From NCBI GenBank assembly GCA_902625325.1, contig CACOAW010000003.1:19097-83096 (forward strand): a DNA stretch of 64,000 bases, written 5' to 3'. Made by a program: the position numbers and the translations under genes. The notes beneath the pieces were generated by a model. The model was not told where the DNA came from and ran no database searches. It saw only the letters and a program-made list of their open reading frames with translations. Below, one piece after another: positions 1 through 64,000 of the stretch (its first letter is position 1; every line of letters begins with the position of its first letter). This DNA comes from an uncultured Candidatus Poseidoniales archaeon (lineage in GTDB: Archaea; Thermoplasmatota; Poseidoniia; Poseidoniales; Thalassarchaeaceae).

Positions 1-856
1 GATGGTGAGCTACAGGCTTCCCGAATGCGACTCGCTCATGAGCATAATTTAGTGCAGCCTCAAATGCTCCTTGGGCTATTCCGAGTGCCTGTGCGGCTAT
101 CCCAATTCTCGAGTTATCTAGTGCGTTCATGGCTATGGGAAAGCCCTCCCCTACCCCCTTAAGCACATTCTCGATAGGCACTCTGCAGTCCTTCAGAATC
201 AACGAGCATGTGTCACTAGAGCGTATTCCCAGCTTATCCTCCTTCTTTCCTACTGTGAATCCATGGAACGACTTCTCGACAATGAATGCCGTAGTTCCAC
301 CATGCTTCTTGTCTCCAAATTCGGGGTGATCTACGTCCTTGGCGAAAAGAACGTAAATGTCGGCGCTATCACCGTTCGTCACCCACATCTTCTCCCCGTT
401 GAGGATGTAGTGACTACCGTCTTCACTGATCTTTGCCCTACACCCCAAGGCCGCCGCGTCCGTCCCAGCACCTGCCTCTGAGAGGGAATAAGCACCAATC
501 TCATTTCCTGCAAGTCTTGGAAGGTACTGTTTTTTCTGCTCCTCATTCCCATGCAGGGCGATCGTCATTGAACAAAGTCCGACGTGGACGCAGTACATCA
601 CTGAGAAAGAGGGATCAACTCTGGCCAACTCTTCTACGATTATTGACTCAGATACTGAATCCACTTGGTTTCCGCCGTATTCGTCCGGAATCGTTACTCC
701 CTGGAGTCCAGTAGCGTTGCAGAATTCCAACCACTCCCTCAGAGGTGCTCGCTGCTCTCGGTCACGTTCCAAGCACGTGGGTGCCAATGTTTCCTCGGCG
801 AACCCCCTTACCATCTCTCGAATCATGTTTTGCTCTTCTGTCTCGATGAAGTCCAT
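1..856 (-). CDS. acyl-CoA dehydrogenase (N-terminal ~285 aa; the gene's 3' end lies beyond the left window edge)
   Basis: Absent from the ORF track because it runs off the edge. My translation of the minus strand from ATG 856..854 gives MDFIETEEQNMIREMVRGFAEE...AYSLSEAGAGTDAAAL...NGEKMWVTNG...LGIRSSDTCSLILKDCRVP...ALDNSRIGIAAQALGIAQGAFE, the typical ACAD domain motifs. The + strand ORFs at 129..965 are its shadows. Confidence 0.85.
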   Translation of the reverse strand, partial: MDFIETEEQNMIREMVRGFAEETLAPTCLERDREQRAPLREWLEFCNATGLQGVTIPDEYGGNQVDSVSESIIVEELARVDPSFSVMYCVHVGLCSMTIALHGNEEQKKQYLPRLAGNEIGAYSLSEAGAGTDAAALGCRAKISEDGSHYILNGEKMWVTNGDSADIYVLFAKDVDHPEFGDKKHGGTTAFIVEKSFHGFTVGKKEDKLGIRSSDTCSLILKDCRVPIENVLKGVGEGFPIAMNALDNSRIGIAAQALGIAQGAFEAALNYAHERVAFGKPVAHH

Positions 857-965
857 GCTATCAGGGACTCGGAGTAAGAGGATATTGTTAATCTCTCTGA
901 GAAGAGGAATTCTTTCTCAATCGAATAGTTCAAATCAGGAACTGCCGCGCCGGCGGACGATATAG

Positions 966-1469
966 ATGAGTAGCGGCGATTACTTTGAATTCAGCATTGC
1001 CCATGACAGGAAATATACTCTGGACCATTTATGGGTCCAAGTTCTCGATGATGATGAGGAAGATATGACAGTCAAGCTGGGGATTAGCGAGTTCATAAGG
1101 GCCGAATACGGGGATATTCTGCGTGTTGTACTATCAAAACCAGAGGACGATAGTGAATTCCAGGTTGACACGGACGAAGGAGAATCGCAAAATGATGATG
1201 ACGCTCCTGCTGCACCTATTTCCAGGGGGGACGAGCTAGATACGGATGATTTGATCATTACAATCAGGACTGTAGAGGACAGAGTCCTGATTAATGCCCC
1301 ATTTCCGTGCAAGATAGTGGAACTTAACGGAGATGTCGAGGACAATTCCGATCTCGTCAACGAGGATGCTTACCAAGACGGATGGTGCATGATAGTTCGA
1401 CCTCACGAATGGGACGAAGATATGTACCTCGACGAATCAGAGTACATAGAGTACCTGAACGAGATTTGA
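966..1469 (+). CDS. glycine-cleavage H-protein-fold protein with an acidic insert; lipoyl-lysine not conserved
   Basis: KYTLDHLWV, LGISEF..YGDI and APFPCKIVELNGDV..LVNEDAYQDGW match GcvH blocks. The ESVKA lipoylation block reads RTVED. Confidence 0.7.
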   Translation: MSSGDYFEFSIAHDRKYTLDHLWVQVLDDDEEDMTVKLGISEFIRAEYGDILRVVLSKPEDDSEFQVDTDEGESQNDDDAPAAPISRGDELDTDDLIITIRTVEDRVLINAPFPCKIVELNGDVEDNSDLVNEDAYQDGWCMIVRPHEWDEDMYLDESEYIEYLNEI

Positions 1470-2747
1470 CTAGGGCCAGGAAAGTCCTTGCCACTCTTCA
1501 AAGTCAGAATTTTTCCAATCAAACTTCGCCAAAAGTTCGACTACCTCCTCTTCGCTAGCCAAGTCCCTCTCAACCTGAATTCTGTGCAACCAATCCTTCA
1601 GTCTGCCAAGCCTTTTTCCGCCCTCTAGTCCAGTTATCTCTGAGATTCGAGACCCATCAATAAGAGGCCCAGAACCCGCCTTCAGATCGGAATTTTTTTC
1701 TAATTCAGCCTCGAAATCCTCCGTGTAAGCCCCCAATCCCCGCTTGTAGTCTAGAATCTGAGATTTCTGTGTATCGGACATGGTGGCTGAGAATCTTCTT
1801 ACACTCTCTACAGAGGGGTCGAGGTCTATCTTTCTGCATTCATGTAGGTCCGACAACGCAGAACTCTCTTTCCTTGACAGCCTCAAAAGAGATGCAATTC
1901 TATCTGACATTTCGGCCCCATCGGACACTTCATCTCTGCAGATTAGTGCTAGATTTACGATATAATCGTCCGAGGGCCTGGCATTCGTTGTTATCGAGAT
2001 TCCAGGAAGAATCTCCTCGAATATTCCGTGTTCTACCATGGACTCAACTATCCGCATCGAATTTGAACAGGCAAGGATTCTTTGAAGCTCATTCCAAATC
2101 CTCTCTTTAGAAACCTTGCTTAGCATCTGGAGATTGGACGATATTGCGGCACTCAATTCCGGATCAAACTCTCTAAGGCCTCCTTCTCCTAAGTCCAAGA
2201 ATCTGAATGCCCTAACTATCCTCAAACCATCTTCTCCGATTCTCTCTTCTGCTTTACCCACGGTCCTGAGGAGTCCGGATTCAAGGTCTTTTACTCCTCT
2301 CCCACCTAGGTCAATCAGTTTTCCAGATGGGTATTCTTCACCCACTAGTCCTTTCATCGGCTCTATCGCCATCGCATTGATTGTGAAATCCCTCCTCGCA
2401 AGGTCCTCTGCGATGTCGTTCCCGAAGGTTACGTTATCTGGCCTCCTCCCGTCAGTGTAACCTCCATCCTTCCTGAGAGTGGTCACCTCGCACTGGAAAT
2501 CCTTGCCCTTTGAGTCCTCCACGCGCACTAAGACAGTGCCAAACTCCTCTCCCACCATGATCGACTTTGGAAACGCTCTCTTAATATCTGAAGGAACTAA
2601 ATTTGTAGCCAAATCCAAGTCTTCACTATCTTTCCCAGATATCCTATCTCTGACCCAGCCGCCAACTATCCATACGTCCCCCTCTGTTCCAAGCCTGTCG
2701 AGGACTATTCTTGCCCCCTCGCAAAGGTCACCTAAGTCAACATCCAA
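1470..2747 (-). CDS. cca: class II tRNA nucleotidyltransferase (CCA-adding enzyme / poly(A) polymerase family)
   Basis: Head-domain motifs VGGWVRDRISGKDSEDLDLAT, RRDFTINAMA and EDGLRIVRAFRF. Confidence 0.8.
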   Translation of the reverse strand: MDVDLGDLCEGARIVLDRLGTEGDVWIVGGWVRDRISGKDSEDLDLATNLVPSDIKRAFPKSIMVGEEFGTVLVRVEDSKGKDFQCEVTTLRKDGGYTDGRRPDNVTFGNDIAEDLARRDFTINAMAIEPMKGLVGEEYPSGKLIDLGGRGVKDLESGLLRTVGKAEERIGEDGLRIVRAFRFLDLGEGGLREFDPELSAAISSNLQMLSKVSKERIWNELQRILACSNSMRIVESMVEHGIFEEILPGISITTNARPSDDYIVNLALICRDEVSDGAEMSDRIASLLRLSRKESSALSDLHECRKIDLDPSVESVRRFSATMSDTQKSQILDYKRGLGAYTEDFEAELEKNSDLKAGSGPLIDGSRISEITGLEGGKRLGRLKDWLHRIQVERDLASEEEVVELLAKFDWKNSDFEEWQGLSWP

Positions 2748-2808
2748 GTTCTAACCCCAAATCTCCCAACAGGAGCAGATATATTGAATCACGGCTCGTG
2801 GCGAAGTC

Positions 2809-3222
2809 ATGCAGGTCGATTTGGTCCCCATGGAAATACTTCTCCCTCATGAACTGACAATACCCAAGAAGGTCGATGAATTAGAAAAAATGACACATCG
2901 CTGGAAGGCCTACGTCCTGCCATTAGTCGTAGACAGGAATACGGGCGTAATCCTAGATGGCCACCATCGTCACCAGGTGGCATTGCGAATTGGCCTGAAA
3001 TGCCTTCCATGCGTTTTGGTCGACTATCAGGGAGATGGCTCAATCGAGTTAGACGTATGGCCAAATTGTGGTAGAGATTCAGTAACTAAGGAAGAGGTAG
3101 TTCAAGCAGGACTTACTGCAGAGCTCTTCGATCCAAAGACTAGCCGACATAGACTACCTGACCACCTTCCGCCAATCTCAGTTTCTCTGGATAGGCTTCT
3201 TCTACCCGCAGTAGAAGAATAG
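2809..3222 (+). CDS. ParB/sulfiredoxin-fold (ParB-like nuclease domain) protein
   Basis: Core motif VILDGHHRHQVALRIG (DGHHR). Small stand-alone domain of 137 aa. Confidence 0.5.
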   Translation: MQVDLVPMEILLPHELTIPKKVDELEKMTHRWKAYVLPLVVDRNTGVILDGHHRHQVALRIGLKCLPCVLVDYQGDGSIELDVWPNCGRDSVTKEEVVQAGLTAELFDPKTSRHRLPDHLPPISVSLDRLLLPAVEE

Positions 3223-3231
3223 AACTCCATG

Positions 3232-4218
3232 TTAGGGTATCAGATCCTCATGACCGCCAGCGAAATCGGAGCTCTCTTCGGGAGAACCGGGGCTGGCAAG
3301 GTCTATGGAAAGAAACTCACTAAATATTGGCCACAATGGCCCCAACCACTCAATTTCCGACATCAGGAGGTCAACTACTGGGTGTTCCAATACCTCCTCT
3401 TCAGAAGACTCCTCGTCGACATATGGGAGATCCGGTGGCATCTCTCGTAATGCCAGAATGAGATTCCTAACTCTGGTGCAAGTGCTCTCTTCAATCTCGA
3501 TCATTCCGCCAACCAGATCGAATGCATCCTCGATGTGGTTGGCTATGGAAATAGGATCAAGCGGACTGGTTTCAGACTCTCCAACATCCATCGGTCCGAA
3601 AACTACCCCTCCTAGATCGGTTTCAAACCAATCACCGTCCTGCTTTTCCATCTTCAATAGCCTCTGGTGGACGGGTCCGCCGAAAGGACCTAGTACGAAA
3701 CCACCATCTAACACTAACTCCCCGATGGGATCCGGAATCTCTCTTACTGAGCCAGTGATCATGACCCTTTCGAAGCCTCCACAAAGATGCTCTATTTCAC
3801 CGACGTCATTTGGTCGCAGAACCCTGATCGTTCCAGAACATTGGTGACTCGCTAGCCTATCTTCGGTGTGTGACCTGACCTCTTCGTGGGGCTCAAGGAT
3901 GGTCACTGTTCCTTCCTCCCCCACCATCCTATCTATTATTGCAGCGAGGTATCCTCCTTTAGAACCAATTAGCATGATGTCTTGTCCCTTATTTATCTCA
4001 AGATGATGGAGGAGAGTCGCTATCATGTGAGGTGCTGAGATCGTTCTAGTTGCCCCAAAACCAGTGAATAGGAAGGGTATCGGCCTATCGTGCCAGAAAC
4101 CCTCCAAATCATGATCTGTGAAATGTCCTGGATCGATATCAATCATGGCAGATTTAGTCAAATCGTCTATTGGTATTCCTGCAGCCTCGAGCCTCTCAAC
4201 CAACTCAGTCATGGACAC
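3232..4218 (-). CDS. pcm: protein-L-isoaspartate O-methyltransferase family protein with ~100-aa acidic C-terminal extension
   Basis: TISAPHMIATLLHHLEI..GQDIMLIGSKGGYLAAIIDRMVGEEGTVTILE matches the PIMT pre-motif and SAM-binding motif region. Confidence 0.7.
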   Translation of the reverse strand: MSMTELVERLEAAGIPIDDLTKSAMIDIDPGHFTDHDLEGFWHDRPIPFLFTGFGATRTISAPHMIATLLHHLEINKGQDIMLIGSKGGYLAAIIDRMVGEEGTVTILEPHEEVRSHTEDRLASHQCSGTIRVLRPNDVGEIEHLCGGFERVMITGSVREIPDPIGELVLDGGFVLGPFGGPVHQRLLKMEKQDGDWFETDLGGVVFGPMDVGESETSPLDPISIANHIEDAFDLVGGMIEIEESTCTRVRNLILALREMPPDLPYVDEESSEEEVLEHPVVDLLMSEIEWLGPLWPIFSEFLSIDLASPGSPEESSDFAGGHEDLIP

Positions 4219-4286
4219 TCAGAACCCCCCTCAGTCAGTGATAACCACCATAGAGGATTTGAATGCATTGCTCTTCGGACCTCCCG

Positions 4287-4362
4287 GGGTCCGTGGTCTA
4301 GGGGTTATGACGTCGCTCTTACAAAGCGAAGATCGCAGGTTCAATTCCTGCCGGACCCACCA
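4287..4362 (+). tRNA. tRNA-Val (anticodon UAC), 73 nt plus encoded CCA
   Basis: Hand-folded cloverleaf: acceptor GGGTCCG/CGGACCC, anticodon stem TCGCT/AGCGA with loop CTTACAA, T arm GCAGG-TTCAATT-CCTGC, discriminator A then CCA (4360..4362). Confidence 0.9.
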
Positions 4363-4423
4363 ATAATCATCGATAGGGTGGGTAGGCTACGTCTCCAAAT
4401 TAACAGAAAAAGGTCAATAGTGT

Positions 4424-5131
4424 GTGCAGAGACAGAATTACGTGGTCGAAGAGGCTGCTGCCCTCGCTTCTAGGTTGAAGCACCGTCTAATTAAGAAGGA
4501 CTGGACAATTTCCACCGCGGAATCTTGCACAGGAGGACTGATTTCATCACTGCTTACCGACATTTCCGGAGCCAGTGCTTGGTTCAAGCAAGGTTGGATT
4601 GTGTACTCCAACGAGTCAAAAATGAGGGAATTGGGCGTAGAAAGCTCCGCCTTTGATGAGGGCGGTCATGGGGCAGTCTCTCACAAGGTTGCAGTTCAAA
4701 TGGCCCGTGGGGCACGTTACAAGTCTGGATCAAACATCTCTATTGCAGTGACAGGAATCGCCGGTCCTAACGGGTCTTCCAAAGATAAGGAAGTCGGAAG
4801 AGTTCACGTTGCAGTAATTGCCGAGGACTACTTCTTGGTCAGAAGGATGGATTTCGGAGACAACGATCGTCTCGATAACAAGCGCTCATTCGCTTCTTTC
4901 GCCCTGAGATTGGCCTTGGAGGCTATTGATAGGCTAGATGATGGTTCAAAGAAGGAGACCTCGCTAAGTAGTGATCCCGTGGGAGTCAACATGGAAGGAG
5001 ACCCTGGGGATCAGTCAGTATTGGGTACGGACGAATGGGAAGGGGGGATTTCATGGGGCTCTGAGAAGAAAACTGTCTCTCAATCCCTGAAGAAGATAGA
5101 TCTTGCATCACTAATCGATTGGGACGAGTAA
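4424..5131 (+). CDS. CinA C-terminal domain / nicotinamide-nucleotide amidohydrolase (PncC-like) with C-terminal extension
   Basis: TISTAESCTGGLISSLLTDISGASAWFKQGWIVYSNESKMRELGV and ISIAVTGIAGP match CinA_C motifs. GTG start. Confidence 0.75.
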   Translation: MQRQNYVVEEAAALASRLKHRLIKKDWTISTAESCTGGLISSLLTDISGASAWFKQGWIVYSNESKMRELGVESSAFDEGGHGAVSHKVAVQMARGARYKSGSNISIAVTGIAGPNGSSKDKEVGRVHVAVIAEDYFLVRRMDFGDNDRLDNKRSFASFALRLALEAIDRLDDGSKKETSLSSDPVGVNMEGDPGDQSVLGTDEWEGGISWGSEKKTVSQSLKKIDLASLIDWDE

Positions 5132-5181
5132 TTCATCTGGGAGAATCCCGTTGACAGATACCATCAAGGGCGTTCACATAT

Positions 5182-6810
5182 GTGGTCCATCGTATGCGCT
5201 CGCCGAGTTGGGAAGCTATGCACAACCAACTTTCCTCTGCGGGGTTAATCGTTCAGACCAGTGCAGTGGAGAAGCTGAAAAAACTACAGAATGTCATCCC
5301 TCTGATAGAAGCCGCTAATTCATCAGGTGTAAGGCTACTAAATGGAGCGACAGTAGATGAGTTGCTGGCCATCTCTTCATCACCGACAGAGTCTCCCGAT
5401 GAAACTCAAAAATCCCTCTCTCAGACGACTTTACCTAGGCCCGAGCAAGATAGCCCTCATGGGAGGGTCCTAGCCCCCATTCTTCCCACCTCAGACAAAA
5501 TAATCCCCCGTCCCAGATCGTCTTCAGGATTCAAAAGCTCCGACTTCCCTATGGAAGCAAGAGAAGTTGACTCGGATATCGAGATTCATTTCGATATAAC
5601 CGGGCAGTCTTCTACTGAGGGGAGAATTTCAGATATGCAGTCATGCTTCAAGAGTAGACTTGCGCAGATAAGAAGCATGATGATTTCTCATGGAGTTCTT
5701 CCAAGAAGGCCTATCAGCAACTCCGAAGCATGGAGGAATCGCCGCAGGCTAACAAATAAGGAATCAGAATTCACAATCATTGGGCTATCGAGTGATGTAA
5801 GATGGACTAAGAATGGTTGGATGAGTTTCGTTTTGGAGGATGAGACTACACAAATTAGGTGCATGATTAAACCACCTTCTGATGCCTCTCCCTTACATCC
5901 ATCTCTAGATGGACTGATGGATGACGAGATAGTTGGAGTTAGTGGCAATTTCTCTTCCGGTGAGAGAGAGCCCATATTGTGGGTTCAGAACATACACAAA
6001 CCTCCTTTAGGACAGCATTCCAAATCCCAAGCAGGGGTGGAGTCGGCCGTTTCCGCAGCATTCCTGTCCGACGTACATCTGGGAAGCAAGACTTTCCTCG
6101 CACCTCAGTGGGAGAAGATGGTTCGATGGTTCAAGAACGATCCTCTGGCTAAGACCGTCAAATACTTCGTTCTCACAGGCGATGGAGTAGATGGGGTAGG
6201 AATTTACCCCGGCCAGGAGAGGCATCTAGCCATCACCGACTTATTCAATCAATACGGGGAGCTGGCAAGGATGCTAGAAGATATACCCGAATGGGTGGAT
6301 GTTGTGATGCTCCCCGGAAACCATGACGCCGTCCGACCAGCAGAGCCCCAACCAGCCCTAGATCCGGAGGTACAACAGGACTATTCGAATACTACATTTG
6401 TCGGAAATCCCTGCGACTTCAGCCTACATGGCGTCAGGATACTTTCCTACCACGGAAAGAGCATTGACGATTTCGTAGCCACGCTTCGATCAGTCACCTA
6501 TTCCAAACCGGAGATGGCCATGCGTGCCATGCTTGAGAGGAGGCACCTCGCTCCCTCTTGGGGCGGCAAAACGCCGCTTTCTCCTGAGCCAGAGGATAGG
6601 ATGGTTATTCCAGTCGTTCCGGATATTTTCGTGACCGGGCACGTGCATGGGCATTTTGTCGGGGATCACAAGGGCACACTAATGGTGCACAGCTCCACTT
6701 GGCAGGATCAGACAGATTTCCAGAGAATGTTGGGATTCCAACCAAAGCCATGTATTCTCACTGTGGTTAACCTACATACTTTCGCGACGGAATCAATCGA
6801 TTTCATTTAG
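5182..6810 (+). CDS. DNA polymerase II (PolD) small subunit DP1
   Basis: Calcineurin-type phosphoesterase motifs FLSDVHLGS, TGDGVDG, LPGNHDA and GHVHG follow an OB-like region. The start is uncertain: GTG 5182, or ATG 5194 or 5218. Confidence 0.85.
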   Translation: MVHRMRSPSWEAMHNQLSSAGLIVQTSAVEKLKKLQNVIPLIEAANSSGVRLLNGATVDELLAISSSPTESPDETQKSLSQTTLPRPEQDSPHGRVLAPILPTSDKIIPRPRSSSGFKSSDFPMEAREVDSDIEIHFDITGQSSTEGRISDMQSCFKSRLAQIRSMMISHGVLPRRPISNSEAWRNRRRLTNKESEFTIIGLSSDVRWTKNGWMSFVLEDETTQIRCMIKPPSDASPLHPSLDGLMDDEIVGVSGNFSSGEREPILWVQNIHKPPLGQHSKSQAGVESAVSAAFLSDVHLGSKTFLAPQWEKMVRWFKNDPLAKTVKYFVLTGDGVDGVGIYPGQERHLAITDLFNQYGELARMLEDIPEWVDVVMLPGNHDAVRPAEPQPALDPEVQQDYSNTTFVGNPCDFSLHGVRILSYHGKSIDDFVATLRSVTYSKPEMAMRAMLERRHLAPSWGGKTPLSPEPEDRMVIPVVPDIFVTGHVHGHFVGDHKGTLMVHSSTWQDQTDFQRMLGFQPKPCILTVVNLHTFATESIDFI

Positions 6811-7497
6811 CTACGGGATTTCCTCACCAGGGAAAATTAACGGCCATATCAGGCTCAAGTCCTTCTCTTCAACCACAGGGACGCCAGCCTCCATGAAAGC
6901 CTCCAGTGCCCTCTCTCTCCTTGGATTGAATCCAATGAATTTGGATCCCTCGATCTTCATTGACAAGTCAGTGCTGGAATCCCCCACAGAGACAATTTGT
7001 GATGGCTCGAACCCGTTTATTCTTGCTAGTTTTTCGACCATAATCCCCTTATCGTGAGTTAGAACCCTGGTTGGGAGGCCACCCAATAGCCACCCTTCGT
7101 CATCCCATTCGAAACCGTTTGCAACCCAGTCGTCAACCTTCAGCATATTTGCGATAGAACCTACGAAGACGTCCACTCCAGAGGAAACAATCGCCACAAA
7201 AACCCCTCTCTTCTTCAGGTTCTCGACAACCTTTCTGGCACCCTCAATTAGCCCCACTCCGCTGTAGCAACGCATGATGTCATCCCTATGTATCTCTGGA
7301 CGAACCTCTCTCCACAGTTTGATATCGTGAGCAACAAACTCCTCCTCTGAGATTTTACCATCCAAGAACTTCTCCAGAGCCTCCTGATGTTCCCCCCCAT
7401 CATCTTCTCCGGTTCCGAAGTTTCTGTGAATCATTTGCCAAGAGGAGCCATTGTCAGATAGCACTCCATCACAATCGAAAACTACCGCTCTAACCAT
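6811..7497 (-). CDS. HAD-superfamily hydrolase, phosphoserine-phosphatase-like subfamily
   Basis: HAD motifs VVFDCDGVL, VAIVSSG and VGDSSTDLSM. Confidence 0.65.
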   Translation of the reverse strand: MVRAVVFDCDGVLSDNGSSWQMIHRNFGTGEDDGGEHQEALEKFLDGKISEEEFVAHDIKLWREVRPEIHRDDIMRCYSGVGLIEGARKVVENLKKRGVFVAIVSSGVDVFVGSIANMLKVDDWVANGFEWDDEGWLLGGLPTRVLTHDKGIMVEKLARINGFEPSQIVSVGDSSTDLSMKIEGSKFIGFNPRRERALEAFMEAGVPVVEEKDLSLIWPLIFPGEEIP

Positions 7498-7570
7498 TGG
7501 TATGCTGTTATCCGGAGACGGCTAATAATTGGGTAGGTGAGTTGATTTGCTCGGAACACTCCCCTTTATC

Positions 7571-7837
7571 ATGGAGGATGCGCAAAACTATGACAGAGCG
7601 ATCAAGGTAACCATGCTCATGTTCGGACCACTGGCAGAGAAGATGGGGACTAGAGAGATAGAAGTCAATATGCCAGACGGAACAACACTAATCCAATTGG
7701 CAGAACGATTCGAATTAGAGGGAATGCTGGATTCCGGAATGAGAGTGGCAATCGATGGGATTGTCGAGCCGAATACATCTCGGGAGCTCCATGACTCGGC
7801 TGAAGTTGCCTTCCTCCCTCCAGTTTCAGGCGGTTGA
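7571..7837 (+). CDS. MoaD/ThiS-fold small ubiquitin-like protein (SAMP-like) ending in Gly-Gly
   Basis: About 88 aa with FGPLAEKMG...VAIDG...FLPPVSGG and a C-terminal GG. ATG 7571 is preferred over the TTG at 7547. Confidence 0.65.
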   Translation: MEDAQNYDRAIKVTMLMFGPLAEKMGTREIEVNMPDGTTLIQLAERFELEGMLDSGMRVAIDGIVEPNTSRELHDSAEVAFLPPVSGG

Positions 7838-7892
7838 AGGGAAACGATGCCAAAACATTTGAACAAAGCCCTTCACACAAGGTATTGATAGC

Positions 7893-8099
7893 ATGGCAAT
7901 AGGGTCTACAGAAATCGTCATCCTGGTGGTGTTCGGGATACTAATTTTTGGAGCAAACAAGATACCGCAATTGGCTAGGGGGGTTGGAAGGGCCAAGGGC
8001 GAATTCCATATGGGAATGAAGGAAGCGTCCGAGATGGCAGCTATAGGGGACATGGACCGAGGGGGGATGACCGAAGACATCGCCTCCGAGCAAGAGTGA
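7893..8099 (+). CDS. tatA: twin-arginine translocase subunit TatA/E
   Basis: N-terminal TM helix plus amphipathic helix: IVILVVFGILIFGANKIPQLARGVGRAKGEF. Confidence 0.8.
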   Translation: MAIGSTEIVILVVFGILIFGANKIPQLARGVGRAKGEFHMGMKEASEMAAIGDMDRGGMTEDIASEQE

Positions 8100-8600
8100 C
8101 TAAATCTTCCTGAACCTCAATTCTGATCCGCATTCCTCGCATTCTCCAGGACCCTCTCCGGCGAACCTTGTTCTCCCTCTACCGGAAGTCACTTTCCCAC
8201 ATCCTCTGCATTTAAGCTCCCATTTCCAGGTCTCTGAGATTCCAACTGTCTCCACGGGAGACCACTTAATCCCAGCCGAACTACAGACATTCTGTATCCT
8301 GTAATCATCAGTGTACAAGCGCCCCTTAATATCGATAACTAGGGCAATAAGTGAAAGGTCAGTTTCTGAGAGGCCGTCCAAGTCACCAGTATCTAGGGAA
8401 ATCTTCGTTGCCTGATTTATGGATTCTATTGTCGGGCTCTTCCAAATGAGATTCGCTGCTTCAAGAGACAACATCCGCTCGGGAGAAACCCTACTCAGCT
8501 CCAACCTCTGATTTTCCACGACATACCCCCCATCAAGTAACTCGATAGGCCAATTGATCAGGGCGGTCGTGTCCAGGACATTCGCTACAACCATGGTCAT
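8100..8600 (-). CDS. PIN-domain protein with C-terminal zinc ribbon (Nob1-like endonuclease)
   Basis: VLDTTALIN (PIN N-terminal acidic motif) and C-terminal CRGCGK...CEECGSEL. An internal ATG (8600) is preferred because the 8687 start leaves no divergent spacer. Confidence 0.55.
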   Translation of the reverse strand: MTMVVANVLDTTALINWPIELLDGGYVVENQRLELSRVSPERMLSLEAANLIWKSPTIESINQATKISLDTGDLDGLSETDLSLIALVIDIKGRLYTDDYRIQNVCSSAGIKWSPVETVGISETWKWELKCRGCGKVTSGRGRTRFAGEGPGECEECGSELRFRKI

Positions 8601-8690
8601 GCGTCGTGATTCACCAATTAGAGTTGTATTATCCCATTTGAGTCTGTAGTCGAAAGTAATGGTTATGCAGAAGCCCTGTGGCGACAAACC

Positions 8691-9299
8691 GTGCTTGAAC
8701 AGATAACGTCGTCTGTGATTGATTGGGGTAGTAACTTCGGATTGGTCGGGCTTGCCCTAGTTTCTTTCACGGAATCTGTAATCCAACCAGTTCCTCCAGA
8801 TTTACTAGTCATTCCAATGTCTCTGGAGGCAGCCAGTACCCTAGAACTCCTCGCGATATTCCTTGTCGTCACCATTTTCAGTGTTCTGGGCTCGCTGGGA
8901 GGGTATGCGATCGGACTTTATGCAGGAAGACCGATTATTGGTAAATTCGCCAGACCTTCGTTATCCAGGAGACTGGATGAGATATTGGTCAGATACGGGG
9001 ATGCGGGAGTTTTCGTCGCTGCTGTTTCTCCAATTCCTTACAAACTTCTTGCATGGACTGCAGGTGCAGGAAGGATGGATATCAGGCCATTCGTATTGGC
9101 TGGGGTATTTGGGAGAGGCATAAGGTTCGGCCTACAGGTCCTACTCATCGGTGTGTGGGGTGATGAATTTATGGATCACCTGGACAAACCCCTCTTCTGG
9201 ATACTAGTCTGCGTGTTTTCTTTTGCAGCATTCATTCCTCTCAACAAATGGTGGAGGGGTCTGGACAACAAATCGGTCACCCACTTGCAACAGAACTGA
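8691..9299 (+). CDS. DedA/YqaA-family (SNARE-associated) membrane protein
   Basis: Multi-TM protein. FTESVIQPVPPDLLVIPM is the typical family motif. GTG start. Confidence 0.6.
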   Translation: MLEQITSSVIDWGSNFGLVGLALVSFTESVIQPVPPDLLVIPMSLEAASTLELLAIFLVVTIFSVLGSLGGYAIGLYAGRPIIGKFARPSLSRRLDEILVRYGDAGVFVAAVSPIPYKLLAWTAGAGRMDIRPFVLAGVFGRGIRFGLQVLLIGVWGDEFMDHLDKPLFWILVCVFSFAAFIPLNKWWRGLDNKSVTHLQQN

Positions 9300-9331
9300 T
9301 TATGAGAAAGTAGCAACTCGGGATATATGCC

Positions 9332-9409
9332 GCTCCTGTGGTGTAGTACGGTCCATCATTCCGGGTTTTCATCCCGGCGACCCGGGTTCAAATCCCGGCA
9401 GGAGCACCA
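9332..9409 (+). tRNA. tRNA-Glu (anticodon UUC), 75 nt plus encoded CCA
   Basis: Acceptor GCTCCTG/CAGGAGC, anticodon stem CCGGG/CCCGG with loop TTTTCAT, T arm CCGGG-TTCAAAT-CCCGG, discriminator A then CCA. Confidence 0.9.
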
Positions 9410-9487
9410 AGACAGACTCTAGAATGGCCCATTCGGCCATACACGAATTCAAAACTCACAGCCTCCTGGGGATGCTCAGTTGATGAC

Positions 9488-10720
9488 ATGGGAATGGATG
9501 TAGAATCGATTAGGAAAGATTTCCCGATTCTTGATAGGAAACTGCCAAATGGCAAGCAGTTAGTCTATTTCGACAATGCAGCCACGTCTCAGAAACCCCA
9601 ATGCGTAATAGACGCGATGTCTGAGTACTACTCGGAATACAATTCGAACGCTCATAGGGCAAATCATACTCTGGCTGACGAGGCAACTACTGCTCTTGAG
9701 GCGGCTAGGAAGTCCATTTCCTCCTTTTTTGGAACCTCTCCTGAACAGATGGTCTACACAAGCGGAGCCACCGAGGCCATCAATCTGGTCTCTTATGCAT
9801 GGGCCCGAGAGAACCTCTCCTCTGGAGATGTGATAGTTCTCACTGAAATGGAGCATCACGCTGACATAGTTCCTTGGCAACAACTATCCAAGGAGAAAGG
9901 TGTAGAAGTTCGTTACGTCCCGATAGACACAGACTCTTTCACTCTTGACATGAATGCGTTCGAGGTGGCCGTTTCCGGAGCATCACTCGTCTGCGTGGTG
10001 CATACCAGCAATGTTCTAGGAGTCAGGAACCCCATAGAGAGGATTGTGACACTCTCCCATTCCCAAGGTGCTAGAGTTCTGTTGGACTGCGCACAGGGAG
10101 CTCCTCATGAGAGAATTAGCTTCGATAATTCCGGAGTAGACTTCATGGCGATATCTGCCCACAAAATGGGGGGGCCAACTGGAATAGGGTGCCTCTTGGT
10201 GAAGCGAGACGCAATGGAGCAGATGACCCCATTCATGACCGGAGGCTCAATGATAAAGACGGTGAGTGTCGAAGGATCCACCTTCCAGGAGGGACATGCA
10301 ATGCTGGAAACCGGAACCCCCAGGATCGCCGAAGCAATAGGTTGGGGGGCTGCTGTCGAATGGCTGGACAGGCATGACATGAAAGAGATACATTCGCACA
10401 TAAACAGAATTGCATCCTGGACCGCTGAACAAATATCGGAGATAGATGGCATAACCGTCTACGGAGACCCAACCAGAGGGGATAGCAGCGGGGCCGTCTC
10501 TTTCCTCCACGAATCAATACAGTCACAGGATCTCGCCCTTCTGTTGGACGAGGGTGGATTCGCAGTGAGGACAGGGCATCACTGTGCACAGCCTCTAATG
10601 GACGCTCTGGGAGTCCCATCTACCAACAGGGCCTCTTTCTGGCTTTACAACACCATGGACGAGGCAGAAGCATTCGTCGAGCATCTGAGATATGTTGTCG
10701 ATAGGTTTTCGGACAAGTGA
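9488..10720 (+). CDS. sufS: cysteine desulfurase, SufS-type (class V aminotransferase)
   Basis: YFDNAATSQKP, ISAHKMGGPTGIG (PLP-Lys), RTGHHCAQP (catalytic Cys loop). Confidence 0.9.
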   Translation: MGMDVESIRKDFPILDRKLPNGKQLVYFDNAATSQKPQCVIDAMSEYYSEYNSNAHRANHTLADEATTALEAARKSISSFFGTSPEQMVYTSGATEAINLVSYAWARENLSSGDVIVLTEMEHHADIVPWQQLSKEKGVEVRYVPIDTDSFTLDMNAFEVAVSGASLVCVVHTSNVLGVRNPIERIVTLSHSQGARVLLDCAQGAPHERISFDNSGVDFMAISAHKMGGPTGIGCLLVKRDAMEQMTPFMTGGSMIKTVSVEGSTFQEGHAMLETGTPRIAEAIGWGAAVEWLDRHDMKEIHSHINRIASWTAEQISEIDGITVYGDPTRGDSSGAVSFLHESIQSQDLALLLDEGGFAVRTGHHCAQPLMDALGVPSTNRASFWLYNTMDEAEAFVEHLRYVVDRFSDK

Positions 10721-11195
10721 TGAGCAATTTCAAGTCGAATGGTCCCGAGGCGATGACGTGGACGATGGGAGGAGATGGCCAGAGCAGTTGGACTCCATTA
10801 TCGAGGAGTTCTCATCCTGCTTCGACTCCATGGAGAGGTACGAGCTTCTTTTCCAATACGCAAAGAGGAATCCCTCCCCTTTGCCCGTCGAAGAGTGGGA
10901 GGATGGAAACCAAGTACATGGTTGCCAATCACGCGCACATGTCTCTTGCGACCTTGACGACGAGGGGCAATTCGTCCTGAGGGGCGGGGCCGATGCACAG
11001 ATCGTGCAGGGCCTGATTGCGGTAACCGCGATTGCTGTGAACGGCATGAGTCCTTCATATGTCGCGGCAATGTCACCAGAATTCGCGGACTCCATGGGCA
11101 TAAGGTCATCCCTAACGCCAAGCAGAGCAAACGGTTTCCTGAATATGTTCAAGAGGGTCCAAGAAGAGGCTTCCTTGCTATCGGGGAGGACTTAG
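10692..11195 (+). CDS. sufE: SufE-like sulfur acceptor
   Basis: ERYELLFQYAKR and VHGCQSRAHV (the SufE active-site Cys motif). The start is either ATG 10692 (29-nt overlap with sufS) or GTG 10758. Confidence 0.7.
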   Translation: MLSIGFRTSDEQFQVEWSRGDDVDDGRRWPEQLDSIIEEFSSCFDSMERYELLFQYAKRNPSPLPVEEWEDGNQVHGCQSRAHVSCDLDDEGQFVLRGGADAQIVQGLIAVTAIAVNGMSPSYVAAMSPEFADSMGIRSSLTPSRANGFLNMFKRVQEEASLLSGRT

Positions 11196-11196
11196 G

Positions 11197-11502
11197 TTGG
11201 TCAGTGAATCGGAAGTGATGGACTCTCTGTCTAATGTCGAGGATCCCGAACTAAATCTGAAGGTTACCGATTTGGGATTAATTTACTCCGTGGATATTAG
11301 CTCAAGCCATGTAGAGGTTGAGATGACCCTTACTAGTCCGGGTTGTCCCGTCGCTCCAGAGTTGATGGCTGCTGTGCATAGGGCAGCTTTGGCTACAGAG
11401 GGAATCGAAAGCGTTCAAGTGAACCTGACTTTCTCCCCCCCATGGGATCCTAGAATCCACTCTTCCGAGGACGCGAAGTTCGAGATGGGAATTTTTGACT
11501 AA
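11197..11502 (+). CDS. DUF59 / SufT-like Fe-S assembly protein
   Basis: VEDPELNLKVTDLGLIY...MTLTSPGCPVAPEL is the canonical DUF59 (MIP18) motif. Confidence 0.75.
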   Translation: MVSESEVMDSLSNVEDPELNLKVTDLGLIYSVDISSSHVEVEMTLTSPGCPVAPELMAAVHRAALATEGIESVQVNLTFSPPWDPRIHSSEDAKFEMGIFD

Positions 11503-12377
11503 ACCAGTTGTAATTCTGCGGCCTTGAGCGTATTTTCCATCAGCATGGCTATTGTCATCGGCCCTACTCCGCCTGGGACGGGGGTGATCCAACCTGCGAC
11601 CTCCGAAACCTCGGGAGAAACATCCCCTGCCAACCCGCCTTCTACACGAGAAATACCAACGTCAACGACGAAAGCGCCCTTCTTCACCCATTCTTTCTCC
11701 ACCATATGGGGTCTGCCAACTGCAGCAATCAGTATGTCTGCCTGATTGCATATTGAGGAAATACCCTCGGTCTTCGAGTGAACTATGGTGACCGAAGCAT
11801 CACAACCAGGCTGTGCCAGCATTAGGGCCATGGGCATCCCCACTATCCTTGAGCGACCCAGAACCACAGCTCTAGCCCCTCGAGTTCTCACTCCGCTAGA
11901 CTCTAGCATCCTCATAACTCCAGACGGAGTACAGGGCATTAGCCCCCCAGCCCGCCCCTGTACCAGTTTGCCAAGATTTACAGGATGGAATCCGTCTACA
12001 TCCTTTTGCGGGAGTATGGACGATGCGATTGCCAGTTCGTTGACTCCATCCGGAGCTGGACTTTGAACTAGTATTCCGTGAATATTTGGGTCCGAGTTGA
12101 GAGAATTAACTACTTCTAGGATTTCTTCTAGATTCGAACTTCCCGGCATGTCGATTCGAGTGCTAATTATTCCACACCTCTCACACGCTCGCTCTTTGTT
12201 CTTAACATACACATGACTAGCCTGGTCGTCTCCCGCTATCACTACAGCAAGGTGAGGGGCAACTCCTTGTCCTATCAGTGAAGAAACTCTCTCCGATACC
12301 TCTTCTTGGATTTCTATCCCTAGAGCCTTTCCATCAACAATCCGTGCGCTCACGCTAACTCGAACGTAGCTTGGCAT
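11499..12377 (-). CDS. folD: bifunctional methylenetetrahydrofolate dehydrogenase/cyclohydrolase
   Basis: LAVVIAGDDQASHVYVKNKERAC, HGILVQSP, VVLGRSRIVGMPMALML, PVPGGVGPMTIAML. Confidence 0.9.
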   Translation of the reverse strand: MPSYVRVSVSARIVDGKALGIEIQEEVSERVSSLIGQGVAPHLAVVIAGDDQASHVYVKNKERACERCGIISTRIDMPGSSNLEEILEVVNSLNSDPNIHGILVQSPAPDGVNELAIASSILPQKDVDGFHPVNLGKLVQGRAGGLMPCTPSGVMRMLESSGVRTRGARAVVLGRSRIVGMPMALMLAQPGCDASVTIVHSKTEGISSICNQADILIAAVGRPHMVEKEWVKKGAFVVDVGISRVEGGLAGDVSPEVSEVAGWITPVPGGVGPMTIAMLMENTLKAAELQLV

Positions 12378-12389
12378 TTGACAATTGGC

Positions 12390-12623
12390 TCATATCGGAG
12401 TCCAGAATCCCAATGCTCTAGCTACGCACCAACCTGACCAACCTTCGAAGATAGCAAATGACCCCCCACCAATCAGAGAGGCAGGAAACAGCCACGTTGC
12501 GCCAACGTCAACCCCCTGAATATAGAGGAAAGATGCTGCGACAATTCCGACTAGTACTCCGAGCGATCCCGATATCAAACGAAGGAATTTCCCTCTAGAG
12601 CCTATATTGCATTCTAGTTTCAC
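12390..12623 (-). CDS. small membrane protein, DUF2892 (YgaP-like)
   Basis: NIGSRGKFLRLISGSLGVLVG near the N-terminus and GWCVARALGF near the C-terminus fit the DUF2892 pattern. Two TM segments. Confidence 0.45.
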   Translation of the reverse strand: MKLECNIGSRGKFLRLISGSLGVLVGIVAASFLYIQGVDVGATWLFPASLIGGGSFAIFEGWSGWCVARALGFWTPI

Positions 12624-12645
12624 AGATATTTTTTTTCAATTGTTA

Positions 12646-12655
12646 CTTATAAAAA
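12646..12655 (-). promoter_or_regulatory. candidate archaeal TATA box (TTTTTATAAG on the minus strand) for the DUF2892 gene
   Basis: Its centre lies ~27 nt upstream of ATG 12623, the spacing expected for a leaderless archaeal mRNA. It sits in the A/T-rich spacer downstream of tRNA-Thr. Confidence 0.35.
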
Positions 12656-12698
12656 TCTGTTTTAGAGAATGCATAGTAAAACCTCTCAATTCGGACTT

Positions 12699-12775
12699 TG
12701 GAGCCCCAGGAGGGATTCGAACCCCCGGCCGTCTGATTACAAATCAGATGCTCTACCAGGCTGAGCTACTGAGGC
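12699..12775 (-). tRNA. tRNA-Thr (anticodon UGU), 74 nt plus encoded CCA
   Basis: Minus-strand read: GCCTCAG-TA-GCTC-AGCCTGGTA-GAGC-A-TCTGA-TTTGTAA-TCAGA-CGGCC-GGGGG-TTCGAAT-CCCTC-CTGGGGC-T-CCA. Confidence 0.9.
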
Positions 12776-12824
12776 TTGCACTTCGCTAAGACATCCTCCA
12801 CTTGAACCCTCCACATTGTGAGAT

Positions 12825-13268
12825 GTGGCAAGTTCTCATATCTCGCTGTTCTGTCGAACATCCATGGGCTCGAAACACCGCGTCTCGAACCGCCAATTGA
12901 ATACTATAATTTCTGCCTGGCTTTGCATCGCTATTGGCTCTGGGCTCGCCCTAAGCGACGGGTCTACCTTCTCCATTGGACTCTCAGCCCCCCTTTCCAT
13001 CGGGGGGGTGATTCTATTGGTGGTGGGAATCGCAATGGGAAATGTTGCCGAGAAATCTTCTTCACACGAAGAGTGGGAACCATCGGCCATAGAGTTGCGC
13101 GACGCAGGTAGGCCTATGTTTAGAGTTGACACTACCTTGGACGAGCCGATTAGAACATCGATACTGTGTGGGAGATGTGCTGAGATAACTTGGACAGAGG
13201 GCAGGAAGCCCAAGACCTTCACATGCCCATCTTGCGGGGTCGATCTGTGGAAGTCAGAGGAAGAGTGA
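12825..13268 (+). CDS. hypothetical membrane protein with C-terminal zinc ribbon
   Basis: Two predicted TM helices, then CGRC...(16 aa)...CPSC. The start may be ATG 12864. Confidence 0.4.
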   Translation: MASSHISLFCRTSMGSKHRVSNRQLNTIISAWLCIAIGSGLALSDGSTFSIGLSAPLSIGGVILLVVGIAMGNVAEKSSSHEEWEPSAIELRDAGRPMFRVDTTLDEPIRTSILCGRCAEITWTEGRKPKTFTCPSCGVDLWKSEEE

Positions 13269-13299
13269 GCTAGGGAAGCCAATTCTCGGCAACCGTCAA

Positions 13300-14829
13300 G
13301 TGTTGATGACTTCTGGAATGAACGGAGACGTAGATATGGATCTCGGAAACAATGAGCGTAGGATGCTGCGGGCGATGCTATCTGACTCTTCAAGGGAGTG
13401 GACTTTGCCACAACTTCTCTCAGAAACTGGCTGGGAAGATCAGGTCCACGTTGCCGGAGCGGGGAAGAAACTCGAAGAGGAGGGGTTGCTTGAATTGAGT
13501 GAGTCATCCTCTAGGATGGTTTCCCTGGGCGATGAAGGCCAAAGGGCCTCTGAGAATGGTCTATTGGAATCAAGGCTATGGGGATGGATGTTGGAGTTAG
13601 ATGGAGAAAAAAGAACCATGAAGTCTCTGATGTCATCGGATTTCGATAGAACGGAGGCTGGACCGGGGATAGGGATTCTGAAAGGCCTTGGTATCGAGAT
13701 AGAATCAGGCATTTTCATCATATCAGACGACTCGAAAATCTCACAAGAAATCGATAGAAGGTCTGAATTCATTCTGTCTCTTTCAGAGGGTGCAGTTGAA
13801 TCCTCTAACCTGGATTCAGAGATGCTATCTCACTTCTCATCTAGAAGCGGTTTGCTCGATTTCGAGGACGTAACCATCAGAACTTGGAAACTGACTAAAA
13901 CCGGCTCTTCGTTAGACTCCTCATCTCTGAAGGAGACCAAACTGATAGGCGAGGTGACTCCAGAGATGTTGCAGACCGAGTCATGGATAGGGGCCGAATT
14001 CAAGCCGTTCGACGTAGAGGCACCTGCTCCCATGCCAACAGGGGGCAGGAGGCACCCAATGCAGTCGCTCATCGAGCGGATTCGTTCGGTCTTCCTCGAG
14101 ATGGGCTTCTCAGAGATAGAAGGCGACTACGTTCAATCAGCCGGCTGGAACATGGATTCGTTGTTCATCCCCCAGTCACACCCCGCAAGAACCATGCAAG
14201 ACACATTCTATCTAAATCAGCCTAGAAATGTGGAAGTCGAAGAGGAATACCTCGATTTATGGGCGAGGGTGCATGAGCACGGTCATGATACGGGTAGTAA
14301 GGGATGGGGCGGTTCCTTCGACAAAAAAGAGTCTCAGAGGGCCCTGCTAAGGACACACACCACGGTTAATACCGTCAGGCATATCGCTGACAACCCCCAC
14401 ACTCCGTCCCGAGTCTTCGGAATCGGGAGGGTGTTCAGGCAGGAGACCATAGACAGAACCCATATGCCGGAGTTCCACCAAATAGAGGGAATAATCCACG
14501 AGCCCGATGCAAGCCTACCAATGCTAATCTCGACCTTGAAGACCTTCTATTCAAAGATGGGATATCCAGATGTCAGAGTCAGACCCGCGTACTTCCCTTA
14601 CACAGAACCAAGCGCAGAGGTCGACATACTCTGGAAGGGAGAGTGGCTCGAGCTCGGAGGGTCCGGAATCTTCAGGCCAGAAGTTACAGAACCATTGGGT
14701 ACCGAGTGGCCGGTATGCGCCTGGGGAATGGGACTCGAGAGACTGGCAATGCTGGTTCTAGGTCTGGACGACATTAGGCAACTGTATCAGCCAGACCTAG
14801 AGAGGCTGCGGAAGATGCCCCTCCTTTGA
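13300..14829 (+). CDS. pheS: phenylalanine--tRNA ligase alpha subunit (archaeal/eukaryotic type)
   Basis: Class II aaRS core: HPARTMQDTFY, LRTHTT, GRVFRQE..D.TH..EFHQIEG, GSGIFRPEV, WGMGLERLAM. Long N-terminal winged-helix region. Confidence 0.9.
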   Translation: MLMTSGMNGDVDMDLGNNERRMLRAMLSDSSREWTLPQLLSETGWEDQVHVAGAGKKLEEEGLLELSESSSRMVSLGDEGQRASENGLLESRLWGWMLELDGEKRTMKSLMSSDFDRTEAGPGIGILKGLGIEIESGIFIISDDSKISQEIDRRSEFILSLSEGAVESSNLDSEMLSHFSSRSGLLDFEDVTIRTWKLTKTGSSLDSSSLKETKLIGEVTPEMLQTESWIGAEFKPFDVEAPAPMPTGGRRHPMQSLIERIRSVFLEMGFSEIEGDYVQSAGWNMDSLFIPQSHPARTMQDTFYLNQPRNVEVEEEYLDLWARVHEHGHDTGSKGWGGSFDKKESQRALLRTHTTVNTVRHIADNPHTPSRVFGIGRVFRQETIDRTHMPEFHQIEGIIHEPDASLPMLISTLKTFYSKMGYPDVRVRPAYFPYTEPSAEVDILWKGEWLELGGSGIFRPEVTEPLGTEWPVCAWGMGLERLAMLVLGLDDIRQLYQPDLERLRKMPLL

Positions 14830-14842
14830 CAAAGATACTGAA

Positions 14843-15952
14843 TCACTCTTCTGCTAGTGCCTTTACATCTTGCAGGAAATCTCCGACATCCCAGTGGATG
14901 CCTGAGTATGCGACCCTCTTCCTCTGCTCCTTGTCAATGATGAAAGTAACAGTCGAGTGCCCAATCTCGTATTCTCCCAGACTCTCTTCATGCGGGTCTG
15001 TGAGGTTTCTATCATTCACTTCGGTGCTTCCTACTGGAACACAAGACATCCAGTCGTCGGAACCCCTGCCCCATCCGTCATCGCACATGCAATGGGCGCT
15101 CGCTCCCGTACCCATGACCCATCCCCTGTCATTGCAATCAACACCAGGGGGCATCATGCTCAAATTTGCATTACTCGCTATCCATGCCAAGTGGGTATCG
15201 AATCCAATGTCCATTTCGGAGATTCTAGCATCAGTGGGATCCCATGTTTCGTCTGAGCCATTCCAGATATGGAGTACCCACTCCCATGATTCATCCGCGG
15301 TCCAGTTCCCAATCGTTCCATTCCTGATGTCGTATTCCATTTCGGCATTCACCGTTAGCGCGTATTCAGCGAGTTCTCCCCCATTGCTGTAGCACGATAC
15401 GTTGAATGCGTCTATACATGGGTTGTCAGTCACCACCGTGGAGTTGTCTGGGCTCATAACTACGAATCTCAGCATCGCCTCTTCCGGCGGAAGGCTGTTC
15501 GCAATGTGATCGGCATCCACAACGACCTTCCATTCATCCCATACTGCTTGAATAACAGAGCCCCTGTCGTGGGTAAGGTGATTCCATTCGTACCCTCTCG
15601 CAGTTGTCCATTCCAAGAGCCTCTGAGTATTATCCTTAGCAGGATCTATGGTTATTGAGATGAACTCGACGAATTCAGACTCGCTTCCAAGGTTCTTGCT
15701 CACGTAGTCGATGTTAGAGGATATGATCAGACAAACATCTGGACAGGCAGTGTAGATGAAAGCAACAACTACGACCTTCCCATCAAAATCGGAAAGGGAA
15801 ACGTCCTCCCCAAACTGGTTTTCCAGAGTGAAGTCCGGCGCATCGGGCGGATTCTTGTATTCCGTCCCCAGTATCTCCGTCCCCTCAGGGCCAATGCATC
15901 CTGCAAGTAGGAAGGAGAAGACCAAAATCGCCGCTCCGACCCTCACAGACAT
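14843..15952 (-). CDS. Sco1/SenC-family lipoprotein with ~170-aa Cys/Trp/Asn-rich insertion
   Basis: Lipobox LLAGC; thioredoxin-fold motif GKVVVVAFIYTACPDVC (CxxxC) and distal His in EIGHSTVTFIIDKEQRKRV. The insert between them contains CMCDDGWGRGSDDWMSC. Confidence 0.8.
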   Translation of the reverse strand: MSVRVGAAILVFSFLLAGCIGPEGTEILGTEYKNPPDAPDFTLENQFGEDVSLSDFDGKVVVVAFIYTACPDVCLIISSNIDYVSKNLGSESEFVEFISITIDPAKDNTQRLLEWTTARGYEWNHLTHDRGSVIQAVWDEWKVVVDADHIANSLPPEEAMLRFVVMSPDNSTVVTDNPCIDAFNVSCYSNGGELAEYALTVNAEMEYDIRNGTIGNWTADESWEWVLHIWNGSDETWDPTDARISEMDIGFDTHLAWIASNANLSMMPPGVDCNDRGWVMGTGASAHCMCDDGWGRGSDDWMSCVPVGSTEVNDRNLTDPHEESLGEYEIGHSTVTFIIDKEQRKRVAYSGIHWDVGDFLQDVKALAEE

Positions 15953-15979
15953 GGACCTGCTTCCTGGTTAGGGATTATT

Positions 15980-16708
15980 TCACTCTTCTTCCACTAGGCT
16001 CAGTATGTCTTCAAGAACGAGCTCAGGGTTCCAGTCCGTGTCTCCCCACCATACCCTTTGCCTCATCTGCTTGTCAACTATGATCGTGCCTGTTGTGTGA
16101 TCCACCCAGTAGTCAAGTGGGTGGTGGTTAGTCACCACGTCCCCCTCTGGCTGCTGGGTCTCCTTTCCACACCCGTTGTTATCCACCACTTCACCTTCTG
16201 GTGTGTCGGGGCAACTGTCGAATCCATCCGCGACTCCGTCGTTGTCAACATCCGTGTCATACGTTGTTAGGCCTACGTCGAAGTTCATCCAAACAGGCTC
16301 CAAGTCCTCGACTGCACCCGTTAGATGTGGCCATCCAAGCTCCCTAGTAGAGGCATAATTGTTCAGAACACTTGCATTGTCCGTCCACGGATCGACTGTA
16401 ACAGTCAGGATCTGAACAGAAGAGCCATGCAGATCGCCCAGTTCCTGCTCGACGAATGCCAGATTGGCACTGACCACTGGGCAGATGTCCGGACATCTTG
16501 TGAATAGGAAGGCCACCACCACCACCTTCCCTTCGAAATCAGACATAGAGACAGTATCCCCATTCTCATCTACTAGAACGAAATCATCCACTGAAATGGG
16601 AGGGGAGATATCCTCTCCGTAGAAATCATCGACCTCGCCCGAGAGGCATCCGGAAGAGGAAATTACCAACAACGAGAGGAAAACAGACAAAATCCTGTTA
16701 ATCTTCAT
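15980..16708 (-). CDS. Sco1/SenC-family lipoprotein with thrombospondin-type-3-like Ca-binding insert
   Basis: Lipobox SSSGC; GKVVVVAFLFTRCPDICP (CxxxC); VDHTTGTIIVDKQMRQRV. The insert is DTDVDNDGVADGFDSCPDTPEG. Confidence 0.8.
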   Translation of the reverse strand: MKINRILSVFLSLLVISSSGCLSGEVDDFYGEDISPPISVDDFVLVDENGDTVSMSDFEGKVVVVAFLFTRCPDICPVVSANLAFVEQELGDLHGSSVQILTVTVDPWTDNASVLNNYASTRELGWPHLTGAVEDLEPVWMNFDVGLTTYDTDVDNDGVADGFDSCPDTPEGEVVDNNGCGKETQQPEGDVVTNHHPLDYWVDHTTGTIIVDKQMRQRVWWGDTDWNPELVLEDILSLVEEE

Positions 16709-17238
16709 TCATCCCCTCCCTTTGCCGTAATTATAACTACTGAGAAAACCAAAATAAGCATGACTGTTAATGCTAGAAGAGAATCATTCTTTCCACTCGA
16801 ATCCTCATTCGCAGAATCTTCTGAGTTGAATGAGTATCCTGTAGGGGGCCCCGCCTCCTCGTGGAGGTCGGGCATTACAGTCAGGTTTAGCGTATTCCAG
16901 ATGGTCCCGTTTTCGAATATATCAAGATAGTAATTTCCCGCTGGCCATCTGTCCCAGTCCAGTATGAAAGAGCACTCATCCCTTATCGACGAGGAGTTAC
17001 TCGGCTCCGTCTCGCACCTCTGATCGTATTCGCCATTCCCATCCAGGTCCACTCTGATCGTCCTGTTGGTATCAGCCACGTTGTAGAACGTGACGGAGTC
17101 GTTCTGCATCACTTCAGCCAGTCCTGGTTGAAGGCTAGACCCCCTCATGATGATCGAGAAGTCATTCGCTCCGTGACCAGATGCCATCGGCATTGCGAAT
17201 GAGGACATCAGAAGTGCTATGACTAGGGCCCTGCTCAT
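16705..17238 (-). CDS. secreted cupredoxin-like protein with C-terminal TM anchor; predicted mature N-terminus is His
   Basis: Start ATG 17238 lies 1 nt after the upstream stop. Signal peptide MSRALVIALLMSSFAMPMASG, then HGANDF. LQPGLAEVMQNDSVTFYN resembles the first cupredoxin strand pair. C-terminal anchor LLALTVMLILVFSVVIIT. Its stop overlaps the next start (ATGA). Confidence 0.55.
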   Translation of the reverse strand: MSRALVIALLMSSFAMPMASGHGANDFSIIMRGSSLQPGLAEVMQNDSVTFYNVADTNRTIRVDLDGNGEYDQRCETEPSNSSSIRDECSFILDWDRWPAGNYYLDIFENGTIWNTLNLTVMPDLHEEAGPPTGYSFNSEDSANEDSSGKNDSLLALTVMLILVFSVVIITAKGGDE

Positions 17239-17239
17239 T

Positions 17240-19177
17240 TCAATCATCATCTTCAATTGTCCACAGCGCAGGATAGTTGTATCGCGGGTCGAAGTCCTCA
17301 TCGAACTGGACCACGTAGATCCCACTGACCATCTCGGAGATGAAGAGGAATCCACGTGGGTCGTATTGCAGCCCCCAATCGAACGGAATCATGCATGAGG
17401 CCCAGCAGTCGGCCATGTCATAACCCAAAGTGGTAGTGGGGTTTTCTATCCAGTATGGCCCAGATGGCAGGTAGTAACCGATCGTGTGAGTGGGGGCTAG
17501 ATCCTCTATCGCCTGGAAACCTCTGTCAGGCTCGGCTACTCCGTTCTCCCAGACCAATTCCTCCCATATTCTTCCGTGATCGGTGACCCAGTTCCCCGCA
17601 TGGTAGTGGGTCCAGTAGACATGACCATTTACACCGGTATCTCCATTATGGGGGCTGTAGATGTATCCTCCAGGGATGTAGTGCTGCGGGTGCTTGGACC
17701 CATTTGCCAGCGTTCCCTCTCCCGGTAGTCTCCATTTCGATACAAGGAACGGCTTGGTTGGGTCAGTCGTGTCTATAGTCCAGAGGAAGCCAGTGTGTCC
17801 GGCATTGCTGCCATACTCCGGTGCGATGATAGTGTAGTGACGCCAGTTCACCCCGTAAGTCGCATCACTGGGGCCCGAGCCACATTCCGATGGCCACTCT
17901 GCCTGAGGTACGTACTCGCTAATCCCATTGCACACCAGGTGGTCGTAGGGAACCGCGTAGTGGATGTTGTCATTCCCCTGCTCCGCGTCTAGCCATTCCT
18001 CGGGAGTCATGTTGGCATGTCCGCCTCCATCTGGGCCGTACCAACCATCATCAGCCGTGGGGCAACCAAGCCACCTCCCTACCTCGGGAGGCCAGGAGAT
18101 TCCGAGGGGGTCCGCTAAGATCGGTGGTTCACTTACATCGACGATTCTCAGGCCAGCCCCCCAGTATGATGCTACCAGGAGGCGCTGCCCTGTGATTGGA
18201 TGGACGAAGTACACGTGATCATGGTTGAAGATAGAACCACCGCATGTGGTGTCCGGCTCGGGGGTGTACCCCCCCCATCTGAGGATCTCCCTGCTGGAGT
18301 TCTGCTGCTCGTCGTTCTGGTTCGGCAACCAGGACTCTAATCCTCTCGGGACGTAGAATATCTGGGTCCCCTTGTAGAACGTCCCCGAACCGCCCTCTAC
18401 CATCTCGGGATAAGGGTCTGCTCCGAATATGAAGAGGCTGCACTCCTCCCTGAAGTCCACCGCTCCGTCCCAATCGCAGTACACTGCCAAATCCTGATTG
18501 TGGAATCCTGCTGGGGGGTTGTTCCACTCCGCGACCTTCACTGGGCTTGTCTTGTCGCCCACGTAAATCACATCCAGTCTGTTCATGCCGCTGTTTGCAT
18601 CGTCATCATTGGGTATAGGGTCCAACTCGCTGTTTGTCAACTCGTGATTCACTAGCACCCAGTTGTTGTCCTTGGTCACCTTGATGTCTATCATCCTCGC
18701 AATCTCAGCATAGTACGTTGAGAGCAGCCTGATGTTATTCGGCTCGCTGATATCTAGGATCTCGAATTGATTGTAGCTCGAGACGTAGGCGAAGCAGCCG
18801 CCGCTGCCATCCGCGTGGATCTTGCAGTCCTCGTCGAAGTTTCCTTCAATCGCGATTTCCGAGTTGTCTCCGGGAGTCGGGGCAACGTTCTTCCACTCGT
18901 CGAAGCAAGGCCTTCCTGCAGTGTTGTCCAACTCAGGAGGGGGGTACACCTCGCCGTCGCAATTCAGGTTGTGATAGTCGATTAGTTTGGCATTCGAGGT
19001 GAATAACCTGTGCGCCAGAAGATCGCTGTGAGAGTGGTTAGCATCCTCTATCTCGGTAACGGGATCTACCCAATCCTCGCCTCCGATCTCGTTACTTCCC
19101 TCGCTATCCGACGAAAGACAACCAGACACCGGGGCTAGCATTACTATGGAAACCGCTAGCCAAACCTTGGTGCCCAT
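17240..19177 (-). CDS. LVIVD-repeat beta-propeller lipoprotein, His-rich (paralogue 1)
   Basis: Lipobox PVSGC. LVIVD-type repeats FEILDISEP, LDVIYVGD, GLRIVDVSEPP and GIYVVQFDED. Confidence 0.7.
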   Translation of the reverse strand: MGTKVWLAVSIVMLAPVSGCLSSDSEGSNEIGGEDWVDPVTEIEDANHSHSDLLAHRLFTSNAKLIDYHNLNCDGEVYPPPELDNTAGRPCFDEWKNVAPTPGDNSEIAIEGNFDEDCKIHADGSGGCFAYVSSYNQFEILDISEPNNIRLLSTYYAEIARMIDIKVTKDNNWVLVNHELTNSELDPIPNDDDANSGMNRLDVIYVGDKTSPVKVAEWNNPPAGFHNQDLAVYCDWDGAVDFREECSLFIFGADPYPEMVEGGSGTFYKGTQIFYVPRGLESWLPNQNDEQQNSSREILRWGGYTPEPDTTCGGSIFNHDHVYFVHPITGQRLLVASYWGAGLRIVDVSEPPILADPLGISWPPEVGRWLGCPTADDGWYGPDGGGHANMTPEEWLDAEQGNDNIHYAVPYDHLVCNGISEYVPQAEWPSECGSGPSDATYGVNWRHYTIIAPEYGSNAGHTGFLWTIDTTDPTKPFLVSKWRLPGEGTLANGSKHPQHYIPGGYIYSPHNGDTGVNGHVYWTHYHAGNWVTDHGRIWEELVWENGVAEPDRGFQAIEDLAPTHTIGYYLPSGPYWIENPTTTLGYDMADCWASCMIPFDWGLQYDPRGFLFISEMVSGIYVVQFDEDFDPRYNYPALWTIEDDD

Positions 19178-19232
19178 GAGCCCATGCGGGGATGCCTATT
19201 TTATGAAACTGCACCCAATTAGTACAGCCGCT

Positions 19233-20987
19233 TCATAGCGAGGCAGGGTTGCCATAGGGCTCGTCGATATCGAGTTGGACAATGTACAATCCGGTGGTGA
19301 TGCATGACAAGTACGTGTAGCCCTTGTAGTGCTCAGCCGCCCAGATGAACGGCGTCCATCCGAAGTCGTAGTACGAACTGTCGAGAGGGGCACCATCGGC
19401 TCCATGTGGGAGGTGGTAACCAACTGTCGATTCCATGTGTGCCTCGGTCTTGTTTCCGTTCTGAAGTCCTGCGACCATCAGAGACTCTATGTCGATAACC
19501 CACAATCCGGAGTGGTAGTTGCCCATGTATATCCTGCCATCCCAAGCACCACCGTGGCTGTTGTCCGGAAAACCAGGCAGGCCCGTCTGGAAGATTTCGT
19601 GGTCTGCATTATGCGGACTGAATAGCAGCCACTCATCACCTCCTGGGATGAAGTGGTGATCTGCGAACGGGGTCTCCCAACCGTGGATGAGTTGGGGAAG
19701 GAATCTCACATTTCCGTTGACGACTTCGTAGGGAGTAGTGTCCAGCAGATAGGCCATTCCCGTGCCCACTGTGGTCTCAAGGACTTCAGTAGCTATGATC
19801 GTCATGTGAATCTTGCCAGAAGGGTATCCAAGATGGGTGGCATCTACCATTTCGTCTATTGGCTCGGCATAGTGGATGTATGAGGCCCTCCCCCCATTCT
19901 CATTCCCTGTTGTCCCGCTGTCTGGCTGGCCATCGCCATCGAAGTCCTCGAAGTCCATCCAAAGCCCTACCTCCGGAGCCCTCCAGTTGCACCCCAATTG
20001 AGTCCCGAAGGATCCGCGACAGGCAGCTGCTATGGCTAGGTACTCTACCATGTCCTTGCCCGGATGCGGGACATCGGATACATCGAAAATCCTCAATCCT
20101 GCTTCCCAGTATGCCCCATAGACGTATGTTCTGCCAAATCGCGGATCACTGGAGTCCTCTCCGGGCCAGGTCTGGACCGTCATGTCGTGTATGTAAATCC
20201 ATCCACCTCTGGTGGTTTCCCAACTCACCTCCGCCTCCCCCACCTTCACGATCCGGGGCAGGTCCCCATAACCTGCGAAATTCAGATGCGCAACCGTGAT
20301 CCCCCCGCAAGCATCCCCCTGCCCTATGTCACAAGACTCGTAGTCGGGGTTGGCCACGAAGATGTACCACTCGTTATCGATCGTGTGGGTGTACAGATTG
20401 TGAGGGCCGCTTGGGTGATCTGCATCGTACCAGGCATCGACGAATGTAGGCTCATATTTGTCGGTCACGTCCACGAGAGTTACCGTTACCTGAGCAGGAT
20501 CGCCCCACTCCCCCACATTGGGATCAGCGGCCCCCGGGTCAACCAGTTGGTTCTGTACGATCACATACTCCCTGTTGTTGTAGACTAGGTACTTGACATC
20601 CAGAACCTGAGTATTGGGGTCCACGTAGACCCCGGTTACAGTGGTATTTGTCGGGTCCGTTACATCGACGATGTGCATCTCGCTCCATCCTGCGATGTAT
20701 GCATACCTCCTTCCATCGGGCGAGTCCGATACTTGGACCTCAGCATTGCCAGGGGCGGTGAGAGAATTGAATGAGACCGGTTGGATGTTTTCCGTGTAGA
20801 GGATGTGTTGGCTAGCGTTTCTGTGATCATGACCCTCGTCTTGCAATAGCGGATCTACCATTGATTCCAGGTCATTCGAAATACCGACTTCGCTATCTTT
20901 CAACAACAAGAATGTCGACGCTCCTGCCACCACTATGCAAGCAGCCAATGCCAAAGCCATAGCTGCCCTCTGTCCATCCATATTCAT
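19233..20987 (-). CDS. LVIVD-repeat beta-propeller surface protein, His-rich (paralogue 2)
   Basis: N-terminal TM/signal AAMALALAACIVVAGASTFLLL. Repeats MHIVDVTDP, VTLVDVTDK, GLRIFDVSDVP, GLWVIDIESL and GLYIVQLDID. Collinear with 17240..19177. ATG 20987 or 20981 is preferred over 21056. Confidence 0.7.
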   Translation of the reverse strand: MNMDGQRAAMALALAACIVVAGASTFLLLKDSEVGISNDLESMVDPLLQDEGHDHRNASQHILYTENIQPVSFNSLTAPGNAEVQVSDSPDGRRYAYIAGWSEMHIVDVTDPTNTTVTGVYVDPNTQVLDVKYLVYNNREYVIVQNQLVDPGAADPNVGEWGDPAQVTVTLVDVTDKYEPTFVDAWYDADHPSGPHNLYTHTIDNEWYIFVANPDYESCDIGQGDACGGITVAHLNFAGYGDLPRIVKVGEAEVSWETTRGGWIYIHDMTVQTWPGEDSSDPRFGRTYVYGAYWEAGLRIFDVSDVPHPGKDMVEYLAIAAACRGSFGTQLGCNWRAPEVGLWMDFEDFDGDGQPDSGTTGNENGGRASYIHYAEPIDEMVDATHLGYPSGKIHMTIIATEVLETTVGTGMAYLLDTTPYEVVNGNVRFLPQLIHGWETPFADHHFIPGGDEWLLFSPHNADHEIFQTGLPGFPDNSHGGAWDGRIYMGNYHSGLWVIDIESLMVAGLQNGNKTEAHMESTVGYHLPHGADGAPLDSSYYDFGWTPFIWAAEHYKGYTYLSCITTGLYIVQLDIDEPYGNPASL

Positions 20988-20995
20988 CGCACAAG

Positions 20996-21634
20996 GTGAG
21001 TCATGTTCAAGCCATCGCATACCATCCGGCACATGTGAGAATAACTGCACTGGCATTCACTTCCATCTTACTGGCCTCATTTCTTACACCTGCAGCCTCT
21101 GCTCACGAGCCGAAGGAGTACACAATTCTACTGACTCAGGATGGAACTACCCCTCAGACCATTCCTGATGACGTGCTCGTCCAAACCGACTTTCTGTTCT
21201 TCATGAATGTTGACGATAGGGAGGGCGTTAGCCACAGAATCCAAGTCGATGCTGATGATGACGGTCTGTTCAATGGTTCAGATGACTTCTCATCCAACTG
21301 GCTCAGCGGTTCTTGTGACCTTGATGAAAATGGCAGCAAGGTGGACGAGTCATGCATGGTAACGGAGGCAATATTACTGGGACCGGAGAATGGTCTCCTA
21401 CCGGGGACTATCCAGCTCCGGCATCAAACAATGAATGGCTCCATCCTGCTAGAGGAGAGATTGTCCGTAACTTTCAAGGAAGACGTGCACAACCAACTCA
21501 ACTCAGAAATAGGTCTGCCAAAAATGCCTCAAGAAAATCCTGAGGATGGGAGCAGGGACCTCCTGGTCGCGATCCTGTTCACTTCTCTGATGGGGATTCT
21601 GGCAATCTCTCCAAGTTTGATTAATCGTGATTGA
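20996..21634 (+). CDS. secreted cupredoxin-like protein with C-terminal TM anchor (paralogue of 16705..17238); predicted mature N-terminus is His
   Basis: Signal peptide ...LLASFLTPAASA then HEPKEY. HRIQVDADDDGLFNG parallels RTIRVDLDGNGEYD of the paralogue. C-terminal anchor LLVAILFTSLMGILAI. GTG start at 20996 or 21035. Confidence 0.5.
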   Translation: MSHVQAIAYHPAHVRITALAFTSILLASFLTPAASAHEPKEYTILLTQDGTTPQTIPDDVLVQTDFLFFMNVDDREGVSHRIQVDADDDGLFNGSDDFSSNWLSGSCDLDENGSKVDESCMVTEAILLGPENGLLPGTIQLRHQTMNGSILLEERLSVTFKEDVHNQLNSEIGLPKMPQENPEDGSRDLLVAILFTSLMGILAISPSLINRD

Positions 21635-21685
21635 CTTCGGGACTACGGTTTGACTCAATAATGAGTTGCCTCTCCGGCGGGTAAG

Positions 21686-21762
21686 GGGCGCTTAGATCAG
21701 CCTGGAAGATCGTCTGGTTTGCAACCAGAAGGCCGGGGGTTCAAATCCCCCAGCGTCCACCA
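21686..21762 (+). tRNA. tRNA-Ala (anticodon UGC), 74 nt plus encoded CCA
   Basis: Acceptor GGGCGCT/AGCGTCC with the G3:U70 Ala identity pair, anticodon stem TCTGG/CCAGA with loop TTTGCAA, T arm GGGGG-TTCAAAT-CCCCC, then A and CCA. Confidence 0.9.
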
Positions 21763-21837
21763 TCAACTATTTCTGTCGTTATCCGACATGATTAGAAATT
21801 AGTAACCATAATACATCTTCCTGCCGGGTTATAACTC

Positions 21838-24477
21838 ATGCCGAAGACAGGACTGACTAGATGGTTTGAAGAAACTAGAATTCAGGATACTTCGGAAGTG
21901 GGGGGAAAAGGTGCTTCGCTCGGCGAGATGTTTCAGAAACTGTCAGAATCCGGGGTCAAAGTACCCAATGGATTCACCCTCACAACAGAAGCATTCTCAA
22001 GATTCCTGAATTCTGAAATTCCCGAGAAGACATGGGACAATGTACGAAATCCCCAGGGAGTGGAGGACGTGAGGAACGAGGCCATCAAGGCCAAAACGTT
22101 GGCCGAGGCATTGGAGGTCTCATTGAGAGATACGGATCTGGGCGAGGAGCTCGACTTGAATGGTAGGGCAGCACTCGCAAGGTCTCTCGTGAGGGAGACT
22201 CCTGTTCCTGAATCCGTCAGGAAGGCAATCGCGTCTGACTACGGTAAGCTGTGTGAAATCTATTACCCGGGAGTGGACGTCGCGGTCAGATCATCTGCTA
22301 CAACCGAAGACTCAGAGGAGGCATCGTTTGCCGGACAGTACGAGTCTTTCCTTAATGTAAGCGGAGAGGTTGAGATTGTCGAAAAGTGGAGGAGATGTAT
22401 TGCCAGCATGTTCACTGAGCGCTCGGTTGCGTACCATCTTGAGAACGGCCTTCACCCGCTTGATAGCGCCGTCGCGGTGGTCGTTATGAAAATGGCAAGA
22501 TCGGACAAAGCCTGCTCGGGAGTCATGTTCACCATAGACCCGGATTCCGGGCACGAGGGAGTCATCCACATCGCTTCCTCTTACGGCTTAGGTGAGCTTG
22601 TCGTTCAAGGCGTTGTTATTCCTGACACATTCACGATATGGAAGAAGGGCCTTAGCAAGGGCAAGTCAGCTGTAGTTCACAGGACACTTGGCTCGAAGGA
22701 GCAGATGCTCGTCTACGACGACGAGTTAGCCAACGAGGTTTCCTCTGTTAGAGTTCCCATAGACATGAGGAAGAGGTGGTCGTTGGATAGTGACGAGTGT
22801 GTGAAACTGGGGGGGATGGCGGTCTCGATAGAGAAATTCTTCGGCCGGCCAATGGACATTGAGTGGGCCAAAGATGGTGTTGACAATGAGATATACATCG
22901 TCCAAGCAAGACCTGAAACGATACACTCCAAAACAGATGGAAATAAGATTCTGATGTATAAGATAGATGAGAAGCTCGCATCGAATCTGAAGCGTCAGGG
23001 CCGGGTAGTCGCATCGGGACAGGCCGTTGGGAAAAGGATTGGAGTGGGAAAAGTCAGAATCTTCAGATCATATTCGGAAGTCTTGGATAAGAGGAGGGAG
23101 TTTGGGAAGTTGCTGGATAGCGGCCTCTCAACAGAAGAGATATCAGACGAAATGGCGGTATTCCAGAACGGAGACGTGCTTGTAACGGAGATGACTACTC
23201 CAGACTGGGAGCCGTTGATGAAAAAATCATCACTAATTATCACTAGGAAGGGCGGTAGGACATCCCATGCAGCTATCATAGCGAGGGAGTTCGGGATTCC
23301 CGCGATCGTAGGATGCTCAGATGCTATGGAAATACCCGAGCTGACGGAGGTCACAGGAAGCTGTGCGGAGGGAGACACGGGCTACGTTTATTCGGGAGCT
23401 GTCCCCTTCGAAATAGAGGAGTTTTCCATAGACGAGGACGAGGCTCTTGAGACCAAAATCAAACTCAACGTTGGGTTTCCGACCAAATCTTTGGCAGACT
23501 CGATGCTGCCTGTAGATGGAGTTGGATTGGCGAGGATAGAGTTCATACTTTCCTCGGAATTAGGAATTCACCCCCTCGCATTTGTCCATCATGATGAACT
23601 TAGGGCTTATGCCGAATCGGGCGAGGCCTCTGACAGTCTCAGACCCTACAGAGAAGTATTAGACACGGCAGATCCCAACGAGGTGAAAACAGTCGTAGAA
23701 TCATTGGAAAAGAGGGCCTGGGCGTATCCTGACAAAAGGGGCCTTTTCATCGATAAACTCAGGGAGGGGGTGGGGCTAATTTGCGCTGCATTTCATCCAA
23801 GGCCCGTCCTCGTAAGGTTATCCGACTTCAAATCGAACGAATATAGGGAACTAATGGGCGGTTGGATATTTGAGCCGATCGAGGAGAATCCAATGATCGC
23901 CTGGAGAGGCGCGTCTAGGTACATGGATGACAAGTTCAGACCTGCGTTTGAGATGGAGTTGGAGGCCATGAGGTCCGTGAAGGAGGAGTTCGGCTTGGAC
24001 AATCTACAGCTAATGGTTCCATTCTGCAGAACCCCGGAAGAGGGAGGGATGGTCACCGAACTATTGAATCAGAAGGGAATCGGACCCGACTCAGGAACCG
24101 ACCTCTTCGTAATGGTAGAGTTGCCCTCAAATGTCATAGAGGCGGATCTCTTCATTGAGAAGATGGGGCTCTCCGGTGGCTCGATAGGATCGAACGATTT
24201 GGTGCAGACGGTCTACGCCGTCTCGAGAGACGACCTGGAGGGCTACCAGAACCCGATTGACGCCCGCTCCCCTTCAGTGAAATCTATGATTAGGCAAATA
24301 GTGGAGAAGTTCAACTCAAAAGGCCTCGAGATAGGGATATGCGGGCAAGCACCCTCTGATTTCCCGGATGAATTCCCCCCTTTCCTTATCGATTGCGGCA
24401 TTACTAGCATCTCGGTAACACCGGATACTGCAGTCGCTGTGAGGGCAACGGTAGCGGAAGCTGAAAGAAAATCTTAG
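21838..24477 (+). CDS. ppsA: phosphoenolpyruvate synthase (pyruvate, water dikinase)
   Basis: ATP-grasp N-terminus VGGKGASLGEM, phospho-His domain GGRTSHAAIIAREFGIPAIVG, C-terminal PEP-utilising domain GSNDLVQ. Confidence 0.9.
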   Translation: MPKTGLTRWFEETRIQDTSEVGGKGASLGEMFQKLSESGVKVPNGFTLTTEAFSRFLNSEIPEKTWDNVRNPQGVEDVRNEAIKAKTLAEALEVSLRDTDLGEELDLNGRAALARSLVRETPVPESVRKAIASDYGKLCEIYYPGVDVAVRSSATTEDSEEASFAGQYESFLNVSGEVEIVEKWRRCIASMFTERSVAYHLENGLHPLDSAVAVVVMKMARSDKACSGVMFTIDPDSGHEGVIHIASSYGLGELVVQGVVIPDTFTIWKKGLSKGKSAVVHRTLGSKEQMLVYDDELANEVSSVRVPIDMRKRWSLDSDECVKLGGMAVSIEKFFGRPMDIEWAKDGVDNEIYIVQARPETIHSKTDGNKILMYKIDEKLASNLKRQGRVVASGQAVGKRIGVGKVRIFRSYSEVLDKRREFGKLLDSGLSTEEISDEMAVFQNGDVLVTEMTTPDWEPLMKKSSLIITRKGGRTSHAAIIAREFGIPAIVGCSDAMEIPELTEVTGSCAEGDTGYVYSGAVPFEIEEFSIDEDEALETKIKLNVGFPTKSLADSMLPVDGVGLARIEFILSSELGIHPLAFVHHDELRAYAESGEASDSLRPYREVLDTADPNEVKTVVESLEKRAWAYPDKRGLFIDKLREGVGLICAAFHPRPVLVRLSDFKSNEYRELMGGWIFEPIEENPMIAWRGASRYMDDKFRPAFEMELEAMRSVKEEFGLDNLQLMVPFCRTPEEGGMVTELLNQKGIGPDSGTDLFVMVELPSNVIEADLFIEKMGLSGGSIGSNDLVQTVYAVSRDDLEGYQNPIDARSPSVKSMIRQIVEKFNSKGLEIGICGQAPSDFPDEFPPFLIDCGITSISVTPDTAVAVRATVAEAERKS

Positions 24478-24568
24478 TGTTGCTCACAAAAAATATGGCT
24501 TTTTCTTGGCAACTCTGTCAATCGGCGTTCGGGCGCCCCAGCGTTCGCAAGATATTTCTTTGGAATAA

Positions 24569-24576
24569 TTATATAA
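24569..24576 (+). promoter_or_regulatory. candidate TATA box (TTATATAA) for the methyltransferase gene at the island's left edge
   Basis: Lies within AATAATTATATAATAGG, 33-40 nt upstream of in-frame ATG 24609. This supports the shorter start. Confidence 0.35.
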
Positions 24577-24608
24577 TAGGTTATTCTGTACAAGCATGGG
24601 ACAGAGAA

Positions 24609-25277
24609 ATGGAGAATGAACACCAGTCTTTTGACCCGATAGAATATGTGGATGCAGTTTACCCAGATTTGCCAATGATGGGTGCGGCTAGAGCAAGAAA
24701 GTTTGAGCAGCTGATAGTCGACTATGATTTGAAAGACACACTCGAACTAGGATTCTACAAGGGAAAGAGCAGTGCATATATTGGATCAATATTGAAATCC
24801 CTAGGAAGGGGACATCACACGGCTATTGATATGCACTACGCCGAACCGCACGAACCAAACATCGAGGAGGTGATGACTAAGCTAGAATTAACCGATTATG
24901 TTACTTGGTACTACGAGCAACAGTCCTACCTGTGGCGTCTGATGAGGTTCTTGGAAAAACCGGAAGATAATTTGTTTGATTTCTGCTATTTAGATGGTGG
25001 TCACGTTTGGGATATAACTGGATTTGGTTTTATGTTGGTGGACCGACTACTAAGGCCAGGAGGGGTAATTGTTTTCGACGATCTCGATTGGACAATAGAG
25101 GTCGGTATCCCCGAAGCCCGTTGGCCAAAATATCCGGACATTGATTTCCGAGACAGATTTATGAGAACTAAGCAAGTTAAGAAGGTCTTCGAACTCCTTG
25201 CAATGTCCGATCAAAACTATGAATGTGAGATTTGGAACGATGATTGGGGAATTGCACGTAAGAAAGAGAATTCTTAG
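24609..25277 (+). CDS. class I SAM-dependent methyltransferase (Methyltransf_24 / TylF-CmcI-like)
   Basis: TLELGFYKGKSSAYIG, FCYLDGGHVWD and PGGVIVFDDLDW. The ORF-track start 24477 (GTG overlapping the ppsA stop) is judged less likely. Confidence 0.65.
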   Translation: MENEHQSFDPIEYVDAVYPDLPMMGAARARKFEQLIVDYDLKDTLELGFYKGKSSAYIGSILKSLGRGHHTAIDMHYAEPHEPNIEEVMTKLELTDYVTWYYEQQSYLWRLMRFLEKPEDNLFDFCYLDGGHVWDITGFGFMLVDRLLRPGGVIVFDDLDWTIEVGIPEARWPKYPDIDFRDRFMRTKQVKKVFELLAMSDQNYECEIWNDDWGIARKKENS

Positions 25278-25382
25278 ATTTTCTAAAACAAAAAAAGCCC
25301 ATATAAATAAATTCCATCGACCATCAATCATCCCATCTATCCAGAGTCAATATTATAGAATTGTGCTTCTAGTGATGCTTCT

Positions 25383-25724
25383 ATGAGTCTGGAAGAGATA
25401 ACCCGGAATTACCTCCAGGCATTCCAGAATCGCGATATTGAAACATTATCGAAATTCTTTTCCGAGACAGTCGAACTAAGGGACTGGGAGTTATATGCCG
25501 AGGGAAAAAAGAATGTTATCAAAGCAAATCAGGGAATTTTTGATGCCTTCTCAGTCATTACTGTCGAGATAACAAACATCATCAGTAAGAAAAATCAAGT
25601 AGCAGTAGAATTCAGGCTTATTCTTTCTGAGGATGGGTCAGAGGTTTCCATATTGGTCACGGATATCATCGAATTCGATGAAAGATTCCAAATCTCAAGA
25701 TTACGCGCCTACCGGGGCAACTAA
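25383..25724 (+). CDS. NTF2-fold / SnoaL-like protein
   Basis: 113 aa. ITRNYLQAFQNRDIETLSKFFSETVELRDWE is the typical SnoaL_2/NTF2-like N-terminal helix pattern. Confidence 0.5.
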   Translation: MSLEEITRNYLQAFQNRDIETLSKFFSETVELRDWELYAEGKKNVIKANQGIFDAFSVITVEITNIISKKNQVAVEFRLILSEDGSEVSILVTDIIEFDERFQISRLRAYRGN

Positions 25725-25898
25725 CTCCAATGACTAGTAATGACTTTCCAGCTCTTACATACTATTTCCTTGGTACAATCTCAATCTTATTAATTACTCC
25801 TGTCAATGCAATACACAATTACCCTTCACAAAATTTTTGATAGGTAACTTTTCCATAATGGAAGCCATCCCGAATATGTGACTCGAGGTTCAGAGGAT

Positions 25899-27293
25899 AT
25901 GGTTATTAGTCCAGACGGTCGTTATTCTTGGAACGGTAAAAGATGGAAAAATTCCCCTAAGGGAACTATTCAGAAATTCGTCTGGGACGGCAAAAAATGG
26001 GGGCGAGTACCACCCGAAGATGGGGGTACAGTTTTCAGTCCCGATTGCAAAATGATGTGGACAGGAAAAGTGTGGATCCCAGCCCCCCCAGATGGAAATC
26101 AAGAACTCGAAGAAGAAACTACTCAAAATCAACTTAAGTCTATCAATCCTCTAATGGAAAATTTTGGAAATCATGATAAGGAGTTCATCAGACTTTCTCG
26201 CAATGAGTCTTCCTTATCTCTGGTAGCAATAATCTTCACTTTCATAATCACATCTTCATTATTTAACTCACAAATAGTTCAACCAATGCTATTCGATGCG
26301 AGTCTGATTAATCAAGGAAGACATTCGATAACTTTTGATGCATGGAATACAATTTCTGAAGACGATGGGATTTCAATCGTAGCCATTGGTTCTTCAATGA
26401 TTCATTATTCAATTGACGGCATTTGTATTGAGGAAGAAATCTCATCGGATGAGAATTTATTCGTTTACAACCTAGGTGCCCCGGGATCAATGCCATACAT
26501 GGAAATGATTCAAACCGAGGCAGCAATTAGTGCAAATCCCGAACTAATTCTCCTAGAAGTGGGGCCAAACAGCCTATGGGACGTAGAAGAATATGATTTG
26601 AGCGAATTTTTCGAATTAAAATTGACAATCTATTCTTTAACCATGGAGCTCGGTTACGGTGGAGAATGGGAGGAAATTCTTCGTGAATCCGAGAAAAATA
26701 TGTTAGATTATGGAATAAATCAACTTTCTTCAGAATCTAAATTTGCAAATGATGCGGTCGAAGAGTTACTGACAAGGATTCTGCTGAATGAAACATCTGC
26801 ACCCTCCCCTACGAGTTATGCCTCAGTCCCTCATCCAAATAGTAATGGTTGGCAAGACTACCTAAGAACCCCGAAGTGGTTATTTAGTAAGTTGGAGTTA
26901 ATGGACGAAAAAGAAAGATCTGATTGGGAAAACGTTACTGTTGTTAATAAAATAAAATACGGGGTCAACAATCCACTGCATAACGGAACGTTGAATCACG
27001 CTGCACTAGAATACATGGTTTCCAGGTTCTCTGAATCAGGCATTGAGGTTGTTTTAGTTAGCCCCCCCCTTCACCCCCTCTTGATCGCAGAGTTAGAGGA
27101 AGGGCAGTATGATGGACATAATACAACACTCTCTCGATTATCAGAATATGATGGGGTCAGTATCATGAATCTAATCTGGGAGGACTTCTGGTCGGATGAC
27201 GATTTTTATGATCATAACCACTTAGATAGAGATGGAAGAAAGACTTTCTGTCAGGAAGTTGGACCTAGAATATCTGATATTTTGGAGGATTGA
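25899..27293 (+). CDS. membrane-anchored SGNH/DltD/AlgJ-like protein (probable MBOAT partner) with N-terminal WxGKxW repeats
   Basis: Three N-terminal repeats (SPDGRYSWNGKRW, VWDGKKW, SPDCKMMWTGKVW), one TM helix (LSLVAIIFTFIITSSLF), a block-I-like SIVAIGSSM and a block-V-like FYDHNHLDRDGRKTF. Its 3' end overlaps the MBOAT start by 4 nt. Confidence 0.5.
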   Translation: MVISPDGRYSWNGKRWKNSPKGTIQKFVWDGKKWGRVPPEDGGTVFSPDCKMMWTGKVWIPAPPDGNQELEEETTQNQLKSINPLMENFGNHDKEFIRLSRNESSLSLVAIIFTFIITSSLFNSQIVQPMLFDASLINQGRHSITFDAWNTISEDDGISIVAIGSSMIHYSIDGICIEEEISSDENLFVYNLGAPGSMPYMEMIQTEAAISANPELILLEVGPNSLWDVEEYDLSEFFELKLTIYSLTMELGYGGEWEEILRESEKNMLDYGINQLSSESKFANDAVEELLTRILLNETSAPSPTSYASVPHPNSNGWQDYLRTPKWLFSKLELMDEKERSDWENVTVVNKIKYGVNNPLHNGTLNHAALEYMVSRFSESGIEVVLVSPPLHPLLIAELEEGQYDGHNTTLSRLSEYDGVSIMNLIWEDFWSDDDFYDHNHLDRDGRKTFCQEVGPRISDILED

Positions 27294-28750
27294 ATCTGAA
27301 TTTCACGACTCCTGGTTACTACTACTGGTTCCTGCCTCTAGTCATGGCTCTATACTTCTTCGCCCTGAGGGGCAAGAGGGACCAGCGGATCGTACTACTG
27401 GTGGCGATGAGCTATCTATTCTTCTGGATGGCATCTGGGTGGCACTTCCTACTGCTGGCGGTTTCGACTTGCACAGACTGGTTCGCAGGCAGGAGAATTT
27501 CCGATTCCGATGAACAAACGATACGGAAGCGGTGGCTAGGTGGGAGTCTCATCATAAATTTGGGAATCTTGGCCACTTTCAAATATCTTAATTTCATAAT
27601 CGAGTCCCTGAACTTGATTTCTCTTCGACTCCCTTCATCCCCTGAAATCGACACCTTCAGCCTCATACTCCCAGTGGGGATTTCATTCTACACCTTCCAA
27701 ACCATGTCCTACACAATCGACATCTACAGGGGGAAGAGCAAGCCATACGAAAGATTTCATGACTTCGCCTGCTATGCATCCTTCTTCCCTCAACTTGTTG
27801 CGGGTCCGATCGTCAGGTCTCACGAGTTCCTCAATCAGATAGAGAACCCAAAGGAGTTCTCACTTAGCAGAGCGAGGCTGGGTGCGACTCTGATTTTCTA
27901 TGGGCTGTTCAAGAAGATGGTCATAGCAGATAACTTGGCACTGCACGTCAACTCCATTTTCTCAGAGGGCGCGGCTCTAGATAACACTGCCTTGGTCTGG
28001 TGGGGGGCGCTATGCTTCGGTATTCAGATATACTGCGATTTCTCTGGTTACACTGACATTGCTCTTGGCTCCGCCCATATCCTGGGAATAGAGCTACCTG
28101 AGAACTTCAGGACCCCATACGCAGCGACCTCTCCCAGGGACTTCTGGAGGAGGTGGCACATCTCCCTCTCCACGTGGCTCCGTGACTATCTCTACATCCC
28201 CCTTGGAGGTAGTAGGCATGGTTCCCGGGCAATGGTGATAGCACTTATGGCAACAATGCTACTTGGAGGTCTCTGGCACGGCGCATCTTGGAACTTTGTG
28301 CTCTGGGGCTTCCTCCATGGTCTACTACTCCTCGCAAATCGTGCCCTATCCTCGAGTAACACTATCGCATCCTTCTTCAACAGATTTCCTCGGACAATGA
28401 CTACCGCCTCTTGGTTGTGCACCCAATACTTCGTTTTCTTGACTTGGCTGGTTTTCAGGATAGAGGATACTAGCATGCTGGCTAGAAGCATGAAATCTTT
28501 CGTTGGTTGGGATAGCCACTGGGATATCGATGAATTAGTAGGGGCTCTTCCATTCATCAAGATAACCACTGGAGTAATGGTGGCTGGTTTTGCTATTTTT
28601 CACCTATCTAGCGGCTATGTAGGCGGAGGAAAGTACTGGCTAGCAAGAAGGCAACCTCTTGTTTGGGGGATTATTTGCGGAATTATGACATTCCTCTGCA
28701 TAGTTATGAGGCCTTCTGAAACTATCGACTTCATCTATTTCAGATTCTAG
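27290..28750 (+). CDS. MBOAT-family membrane O-acyltransferase (AlgI/DltB-like)
   Basis: GISFYTFQTMSYTIDIYRG, FWRRWHISLSTWLRDYLYIPLGGSR (catalytic His region) and GLWHGASWNFVLWG. Confidence 0.9.
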   Translation: MNLNFTTPGYYYWFLPLVMALYFFALRGKRDQRIVLLVAMSYLFFWMASGWHFLLLAVSTCTDWFAGRRISDSDEQTIRKRWLGGSLIINLGILATFKYLNFIIESLNLISLRLPSSPEIDTFSLILPVGISFYTFQTMSYTIDIYRGKSKPYERFHDFACYASFFPQLVAGPIVRSHEFLNQIENPKEFSLSRARLGATLIFYGLFKKMVIADNLALHVNSIFSEGAALDNTALVWWGALCFGIQIYCDFSGYTDIALGSAHILGIELPENFRTPYAATSPRDFWRRWHISLSTWLRDYLYIPLGGSRHGSRAMVIALMATMLLGGLWHGASWNFVLWGFLHGLLLLANRALSSSNTIASFFNRFPRTMTTASWLCTQYFVFLTWLVFRIEDTSMLARSMKSFVGWDSHWDIDELVGALPFIKITTGVMVAGFAIFHLSSGYVGGGKYWLARRQPLVWGIICGIMTFLCIVMRPSETIDFIYFRF

Positions 28751-29636
28751 CTAACCTGTCAATTAGCCATTCATAAAGTTCTGATGAAGTATCTTCTCTT
28801 CGCAAACCATGATCAATCTGAGACTTTAGCCACGACATCGGATCTCCGCTGTCATACATTCTCATCTGTTCAAGATTTACCGCATTAATGCCAACATTTT
28901 CAATCAGATAATTTAGTACGTAAATCGACTGCATCTCTCCGAATTCCGAAAGTGGGAATTTCTCTAAGATAGATGAAGTATTCTCTGGAAATATATACCT
29001 CCCGCAAAGAACCATATCACTCTTCGCATCATCAGGTGATGGCTTCTCTGTGATACTGGAGACCATACGATCGAGGACCTCCACTACGCCGTAATTACTA
29101 ACCTCATCCTTCTCAACTCGACACACTCCTACGCAAGGTAAACCATTATTTTGGTGTGCAATAACAAGTTTTCTGGAAGCGTCGGATGCATAATCTGGTC
29201 CCGATTTACTCGGTGCAAAATTGTCCTCCATGACAAGCATGTCTCCCAAGAGGACAAGGAAAGGGCCATTTACATGATCATTGGTCACAGAAATAGCATC
29301 TGCAACCCCTCCTGCCGCAACCTGGATATGGGGAATGACCTCAATTCCTTTAGTACCGAGTCTCAGAGAATCTCTAGGTAAATCAGATCTGACTCCATCG
29401 AAATTAATTGGTTCGCCTCCTAGGAATCCATCAAGAATTTCCCTTTTCCTCTCTGATAGAACTAGATGGACTCTGGTTACGCCAGCTTTTTCTGCTTCCC
29501 ATACAAGATGGTTCAATATCGGCGTATCAATGAGTGGCAATGCTTCTTTCGGCGAATATAGGCTTGCAGGTAGCATCCTAGTTCCTAAACCACCAGCAAG
29601 AATTACCGCGTCTCGTACCATGCCGTGCTCTGCCAT
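28740..29636 (-). CDS. sugar-1-phosphate nucleotidylyltransferase (GalU / GlmU-N-terminal-like)
   Basis: AVILAGGLGTRMLPASLYSPKEALPLIDTPILNHLV is the NTP_transferase signature. Confidence 0.8.
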   Translation of the reverse strand: MAEHGMVRDAVILAGGLGTRMLPASLYSPKEALPLIDTPILNHLVWEAEKAGVTRVHLVLSERKREILDGFLGGEPINFDGVRSDLPRDSLRLGTKGIEVIPHIQVAAGGVADAISVTNDHVNGPFLVLLGDMLVMEDNFAPSKSGPDYASDASRKLVIAHQNNGLPCVGVCRVEKDEVSNYGVVEVLDRMVSSITEKPSPDDAKSDMVLCGRYIFPENTSSILEKFPLSEFGEMQSIYVLNYLIENVGINAVNLEQMRMYDSGDPMSWLKSQIDHGLRREDTSSELYEWLIDRLARI

Positions 29637-29724
29637 GATGTGTTAGTATTCAAGCAAACGGAATAAAATAATTCAATCATTCATCATCTATTACAATGAA
29701 AAGCCCACCTCATTACGGGACATT

Positions 29725-30414
29725 ATGTACAAGGTCACTATTGTTGTACCAGTAAAGGATGAAGAGGTCGGTCTGAAGTACTTAATTGGTGATTTCGAAA
29801 ACTCGTTAATCAAAGAAGAATATGAAGTAACGCTAATTTTTGTAATTGATGAGAGGACAAGTGACGACTCGCGTCTTTTTGCAACCAGACTCTCCAATCA
29901 TATTATTGATCAGTGTGGATCACATGGGAAGGGAGATGCAATAAAAAGAGCAATTAGTTATTTAGAAAATTTTGAAACACATTTTGTCATATTCTTGGAT
30001 GCAGACGGCTCTTACTCTTTCAATGCAGTGAAACATGTAGTTAATTCTCTAATTCAAGGAGCGGATGTTGTCTCTGGATCACGTTTTCTAAGCTCATCAG
30101 GAAGGCCGAAAGGGATGAGTTTGATGCACACTTTTGGAAATCACCTTTTATCTAAGATTGCTAGTATAAAGAACCGTAGGAAAATTTCAGATCTTTGCAC
30201 TGGTCTTTGGGGATTCAAATATGAACCAATTATGTCCATGGACATTAAATCCAGTGGATTTGATTTGGAGGCGGAGTTGGCCGGCTTGGCAAGAAAGAGA
30301 AATCTAAGGCATGTCGAGGTACCTGTAGAATGGAGTCAGAGAAAGGGAGGGAGCAGTAAACTAAGATCAATCCGTGATGGTGCAATAATACTTAGGAGAA
30401 TAATTAGTACCTAA
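29725..30414 (+). CDS. GT2 glycosyltransferase (dolichyl/polyprenyl-phosphate sugar synthase-like)
   Basis: VTIVVPVKDEE, FLDADGSY (DxD), VVSGSRF, DLCTGLWGF. Soluble 229-aa Dpm1/AglK-like size. Confidence 0.75.
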   Translation: MYKVTIVVPVKDEEVGLKYLIGDFENSLIKEEYEVTLIFVIDERTSDDSRLFATRLSNHIIDQCGSHGKGDAIKRAISYLENFETHFVIFLDADGSYSFNAVKHVVNSLIQGADVVSGSRFLSSSGRPKGMSLMHTFGNHLLSKIASIKNRRKISDLCTGLWGFKYEPIMSMDIKSSGFDLEAELAGLARKRNLRHVEVPVEWSQRKGGSSKLRSIRDGAIILRRIIST

Positions 30415-30415
30415 G

Positions 30416-31204
30416 CTATACCCAACCAGAAACCGTTTGATTCGGCCTAATCATCGTACCTGGACATATAATTGCTCCTGGATTAGAAACTACATTGCAC
30501 CCAATTCGACTACCGTCACCAACTAAAGCCCCAAGCTTCTTCATGCCACTATCAATGCGTATACCTTCCAGTATCAATGGAATATTCCCTCTATCATTTC
30601 TGACGTTGGATAGTTTTGCCCCTGCTCCAAGGTTGACATTATATCCTAAAATAGAATCTCCAACATAGTTGAAGTGTGGTGCCTTAGCGTTCGGCAATAA
30701 TATCGAGTTCTTAATTTCCGTAGAATGGCCTACCAAAGCACCACTACAAATCCAAGAACCCTTTCTGAGGTATGCCGAATGGCGAATTTCAGAATCTTCC
30801 CCTACAAAACAAGGTCCTTCAAACACCACTCCCTCTCCAATCTTCGCCGTTGGATGTATGAAAACCCCGTCCATTTCTCCAGAAAGGCTGTAAATCTGCG
30901 ACTGCAAGCCACCCTCTTCTGTTGTCAGGATTTCCCATGGATTAAGGAATCCGTCCCAATCTGGAACAATCGATGAAGAATCATTAGAAAACCCGGGAAA
31001 CAATCGCAACAGTAACTCCATAGCCATTCCCTTTGAGATTAACAAATAACTGTTTTCTGATAATTTACTTATAACATCATTTACTCGTAATATGGCCAAT
31101 TCTGGGTAGGGATATCGAATTGGGTCGTTTTCAAATACTCCCTCCATTGCCCGTTTACTAATGTGCGGCATTTTTGGTTGCATATCGAATGATGCTGCCA
31201 GCAT
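30416..31204 (-). CDS. left-handed beta-helix (hexapeptide-repeat) acyltransferase, GlmU C-terminal-domain-like
   Basis: Hexapeptide runs IHPTAKIGEGVVFEGPCFVGEDSEI...VGHSTEIKNSILL...VGDSILGYNVNLGAGAKL...VGDGSRIGCNVV. The start is uncertain: 31204 overlaps glmS, and ATG 31147 would not. Confidence 0.7.
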   Translation of the reverse strand: MLAASFDMQPKMPHISKRAMEGVFENDPIRYPYPELAILRVNDVISKLSENSYLLISKGMAMELLLRLFPGFSNDSSSIVPDWDGFLNPWEILTTEEGGLQSQIYSLSGEMDGVFIHPTAKIGEGVVFEGPCFVGEDSEIRHSAYLRKGSWICSGALVGHSTEIKNSILLPNAKAPHFNYVGDSILGYNVNLGAGAKLSNVRNDRGNIPLILEGIRIDSGMKKLGALVGDGSRIGCNVVSNPGAIICPGTMIRPNQTVSGWV

Positions 31205-32981
31205 AGTTCTCGAAGGACTCCGAAAATTAGAGTATCGGGGGTATGACTCAGCAGGATTGGCGGCTATTTTTTCAGATGAAAATACATTTATAGAAACAGA
31301 AAGAACTACCGGTTATGTCTCCGACTTGGTCTCTAAGGCAAATGGTCGATTCAGAGATGCTATAATTTCCATTGGACATACTAGATGGGCCACCCATGGC
31401 GGTGTCACCGATGAAAATGCACATCCCCACTCAAGCAACGATGGAAATATTACTATCGCTCATAATGGCATCATTGAAAACGCCTCTGAACTACTTTCAA
31501 GAGTCAAAAACCTTGGTTATGAAATCAAATCAGAGACAGATTCCGAGGTCATCGTCCATTTATTCGATCATGAGTTAAGGACTCAACCACCAACAAAAAC
31601 CCCACTTGACGCGTTTCGTAGGACTATCGAGATGCTAGAGGGATCTTGGGCCTTAGCTGTGATGATTGCGGGAGTGGATGGTATCCTAGTCGCTAGAAAC
31701 GGAGCGCCATTAATAGTTGGCCGGGGAATTGGGAAGATTTGCGTTTCATCGGATATACAACCATTCTATGGGACATGCTCAGAAATCGCATTCCTCAATG
31801 ACGGCGATATCCTCATGCTAACTAGCGAAGGAGCGATTTGGACGGACCACAGTCAATTAGTTTTTGAGACATTAGAGGGGACATATGTCGAGGAAGACCG
31901 CGGAAATTTCCCACACCTAATGTTGAAGGAAATTCACGATCAGCCAATTTCGATGTCAAATGTACTTGGAGGGCGAATTTCAGCAGATGGATTGAATGCA
32001 CAGCTGGGTGGCATGAGTTTAAATCCAGCTCAAATAAGGAAATTAGACAGAATTAATATCGTAGCCTGTGGATCCGCATTTTATGCTTCTTTGATTGGTA
32101 CTGATTATCTCAGAAAGTACACGAATCTGACCGTCGAAGCATTCAGAGCTAGTGAATTTCCAGCAAGTAGAGTATGCAGCAAAAAAACTCTCACCATAGG
32201 TGTCAGTCAGTCAGGAGAGACGAAAGACACCTTAGACGCCCTTATTGAAGCAAGAAGGTATGGAAGCCACATTTCCTCATTTTGTAACATAATAGGGTCA
32301 ACAATGGCACGTCTAACTGGAAACGGTGCTTACCTGTATGCAGGCCCGGAGTTTGCAGTGGCTTCGACTAAGGCATTCACAAATATGGTGGCTGTTTTCG
32401 CTCTATTTGCAATTACAGTCTCTGAAATAAATCCTGCAGAGAAAAAGGAGTTAGTTTCAGAACTAAGGCGTTTACCAAATAAGATATCCACTCAACTACT
32501 TGATGACGATGGCTCTATCGGCAGAGCAGTAGATTTTCTCTCTTCCTCGAACTCAGCGATTTTTATAGGAAGAGGGCTCTCTTCTCATCTAACCGAAGAA
32601 GGTGCTCTGAAGATGATGGAGGTGGCATATCTCCCCTGTCTCTCATATCCTGGTGGAGAACTGAAGCACGGACCAATTGCACTAATTGAGGATGGTACGC
32701 CAGTTGTCGCCATTGCTCCCAGTGACTCGACTGCAACTTTGATGGAATCAAGTATCAGGGAGTGCAAGTCTAGGGGTGCAAATGTAATCCTCATTACAGA
32801 TATTGAGGGGCCGATTTGTAGTTTTGCTGATATTGTAATTCCAGTTTCACAGACACATCCTGATTTAACCCCTATCTTGAATTCAATACCTCTACAGATT
32901 TTGGCATACAAGTTGGGAGTTGCCAAAGGTGCTAATGTAGATAGGCCGAGAAACCTTGCTAAATCCGTCACAGTAGTGTAA
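31161..32981 (+). CDS. glmS: glutamine--fructose-6-phosphate aminotransferase
   Basis: MCGIFG N-terminal nucleophile, GHTRWATHG, two SIS domains (GVSQSGETKDT), C-terminal KSVTVV. Confidence 0.95.
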   Translation: MCGIFGCISNDAASIVLEGLRKLEYRGYDSAGLAAIFSDENTFIETERTTGYVSDLVSKANGRFRDAIISIGHTRWATHGGVTDENAHPHSSNDGNITIAHNGIIENASELLSRVKNLGYEIKSETDSEVIVHLFDHELRTQPPTKTPLDAFRRTIEMLEGSWALAVMIAGVDGILVARNGAPLIVGRGIGKICVSSDIQPFYGTCSEIAFLNDGDILMLTSEGAIWTDHSQLVFETLEGTYVEEDRGNFPHLMLKEIHDQPISMSNVLGGRISADGLNAQLGGMSLNPAQIRKLDRINIVACGSAFYASLIGTDYLRKYTNLTVEAFRASEFPASRVCSKKTLTIGVSQSGETKDTLDALIEARRYGSHISSFCNIIGSTMARLTGNGAYLYAGPEFAVASTKAFTNMVAVFALFAITVSEINPAEKKELVSELRRLPNKISTQLLDDDGSIGRAVDFLSSSNSAIFIGRGLSSHLTEEGALKMMEVAYLPCLSYPGGELKHGPIALIEDGTPVVAIAPSDSTATLMESSIRECKSRGANVILITDIEGPICSFADIVIPVSQTHPDLTPILNSIPLQILAYKLGVAKGANVDRPRNLAKSVTVV

Positions 32982-33011
32982 CATTATATCCCCCAACTAC
33001 TGCCTAAGCAC

Positions 33012-34124
33012 ATGAAGAAGGCTCTAATTACCGGCATAACCGGACAAGATGGCTCATATTTGGCAGAATTTCTTCTTGAAAAGGGATATGAAGTACACGG
33101 AATTAAGAGACGATCTTCTTCATTCAATACCTCACGAATTGATCACATATACCAAGACCCACACATAGATGGCAGAAAACTTATCCTTCACTATGGAGAC
33201 TTGACAGACTCATCCAACATCACAGGCATTATGAACCAGATTAAACCAGATGAAATCTATAATTTGGCAGCCCAAAGCCATGTCGCTGTGAGCTTTCTCA
33301 CACCTGAATACACCGCAGATGTCGGTGCTTTAGGGACGTTGCGAATTCTTGAAGCAATCCGATTACTAGGTCTGGAAGAAAAAACCAGATTCTATCAAGC
33401 ATCTACTTCCGAACTGTACGGTCTTGTTCAAGAAACGCCCCAAACCGAACAAACTCCATTCTACCCACGTAGTCCTTACGCCGTTTCAAAACTATTTTCG
33501 TACTGGATGGTTATAAATTACCGTGAAGCATACAATATATTCGCTTGCAATGGGATACTATTCAATCACGAATCTCCAAGAAGAGGGGAGACTTTTGTAA
33601 CACGCAAGATCACACGGGCACTATCGAACATCTCATTGGGGATAGAGGACTGCCTATACTTAGGGAACTTGGACGCAAAAAGAGATTGGGGGCATGCGAA
33701 GGACTACGTTCGAATGCAGTGGTTGATGCTTCAACAAAAGGATCCAGAGGATTATGTTATAGCAACTGGGAAACATCATACTGTAAGAGAATTTATACAA
33801 CTTGCCGCCAATGAATTAGGAATTGAACTCGAATTCAGCGGCCAGGGAGTAGAAGAGGTCGGCACCGTTTCAAATATTTTGCAAGATTCCCCTGCATCAT
33901 TAGAGATTGGAGAAACGATTATCCGTGTAGATCCTAGGTATTTTAGACCAACAGAAGTAGAAGATCTGTTGGGTGACCCTTCCAAAGCGATGGAAAATCT
34001 AGGCTGGTCTCCCGAAATTTCAATTCAAGAGTTGTGCTCGGAAATGGTCAGAAACGACCTAAAGCTAGCAAAGAAATCTAAACTTTTATTGAAACACGGA
34101 CATGATGTTGATATTTCACGGTGA
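33012..34124 (+). CDS. gmd: GDP-mannose 4,6-dehydratase
   Basis: [64 protein letters not shown]. Confidence 0.95.
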
Positions 34125-34130
34125 GGTCAA

Positions 34131-35108
34131 TTGGGCGTTGTTAATAAGAAAATATTTGTCGCTGGCCATAATGGAATGGTCGGCTCTGCCATAATCAGAA
34201 AACTAAACTCAATCGGAAATTGCAATATTATAACCGCGGAAAGAAAAGATTTAGATCTTACAAATCAGCTTTCTGTTAATACATTCTTCAAAGAAAACCC
34301 AATTGATGTGGTGATTTTGGCCGCTGCGAAGGTTGGAGGAATCCATGCAAACAACACTAAGCCTGCTGACTTTATCTATGAAAATTTGATGATAGAAGCT
34401 AACATTATTTTCGCGTCGTATCAAAATAGAATCAATGACGTTCTTTTCCTGGGCTCATCGTGCATATACCCAAAGAATACTCAACAACCAATGTCCGAGG
34501 AATCCCTTCTTTCTGGATTCCTAGAGCCAACAAATGAGCCATATGCTATTGCAAAAATCGCTGGAATAAAGCTGTGTGAGAGTTTCAATCGACAATTTTC
34601 TACAAACTATAGGTCTCTAATGCCAACCAATCTGTATGGTCCAAATGATAATTTTCACCCGATGGATTCTCACGTAGTCCCGGCTCTAATTGGGAAATTT
34701 CACAATGCAACTAAAAAAGGCGAGAAAGAAGTGATTGTCTGGGGGTCAGGAAGGCCCAGAAGGGAATTTTTGCACGTTGACGACCTTGCCTCTGCATCCA
34801 TCTTCTTTCTCAGCCTTTCAGATTTAGAAATCGCAAATCATACAACACCGATGAACTCACACGTAAATGTGGGAACTGGCAAAGATTACTCAATTTCTGA
34901 GTTGGCGGAGATTATCGCTAATTCCACTGGATTTGAAGGTAACATTATTTTCGATACAGAAATGCCAGATGGTACCCTCAGAAAACTTCTAGACGTTACA
35001 AAAATGAAAGATCTGGGTTGGTCTTACTCAATACCTTTGGATGAAGGGATCGATGAAACTTATTCTTGGTTTAAGCAAAATATTAGCAAATTGAGGGGAT
35101 TCAATTGA
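34131..35108 (+). CDS. fcl: GDP-L-fucose synthase (GDP-4-keto-6-deoxymannose 3,5-epimerase/4-reductase)
   Basis: KIFVAGHNGMVGSAI, LAAAKVGGIHANN, GSSCIYPK, PYAIAKIAG, NLYGPNDNF. TTG start. Confidence 0.9.
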   Translation: MGVVNKKIFVAGHNGMVGSAIIRKLNSIGNCNIITAERKDLDLTNQLSVNTFFKENPIDVVILAAAKVGGIHANNTKPADFIYENLMIEANIIFASYQNRINDVLFLGSSCIYPKNTQQPMSEESLLSGFLEPTNEPYAIAKIAGIKLCESFNRQFSTNYRSLMPTNLYGPNDNFHPMDSHVVPALIGKFHNATKKGEKEVIVWGSGRPRREFLHVDDLASASIFFLSLSDLEIANHTTPMNSHVNVGTGKDYSISELAEIIANSTGFEGNIIFDTEMPDGTLRKLLDVTKMKDLGWSYSIPLDEGIDETYSWFKQNISKLRGFN

Positions 35109-35584
35109 ATAAGGATGGTTATCTTGACGATCAAACCTTCAAAATAGTCGTGGAAAACGCGCCACTTGTTTCTATAGATCTCGTCATAGTCAATACATCC
35201 GACGAATTCCTCTTTGGAAAGAGAAGTAACAGACCAGCCAAGGATTCACTGTTTTTCCCAGGAGGACGTATTCAAAAGGGGGAGAAAATAAAAACAGCCA
35301 TAGAGAGGATAATGTATGATGAATTAGGTAGTAAGTCTGTGGACAACCCAGTCTTTATTGGCTATTCTGAGCATCATTACAGGGACGGCATATTTCACGA
35401 TAATGATGGATTTATTGAAACTCACTACATATCACTGGGATTTCTAATAAAAAATCACGACTGTAGGACAATCCAGAATTCTTCCACCCAACACTCTGAA
35501 ATATTGTGGATGAAAAAACCCGATGCCCTTCTTCATACTGAGGTTCATGAATACTGTAAAGACTATCTAAATACCGTGATTTAA
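35105..35584 (+). CDS. gmm: GDP-mannose mannosyl hydrolase (Nudix, WcaH/Gmm-like)
   Basis: PLVSIDLVIVN...LFGKRSNRPAKDSLFFPGGRIQKGEKIKTAIERIMYDELG (Nudix box). The TTG start overlaps the fcl stop (TTGA). Confidence 0.8.
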   Translation: MNKDGYLDDQTFKIVVENAPLVSIDLVIVNTSDEFLFGKRSNRPAKDSLFFPGGRIQKGEKIKTAIERIMYDELGSKSVDNPVFIGYSEHHYRDGIFHDNDGFIETHYISLGFLIKNHDCRTIQNSSTQHSEILWMKKPDALLHTEVHEYCKDYLNTVI

Positions 35585-35623
35585 CTTTGAGCGGGATTTT
35601 TGTCTTTACACCCCCCTAAACAA

Positions 35624-35629
35624 TTTATA
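35624..35629 (+). promoter_or_regulatory. candidate TATA box (TTTATA) upstream of the 61-aa gene
   Basis: Lies 23-28 nt upstream of ATG 35652, which is leaderless-type spacing. Confidence 0.3.
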
Positions 35630-35651
35630 CTCCTTACTTTTCCAAGAAACT

Positions 35652-35837
35652 ATGGCGAGCAAGGCAACACCAAAGTCAAAAACCCAATACCTAACTGTTG
35701 GAGCAGAGACTACAGGACGTTTAGACAGTAGAGTGAATCTTAAACTGAGTGAGGGTTGGAAAGTTAACGGACCCCTGATTGTTGTTGGAGCCGCTCCAGG
35801 GCAATACTTCTACCAGACAATGATTATGGGCAGATAA
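35652..35837 (+). CDS. small DUF1737-like protein (copy 1)
   Basis: 61 aa. LDSRVNLKLSEGWKVNGPLIVVG....YFYQTMIMG fits the pattern (helix)-GW-x-P/V-x-G...Y-x-Q-x-M. It is a paralogue of 42273..42473. Confidence 0.45.
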   Translation: MASKATPKSKTQYLTVGAETTGRLDSRVNLKLSEGWKVNGPLIVVGAAPGQYFYQTMIMGR

Positions 35838-35882
35838 TAAATTCCCTCTCTTTGTGGTAATTTAATTGGAAGGAATTAGATA

Positions 35883-36680
35883 ATGAAATGGACTTTCGGA
35901 ATTATCACTTCTGGAAATTCTCATCAGAGCATCTTCAATATCCATAGATCTATCCTAATGCAAGGCATAGATGATGATTACGAAATAATTGTTGTCGGCG
36001 GCCAGCCAATTGATATTGAAGGGGTATCTCACTTTGAGTTCGATGAATCAATTAAGCCAGGATGGATAACAAAAAAGAAGAACATCATTGCTCAGAATGC
36101 GAGTTTTGAGAATATCTGTATGCTTCATGATTATGTTTACTTATTGGAGGGTTGGTATGAAAATTTCTGTGAGTTTGGAAGTAACTGGGATGTTTGTATG
36201 AACTCAATCGTGAACATGGATGGACAGAGGTTCAGAGATTGGGTCACTGGAACTAGATTTTGCCAGGAAAAAGATATCGTTTTCCTAGATTATGATGATC
36301 ATAGCAGAACCAGTCAGATGTATGTATCGGGGACTTATTTTTGTGTAAAGAGAGATTTTCTTATTGAAAATCCAATCGATGAAGAATTAGCATGGGGCCA
36401 AGGTGAGGATGTGGAATGGTCAGAGAGAATTCTGCATCTAGGCAATTGTAATTACAAATGTAATCCAAACTCCAAGGTCTCTCTGATGAAATTGAAGCCA
36501 AATATACATTGGTACAAGCCATTGAACAAGAGAGCAAGAGAAAAATGGGGAAGGGAAAATGGAATTATTAGTGAGGACTATACGGGGAAGAATATGAGAC
36601 AACTCAAAGATATATTGAGATTCAGGGGGTTACCAGTCAGTGGAAGGAAAAGTGAATTGATATCCAGACTACAGAGTTAG
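35883..36680 (+). CDS. GT-A-like putative glycosyltransferase with C-terminal SAP/HeH motif
   Basis: N-terminal WTFGIITSGNS...YEIIVVGG, HDY, and GQGEDVEWSERI (an ED-x-E/D-W motif common in GT-A enzymes). The last ~29 aa, MRQLKDILRFRGLPVSGRKSELISRLQS, match the SAP consensus. Confidence 0.5.
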   Translation: MKWTFGIITSGNSHQSIFNIHRSILMQGIDDDYEIIVVGGQPIDIEGVSHFEFDESIKPGWITKKKNIIAQNASFENICMLHDYVYLLEGWYENFCEFGSNWDVCMNSIVNMDGQRFRDWVTGTRFCQEKDIVFLDYDDHSRTSQMYVSGTYFCVKRDFLIENPIDEELAWGQGEDVEWSERILHLGNCNYKCNPNSKVSLMKLKPNIHWYKPLNKRAREKWGRENGIISEDYTGKNMRQLKDILRFRGLPVSGRKSELISRLQS

Positions 36681-36694
36681 CAGGAGAAATATAA

Positions 36695-38062
36695 ATGGAT
36701 AAACTAGTAATTTTTGATTTAGATGGCGTTTTGATAAATAGTAGGGAGATGCATTTTCATGCATTAAATTCGGCCCTTTCCATTGTTGGAAAAGAATTTG
36801 AAATTGGTTGGGAAGAGCACTTGAGCACATATGATGGCTTACCAACAACAAGAAAACTTGAGATGTTAGCTGAAAATAAGAGCCTCCCTAGGTCTTCTTT
36901 CCAATCAGTTTGGGAGAATAAACAGAAAGCTACAATTGAAATGTTCAATAAACTGGATAAAGACCAAGAACTGATAGGTTTTTTTGAGACTTTATCCAAG
37001 CTTGGGATAAGAATAGCAGTAGCTAGCAACAGTATTAGGAATACCGTTAAGATAATCCTTCTCAGGTTGGGGCTTCTGGAGTTTGTTGATTTCTTTGCAA
37101 GCAATGAAGATGTTTCCCTCAAGAAACCACATCCTGAGATGTACTGGAAATGTATGGTTGCCTGTAACACAATTCCACGATTGACCGTAATTATTGAAGA
37201 TAGCCACATCGGTAGGAGGGGTGCGATTGATTCTGGGGCTCATCTAGTTGCAGTTGAGAATAGGGACGATTTAGGAAAACAAAAAGTTGAGAGAACCATC
37301 GCAATTCTAGATTCCCAGTCCAATGAGTCTGATGTACCATGGAGATCCGAGAAAATGAATGTTCTAATCCCTATGGCCGGGGCAGGAAGTAGATTCTCAA
37401 AGGCAGGATATACGTTCCCAAAGCCACTGATAGAAGTCAGAGGTAAACCAATGATTCAGGTTGTGGTGGAGAATTTGAATATAGAGGCCAACTACATATT
37501 TATAGTTCAGAAAGAACACTATGACCGGTACTCTTTGCAAATGCTTTTGAATCTAATATCTGATAATTGCACGATAGTCCAAGTCGATGAACTAACTGAA
37601 GGAGCTGCTTGTACGACATTACTTGCTAAGGAATACATAGACAATGACGCCCCTTTGTTGATTGCAAACAGTGATCAGTTTATTGACTGGAATAGCAACG
37701 AGTGCCTGTATGCATTTAGCGCGGATGGGATAGATGGGGGAATATTGACTTTCAAATCAACACATCCAAAGTGGAGCTATGCGAAATTGGACTCAGATGG
37801 TTTTGTTACTGAGGTTGCCGAGAAAAGGCCAATTAGTGATAATGCTACGGTGGGAATTTACTATTGGAAGAGAGGTTCTGATTATGTCAATTATGCCGAA
37901 GAAATGATTTCTAATGACATAAGGGTAAACAATGAATTCTACGTTTGTCCGGTCTACAACCAGGCAATTGAAGATGGTAAGAAAATTAGGATTAAGCATG
38001 TAGATGGGATGTGGGGCCTCGGAACTCCAGAAGACTTGAATTATTTCCTCGACAGAAAATAA
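36695..38062 (+). CDS. fusion protein: HAD (beta-phosphoglucomutase-like) domain + sugar-phosphate nucleotidylyltransferase domain
   Basis: HAD motifs VIFDLDGVLINS, VASNS and IIEDSHIGRRGA. After ~220 aa comes VLIPMAGAGSRFSKAGYTFPKPLIEVRGKPMI (NTP_transferase signature). Confidence 0.7.
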   Translation: MDKLVIFDLDGVLINSREMHFHALNSALSIVGKEFEIGWEEHLSTYDGLPTTRKLEMLAENKSLPRSSFQSVWENKQKATIEMFNKLDKDQELIGFFETLSKLGIRIAVASNSIRNTVKIILLRLGLLEFVDFFASNEDVSLKKPHPEMYWKCMVACNTIPRLTVIIEDSHIGRRGAIDSGAHLVAVENRDDLGKQKVERTIAILDSQSNESDVPWRSEKMNVLIPMAGAGSRFSKAGYTFPKPLIEVRGKPMIQVVVENLNIEANYIFIVQKEHYDRYSLQMLLNLISDNCTIVQVDELTEGAACTTLLAKEYIDNDAPLLIANSDQFIDWNSNECLYAFSADGIDGGILTFKSTHPKWSYAKLDSDGFVTEVAEKRPISDNATVGIYYWKRGSDYVNYAEEMISNDIRVNNEFYVCPVYNQAIEDGKKIRIKHVDGMWGLGTPEDLNYFLDRK

Positions 38063-38081
38063 AAAATATGCTGGTTATTTT

Positions 38082-38552
38082 ATGAAAATTATATCCCATA
38101 GAGGAAATTTGGAAGGGCCGGAACCAGATTTTGAAAACAATCCAGAAAGAATAGATTTCTGTATTTCCCGAGGGTTCGACGTAGAAATAGATCTTTGGGT
38201 AGATGAAAAATCAGGGAAGATCCTCCTAGGACATGATTACGGTGACACAGAGGTAGACATAGAATGGCTCTCAGATAGAAGTAATAAATTATGGATTCAT
38301 TGCAAAAACTACTCCGCACTTTTTCTCCTATCTAACAATCATGAAGAATTCAATTTCTTTTGGCATGACAGAGATGATTATACTCTGACTAGCAGAGGTT
38401 ATATTTGGGCCTATCCTGGAAAGGATATTGGACCAAATTGTATTATTGTTATGCCGGAATGGGATAATGAAATTGCTGATGGATTTATTCACCCATCATG
38501 CTTAGGGATTTGTACAGACTATCCAGAGAAAATATCGGAGATGAAGGATTGA
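38082..38552 (+). CDS. compact glycerophosphodiester-phosphodiesterase-like (GDPD-fold) protein
   Basis: KIISHRGN...ENNPERIDFCISRGFDVEIDLW....LGHD, and C-terminal GICTDYPEKI resembles GDPD termini. At 156 aa it is shorter than classical GDPD. Confidence 0.45.
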   Translation: MKIISHRGNLEGPEPDFENNPERIDFCISRGFDVEIDLWVDEKSGKILLGHDYGDTEVDIEWLSDRSNKLWIHCKNYSALFLLSNNHEEFNFFWHDRDDYTLTSRGYIWAYPGKDIGPNCIIVMPEWDNEIADGFIHPSCLGICTDYPEKISEMKD

Positions 38553-38587
38553 GTAGCCAAAACCATCAGAAATTCTCCCTATCAGAA

Positions 38588-38884
38588 ATGGTTAGAGGTT
38601 GGTTCATTGGTGATTTTGACCCCTCAGTAATTAGGACTCCAGATTTCGAAGTTGCTGTTCAGAATTTTTCAGCTGGAGAAAAGGAAACTAAACATGTTCA
38701 CAAGATCGCCACTGAAGTTACCGTCATCGTATCAGGAGAATGTACGATGAATGAGGTGGATTACTCTTCAGGCGATATCGTCCTAATTTCACCTGGCAGT
38801 CCGAATCAATTCTCAGCCATTACAGATGTAGTAACCGTAGTGGTGAAAATTCCGAGTTTAGCTGGTGACAAGTATCTACTTTAG
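38588..38884 (+). CDS. cupin-domain protein
   Basis: GEKETKHVHKIATEVTVIVSGECTMNE..YSSGDIVLISPG is the two-motif cupin pattern. An alternative TTG start at 38549 overlaps the upstream stop. Confidence 0.55.
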   Translation: MVRGWFIGDFDPSVIRTPDFEVAVQNFSAGEKETKHVHKIATEVTVIVSGECTMNEVDYSSGDIVLISPGSPNQFSAITDVVTVVVKIPSLAGDKYLL

Positions 38885-38936
38885 ACCATCACATTCAATA
38901 GAAGTTCTGATTAATATCCCACGAATCCAAAAAAAT

Positions 38937-40055
38937 ATGGGAGCGCAAAAATATGTGGTCTGCAAGGGATATTACGGTCTAGGAGGAAATATCGCCGTCC
39001 TTCTCTGTGCAAAAAGAGTATCCGAAATTTTGGACAGAAAATTATTGGTAGACTGGCGTGAAAATCGGAATTATGGACTATCTGACTCTGATATTTTCCA
39101 AGACCTTTTTTCGTCAGATGAAATCCTTTCTTTCGACCCTTCTTTTGGAGAGGGATCAGTATGGCCAGAGTATTGGAAACCGTTCATAGGTAGGACGCAA
39201 CCTTATTCTAGCGATTTCCCTCTCACCACAGTGAGGTCGTCCGATATCGAAGAAATACCTCGCGATGAATTGAATAAATTCGATCTAATTGTCATTACTC
39301 GGGATGACAAATATTGGCATAGTCACGAATATTTGGAGGAATTCTCTCAAATTTCCAGATGTTTATCGCCAAATTCTGAAATTTTGAAGACTATAGATAA
39401 TTTCGAGAAAGAGAATTTCTCTGATCATACAGTTGGAATACATTTCCGTCATGGAAACGGAGAAAAAACCGTTGTTCCACCCGATATTAACTGGTTTTTC
39501 GAGAAAATTGAATCTATTTATGGCTCCAAAAAGGATTTCCGAGTCTTCCTTTGCACTGATTGCTCTGCTGTGGTTTCCCGGTTTGAAGAGAAATATCCAG
39601 GATTAGTTATCCATACTGAAAAGTTCTATCCTCCACTAGGATCAGGCGGTATGCATTATGCAAAAGGAGATGAGGCAAAGATGAGTAGTGCGATAGAAGC
39701 CATAATCGACATTTGGCTGCTTTCTCGTTGTTCTCGTCTAATCGGTTCCAAGAGTTTTTTCTCTAGGCTAGCAGTAATTCTGGGACAATCTAGAAATCTA
39801 ATCGAACACTTCATCTGGAATCCCATTCACAGGAGCCATAAACCACTTGAAGGACATATCGAAATCAGTGAGGATGATGAAATCCTCCGTCTCTTTTCTA
39901 GTAATTTGATTCCAATAGATGGCATTTATTTCACTGAGAGCGGGAACGAGAAAGAACTCTATTACTTGTTTACAAAAATCGCCACATTCAGCGATAGAAA
40001 TCCTTTGGATATCGAGATAGTTCGTTCAGGATTACTCAGGAATCGTCTATACTAG
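38937..40055 (+). CDS. NodZ-like (GT23 family) fucosyltransferase
   Basis: Collinear with rhizobial NodZ as I remember it: KYVVCKGYYGLGGNIAVLLCAKRVSEILDRKLLVDW, VGIHFRHGNGE, FRVFLCTDCSAVVSRF, IIDIWLLSRCSRLIGSKSFFSRLA. Confidence 0.7.
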   Translation: MGAQKYVVCKGYYGLGGNIAVLLCAKRVSEILDRKLLVDWRENRNYGLSDSDIFQDLFSSDEILSFDPSFGEGSVWPEYWKPFIGRTQPYSSDFPLTTVRSSDIEEIPRDELNKFDLIVITRDDKYWHSHEYLEEFSQISRCLSPNSEILKTIDNFEKENFSDHTVGIHFRHGNGEKTVVPPDINWFFEKIESIYGSKKDFRVFLCTDCSAVVSRFEEKYPGLVIHTEKFYPPLGSGGMHYAKGDEAKMSSAIEAIIDIWLLSRCSRLIGSKSFFSRLAVILGQSRNLIEHFIWNPIHRSHKPLEGHIEISEDDEILRLFSSNLIPIDGIYFTESGNEKELYYLFTKIATFSDRNPLDIEIVRSGLLRNRLY

Positions 40056-41070
40056 TATTTTCTATTAGCTCAGAGTAAATCTCTCCAAATTTTATTTTCG
40101 CCCTTTCAATTGAGTATTTTTCAGCCAATTTACTCAATTCTTCGTTCAATAAAACATATTGTTCCGACCCAGAAATTTCAATAATCCTCCTTGCCCAATC
40201 ACCCGGTCTATCAAGAGGGACTACCAATTTCTCAATTCCAATTGTTTGGGAACTAGCAGGAGAAACTATACATGGTATACGGTTAACAATGCATTCAATA
40301 ACAACCATTGATGAACCTTCGTATTCACTTGGAACGAGTACGAAATCAACCTCTTTGAGTATGGCTCTTTTATCATTCTCACTAATCCAACCAAGAGCTT
40401 TGACTGAGTCTTGTAATTTGAAAGATTTAGGAATTCTTGAAATCCCAGTCATCGTTAAAGTAGATTTTTTTCCCATTTCTTCCAACGAGGTAATAATTTC
40501 CAGTGCAAAATTATGCCCCTTAATCCTTGAATTCCTTGCCGCCAATAATAGACTGATATTTTCTTTGCACTCTTTATTCTCCCTTTTTACTGTCCTTTTT
40601 GATGAATTCAGGACAACTTGGGCATCATCAGGAATCCATGTTTTCAACCTCTCAATCCATCTTTCCTCTAGTAATACTACTTTGATACCATTTCTATTTA
40701 GAGTTCTTGAAACTGATTTCCCTGCAACTCCCTTACAGAAAACATCAAACATCCCTGAATGGATATGAACTACCACAGGTATTCCATTTTTGTGACACAT
40801 TTCAATAAATATTTTTTTTCTCCACCAACTTAACGAGTGGGTAACATGTATGTGAGCAATGTCAATTTCGTTACATCGAATTAGATTAATTAACTTCTTT
40901 CTCGCCTTTAGGAATTCTCTAAACTTGGCAATTAAACCCGAATCCGAGTGCGTGGAAATCTCATTCGATGACCATCCATCTGGAGGGTTTTCAACCAGTA
41001 TCGAAATTACTGAGGACATCCCTCCCTTGCTTTCCGAAGGCCCCAAATGGACCACCTTTTTCTCCGACAA
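40036..41070 (-). CDS. GT4 (GT-B) glycosyltransferase
   Basis: VVHLGPSESKGGMSSV N-terminus. C-terminal VLVPSEYEGSSMVVIECIVNRIPCIVS corresponds to the EX7E region. Confidence 0.8.
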   Translation of the reverse strand: MSEKKVVHLGPSESKGGMSSVISILVENPPDGWSSNEISTHSDSGLIAKFREFLKARKKLINLIRCNEIDIAHIHVTHSLSWWRKKIFIEMCHKNGIPVVVHIHSGMFDVFCKGVAGKSVSRTLNRNGIKVVLLEERWIERLKTWIPDDAQVVLNSSKRTVKRENKECKENISLLLAARNSRIKGHNFALEIITSLEEMGKKSTLTMTGISRIPKSFKLQDSVKALGWISENDKRAILKEVDFVLVPSEYEGSSMVVIECIVNRIPCIVSPASSQTIGIEKLVVPLDRPGDWARRIIEISGSEQYVLLNEELSKLAEKYSIERAKIKFGEIYSELIENTSIDDS

Positions 41071-41099
41071 ACTCTATACCAACTCGCGCCTTCTTCTGA

Positions 41100-42227
41100 G
41101 TGCTGATTATTGTGGCATCATTAGGTGTTTTTTGGTTTTCAGGTGTTATTCTGTTTTTTCTTTCCGTGTTTCCACCTTGGTTACATTATTCAAGAATGAG
41201 AAAAATTGACAATCCTCATTACGATAGAAAGTCTCCAAAATATGAACTCTCATTAACAATCTTCTTACCAATGAAAAATGAAGGAAAAAATGTAGTCAGG
41301 AAAATCAATGAAGTACTATCAATGGATCGTCCGACTTCGGACTTAAGATTGCTAATAGTAGATTCCGGTTCCAATGACGGTACTGCTGATTTGGCCAAGC
41401 AACATCTTGAGAAAATCGATGATGAAATTTCTTGGCGGGTAATTTCTCTCAGTCGCTCAGGAAAGTCAGTAGCGGTCAATCACGCTTTAGAAATAATTGA
41501 AACTGACATTATGATAATGATGGATGCCGACGCTTTTTCTCCCAGTGACTCTCTCGTTAAGTTATACAATCATTTCTCAGATAAACAAATTGGCGCAGTC
41601 TGTGGTAAATTTTCTCCACCATCTAGTATTCTTGGAGGAGAATATAGAAAGAGATTCAATACAATTAGGACGGGGGAGTCCGTAATCTGGGCTACACCAA
41701 TCCTTGAAGGATCGATTTGCGCTTTTCGTATTTCTTCGATAGGCGATAACAGGATCAATGACGAAATCAATGCAGACGACTCGCAACTATCCATGATTAT
41801 AATTTCAAATGGCTTCAGAACAATCATGGATCCGGAAATTCGATTTAATGAAGGAGGGGTTAGTCAACCAACCAGGAAGAGACTGGTCAGAAGGGGGCAA
41901 GGCCTAATCAGGGCAATTAATCAACATAAAGGAAATGATTTTTCTACAAAAGAATTCAAACCAATCTTCTACCATTCATATTATTTCTATACGATCATGC
42001 CTTTGCTCGTTTCATTTTCAATTATATTATTTATTTCTTCTTCTATCTCTTACTCCATAAATTATGAGTCAGATGTCGGCAACTACTCTATTTTGACGTT
42101 AGCCTTATTTTCTCTTTCACGAACATGCAGAGATTTCGTTGTTGGAATCTCGATTCTTCTAGAATCGCAAATTAGACTGATTTTTGGTCAGAAATTACAA
42201 AATTGGGACACTGATAGAAAATCGTAG
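41100..42227 (+). CDS. membrane-bound GT2 glycosyltransferase
   Basis: N-terminal TM; LSLTIFLPMKNEG, LIVDSGSNDGT and MMDADAF (DxD). The C-terminal part has several TM helices. GTG start. Confidence 0.75.
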   Translation: MLIIVASLGVFWFSGVILFFLSVFPPWLHYSRMRKIDNPHYDRKSPKYELSLTIFLPMKNEGKNVVRKINEVLSMDRPTSDLRLLIVDSGSNDGTADLAKQHLEKIDDEISWRVISLSRSGKSVAVNHALEIIETDIMIMMDADAFSPSDSLVKLYNHFSDKQIGAVCGKFSPPSSILGGEYRKRFNTIRTGESVIWATPILEGSICAFRISSIGDNRINDEINADDSQLSMIIISNGFRTIMDPEIRFNEGGVSQPTRKRLVRRGQGLIRAINQHKGNDFSTKEFKPIFYHSYYFYTIMPLLVSFSIILFISSSISYSINYESDVGNYSILTLALFSLSRTCRDFVVGISILLESQIRLIFGQKLQNWDTDRKS

Positions 42228-42272
42228 CATTTTTCCCGGTAAGGAAATATACTTGATATGCTATGATAAACT

Positions 42273-42473
42273 ATGCCAGAAGACAGCGAAGACGAATTGG
42301 ATCAGGGATATATCATTGTCAGAAGCGCCTCTAACGTGCTTGCATCTGCTTCGAATAAGCTTAGTACTTGGGTGACAATGAAGATGGAGAATGGTTGGAA
42401 TCCTCACGGGACGCCGCAAATCCACCATGACGGAGAAAAATTCTACATTATCCAAGCCATGATTAAATCATAA
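42273..42473 (+). CDS. small DUF1737-like protein (copy 2)
   Basis: 66 aa. LSTWVTMKMENGWNPHGTPQIHHDGEKFYIIQAMIK has the same pattern as 35652..35837. Confidence 0.45.
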   Translation: MPEDSEDELDQGYIIVRSASNVLASASNKLSTWVTMKMENGWNPHGTPQIHHDGEKFYIIQAMIKS

Positions 42474-42478
42474 TCCCT

Positions 42479-43555
42479 TTATTTTCTTAGCGCATTGATC
42501 ATTCTGATTGAAACGCCTTTCCAAGTGAGTGATTTAGAATACTTTCGAGCAGAATCTACGATTTCACCCCAATCTTCCGAGCTTAAAGAGGATAGAATTG
42601 AAACGCTCTTTACTTCCCAATCATTTTTACTGAGTAGAATACAAGCTTCCTCAATTTTACTACCATTACCCGGGTGTCTGGGACCAATAATTGCCAGTCC
42701 TGAGGACAAATACTCTGCCAATTTAAGTGGGCTGGCAATTCTCCAAATTGGTAAATCAGGCATTGTCATTATTCCAACATGACAAATGGATAGGATTTTT
42801 CCAACTTCTAACTGGGGAATCTTTCCATGATATATCAGTCGGTTATCCCTACGACTCAACTTCTCAATTTTCTTTTCAATATCTCCCTCTCCGCAGATAT
42901 TTATCTCAAATTCTAAACCTTGCTTTTCCAACTCGCTAGATAGTTTCTCGATACTCATTAACCCTCTTCTTTTATCTATTCTACCAATGTATGCCAGTGA
43001 AATTTTCTCCATTGGATCTGGCTTATGTATAATGGTATTTTCTTGACACGTTCCAGCTGGAAGAATTTCATGATTCAAGGATATCCCTGCGTATTCCTCT
43101 ACAAAATTTGCATGTTCTTCGGAAACAACAAATCCCCCCGATGCACTATTTTCTGCGATTTCCCATGCACGTTTCCAATACCACTTTTGAAAACGTTTTA
43201 GAATTCCAGGATATGCTGGAGGGCCTCTATCAATGATGAACCATGATTTCTCAAGCTCTGAGATTATTTTTCTAATTGGGTATACATACCTCCAATCAAT
43301 GATAACTACATCGAATTTATTCAAATCCATTCCACTAATTTTCTTATGTATTTCATTAGCCGAAGATAATGTCTCAAGTCCTGGAATTTTTAATTTCTCT
43401 AGGCTAATATGGCTATAATTTTCACCAATATATCTTCCCGGACTCATTAATGTCACTTCAGCCCCATTTTCCCCCATTGAAGTAGCCAGATAGTGTTCCG
43501 TTGTCCCAGCAAGATCAGAACCTATTTCTCTTCCACTGATCCACAATACTCGCAC
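42479..43555 (-). CDS. GT4-like (GT-B) glycosyltransferase
   Basis: MRVLWISG..., YIGRIDKRRG, ICGEGD, HGKIPQLEV, SPLKLAEYLSSGLAIIGP. Confidence 0.65.
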   Translation of the reverse strand: MRVLWISGREIGSDLAGTTEHYLATSMGENGAEVTLMSPGRYIGENYSHISLEKLKIPGLETLSSANEIHKKISGMDLNKFDVVIIDWRYVYPIRKIISELEKSWFIIDRGPPAYPGILKRFQKWYWKRAWEIAENSASGGFVVSEEHANFVEEYAGISLNHEILPAGTCQENTIIHKPDPMEKISLAYIGRIDKRRGLMSIEKLSSELEKQGLEFEINICGEGDIEKKIEKLSRRDNRLIYHGKIPQLEVGKILSICHVGIMTMPDLPIWRIASPLKLAEYLSSGLAIIGPRHPGNGSKIEEACILLSKNDWEVKSVSILSSLSSEDWGEIVDSARKYSKSLTWKGVSIRMINALRK

Positions 43556-43652
43556 GCATTGCCGTCAGGTTTCCGGCTTATCATCAATCTCATTGCCAGA
43601 TTTATTTTCAAAACGTCAAACCCTTTTTCCCCTGAATATATTCGGAGACACG

Positions 43653-45464
43653 ATGTTGGGGTCAGGACTATTGCGAGTTCGACTACTCAAAATCTCCAGA
43701 AGAAAATATAATTCTACACAATTTCGTAAAGCAGCAAGATACTCCAGAATAACTCAACTTATTTTCCGTGATAGAGAAAGCCTGGATATCCTAGCTAGAA
43801 GCTATCTCCGCATAAAGAATTATGATGGCGCCTGTAAAGCGTATAGAAAGGCGAATAAAAATGGTTTTGCTCTTTTAGACCATGAAATTAATCACTTCCG
43901 TTCAGAGTTGGGCGCTCAGAATTATCAAGATGCATTTATCGCTCTCCAGAGAGTGAAAGGGAGGGAACAAACAAAGAAGTGCACCTCACAATTGAAAAAA
44001 GAACTCTTGAAAATAACTGACTCTGAGAGGGTGTTAATAATCCAAGAGATGAGCTCAATTCACCCCCTTCCCAGAGAAATATCGGAGCTATTACCTTGGT
44101 CACCGAGAAAAATTGATTATGAAAAAACCGAGACAGATGACTTTGGAATTATCGACTCAAAGAACCTTGATTCTGAACGATATAAGAGAAAGCTCTCAAG
44201 AGTCCTATCTTCAGGAACTTACCGTGTGTCCGAACACCTTTCGAAGTCACTCAAAAGCCCCCTGAGAACCATCTTTCTACCAATTTCTACTCCTTTTCTG
44301 ATTCTAGATATTTTCAGAGAGAGAATTGGTTCGATCAGTGCCTCCGATAATTCGGTGAGTGTACCTAACTCTGTAGAATCTCGGCGCGACTCGATAGTCT
44401 TCTTTCCAACTAATGGGGTTGGGTTTGGCCATTTCACAAGACTTCTTGCTATCGCCCGGAAAATAAGAGAATCTCAACCATCTACAGAGATTGTCTTTTT
44501 CACCACTATGCCGACACTCCACATTCTTGCTGAGGAGGGATTCGTGTGCTATCACATGCCGGGCCGATATAGGTACAAAGGAATGGAAGCAAAATCCTGG
44601 AACGCTATGTGTGAAGAGATGCTATCTTTGATTTTTTCACTTCACAAGCCAAGTGCATTTGTTTTTGATGGATCCTTTCCCTACCGAGGGATGCTCGATG
44701 CAGTAAAATCCGAGACAAAAAGTATGCTTCGCCTTTGGGTAAGGAGGGGCGCAATTAGAAGAGGTTCAAAACCAATTCCAGTGGATAGTATAGGCCATTT
44801 CCATGCCATTATTAGGCCAGGCGATTCAGTCCAAGACTCATTTGTTGATGAAACGAGGCACAATATACCAATAGTAAGATCGCAACCAATACTTTTGGAA
44901 TCAAATAGTGGGGATAAGCAAACGTTTGGGATTCGTAAGAGGCTCGGAATCCCAGATGAAGCAATTTTATGTTACGTCCAATTAGGTGCTGGAAAAATAA
45001 ATGACATAGATTCAGAATTGGAAATGACTCTTGATGCACTAGACTCCTACTCACAGACATATGTATTACTCGGTGAATCAATGTTAGGTTCTCGTATACC
45101 TGTAAACTATGAGCGTGTCCGGGTTTTACGAGATTACCCCAATTCGAAATATTTTGATGAAATAGACTTCGCGGTAATTGCGGGAGGGTACAACTCGTAT
45201 CATGAAGTAGTGAGTTCGGAACTCCCTTCACTCTGTTATCCTAACATGAATACTGGTCGAGATGATCAACTTGCGCGTGCAAATATTGCCAAGGAAGCGA
45301 ATGCAATGGTGGTTATCGAAAGAAGAACCAAAGAGAAAATAAGGTTGGGTATAATGAGAATGATGGATTCTAAGAATAGAGAAAAAATGCGCAACTCGCT
45401 CGTCAAATTAAAGAGAAAAAATGGCGCTACTGAGGTTTCTGAATGGATAATCAACCAAATCTGA
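43653..45464 (+). CDS. GT-B-fold glycosyltransferase (MurG/GT28-GT1-like) with ~260-aa N-terminal helical (TPR-like) region
   Basis: IVFFPTNGVGFGHFTRLLAIARKI (Gly-rich loop of the GT-B N-domain) and FAVIAGGYNSYHEVVSSELPSLCYP (C-domain). ATG 43653 is preferred over TTG 43593. Confidence 0.55.
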   Translation: MLGSGLLRVRLLKISRRKYNSTQFRKAARYSRITQLIFRDRESLDILARSYLRIKNYDGACKAYRKANKNGFALLDHEINHFRSELGAQNYQDAFIALQRVKGREQTKKCTSQLKKELLKITDSERVLIIQEMSSIHPLPREISELLPWSPRKIDYEKTETDDFGIIDSKNLDSERYKRKLSRVLSSGTYRVSEHLSKSLKSPLRTIFLPISTPFLILDIFRERIGSISASDNSVSVPNSVESRRDSIVFFPTNGVGFGHFTRLLAIARKIRESQPSTEIVFFTTMPTLHILAEEGFVCYHMPGRYRYKGMEAKSWNAMCEEMLSLIFSLHKPSAFVFDGSFPYRGMLDAVKSETKSMLRLWVRRGAIRRGSKPIPVDSIGHFHAIIRPGDSVQDSFVDETRHNIPIVRSQPILLESNSGDKQTFGIRKRLGIPDEAILCYVQLGAGKINDIDSELEMTLDALDSYSQTYVLLGESMLGSRIPVNYERVRVLRDYPNSKYFDEIDFAVIAGGYNSYHEVVSSELPSLCYPNMNTGRDDQLARANIAKEANAMVVIERRTKEKIRLGIMRMMDSKNREKMRNSLVKLKRKNGATEVSEWIINQI

Positions 45465-46755
45465 TTGAAAGATCCTGCCAGAATGATGTAAGCTTCTCTT
45501 GCCCCCGCCTCGCCTTTTCAGAATCTAGATGAGGCCTCATGTCCCAAGTTTTCAGCACATTCTCTTGAGTAGGATTCATGATTGGCAGATATTCAATAAT
45601 CTTCTCTCGAATACCATGTCTATTTTTACTAGGAACAAAATCAATTGATCCTGGATACCAAGTTTCAAGTAAACTAAGATCGATAGACATATCCAACTTA
45701 TCTGCAATCGGTTTTAGATATGGAAAATCACTCAATTCTATTCTCTGAAGGGCGTATGCAACTACATTTTCATGAGAAATGGGGAATTCTGATAATTTTT
45801 TTTGCACTTCATTTGTTTTCATCATATCTAGAAAATTTTGCCCCCCCACACCTCCCAAAGAAAAGGCCAAAAGCTCTTTTCTGAAGCATTTCCAGCACCT
45901 CATACATGGTTTACCCCATCCTCCCCTAATGCAAGATTGGCTATAGTGGCCAAGTGGTGATTTTTCCCCAATTATTGCAGTTCCTATTTCGCTAACTCCA
46001 ATAACTGGCATCGATAACTCAATCCCAACTGAATCAAATAAAGTACTGTAAAATCTCCAGTGGGCACCTCTTCCATAGTCTATGAATTTTGAATGCCCAA
46101 GCCCAAATCCTGATTCCATTATTGTACCAAATGCCAATGAATCAAGGTTCAGATACTCAGATAGAAGTATTGCAGGAATAGCGTTGGCAAGATCTGTTGG
46201 AAATCCTACTGGCGTCCTGATGTATTCTAAATTTGTTGATATCACCTGTACATCATAACCAACATCGGATAACTCCTTACATATCTCTAGAGGAGCTTCT
46301 GAATTATACGAAGAACCCTTGGCAATCGGTCTATTGAGAAATATCGGAATAGTTTCTGAAGGCATTATCGCCAGAGCTGCAGACGAATCTGCCCCTCCAC
46401 TAAATGCCAGTCCGGGAAAACTACCCCCGGTCTTGTTTATATTTGAGATCTCGGAGTTGGTATTTGGAGTTAGTTTATATCTGCTAATTACAGATTGCGC
46501 CTTTTTGTGAAACTCTTCACTGACTGGAACCGGAAGAGATAACTCTTCACCAACAAATGGATTACATAACAAAATTGTCGACAAGGCTAGTAAATCAGGA
46601 TGAACTTCATGGGGCTTAATTTTTCCGTCCAAATCAAAGAATATCTCAATTTCATTCATTTTGAAGGGTAAATCACTCTGTAACAATCGATCGGCATTCT
46701 CATTTTCAAATTTCATCAGTATCTTCCCGTCTCGAAATTCTACTGATGATTTCAT
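45451..46755 (-). CDS. PP-loop ATP-pyrophosphatase-superfamily protein with QueC-type Cys4 zinc motif; specific function unknown
   Basis: FSGGADSSAAL (SGGxDS PP-loop, nt 46384..46401) and CIRGGWGKPCMRCWKC (C-x8-C-x2-C-x2-C, nt 45886..45933). It has extra N-terminal (~115 aa) and C-terminal (~140 aa) regions. Confidence 0.6.
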   Translation of the reverse strand: MKSSVEFRDGKILMKFENENADRLLQSDLPFKMNEIEIFFDLDGKIKPHEVHPDLLALSTILLCNPFVGEELSLPVPVSEEFHKKAQSVISRYKLTPNTNSEISNINKTGGSFPGLAFSGGADSSAALAIMPSETIPIFLNRPIAKGSSYNSEAPLEICKELSDVGYDVQVISTNLEYIRTPVGFPTDLANAIPAILLSEYLNLDSLAFGTIMESGFGLGHSKFIDYGRGAHWRFYSTLFDSVGIELSMPVIGVSEIGTAIIGEKSPLGHYSQSCIRGGWGKPCMRCWKCFRKELLAFSLGGVGGQNFLDMMKTNEVQKKLSEFPISHENVVAYALQRIELSDFPYLKPIADKLDMSIDLSLLETWYPGSIDFVPSKNRHGIREKIIEYLPIMNPTQENVLKTWDMRPHLDSEKARRGQEKLTSFWQDLSIRFG

Positions 46756-46783
46756 TGTATCACTGAATTTTTCGATTAATTAA

Positions 46784-47944
46784 ATGCTTATACCAGTAAT
46801 TTCTTCCCAATCATTATTTTTACTGAAACGTATACCGGAAAGTGTGTCAGATACCGTAATCCTTGTTGCGGGGGCTCGTCCAAACTTCATGAAGATAGCC
46901 CCAATACATAAGCAATTGAGACATAGAGGGGTAAATACCCTCCTAGTCCATACCGGGCAACATTATGATCATAATATGAGCCAGGTTTTTTTCGATGAAT
47001 TAGGAATTCCCGAACCAGATATCCATATGGGGGTGGGCAGCGATTCCCATTCAAGACAAACTGCCAAAATAATGATTCATTTCGAAGACGTTTGCCTGGA
47101 ACATAATCCTCGAATGGTGGTTGTTGTCGGAGATGTCAATTCCACCTTGGCATGTGCAATAACTGCAAAAAAACTTGGGATTACAGTCGCTCATGTAGAG
47201 GCCGGACTCCGGTCCAGAGATATACAAATGCCCGAGGAAATCAATAGGGTCTTGACTGATAGAATTTCAGATCTACTTTTCACAACTTCCAGAGGTGCAA
47301 ATGAAAATCTTTTTTCAGAAGGTTGTTCATCAGAAAGTATTTTTTTTGTGGGTAATGTTATGATTGACAGTTTGTATAAGGCGGTAAAACACTCTCAAAA
47401 ATCTACAATTTTGAAGGATATCGGAGTTGTGGAACAAGGATACTGCCTAGTAACAATGCACCGGCCATCTAATGTTGATAATTTATCAACTCTCTCAGGA
47501 TTAATTCTAGCTCTTGAACAGATTTCAAGAGAAATTCCAATAATTATTCCTGCACATCCAAGGACCGTTCATTCTCTAGAAAGATTCGAAATGGCTGATA
47601 GGATAAGAAATAATAATCAAATTTATCTTATTCCGGCACAGGGATATTTTGATTTCATCAATCTCGTAAAAAATTCGAAATTTGTTATGACTGATTCAGG
47701 TGGTTTGCAGGAGGAATCCACAATATTGGGGGTGCAATGTCTGACACTTAGAAAGAACACAGAAAGGCCAATAACTGTGACTCAGGGTACAAACAAGGTA
47801 GTTGGTACTGAGACAAAGGATATCATAGACGCGTTTCACAATCTGGACTTTTCTAAAAAAACTCAAAGTCCAGAATATTGGGATGGAAAGACTGCCCATC
47901 GAATTGCCAAGGTAATCGTTGATCAGTTAAGCGCGGCAGTCTAA
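46784..47944 (+). CDS. wecB: UDP-N-acetylglucosamine 2-epimerase (non-hydrolysing)
   Basis: GARPNFMKIAPI, HTGQHYD, GDVNSTLA, HVEAGLRS, MTDSGGLQEE. Confidence 0.85.
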   Translation: MLIPVISSQSLFLLKRIPESVSDTVILVAGARPNFMKIAPIHKQLRHRGVNTLLVHTGQHYDHNMSQVFFDELGIPEPDIHMGVGSDSHSRQTAKIMIHFEDVCLEHNPRMVVVVGDVNSTLACAITAKKLGITVAHVEAGLRSRDIQMPEEINRVLTDRISDLLFTTSRGANENLFSEGCSSESIFFVGNVMIDSLYKAVKHSQKSTILKDIGVVEQGYCLVTMHRPSNVDNLSTLSGLILALEQISREIPIIIPAHPRTVHSLERFEMADRIRNNNQIYLIPAQGYFDFINLVKNSKFVMTDSGGLQEESTILGVQCLTLRKNTERPITVTQGTNKVVGTETKDIIDAFHNLDFSKKTQSPEYWDGKTAHRIAKVIVDQLSAAV

Positions 47945-50900
47945 TCTTCTCTGATGAATAATTCTATTTCCTTTGGAATTGTGACATCATGTGATGTCTG
48001 CCTCCTCACTCTTTTTGCCGCCTTATTCGATTTTTTGATAAACAATTCCGGATCATTCACCAACTCTTCTATTCCATCCGCCAGTCCAATGTGATCTTCT
48101 GGTTCAGCTAAAATAGAACATCCCCGATTCACAAATTCCGGGATTGCCGAAATCCTATTTGTGGCTGGAACTAGGCCACAAGACATAGCTTCATCCCTCC
48201 CCACTCCGTGTGAGTCCCATCTAGTAGGAGTTAAGAAAATCCCGAATTCCTGGAAAACCTTTTCGTACTCTTCATTTGTAAGGAAACCTCTTATCAAAGT
48301 GACATTTTCAAATCTTTCCAAAGGCCTAGTAACTTCTTCATACAGGGCACCATCTCCAATAATTGTGAATTCTAATTTCTTGAAACAATCCCTCCCTGAT
48401 AATTCAAGTATAGTATTTGCAGATATGTCGTTCGCATATTTTTCAGAGGCGAAGGTCCTGATGGATAGGACTTTGAAACGGTCACTCCTTTTCCTTTCTT
48501 TGAAGACAAATCTATCAGTATCTATCGGATTATGTATTATCGAATACCCATCTTCCCTTAGGGAGACCCCATAGTCTTCCATCACCTCCTCAGAGAAATA
48601 TCTAGAAACAAAAATTAGATGTAAATTTTGAGGCTGATCCCAAAGTAAGCCTTTCCAGAAGGCCTCCCTCTCTTGGCTCGCTAAGATCGCTCGTTCTCTC
48701 TCTTGATGGGTTTGATAATTGAATTCTCTTCTATGCCATGGCTGAATCTCCGAACCATGAACCCAAACATAGATTTCGGTATCATCTTCGAATTTAGATA
48801 AAACTTCCCACATTTCCTTGTTTAGAAAGTGGACGAGAATTGAATCATATCTATTGTCTGAAATTAACCTTTCTAGAGCTGTAGATGAGCCAGTGATTAC
48901 CTCTTGGCCTTCAAATTCATGGAAACTCAAAGGTGCGTTTAGCCTATGTCTGAAAACATCAACTCCCACCTCAAATGAATTATATCTTACAATTCTGCTG
49001 TGTATGAACGCATTCTTGTACAAATCGTCATACTCCGGATAATTATTTGTTAAGACTAATTGTTTGTTCCTACTCTCAACAAAACTCACTCCCCCGATGT
49101 CCCTGAATCCTATATCTATTGATCGTATCAAAGATCTTCCGGAAGAATAGGATCTAATGCCCAATAGTATGGACTGTGTTCCTTCAGCAATGTCAACTTC
49201 TGAATTGGTTCTGGAGGGAATTATCTGCGATCCAACCCTCTCTCCATTTCCATCAAAGAAAATAAATGCCAGTGAGAGTGACAAACCCGATTCACAATCA
49301 AAATAAAATTTACCTTTTCCATCAACAAAACCAAGCTCTGGAGGAGTAATTTTTTGTTTGGAGTAGTGATAATGGTGCTCACCGTCTCTCATTGAAGACT
49401 CAATAAAAATATAATTTTCATCATAGGTTAATGAGAGATTTTCTCGATTAAATTCAGAGAAAATTTCGGGCAACCCAATCCCCCTCACGGGTTTATCTGG
49501 TCCAGACACAACTTCTTTCTCCCCCATCTTATCAATTTCAGAAATATTGTATCCCTGATCGACATTTTTCAGATCTAAAACACGACCCAATTCTTCTTCA
49601 GAAAAGTTATTTTTCGGAGAAAACCAGTTTTCAAAATAATTGAATCCATCTATAGAAATGATACTCGAAATGCCCAGAGAATTATCCTCAACACTTCGAA
49701 TAAATGATTCAATGCTCAAATCCAATCCAGCCAATGATTGCGTCTTTATCACGCACGACCCAGAAGTCCATTTCTCTACGATTTTGTACTCTTCTCCATT
49801 TCCAAAATATTCCATTTCACCTCCATCGGTAATTTTCCAATAAGAGGCCTTAGTAATTGCATTACTATCACAATACCTAGTTGCGAGAGTAATGTCTGTG
49901 AGATAATTTTCCCCATAGAAGTTTAACGGTTTGAAAACCGCAACAAGACTCGAGTCCCGTAAGTTGTCTAACAATGGAGATTTCGCCGCCTCCCGAGTAC
50001 TAACCAGGCTTGCTTCTACAGTGTCTTTGACTGGCAATACAGAGATATCGTCTGAAATTATAATTAATCTTTTTTCTAAAACTTGCTGTCTTTCAACAGA
50101 CTCGAAGACAGACTGGAGCTCCTTTTCGGATGAACACTCCGCAATAATCGTAACCTTCGGACGCTTCCACTGGTATCCTTTCCCTATTATTTTGAAGATT
50201 CTGGACATTCTGTCATGATAAGTATGCTCAGTCATTACCTTCCTGAGTGCAAGCAACCTTCTCTTTTTACACCGATGATCTTCTCGGACATATTCATCCA
50301 GCTCTCTCCTAGAATTTACTCCATCGTCCGAAGCAATTAGTAAGTCTCCAAATAGGATCTTTAAACTTCTAGAATAGTTTGAAATTATCATCGTGTTCGA
50401 AGCCGCCAATTCGAAAACTCTCCTAGCCATCATTGTCTGTGAGTCCTTTACAGAATTGAAATTAAGTGCGTAATCAAATCCTTTGTATGCCTTGCTTATC
50501 TCATCATATGGCAGTTTTCCTCGGATTAACTCTTGGAACTTATCAGGAAACATGTATCTGCTATCTTCTGTCTGAAAATTCCTATCATATATCGTAACTG
50601 GAATCGGGCCCTTGGCGTACTCACTAATCACCGAATGCATATCTTGACACCTTCTGGTGTATCTCTCATAGTAAGCCCCTGCAAAACAAATCCCCCTTTC
50701 TCGTTCAATTTCCTCAATCGGATTATGAATCGCCGGTTCACAGGCAAATGGGAGAAAGTATGCACTATCGTTCCCCAGTGATTTCCTATACTTTTGAACA
50801 CAATCAATATCGGTAGTAAATACATTATCGAATAATTTAGCCGAATTAATGAATGTATTGAAGTGAACAGGGTCTTCTTTATTCCAGAATATGGTAACAA

Positions 50901-53900
50901 CGCCGTTCATTTTGCACCAATATAATAGCTCTACCAATTCAGATCCGCGGTGTGAGATTTTCCCCTTCCATTCGGAGTTTTTTCCATCCCAAGCAGATTC
51001 TACAAACAGAATTTCTGGGGAATTTTCCTCCATCTCTTCTCTCCAGTTAGTGGCCGATAACTGAATCATGTTACATGTATGCCTGAACGAGGAGTAAGAG
51101 AACTCGTCCAGAATACAGGCCACATTAGCCGATTCCATTGATTTACCGGAAAACAACCTCCTCACGGATTTGCTTACAACCTTATTTTCCAAATGTTTAA
51201 CCATATTGGATATTCTCTTCCCATGTTCTTGTTGCTCCCCAATCCCTATTTTGTCCTCCAAGAATGATATCATTTCTTCTTTCCATCCACCTTTTTCCAT
51301 TTCGGAGACCAGACGTAATGATCTGTCGAATTTCTTTTCTCTGTTGTGAATAGTGACCCCTGTTCTGAGGGATCTGTAGTCACCAAATAGTGTAAAAAAC
51401 TCATCGAACAACTCTATTGCTTCTGAGTTATTTTCCTTCGAAAGACCTCTTAATCCAGCAGTAAAGATATTCCTTCCCGATCTGTGTTCACTATCGGTCA
51501 AGCCCCTCAACACACTTGATATCAAATCCTTTTTCCGGATGTTAAGGCATCTGCTGTAATGATCAGCCAAGGACATTGTCAGTTCTATTTCAGCATAAGT
51601 TCCGTTACCGGAGGACAAAATCTCAAAATCAGCGTATTTTCGGATTAATGGTTTCGTCAAGAGACTCCATAATCGATTTTCTGAGACCCATTTCCTCCCC
51701 CTCTCTCCGTATCCGGTTATTTTTTCTGATCCACTAACTATGCCCTTTATCTTCTCCGCGAGATGTTCTGGATTATCCTTTTCAAATATGATGCCACTAT
51801 TGCTTTCTCTCACAATTTCCGTCGCTACAGTAACGTTACTCATTATCACTGGCTTAGAATATGCCATTGCTTCAATCGGTTTTATTGGAGGGATCAGTTC
51901 ACAGACTTTGTAGGATTTTCTAGGAAGTACCACTGCATCAATATTTTTGTAAAATTCACCAATCTCTTCCCGTGGAATCCTCCCCATGAAGTGAAAGTTA
52001 TCATCTATTCCCAAATCAGAAACCTGTTCTCGCAATTCCTCCTCCGAGCTCCCTCCCCCGGCAATTAGACACTTTACCCCCATCCTTTCTTTTTTTGAAA
52101 GAATGGAGATACTCTTTGCCAGATCGTCTAACCCTTCGTATGGCACAATTGAGCCAATATATCCTAGGACCAGCGTTTGCTGATCTTTGGATATTTCATC
52201 TCTACCACCAGTCTCATAATTCCCAAGAGGGAGATGAGTTATTCCATTTGGAAGAACAGAAATTTTTGATGAATCGACTCCCCAAGACTTAACCTCTTCC
52301 TTCAGTGATTCCGAAATAACAAACAAATGATCAGCAGCCATTGCGCATTGTTTTTCTAGTCTTATCATTAAAGCAAATCTTGGATCACTAGCAAAACCAG
52401 GATTGTTTGCGGCCCTAGAGAATGCCCAAACACCCCTCATTTCGTAAATGAATGGGACGGACAATGATTTTGCCACAATGGCAGAAGCAAGACCTATAGT
52501 ATGATCAGAACAGGCATGAATTATCGATGGCCTATGCTCAATAGCTTTGGATAGGATAGATTTAGCAGCTAACTGAACGTAATCCTCCATCTTGTTATCA
52601 TACATTCCAGAACTATCAGGGGAGAATATGTGATTAACACCATCAATTTCGATACTCTCTGGAATCACCTCTTCTCCAACATAATCACTCCTATCAACAG
52701 GGAAACCCCATCTAGAATTTACAATTATGTTCATACCAGATTCACTCATTGAATCTATAATGCCCTTACTCCTTATGGTGTATCCAGAAGTGATGTATGG
52801 CAACGAAGAATGAACGTTATACAAAACGGTTCCAATTTTTGGCTTGCTGTATTCAGATAAATCTCCAAGGAAGTCCAGGTCATATCCATTTTCCAACCAA
52901 TCCCTCCTCTTCTCAATTTGACGTAGCAATGTTAGCGAAGATGGTTGCAAAGAACCTTGCAAAGCCCCTATCGCTTCGGTATAGTTACCCATTCTCTCGT
53001 AGCATTGAGATGCTACCCTAATTATCCTCTCATCCGATTTATTTTCTGCCAGATAGTCATGCATTATTTCCAAAGCAGATTGAGGCTTTGAAATCATTAG
53101 TACCCTAGATGCGGCTAGAATAATTTGAATCCTCCTACTAATTCCTAAATCATTACTCAATATCGTATTAGAAATTTCTTCAATAACTGAATCATCACCA
53201 AACTCATTAATTTGGGCTGAGATTCTTGACTCTAATGTATGGAGTGGCAGTTCTGCCAAATCTGAAGAAAACTCTCCAAATTCTACCATCTCGCTGTTGA
53301 ACAGGACCTCTTTTTTATTTTCTAGCATAAGTGCACGTAGTTTTTTGACTGTGAATTCTATTGATTTATCAGGATCAGATTCACGTAAGAATTGACGAAT
53401 TAATGACGAGTCTTTTCCAATCCAAGTCAGCGATTCCCATAAGTGATTTTTTCCTACTTTTTCTGGAAAATTTCGATTTTTTAATGATTTGATTATTTGT
53501 GTCTCGTCTCCTTCTAGAATTATTGCTTCTATTTGTTCTAGAATTTTCCATTTTTCGAAATCTCGGTCTTCTTCCGAATCTATAGAATTACTCAATCGCA
53601 AGGCTTCAAAGAGAAATCCTTCTCTCTTGCATGAAAAGAATACTGCTCTCTTAATCCTGTTATCGATTAGATTTTGTCCAAGAGACCAATAATACTCAAT
53701 CCCGCACCTTTCTGAAAATTCTGCAAGAACCCTGAAGATAGAAATGCAAATTTCTTTCGTCAGAACTGGATTGATTTTGTAAGAGTCCTTCGTGACCTCT
53801 AATAGCACATCCTTGACATTCAGAACATTATATTCTAATGCCGCAAACAGTACTCTTCTCAATCTATTCGTCAGGGCATCAATACCAGGAGTTTCCCTTC

Positions 53901-54276
53901 TAAAAAAGAACTCAATTTCTTTACGAGCAATATTTTCAATTAACCATTTTTCTTGCGGGGAAATTCGTAAAGCGTCAATCAAGATTTCTTGGCGGTGGAG
54001 TCCTTCGGATAGTTCGGACAATAAAACTACTGCCTCAATAGAATCAGGATTACCAAGGACCACCTCTAGAACGCTTTTTCTTGCAACCTCAAAATCGCCG
54101 CTCTCTTTCAATTCCTCTATCCTTTCTCTATCAATAAGAACTGCCTTACTTGTAGAATTAGTACCATCCTTTTCAACTTCAATGCGCTGTAAATTATCAG
54201 GATTCGACTGTAAATCTTCAATTTCCATAAAACCGATTTTTTTTATTTTCCTAAGCAGTTTTGCCAGCGGGCCCAT
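47941..54276 (-). CDS. giant multidomain glycosyltransferase (~2,111 aa): helical/TPR-like N-terminus, GT4, helical linker, CgeB-like GT, GT2-like, unassigned beta-rich module, GT4
   Basis: Residue numbers count from the track's TTG 54306. GT4-1 is ~490-880 (ACSDHTIGLAS, LGYIGSIVPYEGL, IKPIEAMAYSKPVIMS). The CgeB-like domain is ~1060-1345 (ILFVESAWDG, TIFWNKEDPVHF, FLPFACEP, ICFAGAYY, MMARRVFELAASNTMIISN). The GT2-like domain is ~1380-1560 (RPKVTIIAECS...RLIIISDD). GT4-2 is ~1750-2121 (IFVSRYF, IIHNPID, FTIIGDG, WDSHGVGRDEAMSCGLVP). ATG 54276 lies 2 nt after the wecC-like stop and is preferred. Confidence 0.75.
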   Translation of the reverse strand: MGPLAKLLRKIKKIGFMEIEDLQSNPDNLQRIEVEKDGTNSTSKAVLIDRERIEELKESGDFEVARKSVLEVVLGNPDSIEAVVLLSELSEGLHRQEILIDALRISPQEKWLIENIARKEIEFFFRRETPGIDALTNRLRRVLFAALEYNVLNVKDVLLEVTKDSYKINPVLTKEICISIFRVLAEFSERCGIEYYWSLGQNLIDNRIKRAVFFSCKREGFLFEALRLSNSIDSEEDRDFEKWKILEQIEAIILEGDETQIIKSLKNRNFPEKVGKNHLWESLTWIGKDSSLIRQFLRESDPDKSIEFTVKKLRALMLENKKEVLFNSEMVEFGEFSSDLAELPLHTLESRISAQINEFGDDSVIEEISNTILSNDLGISRRIQIILAASRVLMISKPQSALEIMHDYLAENKSDERIIRVASQCYERMGNYTEAIGALQGSLQPSSLTLLRQIEKRRDWLENGYDLDFLGDLSEYSKPKIGTVLYNVHSSLPYITSGYTIRSKGIIDSMSESGMNIIVNSRWGFPVDRSDYVGEEVIPESIEIDGVNHIFSPDSSGMYDNKMEDYVQLAAKSILSKAIEHRPSIIHACSDHTIGLASAIVAKSLSVPFIYEMRGVWAFSRAANNPGFASDPRFALMIRLEKQCAMAADHLFVISESLKEEVKSWGVDSSKISVLPNGITHLPLGNYETGGRDEISKDQQTLVLGYIGSIVPYEGLDDLAKSISILSKKERMGVKCLIAGGGSSEEELREQVSDLGIDDNFHFMGRIPREEIGEFYKNIDAVVLPRKSYKVCELIPPIKPIEAMAYSKPVIMSNVTVATEIVRESNSGIIFEKDNPEHLAEKIKGIVSGSEKITGYGERGRKWVSENRLWSLLTKPLIRKYADFEILSSGNGTYAEIELTMSLADHYSRCLNIRKKDLISSVLRGLTDSEHRSGRNIFTAGLRGLSKENNSEAIELFDEFFTLFGDYRSLRTGVTIHNREKKFDRSLRLVSEMEKGGWKEEMISFLEDKIGIGEQQEHGKRISNMVKHLENKVVSKSVRRLFSGKSMESANVACILDEFSYSSFRHTCNMIQLSATNWREEMEENSPEILFVESAWDGKNSEWKGKISHRGSELVELLYWCKMNGVVTIFWNKEDPVHFNTFINSAKLFDNVFTTDIDCVQKYRKSLGNDSAYFLPFACEPAIHNPIEEIERERGICFAGAYYERYTRRCQDMHSVISEYAKGPIPVTIYDRNFQTEDSRYMFPDKFQELIRGKLPYDEISKAYKGFDYALNFNSVKDSQTMMARRVFELAASNTMIISNYSRSLKILFGDLLIASDDGVNSRRELDEYVREDHRCKKRRLLALRKVMTEHTYHDRMSRIFKIIGKGYQWKRPKVTIIAECSSEKELQSVFESVERQQVLEKRLIIISDDISVLPVKDTVEASLVSTREAAKSPLLDNLRDSSLVAVFKPLNFYGENYLTDITLATRYCDSNAITKASYWKITDGGEMEYFGNGEEYKIVEKWTSGSCVIKTQSLAGLDLSIESFIRSVEDNSLGISSIISIDGFNYFENWFSPKNNFSEEELGRVLDLKNVDQGYNISEIDKMGEKEVVSGPDKPVRGIGLPEIFSEFNRENLSLTYDENYIFIESSMRDGEHHYHYSKQKITPPELGFVDGKGKFYFDCESGLSLSLAFIFFDGNGERVGSQIIPSRTNSEVDIAEGTQSILLGIRSYSSGRSLIRSIDIGFRDIGGVSFVESRNKQLVLTNNYPEYDDLYKNAFIHSRIVRYNSFEVGVDVFRHRLNAPLSFHEFEGQEVITGSSTALERLISDNRYDSILVHFLNKEMWEVLSKFEDDTEIYVWVHGSEIQPWHRREFNYQTHQERERAILASQEREAFWKGLLWDQPQNLHLIFVSRYFSEEVMEDYGVSLREDGYSIIHNPIDTDRFVFKERKRSDRFKVLSIRTFASEKYANDISANTILELSGRDCFKKLEFTIIGDGALYEEVTRPLERFENVTLIRGFLTNEEYEKVFQEFGIFLTPTRWDSHGVGRDEAMSCGLVPATNRISAIPEFVNRGCSILAEPEDHIGLADGIEELVNDPELFIKKSNKAAKRVRRQTSHDVTIPKEIELFIRED

Positions 54277-54278
54277 AA

Positions 54279-55583
54279 TTACACCCCGATTCCATGATAT
54301 TTCCAACCGATCCTTTCCATTTCGGATCTATCCAATGCCCTCCTGCCGTCGAATACGACGCCCGACCTGCAATTTTTCAGAATTCTGACCCAATCTAAAG
54401 ATAAGCAATCATCATGAGCAGTTGCTAAAACCACCATATCACATTCTGTTCCAATCGGATTATCGATGTTTTCGCACCATTCTGGGAAGTCAGCATCTTC
54501 TACAAATGGGTCCCAAATCATCACCCTAGTCCCATTTTTTTCCAATTCCTCTATCATTATCTTAACTGGAGTCTCTCTACTATCACCCAATCCAGGTTTG
54601 TATGAGTATCCAAGGACTAGGACCTCCTTTCCCTTTGCTCCGTTCAATAGATCTTTAATTTTCTCAACTGCGAAAATTGGCATCGACTCGTTTATCATTC
54701 TAGAAACTGGACTTATTTCTGATTTCGTTCCGGATTTTCTACATAATTCAATGTAATAATACGGGTCTACCGGGATGCAATGGCCACCGACGCCGATTCC
54801 TGGCTCATGATAGTGAAAATTCCACTTGGTCCTGGCCGCCTTAAGGACATCCATAACATCCAGTCCGATAGAGGGGAGGGTTTTGGATAACTCGTTAACG
54901 AAAGCGATATCAATATCCCTCTGAGTGTTTTCTACCATCTTTGCGGCTTCTGCAACTTCAATTTCACCCACATAAGTACAACCTCCTGAGGTAATTTTTC
55001 CATAAACTTCGGCAAGCATCATTCCAACTTTTTCATCGATGGAACCGACTATTCTAGCGACTTGACTTGCGGACTTTCCGATATCCCCTGGACTTACTCT
55101 TTCCGGAGAATATGCAAGCTGGAAATCTTCTCCCATGACCAAGTCGTATTTTTTAGCCGACCTTTCGGCCAGCATTCTTGTTACTCCCGGAAAAACTGTA
55201 CTTTCTAACACCACTATTGTCCCAGATCTACTTTTTACATTCTTGATCGTTGAATCCATCGCCATCTCCACAAAACTAAGATCCGGAGTCTTGTCTTCAT
55301 GAGTAGGAGTGGGGACGGTTATCACTACCATATCAGAAGATTTCACGGCTTCTTCATAATCAGATGTGATTTTCCATCTACTGGACTGATATGGAATATC
55401 CCAACCAATCGTTGAATCGGAAAGATGTGAAATCCCTCTCGACAGTTTCTCTACTACATTTACATCAACATCTAGCCCTGTTACCCTGAATCCAGAATCA
55501 TGGAAAGCAATCGATGTCGGGAGGCCTACGTAACCCAAACCAATAATTGCAACATTTTCAATATCCTTATTTTCAGATGTCAT
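54279..55583 (-). CDS. nucleotide-sugar dehydrogenase (UDP-ManNAc dehydrogenase WecC/Cap5O-like)
   Basis: VAIIGLGYVGLPTSIAF (Rossmann fold), GGHCIPVDPYY (catalytic Cys), VLGYSYKPG. The ManNAc substrate call rests on the adjacent wecB and is an inference. Confidence 0.75.
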   Translation of the reverse strand: MTSENKDIENVAIIGLGYVGLPTSIAFHDSGFRVTGLDVDVNVVEKLSRGISHLSDSTIGWDIPYQSSRWKITSDYEEAVKSSDMVVITVPTPTHEDKTPDLSFVEMAMDSTIKNVKSRSGTIVVLESTVFPGVTRMLAERSAKKYDLVMGEDFQLAYSPERVSPGDIGKSASQVARIVGSIDEKVGMMLAEVYGKITSGGCTYVGEIEVAEAAKMVENTQRDIDIAFVNELSKTLPSIGLDVMDVLKAARTKWNFHYHEPGIGVGGHCIPVDPYYYIELCRKSGTKSEISPVSRMINESMPIFAVEKIKDLLNGAKGKEVLVLGYSYKPGLGDSRETPVKIMIEELEKNGTRVMIWDPFVEDADFPEWCENIDNPIGTECDMVVLATAHDDCLSLDWVRILKNCRSGVVFDGRRALDRSEMERIGWKYHGIGV

Positions 55584-55591
55584 GAAATCAC

Positions 55592-56323
55592 CTAGGAATT
55601 TATCAATTCACGATACGAGGACATCACTTCTTCGATATCTCCTCTGAAGTGGAGGGAGCCAGAATCTAAGACAATTCCCGTGGTACATATTTCCTTGGCC
55701 AGGCCAAAAGAATGAGTAGAAATTATCACAGTACCTGACCTATCAACGAATTCTCTCAGTCTGTTTTGAGCCCTTTCTCTGAACTCGGCATCCCCCACTC
55801 CTAGAGTCTCGTCAATGAGTAATATATCTGGATCCAGTGCGGTGATAAATCCAAAACCCAATTTACCTTTCATCCCAGATGAATAACCACGAACATTTCT
55901 GTCTATGTCATCCTTTAATCCTGCAAACTCTATTACCGATTCGCAGAAATCTTGCATATTTTCATCTTCCACCCCGTATGCCAGGGCTAGCTCGGTAACA
56001 TTCTTTCTTCCCGATGTATCAGCGAAGAATCCAGGGTCAGTACCCGCAAGAAGAATCACTCTCCCGGATGTCTCAATTTTTCCTTTTGACGGTCTAACAT
56101 TGCCGCATATTGACTTCAAAAGCGTGGATTTACCAGCTCCGTTCTTCCCTATTAGAGCCACAGTTTCGCCCTTTCTAATCCTCAAGTCGATGCCATCCAG
56201 CGCGGTTATCAGCTTTATTTTTCCCCGAGGTTGGAAAATACTATGTGAGAATTCTACATATTCAATAGAAAGATTTGAAATTTTCACTTCTCCATTTTCT
56301 AAGACCATGATGAAGCCTCCCAT
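55592..56323 (-). CDS. polysaccharide/teichoic-acid-type ABC exporter ATPase (Wzt/TagH/KpsT-like), no C-terminal carbohydrate-binding domain
   Basis: Walker A GKNGAGKSTLLK, signature YSSGMKGKLGFG, Walker B ILLIDETLGVGD, H-loop STHS. Only 243 aa. Confidence 0.85.
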   Translation of the reverse strand: MGGFIMVLENGEVKISNLSIEYVEFSHSIFQPRGKIKLITALDGIDLRIRKGETVALIGKNGAGKSTLLKSICGNVRPSKGKIETSGRVILLAGTDPGFFADTSGRKNVTELALAYGVEDENMQDFCESVIEFAGLKDDIDRNVRGYSSGMKGKLGFGFITALDPDILLIDETLGVGDAEFRERAQNRLREFVDRSGTVIISTHSFGLAKEICTTGIVLDSGSLHFRGDIEEVMSSYRELINS

Positions 56324-57114
56324 CGTTGCCTATCTAGACTCGAATAACCTCGAAATGAGAGGAATATAACCGTTAATGTGACTCCTGCCATCAAAGAGAC
56401 AGAAAGCTCGGTAATTTCTGAAACAGTCCCACATGCATATCTGACTCCTTCGACAAAATATGCGAATGGATTGAACTCGTTGATTCTGTAATGCAACCCG
56501 TTCGTCAGAGTCATAGAATAGAATGCTGGAGATCCGAAGAACATCAGAAGCAGGAAGTAGTTATTCACTATCGGATATAGATCGGGCATCCTCTTCAATA
56601 ACAATGCCAAATTCAACGCCACTCCTTCTGAGAGAACACCCAATGTTACGCAGGATAATATGAAAATTGCAACTCCGAAATAATTGATGCCCATGGCCAA
56701 GAGAATTACTGCGATTCCGATTCCTTGAATAAATGAATCAAAAACTCGATACTTCAGCATCGCCCTCGAGAAAACCTTCGTACGGATTCTTTCAGCCCTA
56801 ATGCCTCCAGAAAAGTCATTCACCGAAGAAACCCCCGATTTGAATGAATTTTGGAAAACTCTGAATAGACTTATTCCAATAAATAGAACTCGAGCATCGG
56901 GGTTTGATCGAATCACCGTGAAAACAAATAGATACAGTGAAGAAAGTAAAATTGGATCCAATATCAACCAAGCGACGCCAAGACGCCTCCTTCCAGACAT
57001 AGCCCTGATCTTCCTTCGAAAGATGAAATCAACCCTTTTCTTATCCATTTTTATTTGCTTTGAACTCAGGTTATTACCGTCATGGCATCCAGAATTCTCG
57101 ATTACCCTAATCAT
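56299..57114 (-). CDS. ABC-2-type exporter permease (Wzm/TagG/KpsM-like)
   Basis: About six predicted TM helices, an N-terminal basic cytoplasmic segment, and a 25-nt overlap with the ATPase gene. Confidence 0.7.
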   Translation of the reverse strand: MIRVIENSGCHDGNNLSSKQIKMDKKRVDFIFRRKIRAMSGRRRLGVAWLILDPILLSSLYLFVFTVIRSNPDARVLFIGISLFRVFQNSFKSGVSSVNDFSGGIRAERIRTKVFSRAMLKYRVFDSFIQGIGIAVILLAMGINYFGVAIFILSCVTLGVLSEGVALNLALLLKRMPDLYPIVNNYFLLLMFFGSPAFYSMTLTNGLHYRINEFNPFAYFVEGVRYACGTVSEITELSVSLMAGVTLTVIFLSFRGYSSLDRQRWEASSWS

Positions 57115-57308
57115 TGTGACATTCTCCCTGATTAAGTTCTATTTACGAAATTCGCTATCGCTAAATGAGAAAATTGTGAACCTCGTGTTTTTCTGAGAAC
57201 GAGTTTAAAATCAGACTCAAATAGCTCTCCTCAATTTTGAGAAATCGAATTCTGTTTTAGCCTTTGGTGATAACAAAGTTTCATAGTTATGATTAATTTC
57301 GCTTAATT

Positions 57309-58739
57309 ATGCAACATGCCGAAGTCACAGCTTCTACGACACAAGATTACTTAGTCGCCGACATATCCCTGGCTGAACTTGGCAGAAAAGAAATTGCGAT
57401 TGCCGAACACGAAATGCCAGGGCTTATGGCAATAAGAGAAAAATTCTCCACTTCTAAACCTCTCCAAGACGTCCGAATTACGGGTTCACTTCACATGACT
57501 ATTCAGACAGCCGTTTTGATAGAAACATTGGTAGATTTGGGAGCCTCAGTAAGGTGGGCAAGTTGCAATATATTTTCCACTCAAGATCATGCCGCCGCCG
57601 CGATAGCAGAATCTGGAACTCCCGTCTTTGCCTGGAAGGGAATGTCCTTAGAGGAATACTGGGATTGTACTCTGCTCGCTCTCAGCCATCCGGATGGTAA
57701 GGGGCCCCAGTTAATCGTAGACGATGGAGGCGATGCAACGCTCCTGATACACAAGGGCTACGAACTGGAGAATGGCAGTGAGTGGGTAGAAACTCCGTCT
57801 GAAAGTCACGAAGAGCAGTGCATCAAGGATATCCTAAGAAGAGTCAATTCGGAATCTCAAAATTTCTGGCACCATGTCGTCGAGGATTGTCAAGGAGTTT
57901 CGGAGGAAACCACCACAGGAGTCCTCAGGTTGAAACAAATGGTTTCGGGAAACTCACTACTGTTCCCTGCAATAAACGTAAACGACTCAGTCACCAAGTC
58001 AAAGTTTGACAATCTCTATGGATGCAGGGAATCTCTCATTGATGGGATTAAGAGGGCTACTGATGTTATGATTTCAGGAAAGACAGCCGTGGTTTGTGGC
58101 TATGGAGATGTGGGCAAAGGATCAGCACAGGCGCTAAAATCCCAAGGTGCCAAGGTAATTGTAACCGAGGTCGATCCTATCTGTGCTCTGCAAGCCTCCA
58201 TGGAGGGATTCCAGGTCCTCACTCTAGACGACACTCTTGGTTCTGCGGACATCTATGTGACTGCGACTGGAAACAGGGACGTAATCACCTTGGAGCATAT
58301 GGAGAAGATGAAAGACCAGGCAATCGTTTGCAACATAGGCCACTTCGACAATGAGATTCAGGTCGAAAGTCTAGAGTCCAGCTCAGCCACACATGTTAAC
58401 ATCAAGCCACAGGTCGATAAGTATACTTTCTCCTCTGGGAATAGCATCTACCTACTCGCATCGGGAAGGCTGGTCAATCTTGGGTGCGCCACAGGTCACC
58501 CGAGCTTCGTAATGTCAACTAGTTTTGCAAACCAAGTACTAGCACAAATTGATTTATGGAAGAATCGTAATAGTTACGAGAATATCGTATACACCCTGCC
58601 GAAGCATCTCGATGAGGAGGTAGCCCGTTTGCATCTTTCCAAGATAGGGGCAAAACTTACTATCCTTTCAGACGAGCAAGCAGACTACATCAACGTCCCA
58701 GTGGAGGGCCCTTTCAAGAAAGATGAGTACCGCTACTGA
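57309..58739 (+). CDS. ahcY: adenosylhomocysteinase
   Basis: [76 protein letters not shown]. Confidence 0.95.
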
Positions 58740-59521
58740 TTTTCTTTGGATAACTTATCATTGTCAGACAGAACTGAATCCAACAGGCCTGCTTCAATCC
58801 CTAACTGTTTGAACTTGGCTCTGATGGCAATCGTGTCCTTGGGCAGGCAACTCCCTCCGAAACCCATCTTCCCCTCGATCTCGTCCAAATGCGAATCGAC
58901 TATTCCCCGCTCCTGGGGGTGAGTAATGATGCGTTTTACGACCTCCCAATCCTGCTCTAGATTATTCGAAAGGCGCTGGAAGTGGTTGCCGAAGATGACT
59001 TTTATCGCGTAGAATGAGTTTTTGGCGTACTTGACGATCTCCGCCTCGGTGGGGCTGACGTGAAAGAAATCTCCCTCCAACAGTATCCCCGAACGATTGT
59101 GATGCTTCAGAACAAGATTAGCCAAGTCATCGTGGTGAGTGCCCACAACCAGTATTTTCTGATTCCTGAAGTCTTCGTCTGCGCTCTCCGCCCTGATGAA
59201 TTCCGGCGAGCACGCTATTCTTAGGCTAGGGAACTCATCATGAAAATCCTGCGAGGTCCCTGGAATCACAGTGCTCTTTATGATGGCAGAGAAACCATCC
59301 GGCAGAGCCTCCAGGACGGATCTGACGATGCTAGTGTCGCATTGCCCAGTTTCATAGTCTGTGGGAGTGGGTACTGCGATATACGCGGCATCACAGTTAT
59401 CTGTGACATCCGATAATTTCGTCCCAAGGTTGGGGTCGTGAATGATAATATCGTGATGCCCCTCGAATCCCCTTTGAATCGCCCTGCCAACGGTTCCAAA
59501 GCCGATAATGCCAATCCGCAA
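58733..59521 (-). CDS. short UDP-glucose/GDP-mannose dehydrogenase-family protein lacking the C-terminal nucleotide-sugar-binding domain
   Basis: [12 protein letters not shown] (Rossmann fold), [30 protein letters not shown] (catalytic Cys signature). The protein ends ~30 aa after it (262 aa). Confidence 0.65.
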
Positions 59522-59572
59522 ACAGATACCCAGCCCCCGCTCCTAGGGCGGCAATATGGTTCTGTCGAGTGC

Positions 59573-60589
59573 TCAATCAGCCTCTATCATTCGATTCAGG
59601 ATCTTCAGAAGGCCCCGTAGAGTTACCTCGCTGATCCCTGAGACAGAGCAGACCTCGCTTTGGGTCCTAGGGGAGGTGCTGTTCTGGGATGCGAAGTAGA
59701 TGACAACTCCTGCTATTCCCGAGGGCTTCTTTCCTTGCCATGAGAGATCATGCTTCACTTGTTCCCAGATTTCTCTAGCCATTCCGAGAACAGCAGGGGG
59801 GAGCCCAAGGTCAGAGTGGAACTTCTCGAAGTACTCCTCTGGGCCAGTAATGTGGTGAGTCCCCAAATTCCTAGCTACTAGCCTGATGGTCCTCTTGAGC
59901 TCCTTAACCTCTACCTCAGAAATCATGTCGAAGGCCTCCCCAATGTCCTCGATCTTCCTAGGTATCTTTGCCTCTCTAGCCGCGATATAGACGCATGCAG
60001 CGGTTACTCCCCTGATGCTCCTTCCGGTGACCAGTCCTCTCTCAACAGAATGCCTATACAGTGAGGCTGCCTCTTGTTCTATCTGAGGGGTTAGGTCTCC
60101 CCTGTCTCTGATGAATTGCATCGCCACTGCAAGGTTCCTGCTCCTGCTGTCCCTGGTCTTGCTCCTCTGGTCTATCCTCTGCCTTCTCCTCCAATCTCTG
60201 AGGGCTTTACCGGACAAGCCATGTCTCTTCGCACCTCCAGATGTCAGATCTGACCTCCTGATTTCAGTGGAGAGGCCCTTGTCAGACAAAGTCAAAGTGG
60301 TTGGGGCGCCAACCCTGCTTCGATCGTCCCCATTTGAGTGATTGACCCACTCCGCCCCGGGGTCGATCATATTCTCTGAAGCAACATATCCACAATCGGA
60401 ACAGACTGTCTCTCCTCTGACGTCATCCGAATCCCAAGAGATGCTCCCACAGACCTCGCATGAGCCCTCCACGGACTCCACCCTTCTTGCCCTAGAGGGT
60501 CTTGATCCGGTTGCCAATGTTCCGTTACGACCCCTCTTTCGGTTTTTCTTGGCAACTTTGGACTTTCCAGATGTGGTCCTATCCATCAT
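59573..60589 (-). CDS. tfb: transcription initiation factor IIB (TFB)
   Basis: Zn ribbon CEVCGS...CSDCGYV, a B-reader/linker, and two cyclin folds (GRSIRGVTAACVYIAAR, GKKPSGIAGVVIYFAS). ATG 60589 or 60586 is preferred over the TTG-type start at 60622. Confidence 0.9.
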   Translation of the reverse strand: MMDRTTSGKSKVAKKNRKRGRNGTLATGSRPSRARRVESVEGSCEVCGSISWDSDDVRGETVCSDCGYVASENMIDPGAEWVNHSNGDDRSRVGAPTTLTLSDKGLSTEIRRSDLTSGGAKRHGLSGKALRDWRRRQRIDQRSKTRDSRSRNLAVAMQFIRDRGDLTPQIEQEAASLYRHSVERGLVTGRSIRGVTAACVYIAAREAKIPRKIEDIGEAFDMISEVEVKELKRTIRLVARNLGTHHITGPEEYFEKFHSDLGLPPAVLGMAREIWEQVKHDLSWQGKKPSGIAGVVIYFASQNSTSPRTQSEVCSVSGISEVTLRGLLKILNRMIEAD

Positions 60590-60706
60590 ATCAACCTCCA
60601 GTTGTATAGTCAACACCGACATATATAAACTCTGGTAATTTTTGATTTCTACTTCTCATACGGAACCTCCGAGTTGTTTTTCCACCGACCCTCTCCACAA
60701 TCATAC

Positions 60707-61840
60707 ATGAGCGGCGCACCGGTGCGAACCTCTCTGTACCAATCGCACATCTCAGAGGGGGCGAATATGATTGACTTCCATGGATACGAGTTGCCAATCT
60801 GGTACTCATCGATACAGGAGGAGCACCTGGCGACACGTAACTCAGCAGGGCTATTCGACGTATCCCACATGGGCCTGTTCCGATTCGTTGGGGAGGGAGT
60901 TCGCTCATGGTTGAGCTCAGTATCCACTCAAGAGTATATTAAGTTCCAACCGGGGAGATGCGGATACAGCCATTTCTTGGATCACGAAGGACATATCATC
61001 GACGATATGATCTTCGCCATTCCAAGTGAAAAAGAAGTACTGGGAGTGCCAAACTCTACCATGGTCAGTATCGTCTTTGATTGGCTTTCCACCAACCTTC
61101 CCTCGGATGGGTCAGTCAAGATTGAGGATCTATCACAAGAAACCAGCATTATTGCACTGCAGGGGCCTAAGTCGGGGGCAGTTCTGGAGAATATCCTCGG
61201 AAGGGGGAACCGTATTAAGAGATTCAGATGCCAAGAGATAGCTAGTAACGAACTTGGATTGACTGGATGGATTCAGGGGACTGGTTACACAGGAGAGGAA
61301 GGAGTGGAGATATTCATCTCAAATGAAGACTCTACTCATCTCTGGGAGGCATTAATTTCGCATCCGGACGTGTCTCCAGTGGGCCTTGGGGCGAGAGATA
61401 CTCTAAGATTGGAGAAAGGGTACTTGCTCTCTGGTCAAGATTTCCTTTGGCCCGAAATTTCAGAGGATACTAATTTCCCCCCAGGTTTTCTTGGAAGGAC
61501 TACCGCCCAAACTGCCGTTCCTTTCGGTTTAGACCTAAATCACGAATTTATTGGGAGAGAAGCATTGGTAATTTCCATGGACAGTGGCTCTAAACTTTGG
61601 GGCATTGAATGCCTGGAAAGGGGGCCATCGCCACGCCCAGGCCACAAAGTTATGGACGGCCAAGGAGAAGACTCCAGAATCATCGGTTATGTAACTAGTG
61701 GAGGGCCATCTCCGAGCAAGAAGATGACTGGAATCGCCCTGGGATACCTTGAAAATTGTAAGGCTGGCGACGAAGTATGGATTCAATCTAGCAATAGGAG
61801 AAGAATCAGGTCTGAAGTGAAGACACCACCTTTCGTCTGA
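60707..61840 (+). CDS. gcvT: aminomethyltransferase (glycine cleavage T protein)
   Basis: TSLYQSHISEGANMIDFHGYELPIWY, HLATRNSAGLFDVSHMG, LGARDTLRLEKGY. Confidence 0.85.
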   Translation: MSGAPVRTSLYQSHISEGANMIDFHGYELPIWYSSIQEEHLATRNSAGLFDVSHMGLFRFVGEGVRSWLSSVSTQEYIKFQPGRCGYSHFLDHEGHIIDDMIFAIPSEKEVLGVPNSTMVSIVFDWLSTNLPSDGSVKIEDLSQETSIIALQGPKSGAVLENILGRGNRIKRFRCQEIASNELGLTGWIQGTGYTGEEGVEIFISNEDSTHLWEALISHPDVSPVGLGARDTLRLEKGYLLSGQDFLWPEISEDTNFPPGFLGRTTAQTAVPFGLDLNHEFIGREALVISMDSGSKLWGIECLERGPSPRPGHKVMDGQGEDSRIIGYVTSGGPSPSKKMTGIALGYLENCKAGDEVWIQSSNRRRIRSEVKTPPFV

Positions 61841-61906
61841 AATCAATTTTTAGCTTGAACAACAATAAAATGCAGACTCAATTAGGCTTAATTCGGAGGA
61901 TTAGTT

Positions 61907-63151
61907 TTGGCATACTTTTTCACTTCTGAATCAGTATCTGAGGGACATCCCGACAAACTCTGCGATATGATATCGGACGCCATCTTGGACGAGTGCCTAT
62001 CCATAGACCCCGGAGCAAGAGTTGCAGTAGAGACTATGGTAAAGGGAACAGACTCTAGAAGCTATATTTTCATCGGTGGAGAGGTTACCATGGCCTCCAA
62101 CAATGCCGTAGATTACGAGAGAGTAGCCAGAAGAACGGCCCTTGAGATAGGGTACGATGACCACTCAGTAGGGATGGACGCCGCTAGTGAAGATCTTTGC
62201 CAGGTAGTAGTTAGAATAACCCAGCAATCTCCAGACATCTCGCAAGGAGTTGACCAAGGCAAGGGACTGCATCTGGAGCAGGGAGCAGGGGACCAGGGTC
62301 TGATGTTTGGTTTCGCCTCCAACGAAACAGAGGGATTCCAAGACCTACAGGGGATGTTCATGCCCCTTCCAGCGGCTTTAGCCCAATTGCTAACCTCCAA
62401 GATGTCGGCCTCGATGAAGAATGGGTCCCTCCCCTGGGCTCGACCCGACTCAAAAAGCCAGGTCACCATACGATATGGCGATGATGGAAAACCCTCTTCC
62501 GTGGACACAGTGGTAATCGCCATACAGCACGATGATTTGGCCAAAGAGAAGTTCGAAGGAAGTGAAAGGGAAGAGCACAGTTACATTTGCTCGGAAATCA
62601 TGGAGCATGTGATAAAGACAGTAATTCCCACTTCTCTTTTGGACAGAAATACGAAGATCATCATCAACGGTACGGGGAGGTTTGTTCTTGGTGGTCCCCA
62701 TGCCGATGCGGGTTTGACTGGTAGGAAGATTATCGTGGACACCTATGGGGGGATGGGGAGACACGGAGGGGGGGCCTTCAGCGGAAAGGACCCAAGCAAG
62801 GTCGATAGGTCTGCAGCATATGCTGCTAGATGGGCTGCTAAACACGTCGTCGCCAGTGGCATTGCGGATAAATGCGAGATACAGTTGGCTTATGCTATCG
62901 GGGTGGCAGAACCAGTAAGCGTCTACGTCAATACAATGGGCACCGGATCGGTCGAAGACGACAAAATCTCGATTAGAGTGGCCAATTTATTTGACTTCAG
63001 GCCACAGGCAATCATTGAGAAACTCTCCCTACGAACTCCGATATACTCTTCTTCTGCTTCTGGAGGGCATTTTGGCAGGAATCCAGATTCCGAGGGGAGG
63101 TTCTCCTGGGAGTCCCTGGACCATGAAATATTGGAATCTCTGAAAGGCTAG
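61907..63151 (+). CDS. metK: S-adenosylmethionine synthetase, bacterial/eukaryotic (MetK) type
   Basis: FTSESVSEGHPDKLCDMISDAILD, GAGDQGLMFGFA, GGGAFSGKDPSKVDRSAAYAARW. TTG start. Confidence 0.95.
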   Translation: MAYFFTSESVSEGHPDKLCDMISDAILDECLSIDPGARVAVETMVKGTDSRSYIFIGGEVTMASNNAVDYERVARRTALEIGYDDHSVGMDAASEDLCQVVVRITQQSPDISQGVDQGKGLHLEQGAGDQGLMFGFASNETEGFQDLQGMFMPLPAALAQLLTSKMSASMKNGSLPWARPDSKSQVTIRYGDDGKPSSVDTVVIAIQHDDLAKEKFEGSEREEHSYICSEIMEHVIKTVIPTSLLDRNTKIIINGTGRFVLGGPHADAGLTGRKIIVDTYGGMGRHGGGAFSGKDPSKVDRSAAYAARWAAKHVVASGIADKCEIQLAYAIGVAEPVSVYVNTMGTGSVEDDKISIRVANLFDFRPQAIIEKLSLRTPIYSSSASGGHFGRNPDSEGRFSWESLDHEILESLKG

Positions 63152-63156
63152 ATGAT

Positions 63157-64000
63157 CTATCGCAATCTGTGAACTCCGTATACCCAATGGCTCCTGTACT
63201 CTGAGTGGCTCCCCTTGCCTTGTTCTGCAATCTCAGCTAATGCTATCTTCAGCGCGCCCCTGATCGCCTCATCTCTTTCCTCACCAGGAAGTAACGGAGC
63301 CGCTATCTCCGATAGTCTAGGGACCATTGCAAATCTCTCTGCGTCATCATTTGAGAAACCTATTACTTCATCATGGATTTCAGAAGAGAACCCAACCGCA
63401 CTCAGGGCATCAAGTATCACATCCATCGAGTATGGCCCTGGAAAAATCCTATCCAGCATTCCCTCATGTTGCAATACATCTTCATTACTCATTTCTGAGA
63501 GCCTAGTAGCTCTGATTTCATCATGTCTTAGAATCTCCCTTACGGCTCGGTACGGGTCATGCAGGAGGGCAGAATGGTCAGGTCTGAAATCGCTTTCTAA
63601 GTCTCCACTATCCCAGATGAACACCCCATCTTCTTTGAGGCTACTAGAAAACTGAGATGCCAAATCTCGAATCGCCCTTTTTGGGACTAGGTGCATGGTT
63701 GAAGAGGAAATAATCACGTCCGCCTTCCTTCCTCCGAGCATGTCTTCCAGCCTTCTGAAGGATGATTTCCCGGAATCATCCTTCTCGATTGATAACTCGA
63801 AGTGCACGTTCGGTCTGCCTTTGAGCAAGTCTCTGGCCTTGGAAAACCAAGAAACAAGCGGGTCGATAAGAACCAGACTAATCTCCATGCCCCTTTTCTC
63901 AACCTCTTTTAGCAATTCTATTGCGGATCCGCCAGTTCCACTCCCATAGTCCACTACTAGAGAACCCTCCTTGATGTTAGGAACGACTAGTTGGACCAAC
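63157..64000 (-). CDS. class I SAM-dependent methyltransferase (probably truncated at the right window edge)
   Basis: VVDYGSGTGGSAIELL (motif I) and DVIISSSTMHL. The ORF is open to the window edge and the track 'start' is a TTG at 63999. Confidence 0.6.
   Translation of the reverse strand, partial: LVQLVVPNIKEGSLVVDYGSGTGGSAIELLKEVEKRGMEISLVLIDPLVSWFSKARDLLKGRPNVHFELSIEKDDSGKSSFRRLEDMLGGRKADVIISSSTMHLVPKRAIRDLASQFSSSLKEDGVFIWDSGDLESDFRPDHSALLHDPYRAVREILRHDEIRATRLSEMSNEDVLQHEGMLDRIFPGPYSMDVILDALSAVGFSSEIHDEVIGFSNDDAERFAMVPRLSEIAAPLLPGEERDEAIRGALKIALAEIAEQGKGSHSEYRSHWVYGVHRLR

Follow-up and report, generated by a model that had tools for sequence, protein, structure and literature searches.

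A giant multi-glycosyltransferase protein encoded with an ABC exporter in Thalassarchaeaceae, a candidate glycan polymerase

The locus and its reading frame

The window, a 64,000-nt stretch of DNA analysed as a whole, comes from the Thalassarchaeaceae (Marine Group II b, or MGIIb), and it carries the archaeal host markers PolD small subunit, TFIIB, and an archaeal-type PheS. The SufS cluster matched at >=90% identity bears the name Candidatus Thalassarchaeaceae. An operon on the minus strand begins with a Wzm-type ABC-2 permease (56299..57114; ABC2_membrane), whose gene overlaps by 25 nt with that of a 243-aa Wzt-type ABC ATPase (55592..56323; ABC_tran). After an 8-nt gap comes a UDP-N-acetylhexosamine 6-dehydrogenase of the three-domain UDP-sugar type (54279..55583). 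The last gene, the candidate polymerase (47941..54276), has its ATG at 54276, 2 nt past the dehydrogenase TAA, and encodes 2,111 aa followed by a TAG stop (47943 to 47941). Within the CTAA at 47941-47944, this stop overlaps the TAA (47942-47944) of the convergent wecB on the plus strand (46784..47944), which encodes a non-hydrolysing UDP-GlcNAc 2-epimerase (TIGR00236). In the ORF listing, the longest call (47941..54306, minus strand) starts at a TTG and gives 2,121 aa. The original prediction had named all four flanking genes, and domain models agree with it; it was also right about the ATG, the overlapping stops, and the position of the giant gene as the one that closes an archaeal wzm-wzt-dehydrogenase operon.

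The same wzm-wzt-dehydrogenase-polymerase order is repeated in three diverged loci. Wzt consists of the nucleotide-binding domain only, and domain models found no carbohydrate-binding domain (CBD) in its 243 aa. For the dehydrogenase, the best specific model is that of the archaeal UDP-ManNAc dehydrogenase, at 268 bits against an equivalog cut-off of 750 bits. This is far under the cut-off, and the enzyme also resembles TviB; the uronic acid could alternatively be derived from GlcNAcA. The island yielded no initiating phosphoglycosyltransferase, ligase or oligosaccharyltransferase; it does hold several further single glycosyltransferases, GDP-fucose genes, a NodZ-like fucosyltransferase, and an MBOAT acyltransferase.

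The 2,111-aa reading frame is real and intact, as originally predicted. The window protein is identical to one on a 148-kb NCBI contig (P0012), and six further 2,111-aa variants differ from P0001 by one to eight residues, with zero frameshifts. At least 10 independent contigs, which differ in assembler and sample (Tara, ENA, NCBI, Logan), carry near-identical copies with the frame open. Two orthologs, of 2,115 aa (60% identity) and 2,143 aa (51%), keep all modules in the same order.

Modules of the polypeptide

No transmembrane segment is predicted anywhere in the 2,111 aa. With 10 residues taken off for starting at the ATG and not the TTG, the module boundaries first proposed all stand. Residues 1-45 (54142..54276; all modules are on the minus strand) form a short basic amphipathic helix (MGPLAKLLRKIKKIGF), possibly a membrane-association element, followed by a low-confidence and probably disordered stretch. 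Residues 46-475 (52852..54141) are assigned by AlphaFold2 and Foldseek to a TPR-like alpha-solenoid. A GT-B glycosyltransferase of family GT4, here GT4a, occupies residues 476-880 (51637..52851). It matches Pfam Glycos_transf_1 (E 5.5e-44, residues 485-880) and Glyco_transf_4 (E 5.6e-18), its best specific model is TIGR04063 (stp3; E 3.7e-67), and its PDB relatives are MshA, PimA and WaaG. Residues 881-1045 (51142..51636) are a clade-specific linker of short helices that matches no family.

The remaining four modules make up a cassette of about 1,065 aa. It opens with a CgeB-like GT-B glycosyltransferase (residues 1046-1365; 50182..51141), recognised by Glyco_trans_1_2 (E 1e-12), with DUF3880 at 20 bits, under its 25.2 cut-off. 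It closes with a second GT4-type GT-B enzyme, GT4b (residues 1751-2111; 47944..49026), which has a D-x7-E motif, matches Glyco_trans_1_4 (E 6e-11) and Glycos_transf_1 (E 1.4e-10), and has GlgA and BshA as PDB relatives. Between them lie module 5 (residues 1366-1565; 49582..50181) and the beta-rich module 6 (residues 1566-1750; 49027..49581); like the linker, neither has a match in the Pfam search.

Module 5 looks like a degenerate GT-A remnant. It aligns with the N-terminal half of GT2 in a profile comparison (hhalign 94%, E 1.2e-7; four control profiles gave 0.1-0.2%), and its best PDB profile match is the GT2 enzyme GalT1 (5hea, E 0.47). It gives no Pfam GT2 match, and the Asp-rich motif after the second strand is missing. 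Of the DxD, the family conserves a single Asp, and the archaeal protein has Asn at that position; the family motif DYYGPNYLxD reads NFYGENYLTD. Judged by these motifs, module 5 is more likely vestigial than catalytic, so that of the four glycosyltransferases originally counted in this single polypeptide, the three GT-B modules are solid and the GT-A one probably is not. Module 6, to which a low-confidence model gives about nine strands, found no relative in Pfam or PDB searches. Weak Foldseek hits hint at a CBM-like fold, and some bacterial homologs have it duplicated or triplicated (three copies in P0025). For the cassette half, structure prediction gave a model too poor to use (pLDDT 41.6).

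Modelling of residues 1-1050 with AlphaFold does bear out the helical N-terminus. It shows about 25 short helices there (10-21 residues, pLDDT 70-88) and short helices in the linker as well, with only four sequences behind the model and an overall pLDDT of 65. Residues 396-450 give sub-threshold hits to Pfam TPR_19 and TPR_14, and in Foldseek the N-terminal half matches proteins that join TPRs to GT-B domains (8qoy, SPY/OGT). As modelled, the N-terminus is a TPR-like solenoid and not an extended coiled coil. It is confined to the MGII clade (P0001-P0004) and found in none of 79 cassette loci from other genomes.

A cassette conserved across phyla

The cassette (residues 1046-2111) is conserved en bloc. 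A profile of modules 5 and 6 retrieves 775 clusters at 50% identity, 131 of them at E<=1e-30, nearly all being proteins of 1,000-2,300 aa; the four modules keep the same linear order in 144-151 of 154 sequences. Against bacterial homologs, the CgeB-like module scores E ~1e-130 and GT4b ~1e-135. The full-length cassette, at 31-43% identity, recurs in no fewer than 585 species genomes spread over many bacterial phyla; another Poseidoniales genome has the cassette too. Examples such as Pseudomonas putida GB-1 ABY97296.1 (2,112 aa), Thalassotalea WP_193020583.1 and Leisingera WP_254695232.1 share its invariant residues, and database labels for such proteins go no further than “glycosyltransferase” or “methyltransferase.”

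The usual neighbours, wecB, a UDP-HexNAc dehydrogenase and a short Wzt, are also shared. Within 10 kb of the cassette, 52 of 79 loci encode WecB, 54 a UDP-HexNAc dehydrogenase homolog, and 50 Wzt. On a Leisingera plasmid the order is wecC-wecB-glmM, glycosyltransferases including the cassette one, a heparinase II/III-family gene, glmS and glmU. Another Poseidoniales MAG carries a split version, with wzm, wzt, a 1,248-aa cassette-only protein, WecB, and a separate GT4a-like gene, while bacterial fusions of GT4a to the cassette without TPRs also occur (P0070, P0076, P0154). Most bacterial members have either an N-terminal extension made of a methyltransferase and long coiled-coil-like spacers, or none; the archaeal protein has neither of these elements, and carries the TPR-like domain, GT4a, and the helical linker instead. 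This survey of architectures, suggested at the outset, tempers the expected novelty. The cassette is common in hundreds of bacterial species, and only the TPR-like N-terminus and the linker are lineage-specific. By sequence comparison, the archaeal protein is a lineage-specific fusion variant of a common polymerase family.

Homology and conserved gene context back the predicted kinship with ABC-transporter-dependent glycan polymerases. Like WbbB of Klebsiella pneumoniae O12, ORF6 of O7, and WbdA/WbdD of Escherichia coli O9a, the protein unites several glycosyltransferase modules in one TM-less polypeptide, shares its operon with wzm/wzt and genes for nucleotide sugars, and is expected to polymerise on a lipid carrier at the cytoplasmic face (PMC11231755). 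Unlike them, it has no extended coiled coil, terminator domain, or Wzt CBD. Its CgeB-like and GT4 modules also differ from the GT99/102/103 modules of WbbB and the GT2 modules of O7 ORF6, and PDB searches with the archaeal protein gave no sequence match to WbbB, O7 ORF6 or WbdA/WbdD. Its bacterial cassette relatives come closer to WbbB-type systems, since they do have the layout of methyltransferase, coiled-coil-like spacer and polymerase.

The top Foldseek match of the N-terminal half is the group 2 capsule polymerase Cps3D/Cps7D of Actinobacillus pleuropneumoniae (8qoy; E 2.9e-11 over ~1,085 columns), and with a TM-score of ~0.14 the likeness is one of domain order and fold class rather than of superposable structures. 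In both, a helical bundle and TPR array at the N-terminus precede GT-B catalytic domains, export depends on an ABC transporter, and there is no terminating cap. The Cps3D/Cps7D TPRs mediate dimerisation and are needed for primer elongation and processivity (PMC11666461). In these enzymes a TagF-like glycerol-phosphate transferase and a galactosyltransferase together make teichoic-acid-like polymers, whereas the archaeal protein has no TagF-like domain. CBD-less Wzm/Wzt pairs serve the K. pneumoniae O2a galactan, mycobacterial galactan export and TagGH; the archaeal Wzt can be aligned along its whole length to the 244-aa CBD-less galactan Wzt/RfbE model and to TagH, and the archaeal locus likewise encodes no terminator. 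O2a synthesis is coupled to export, and capping is absent. Such exceptions to capping are noted in PMC11231755. The polymerases of these systems (WbbM, GlfT2, TagF) are unrelated to the archaeal modules, and the coupling is put forward here as a proposal for the archaeal case.

Alternative readings and a proposed route

A chimeric assembly, or a pseudogene with some non-functional modules, is extremely improbable. Module 5 is the least conserved module (34-40% identity among orthologs) and has lost its GT-A catalytic motifs, but it still has polar residues that are invariant across 28 distant homologs. For the ORF as a whole, the artefact is refuted by the independent contigs, by seven full-length variants only a few residues apart, and by orthologs at 51-60% identity with open frames of over 2,100 codons. 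The original prediction further saw a self-contained polymerase whose ~480-aa helical N-terminus, 170-aa linker, or both act as a chain-length ruler, as in WbdD and WbbB. Ortholog N-terminal regions do have roughly constant lengths (475, 474 and 493 aa), and most bacterial cassette homologs have an N-terminal SAM methyltransferase (12 of 25 by class-I models, 10 of 25 by the FkbM model) and long heptad-compatible spacers (at least 100 such residues in 74 of 107), one even being annotated “chromosome segregation ATPase.” However, rulers are defined by an extended coiled coil with a terminator at its distal end (Kelly et al. 2024, PMC11231755). The predicted archaeal helices, 10-21 residues long, pack as a solenoid; our own heptad heuristic, which is not a validated predictor, counts 0 coiled-coil-like residues in this protein, where the median for bacterial relatives is 145. 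Pfam and domain model searches detected no kinase, methyltransferase or Kdo transferase that could be a terminator in the polymerase, and Wzt lacks the CBD that couples capping to export. A built-in ruler is therefore very unlikely.

It is rather unlikely that the three GT-B modules work as an assembly line, each acting once to make a defined oligosaccharide on a lipid carrier that Wzm/Wzt flips, for example for S-layer protein glycosylation or a glycolipid. Product length is a matter of inference, and the extra glycosyltransferases, fucose genes and acyltransferase of the island fit a complex glycan. Archaea decorate S-layer proteins with lipid-linked oligosaccharides. Against this, polymer export is typical for Wzm/Wzt ABC-2 exporters, the GT-B pair of the cassette is invariant across phyla as in dual-glycosyltransferase polymerases, the heparinase II/III-family gene beside homologs points to a polyuronate, and the bacterial spacers and methyltransferases make sense only for chain-length control of a polymer. 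Foldseek alignments of the N-terminal half to SPY and human OGT, both TPR plus GT-B proteins, also span 830-1,040 columns, as if the TPR array bound proteins for the adjoining GT-B domain to glycosylate in the cytoplasm. This is highly improbable, since at TM-scores of ~0.14 the domain order alone matches, the GT-B domain is a GT4 and not a GT41, with its best matches among polysaccharide and glycolipid enzymes, translational coupling ties the gene to a nucleotide-sugar dehydrogenase and an ABC-2 exporter, and a capsule polymerase heads the structural matches.

We consider it moderately probable that the protein is a soluble or peripheral, cytoplasm-facing glycan polymerase acting as follows. 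As no characterised member of the cassette family was found in the literature or databases, we infer the activity, the donors and the product. WecB and the adjoining dehydrogenase would turn UDP-GlcNAc into UDP-ManNAc and this into UDP-ManNAcA. The cassette, its two GT-B active sites alternating, would extend a lipid-linked primer at the membrane's inner face with a ManNAcA-containing repeat, and the fused GT4a would add a third sugar or make the adaptor on which polymerisation starts. Three or four glycosyltransferases are equally able to assemble a defined oligosaccharide. By analogy with Cps3D and Cps7D, the TPR-like solenoid would more likely serve oligomerisation, primer recognition and processivity than measurement. 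The CBD-less Wzm/Wzt encoded upstream in the operon would export the finished or growing chain; because the terminator and the Wzt CBD are both absent, chain length would be set by coupling synthesis to export and not by capping. The product would probably be a ManNAcA-containing polymer, and these Thalassarchaeaceae would most likely use the protein to build an acidic surface polysaccharide that the neighbouring ABC transporter exports.

The putative polymerase gene and its operon

The open reading frame (ORF) at 47941..54306 (-) encodes 2,121 amino acids (aa) from a TTG, and its translation is free of internal stops. An ATG at 54276, located 2 nt past the TAA of the upstream dehydrogenase gene, leads to a product of 2,111 aa, and all public assemblies containing the polymerase gene call it in this form. 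Residues are counted here from this ATG, and those of the original prediction are numbered 10 higher. At the other end of the gene, the TAG stop codon (47943->47941) shares bases with the TAA of wecB, a convergent gene, within a CTAA at 47941-47944. Since wzm, wzt, the dehydrogenase gene, and the polymerase gene overlap or are separated by 2-8 nt, they form one operon. The ABC2_membrane and ABC_tran genes found upstream of the polymerase in this operon correspond to a Wzm/Wzt ABC-2 exporter, which confirms the linkage originally claimed.

The single ORF is intact, as had been proposed. It is carried by the ten contigs examined, which come from different assemblers and samples, and P0012, encoded on a 148-kb NCBI contig, is identical to the window protein. 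Six further 2,111-aa variants differ by 1-8 residues, with no frameshift, from P0001, a member of the Marine Group II (MGII) clade with the TPR-like N-terminus, while two orthologs, of 2,115 aa (60% identity) and 2,143 aa (51%), keep an identical order of modules. These independent contigs, frameshift-free variants, and open-frame orthologs rule out misassembly, sequencing artefact, and pseudogene as explanations of the complete ORF. The gene order is also kept in the two ortholog loci and in that of one more distant relative, together with the convergent wecB, DUF6395, a protein of about 600 aa, and GT1. In the window this protein has 623 aa and no significant family match; its N-terminus resembles TPR weakly, and its C-terminal half reads as GT-B-like with a GxGH motif. 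It is paired with the DUF6395 protein (43593-45464 (+) and 45451-46755 (-)) beside wecB in all four archaeal loci, and a homolog is present in one bacterial locus, L089.

Domain architecture and the cassette family

In the AlphaFold (AF2) model, residues 1-45 form a short basic amphipathic helix followed by a low-confidence stretch. Residues 46-475 are then folded into a TPR-like solenoid of about 25 helices, each 10-21 residues long (pLDDT 70-88), and there is a sub-threshold Pfam TPR match at 396-450. The helical, TPR-like N-terminus read from the sequence is thus recovered. It is followed by GT4a (residues 476-880), in which both GT-B lobes are matched (PF00534, E 5.5e-44, 150 bits; PF13439, 66 bits; TIGR04063, E 3.7e-67; MshA, PimA, and WaaG in the PDB), and by a linker of short helices (residues 881-1045). 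The last four modules constitute the cassette, which starts with a CgeB-like GT-B module (residues 1046-1365). This one scores 48-78 bits with PF13524 (cut-off 25), and 16.5-20 bits with PF12996 (DUF3880), under the cut-off of 25.2; DUF3880 is matched by 12 of 25 bacterial homologs. Next come module 5 (residues 1366-1565), module 6 (residues 1566-1750), which is beta-rich and without a family in Pfam and PDB searches, and GT4b (residues 1751-2111), a second GT4-type GT-B module (PF13692, 43 bits; PF00534, 41 bits; both over the cut-offs). GT4a and GT4b have both GT-B lobes and the acidic-x7/8-Glu motif of the C-terminal lobe (CELIPPIKPIEAM and WDSHGVGRDEAM, respectively), as in CAZy GT4 / Glycos_transf_1. 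The four glycosyltransferases of the original prediction are therefore only partly found by Pfam: GT4a, CgeB-like, and GT4b are matched, but the linker, module 5, and module 6 are not. No transmembrane segments are predicted in the polymerase. Among three orthologs, the three GT-B modules are the best conserved (57-73% identity) and module 5 is the least (34-40%). The AlphaFold models of the two halves rest on shallow alignments (3 and 4 sequences), and that of the cassette half, with a pLDDT of 41.6, is usable for secondary-structure hints alone.

Module 5 had been described as a GT2-like GT-A domain, and it is the fold part of this claim that stands. There is no Pfam match to it even at E 10, but a profile built from 28 diverse members of the family can be aligned with a GT2 profile (hhalign 94%, E 1.2e-7), the controls (WecB, the dehydrogenase Rossmann domain, the Wzt nucleotide-binding domain, and GT4) giving 0.1-0.2%. 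The alignment is confined to GT2 positions 2-120, the nucleotide-binding half. The Asp-rich "DD" motif after strand 2 is absent. As for the DxD, the family conserves the second Asp alone, in DYYGPNYLxD, and this residue is Asn in the window protein (NFYGENYLTD). A PDB profile search yields nothing significant, although its best match, the GT2 GalT1 (E 0.47), points in this direction as well. Judging from these profiles and motifs, module 5 would be a GT-A-derived remnant, homologous in fold but no demonstrable GT2 enzyme, and its catalytic competence is doubtful.

Module 6 has no significant relative among Pfam or PDB profiles; the best PDB match (E 0.28) is to unrelated proteins. About nine strands are predicted, in a model that is low in confidence and unreliable. 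Because tandem copies occur in some bacterial homologs, three in P0025 (Thalassotalea WP_193020583.1, residues 532-993) and two in P0075 (residues 901-1193), module 6 is an autonomous, duplicable domain. Carbohydrate-binding modules (CBMs) often are both. When this unreliable model is submitted to Foldseek, CBM-bearing proteins are listed (Asp3 5vae, CE2 esterases, GH26-CBM35), a likeness that we take as a lead, not as evidence. With the single long Wzt C-terminus in the fetched loci, hhalign gives module 6 just 0.1%, and Wzt is short nearly everywhere in the cassette family.

A profile of modules 5 and 6 searched against 1.84 billion cluster representatives retrieved 775 proteins at E<=1e-3, 131 of them at E<=1e-30. 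With few exceptions these proteins are 1,000-2,300 aa long and are matched in a single stretch. In hmmsearch with the module profiles, the CgeB-like module, module 5, module 6, and GT4b co-occur collinearly in 144-151 of 154 sequences, and the two GT-B modules of the cassette are extremely conserved (E about 1e-130). A scan of one genome per species gave no match with a single protein as query; with an alignment-based query, the entire cassette was found in at least 585 genomes, at 31-43% identity. Among them are Pseudomonas, Ralstonia, Cupriavidus, Achromobacter, Alcaligenes, Brucella/Ochrobactrum, Accumulibacter, Nitrospira, Planctomycetota, Aliarcobacter, Actinomycetes, Paenibacillus, many Clostridia, and one further Poseidoniales MAG. 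Within 10 kb of the cassette, tblastn with the window proteins detects WecB at 52 of 79 loci, the dehydrogenase at 54, and Wzt at 50; the TPR-like N-terminus and linker are found at none of the 79. The window protein itself shows the four collinear modules and the invariant residues of the family, along with its linkage to wecB, a UDP-HexNAc dehydrogenase, and wzt. On a Leisingera plasmid the order is wecC, wecB, glmM, glycosyltransferases including the cassette one, a heparinase II/III-family gene, glmS, and glmU. No characterised member of the family was found in the literature or annotations searched, and a plasmid tblastn returned generic "glycosyltransferase" labels only.

The N-terminal part is carried only by P0001-P0004, and the fused clade makes up one cluster at 50% identity. 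GT4a-cassette fusions without TPR occur in a few other proteins (e.g., P0070, P0076, and P0154), and in the other Poseidoniales MAG wzm, wzt, a 1,248-aa cassette-only protein, WecB, and a 446-aa GT4a-like protein are encoded by separate genes. Since the TPR-like domain and linker are restricted to one clade, GT4 is a recurrent partner, and the cassette is widespread, the polymerase gene is a lineage-specific fusion. The fusion, originally proposed as possibly novel, is new in this particular combination, but the cassette itself is widespread in bacteria. In P0004, a distant MGII relative (1,727 aa; locus L004, 4849-10032), GT4a is kept along with the TPR-like domain and a portion of the linker, and the cassette is replaced by another C-terminus of about 750 aa with weak GT-B signals; the neighboring 961-aa protein (L004, 10072-12957) has no family match. 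The TPR-GT4 head seems to be a swappable module.

Length control and alternative readings

In the known ruler systems, an extended coiled coil carries the chain terminator distally, and in the prototypes a carbohydrate-binding domain (CBD) of Wzt recognises the cap (Kelly et al., 2024, PMC11231755). The built-in ruler of the original prediction fits the bacterial relatives of the window protein better than the protein itself. In a sample of 25 bacterial cassette proteins, class-I SAM methyltransferase models find 12 matches and the FkbM model finds 10, and one bacterial member is annotated "chromosome segregation ATPase". A home-made heptad heuristic, which produced one false segment across all cassette regions, assigns 100 or more coiled-coil-like residues, up to about 700, to 74 of 107 bacterial N-terminal extensions. 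By the same heuristic the window protein has none, N-terminus and linker included, against a median of 145 in the bacterial relatives. The helices of its N-terminal half are all short in the AF2 model, which comes from a shallow alignment, and an extended coiled coil is not seen there. The expected coiled coil is thus missing. Neither is there a terminator domain (kinase, methyltransferase, or beta-Kdo transferase) in residues 1-475, where Pfam and NCBIfam give weak TPR only, and the small Methyltransf_24 gene at 24477-25277 lies 24 kb off, unlinked to the polymerase operon. The 243-aa Wzt is a nucleotide-binding domain, its residues 32-238 aligning with 35-241 of the 244-aa model of a CBD-less galactan Wzt, and it lacks a C-terminal CBD. 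The window locus therefore shares the Wzm/Wzt exporter with the coiled-coil-ruler systems (WbdD-WbdA, WbbB, ORF6-O7), but not their coiled coil, terminator, or Wzt CBD, and we consider the ruler reading of this polymerase unlikely. Most of the bacterial cassette proteins (P0022-P0170) combine long coiled-coil-like spacers with a SAM or FkbM methyltransferase at the N-terminus. In the bacterial cassette loci (L011-L089), the adjacent Wzt is almost always short as well, and in one locus only does it extend C-terminally by 100 aa or more. The methyltransferase / coiled-coil-like members may thus not follow the cap-recognition paradigm either, and their terminator and ruler layout without a Wzt CBD departs from that of E. 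coli O9a and Klebsiella O12.

Structurally, the N-terminus finds its closest precedent in Cps3D/Cps7D, the TagF-like TPR capsule polymerases, with which the window protein shares the TPR-like domain but not the TagF-like / phosphotransferase domain (Pfam, NCBIfam). Cps3D (8qoy) is the top Foldseek match for the model of residues 1-1050. When the TPR-like N-terminus was used for a profile search (word-indexed tool), one match came back, a truncated near-identical protein, and no outside relatives. In Cps3D/Cps7D, the enzyme becomes distributive and no longer elongates the primer once its TPR is truncated, and dimers form through the TPR (PMC11666461); a role of this kind is proposed for the window TPR-like domain. 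The Foldseek list also contains SPINDLY/OGT, which combine TPR and GT-B, amid many GT4 structures. An OGT-like protein glycosyltransferase is nevertheless rejected as highly improbable, because the GT family assignment and the operon context are against it. As for an assembly line in which the GT-B modules build a defined oligosaccharide, we hold it to be rather improbable. Polymerases that consist of several modules and belong to ABC-transporter-dependent pathways are already known as a kind. Archaeal homologs of such systems have previously been mentioned in Methanoculleus (PMC11231755).

From what is known of the families and from the gene context, the following polymerase mechanism is the likeliest. 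WecB, which matches TIGR00236 above cut-off, and the dehydrogenase, whose best specific models are archaeal UDP-ManNAc dehydrogenase, then TviB and WecC (all three under equivalog cut-offs), would supply UDP-ManNAc and UDP-ManNAcA. The two cassette GT-B sites would alternate at the cytoplasmic face, building the repeat on a lipid-linked primer, with the fused GT4a contributing a third residue or an adaptor, and the chain would be exported by Wzm/Wzt. Given neither cap nor CBD, its length would be set by the coupling of synthesis to export, on which length depends in K. pneumoniae O2a. Heparinase II/III-family domains were observed beside or fused to cassette or GT4a homologs (L090, 15200-17377; P0005; one of the 25 sampled proteins), which hints at a polyuronate product cleaved or epimerised after synthesis.

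The glycan island and its host

The window encodes the PolD small subunit, TFIIB, and an archaeal-type PheS; the SufS cluster at >=90% identity is named Candidatus Thalassarchaeaceae archaeon, and the source samples are marine surface water, among them the Tara 0.22-0.45 um fraction. These findings identify the host as a Marine Group II b (Poseidoniales) archaeon. Three genes that we take to be bacterial-looking are found in the window: a CCA-adding enzyme (PRK13299/PcnB-type models, 1470-2747 (-)), a long-form 476-aa S-adenosylhomocysteine hydrolase (SAHH; 57309-58739 (+)), and a MetK-type SAM synthetase (61907-63151 (+)).

Around the polymerase there is a low-GC island of about 33 kb (about 24.4-57.2 kb), with a G+C of 0.38-0.44 compared to about 0.50 on either side, flanked by PEP synthase/tRNA-Ala and SAHH. 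It contains genes for a methyltransferase, an MBOAT with a DUF1574-like partner, nucleotidyltransferases, GlmS, Gmd, Fcl, a NodZ-like protein, several GT1/GT2 proteins, DUF6395, and WecB. The sequence clusters of its proteins are small (2-12 members), whereas those of the flanking core proteins are large (54-545), and for this reason the segment 24400-57200 looks like a strain-variable surface-glycan island. In relatives (L001, L004) the same island adjoins SAHH or MetK. The MBOAT membrane O-acyltransferase (27290-28750 (+)) comes directly after a 471-aa protein with one transmembrane segment and a weak DUF1574 match (pair at 25878-28750). The pair resembles two-component systems for the O-acylation of extracellular polymers (AlgI/AlgJ or DltB/DltD type), and would fit an exported polysaccharide. 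The GDP-L-fucose branch is complete, with Gmd and Fcl (484 bits, just below a 500-bit cut-off) and a NodZ-like fucosyltransferase (33012-35108 (+) and 38865-40055 (+)); fucose is probably a constituent of the polymerase-linked glycan or of a neighboring one. Mid-island, a 265-aa protein has a C-terminal SAP (DNA-binding) domain (35883-36680 (+)).

Tentatively, and as one possible reading, the cassette could be an undescribed and very widespread class of polymerases for acidic ManNAcA-type polysaccharides. Its two accessory domains would then have new functions, one possibly being a beta-sandwich that binds the polymer and the other a GT-A relic that binds a nucleotide or acceptor. In Marine Group II b, which ranks among the most abundant uncultured archaea of the ocean, the cassette might make the main surface glycan, the TPR-GT4 module replacing the bacterial methyltransferase/coiled-coil control, and priming and sustaining synthesis without a terminator. 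What is new is the TPR-GT4-linker-cassette fusion, the cassette as a large wecB/wecC-tied family, and the two conserved accessory domains. No current model is overturned, and the built-in ruler idea fails for the window protein. The natural heads, methyltransferase/coiled-coil-like or TPR-GT4, offer a ready comparison for studying length control in systems whose Wzt lacks a CBD. A large polymerase family, until now labelled just "glycosyltransferase", is uncovered in hundreds of bacterial species from Gram-negative and Gram-positive phyla. On the envelope chemistry of Marine Group II archaea, which are abundant but uncultured, nothing was found in the literature searched. The locus is part of a low-GC, strain-variable island, a type that usually governs recognition by phages and grazers. 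For these archaea, it predicts that a single polypeptide makes an acidic polymer, probably containing ManNAcA, which is then exported.
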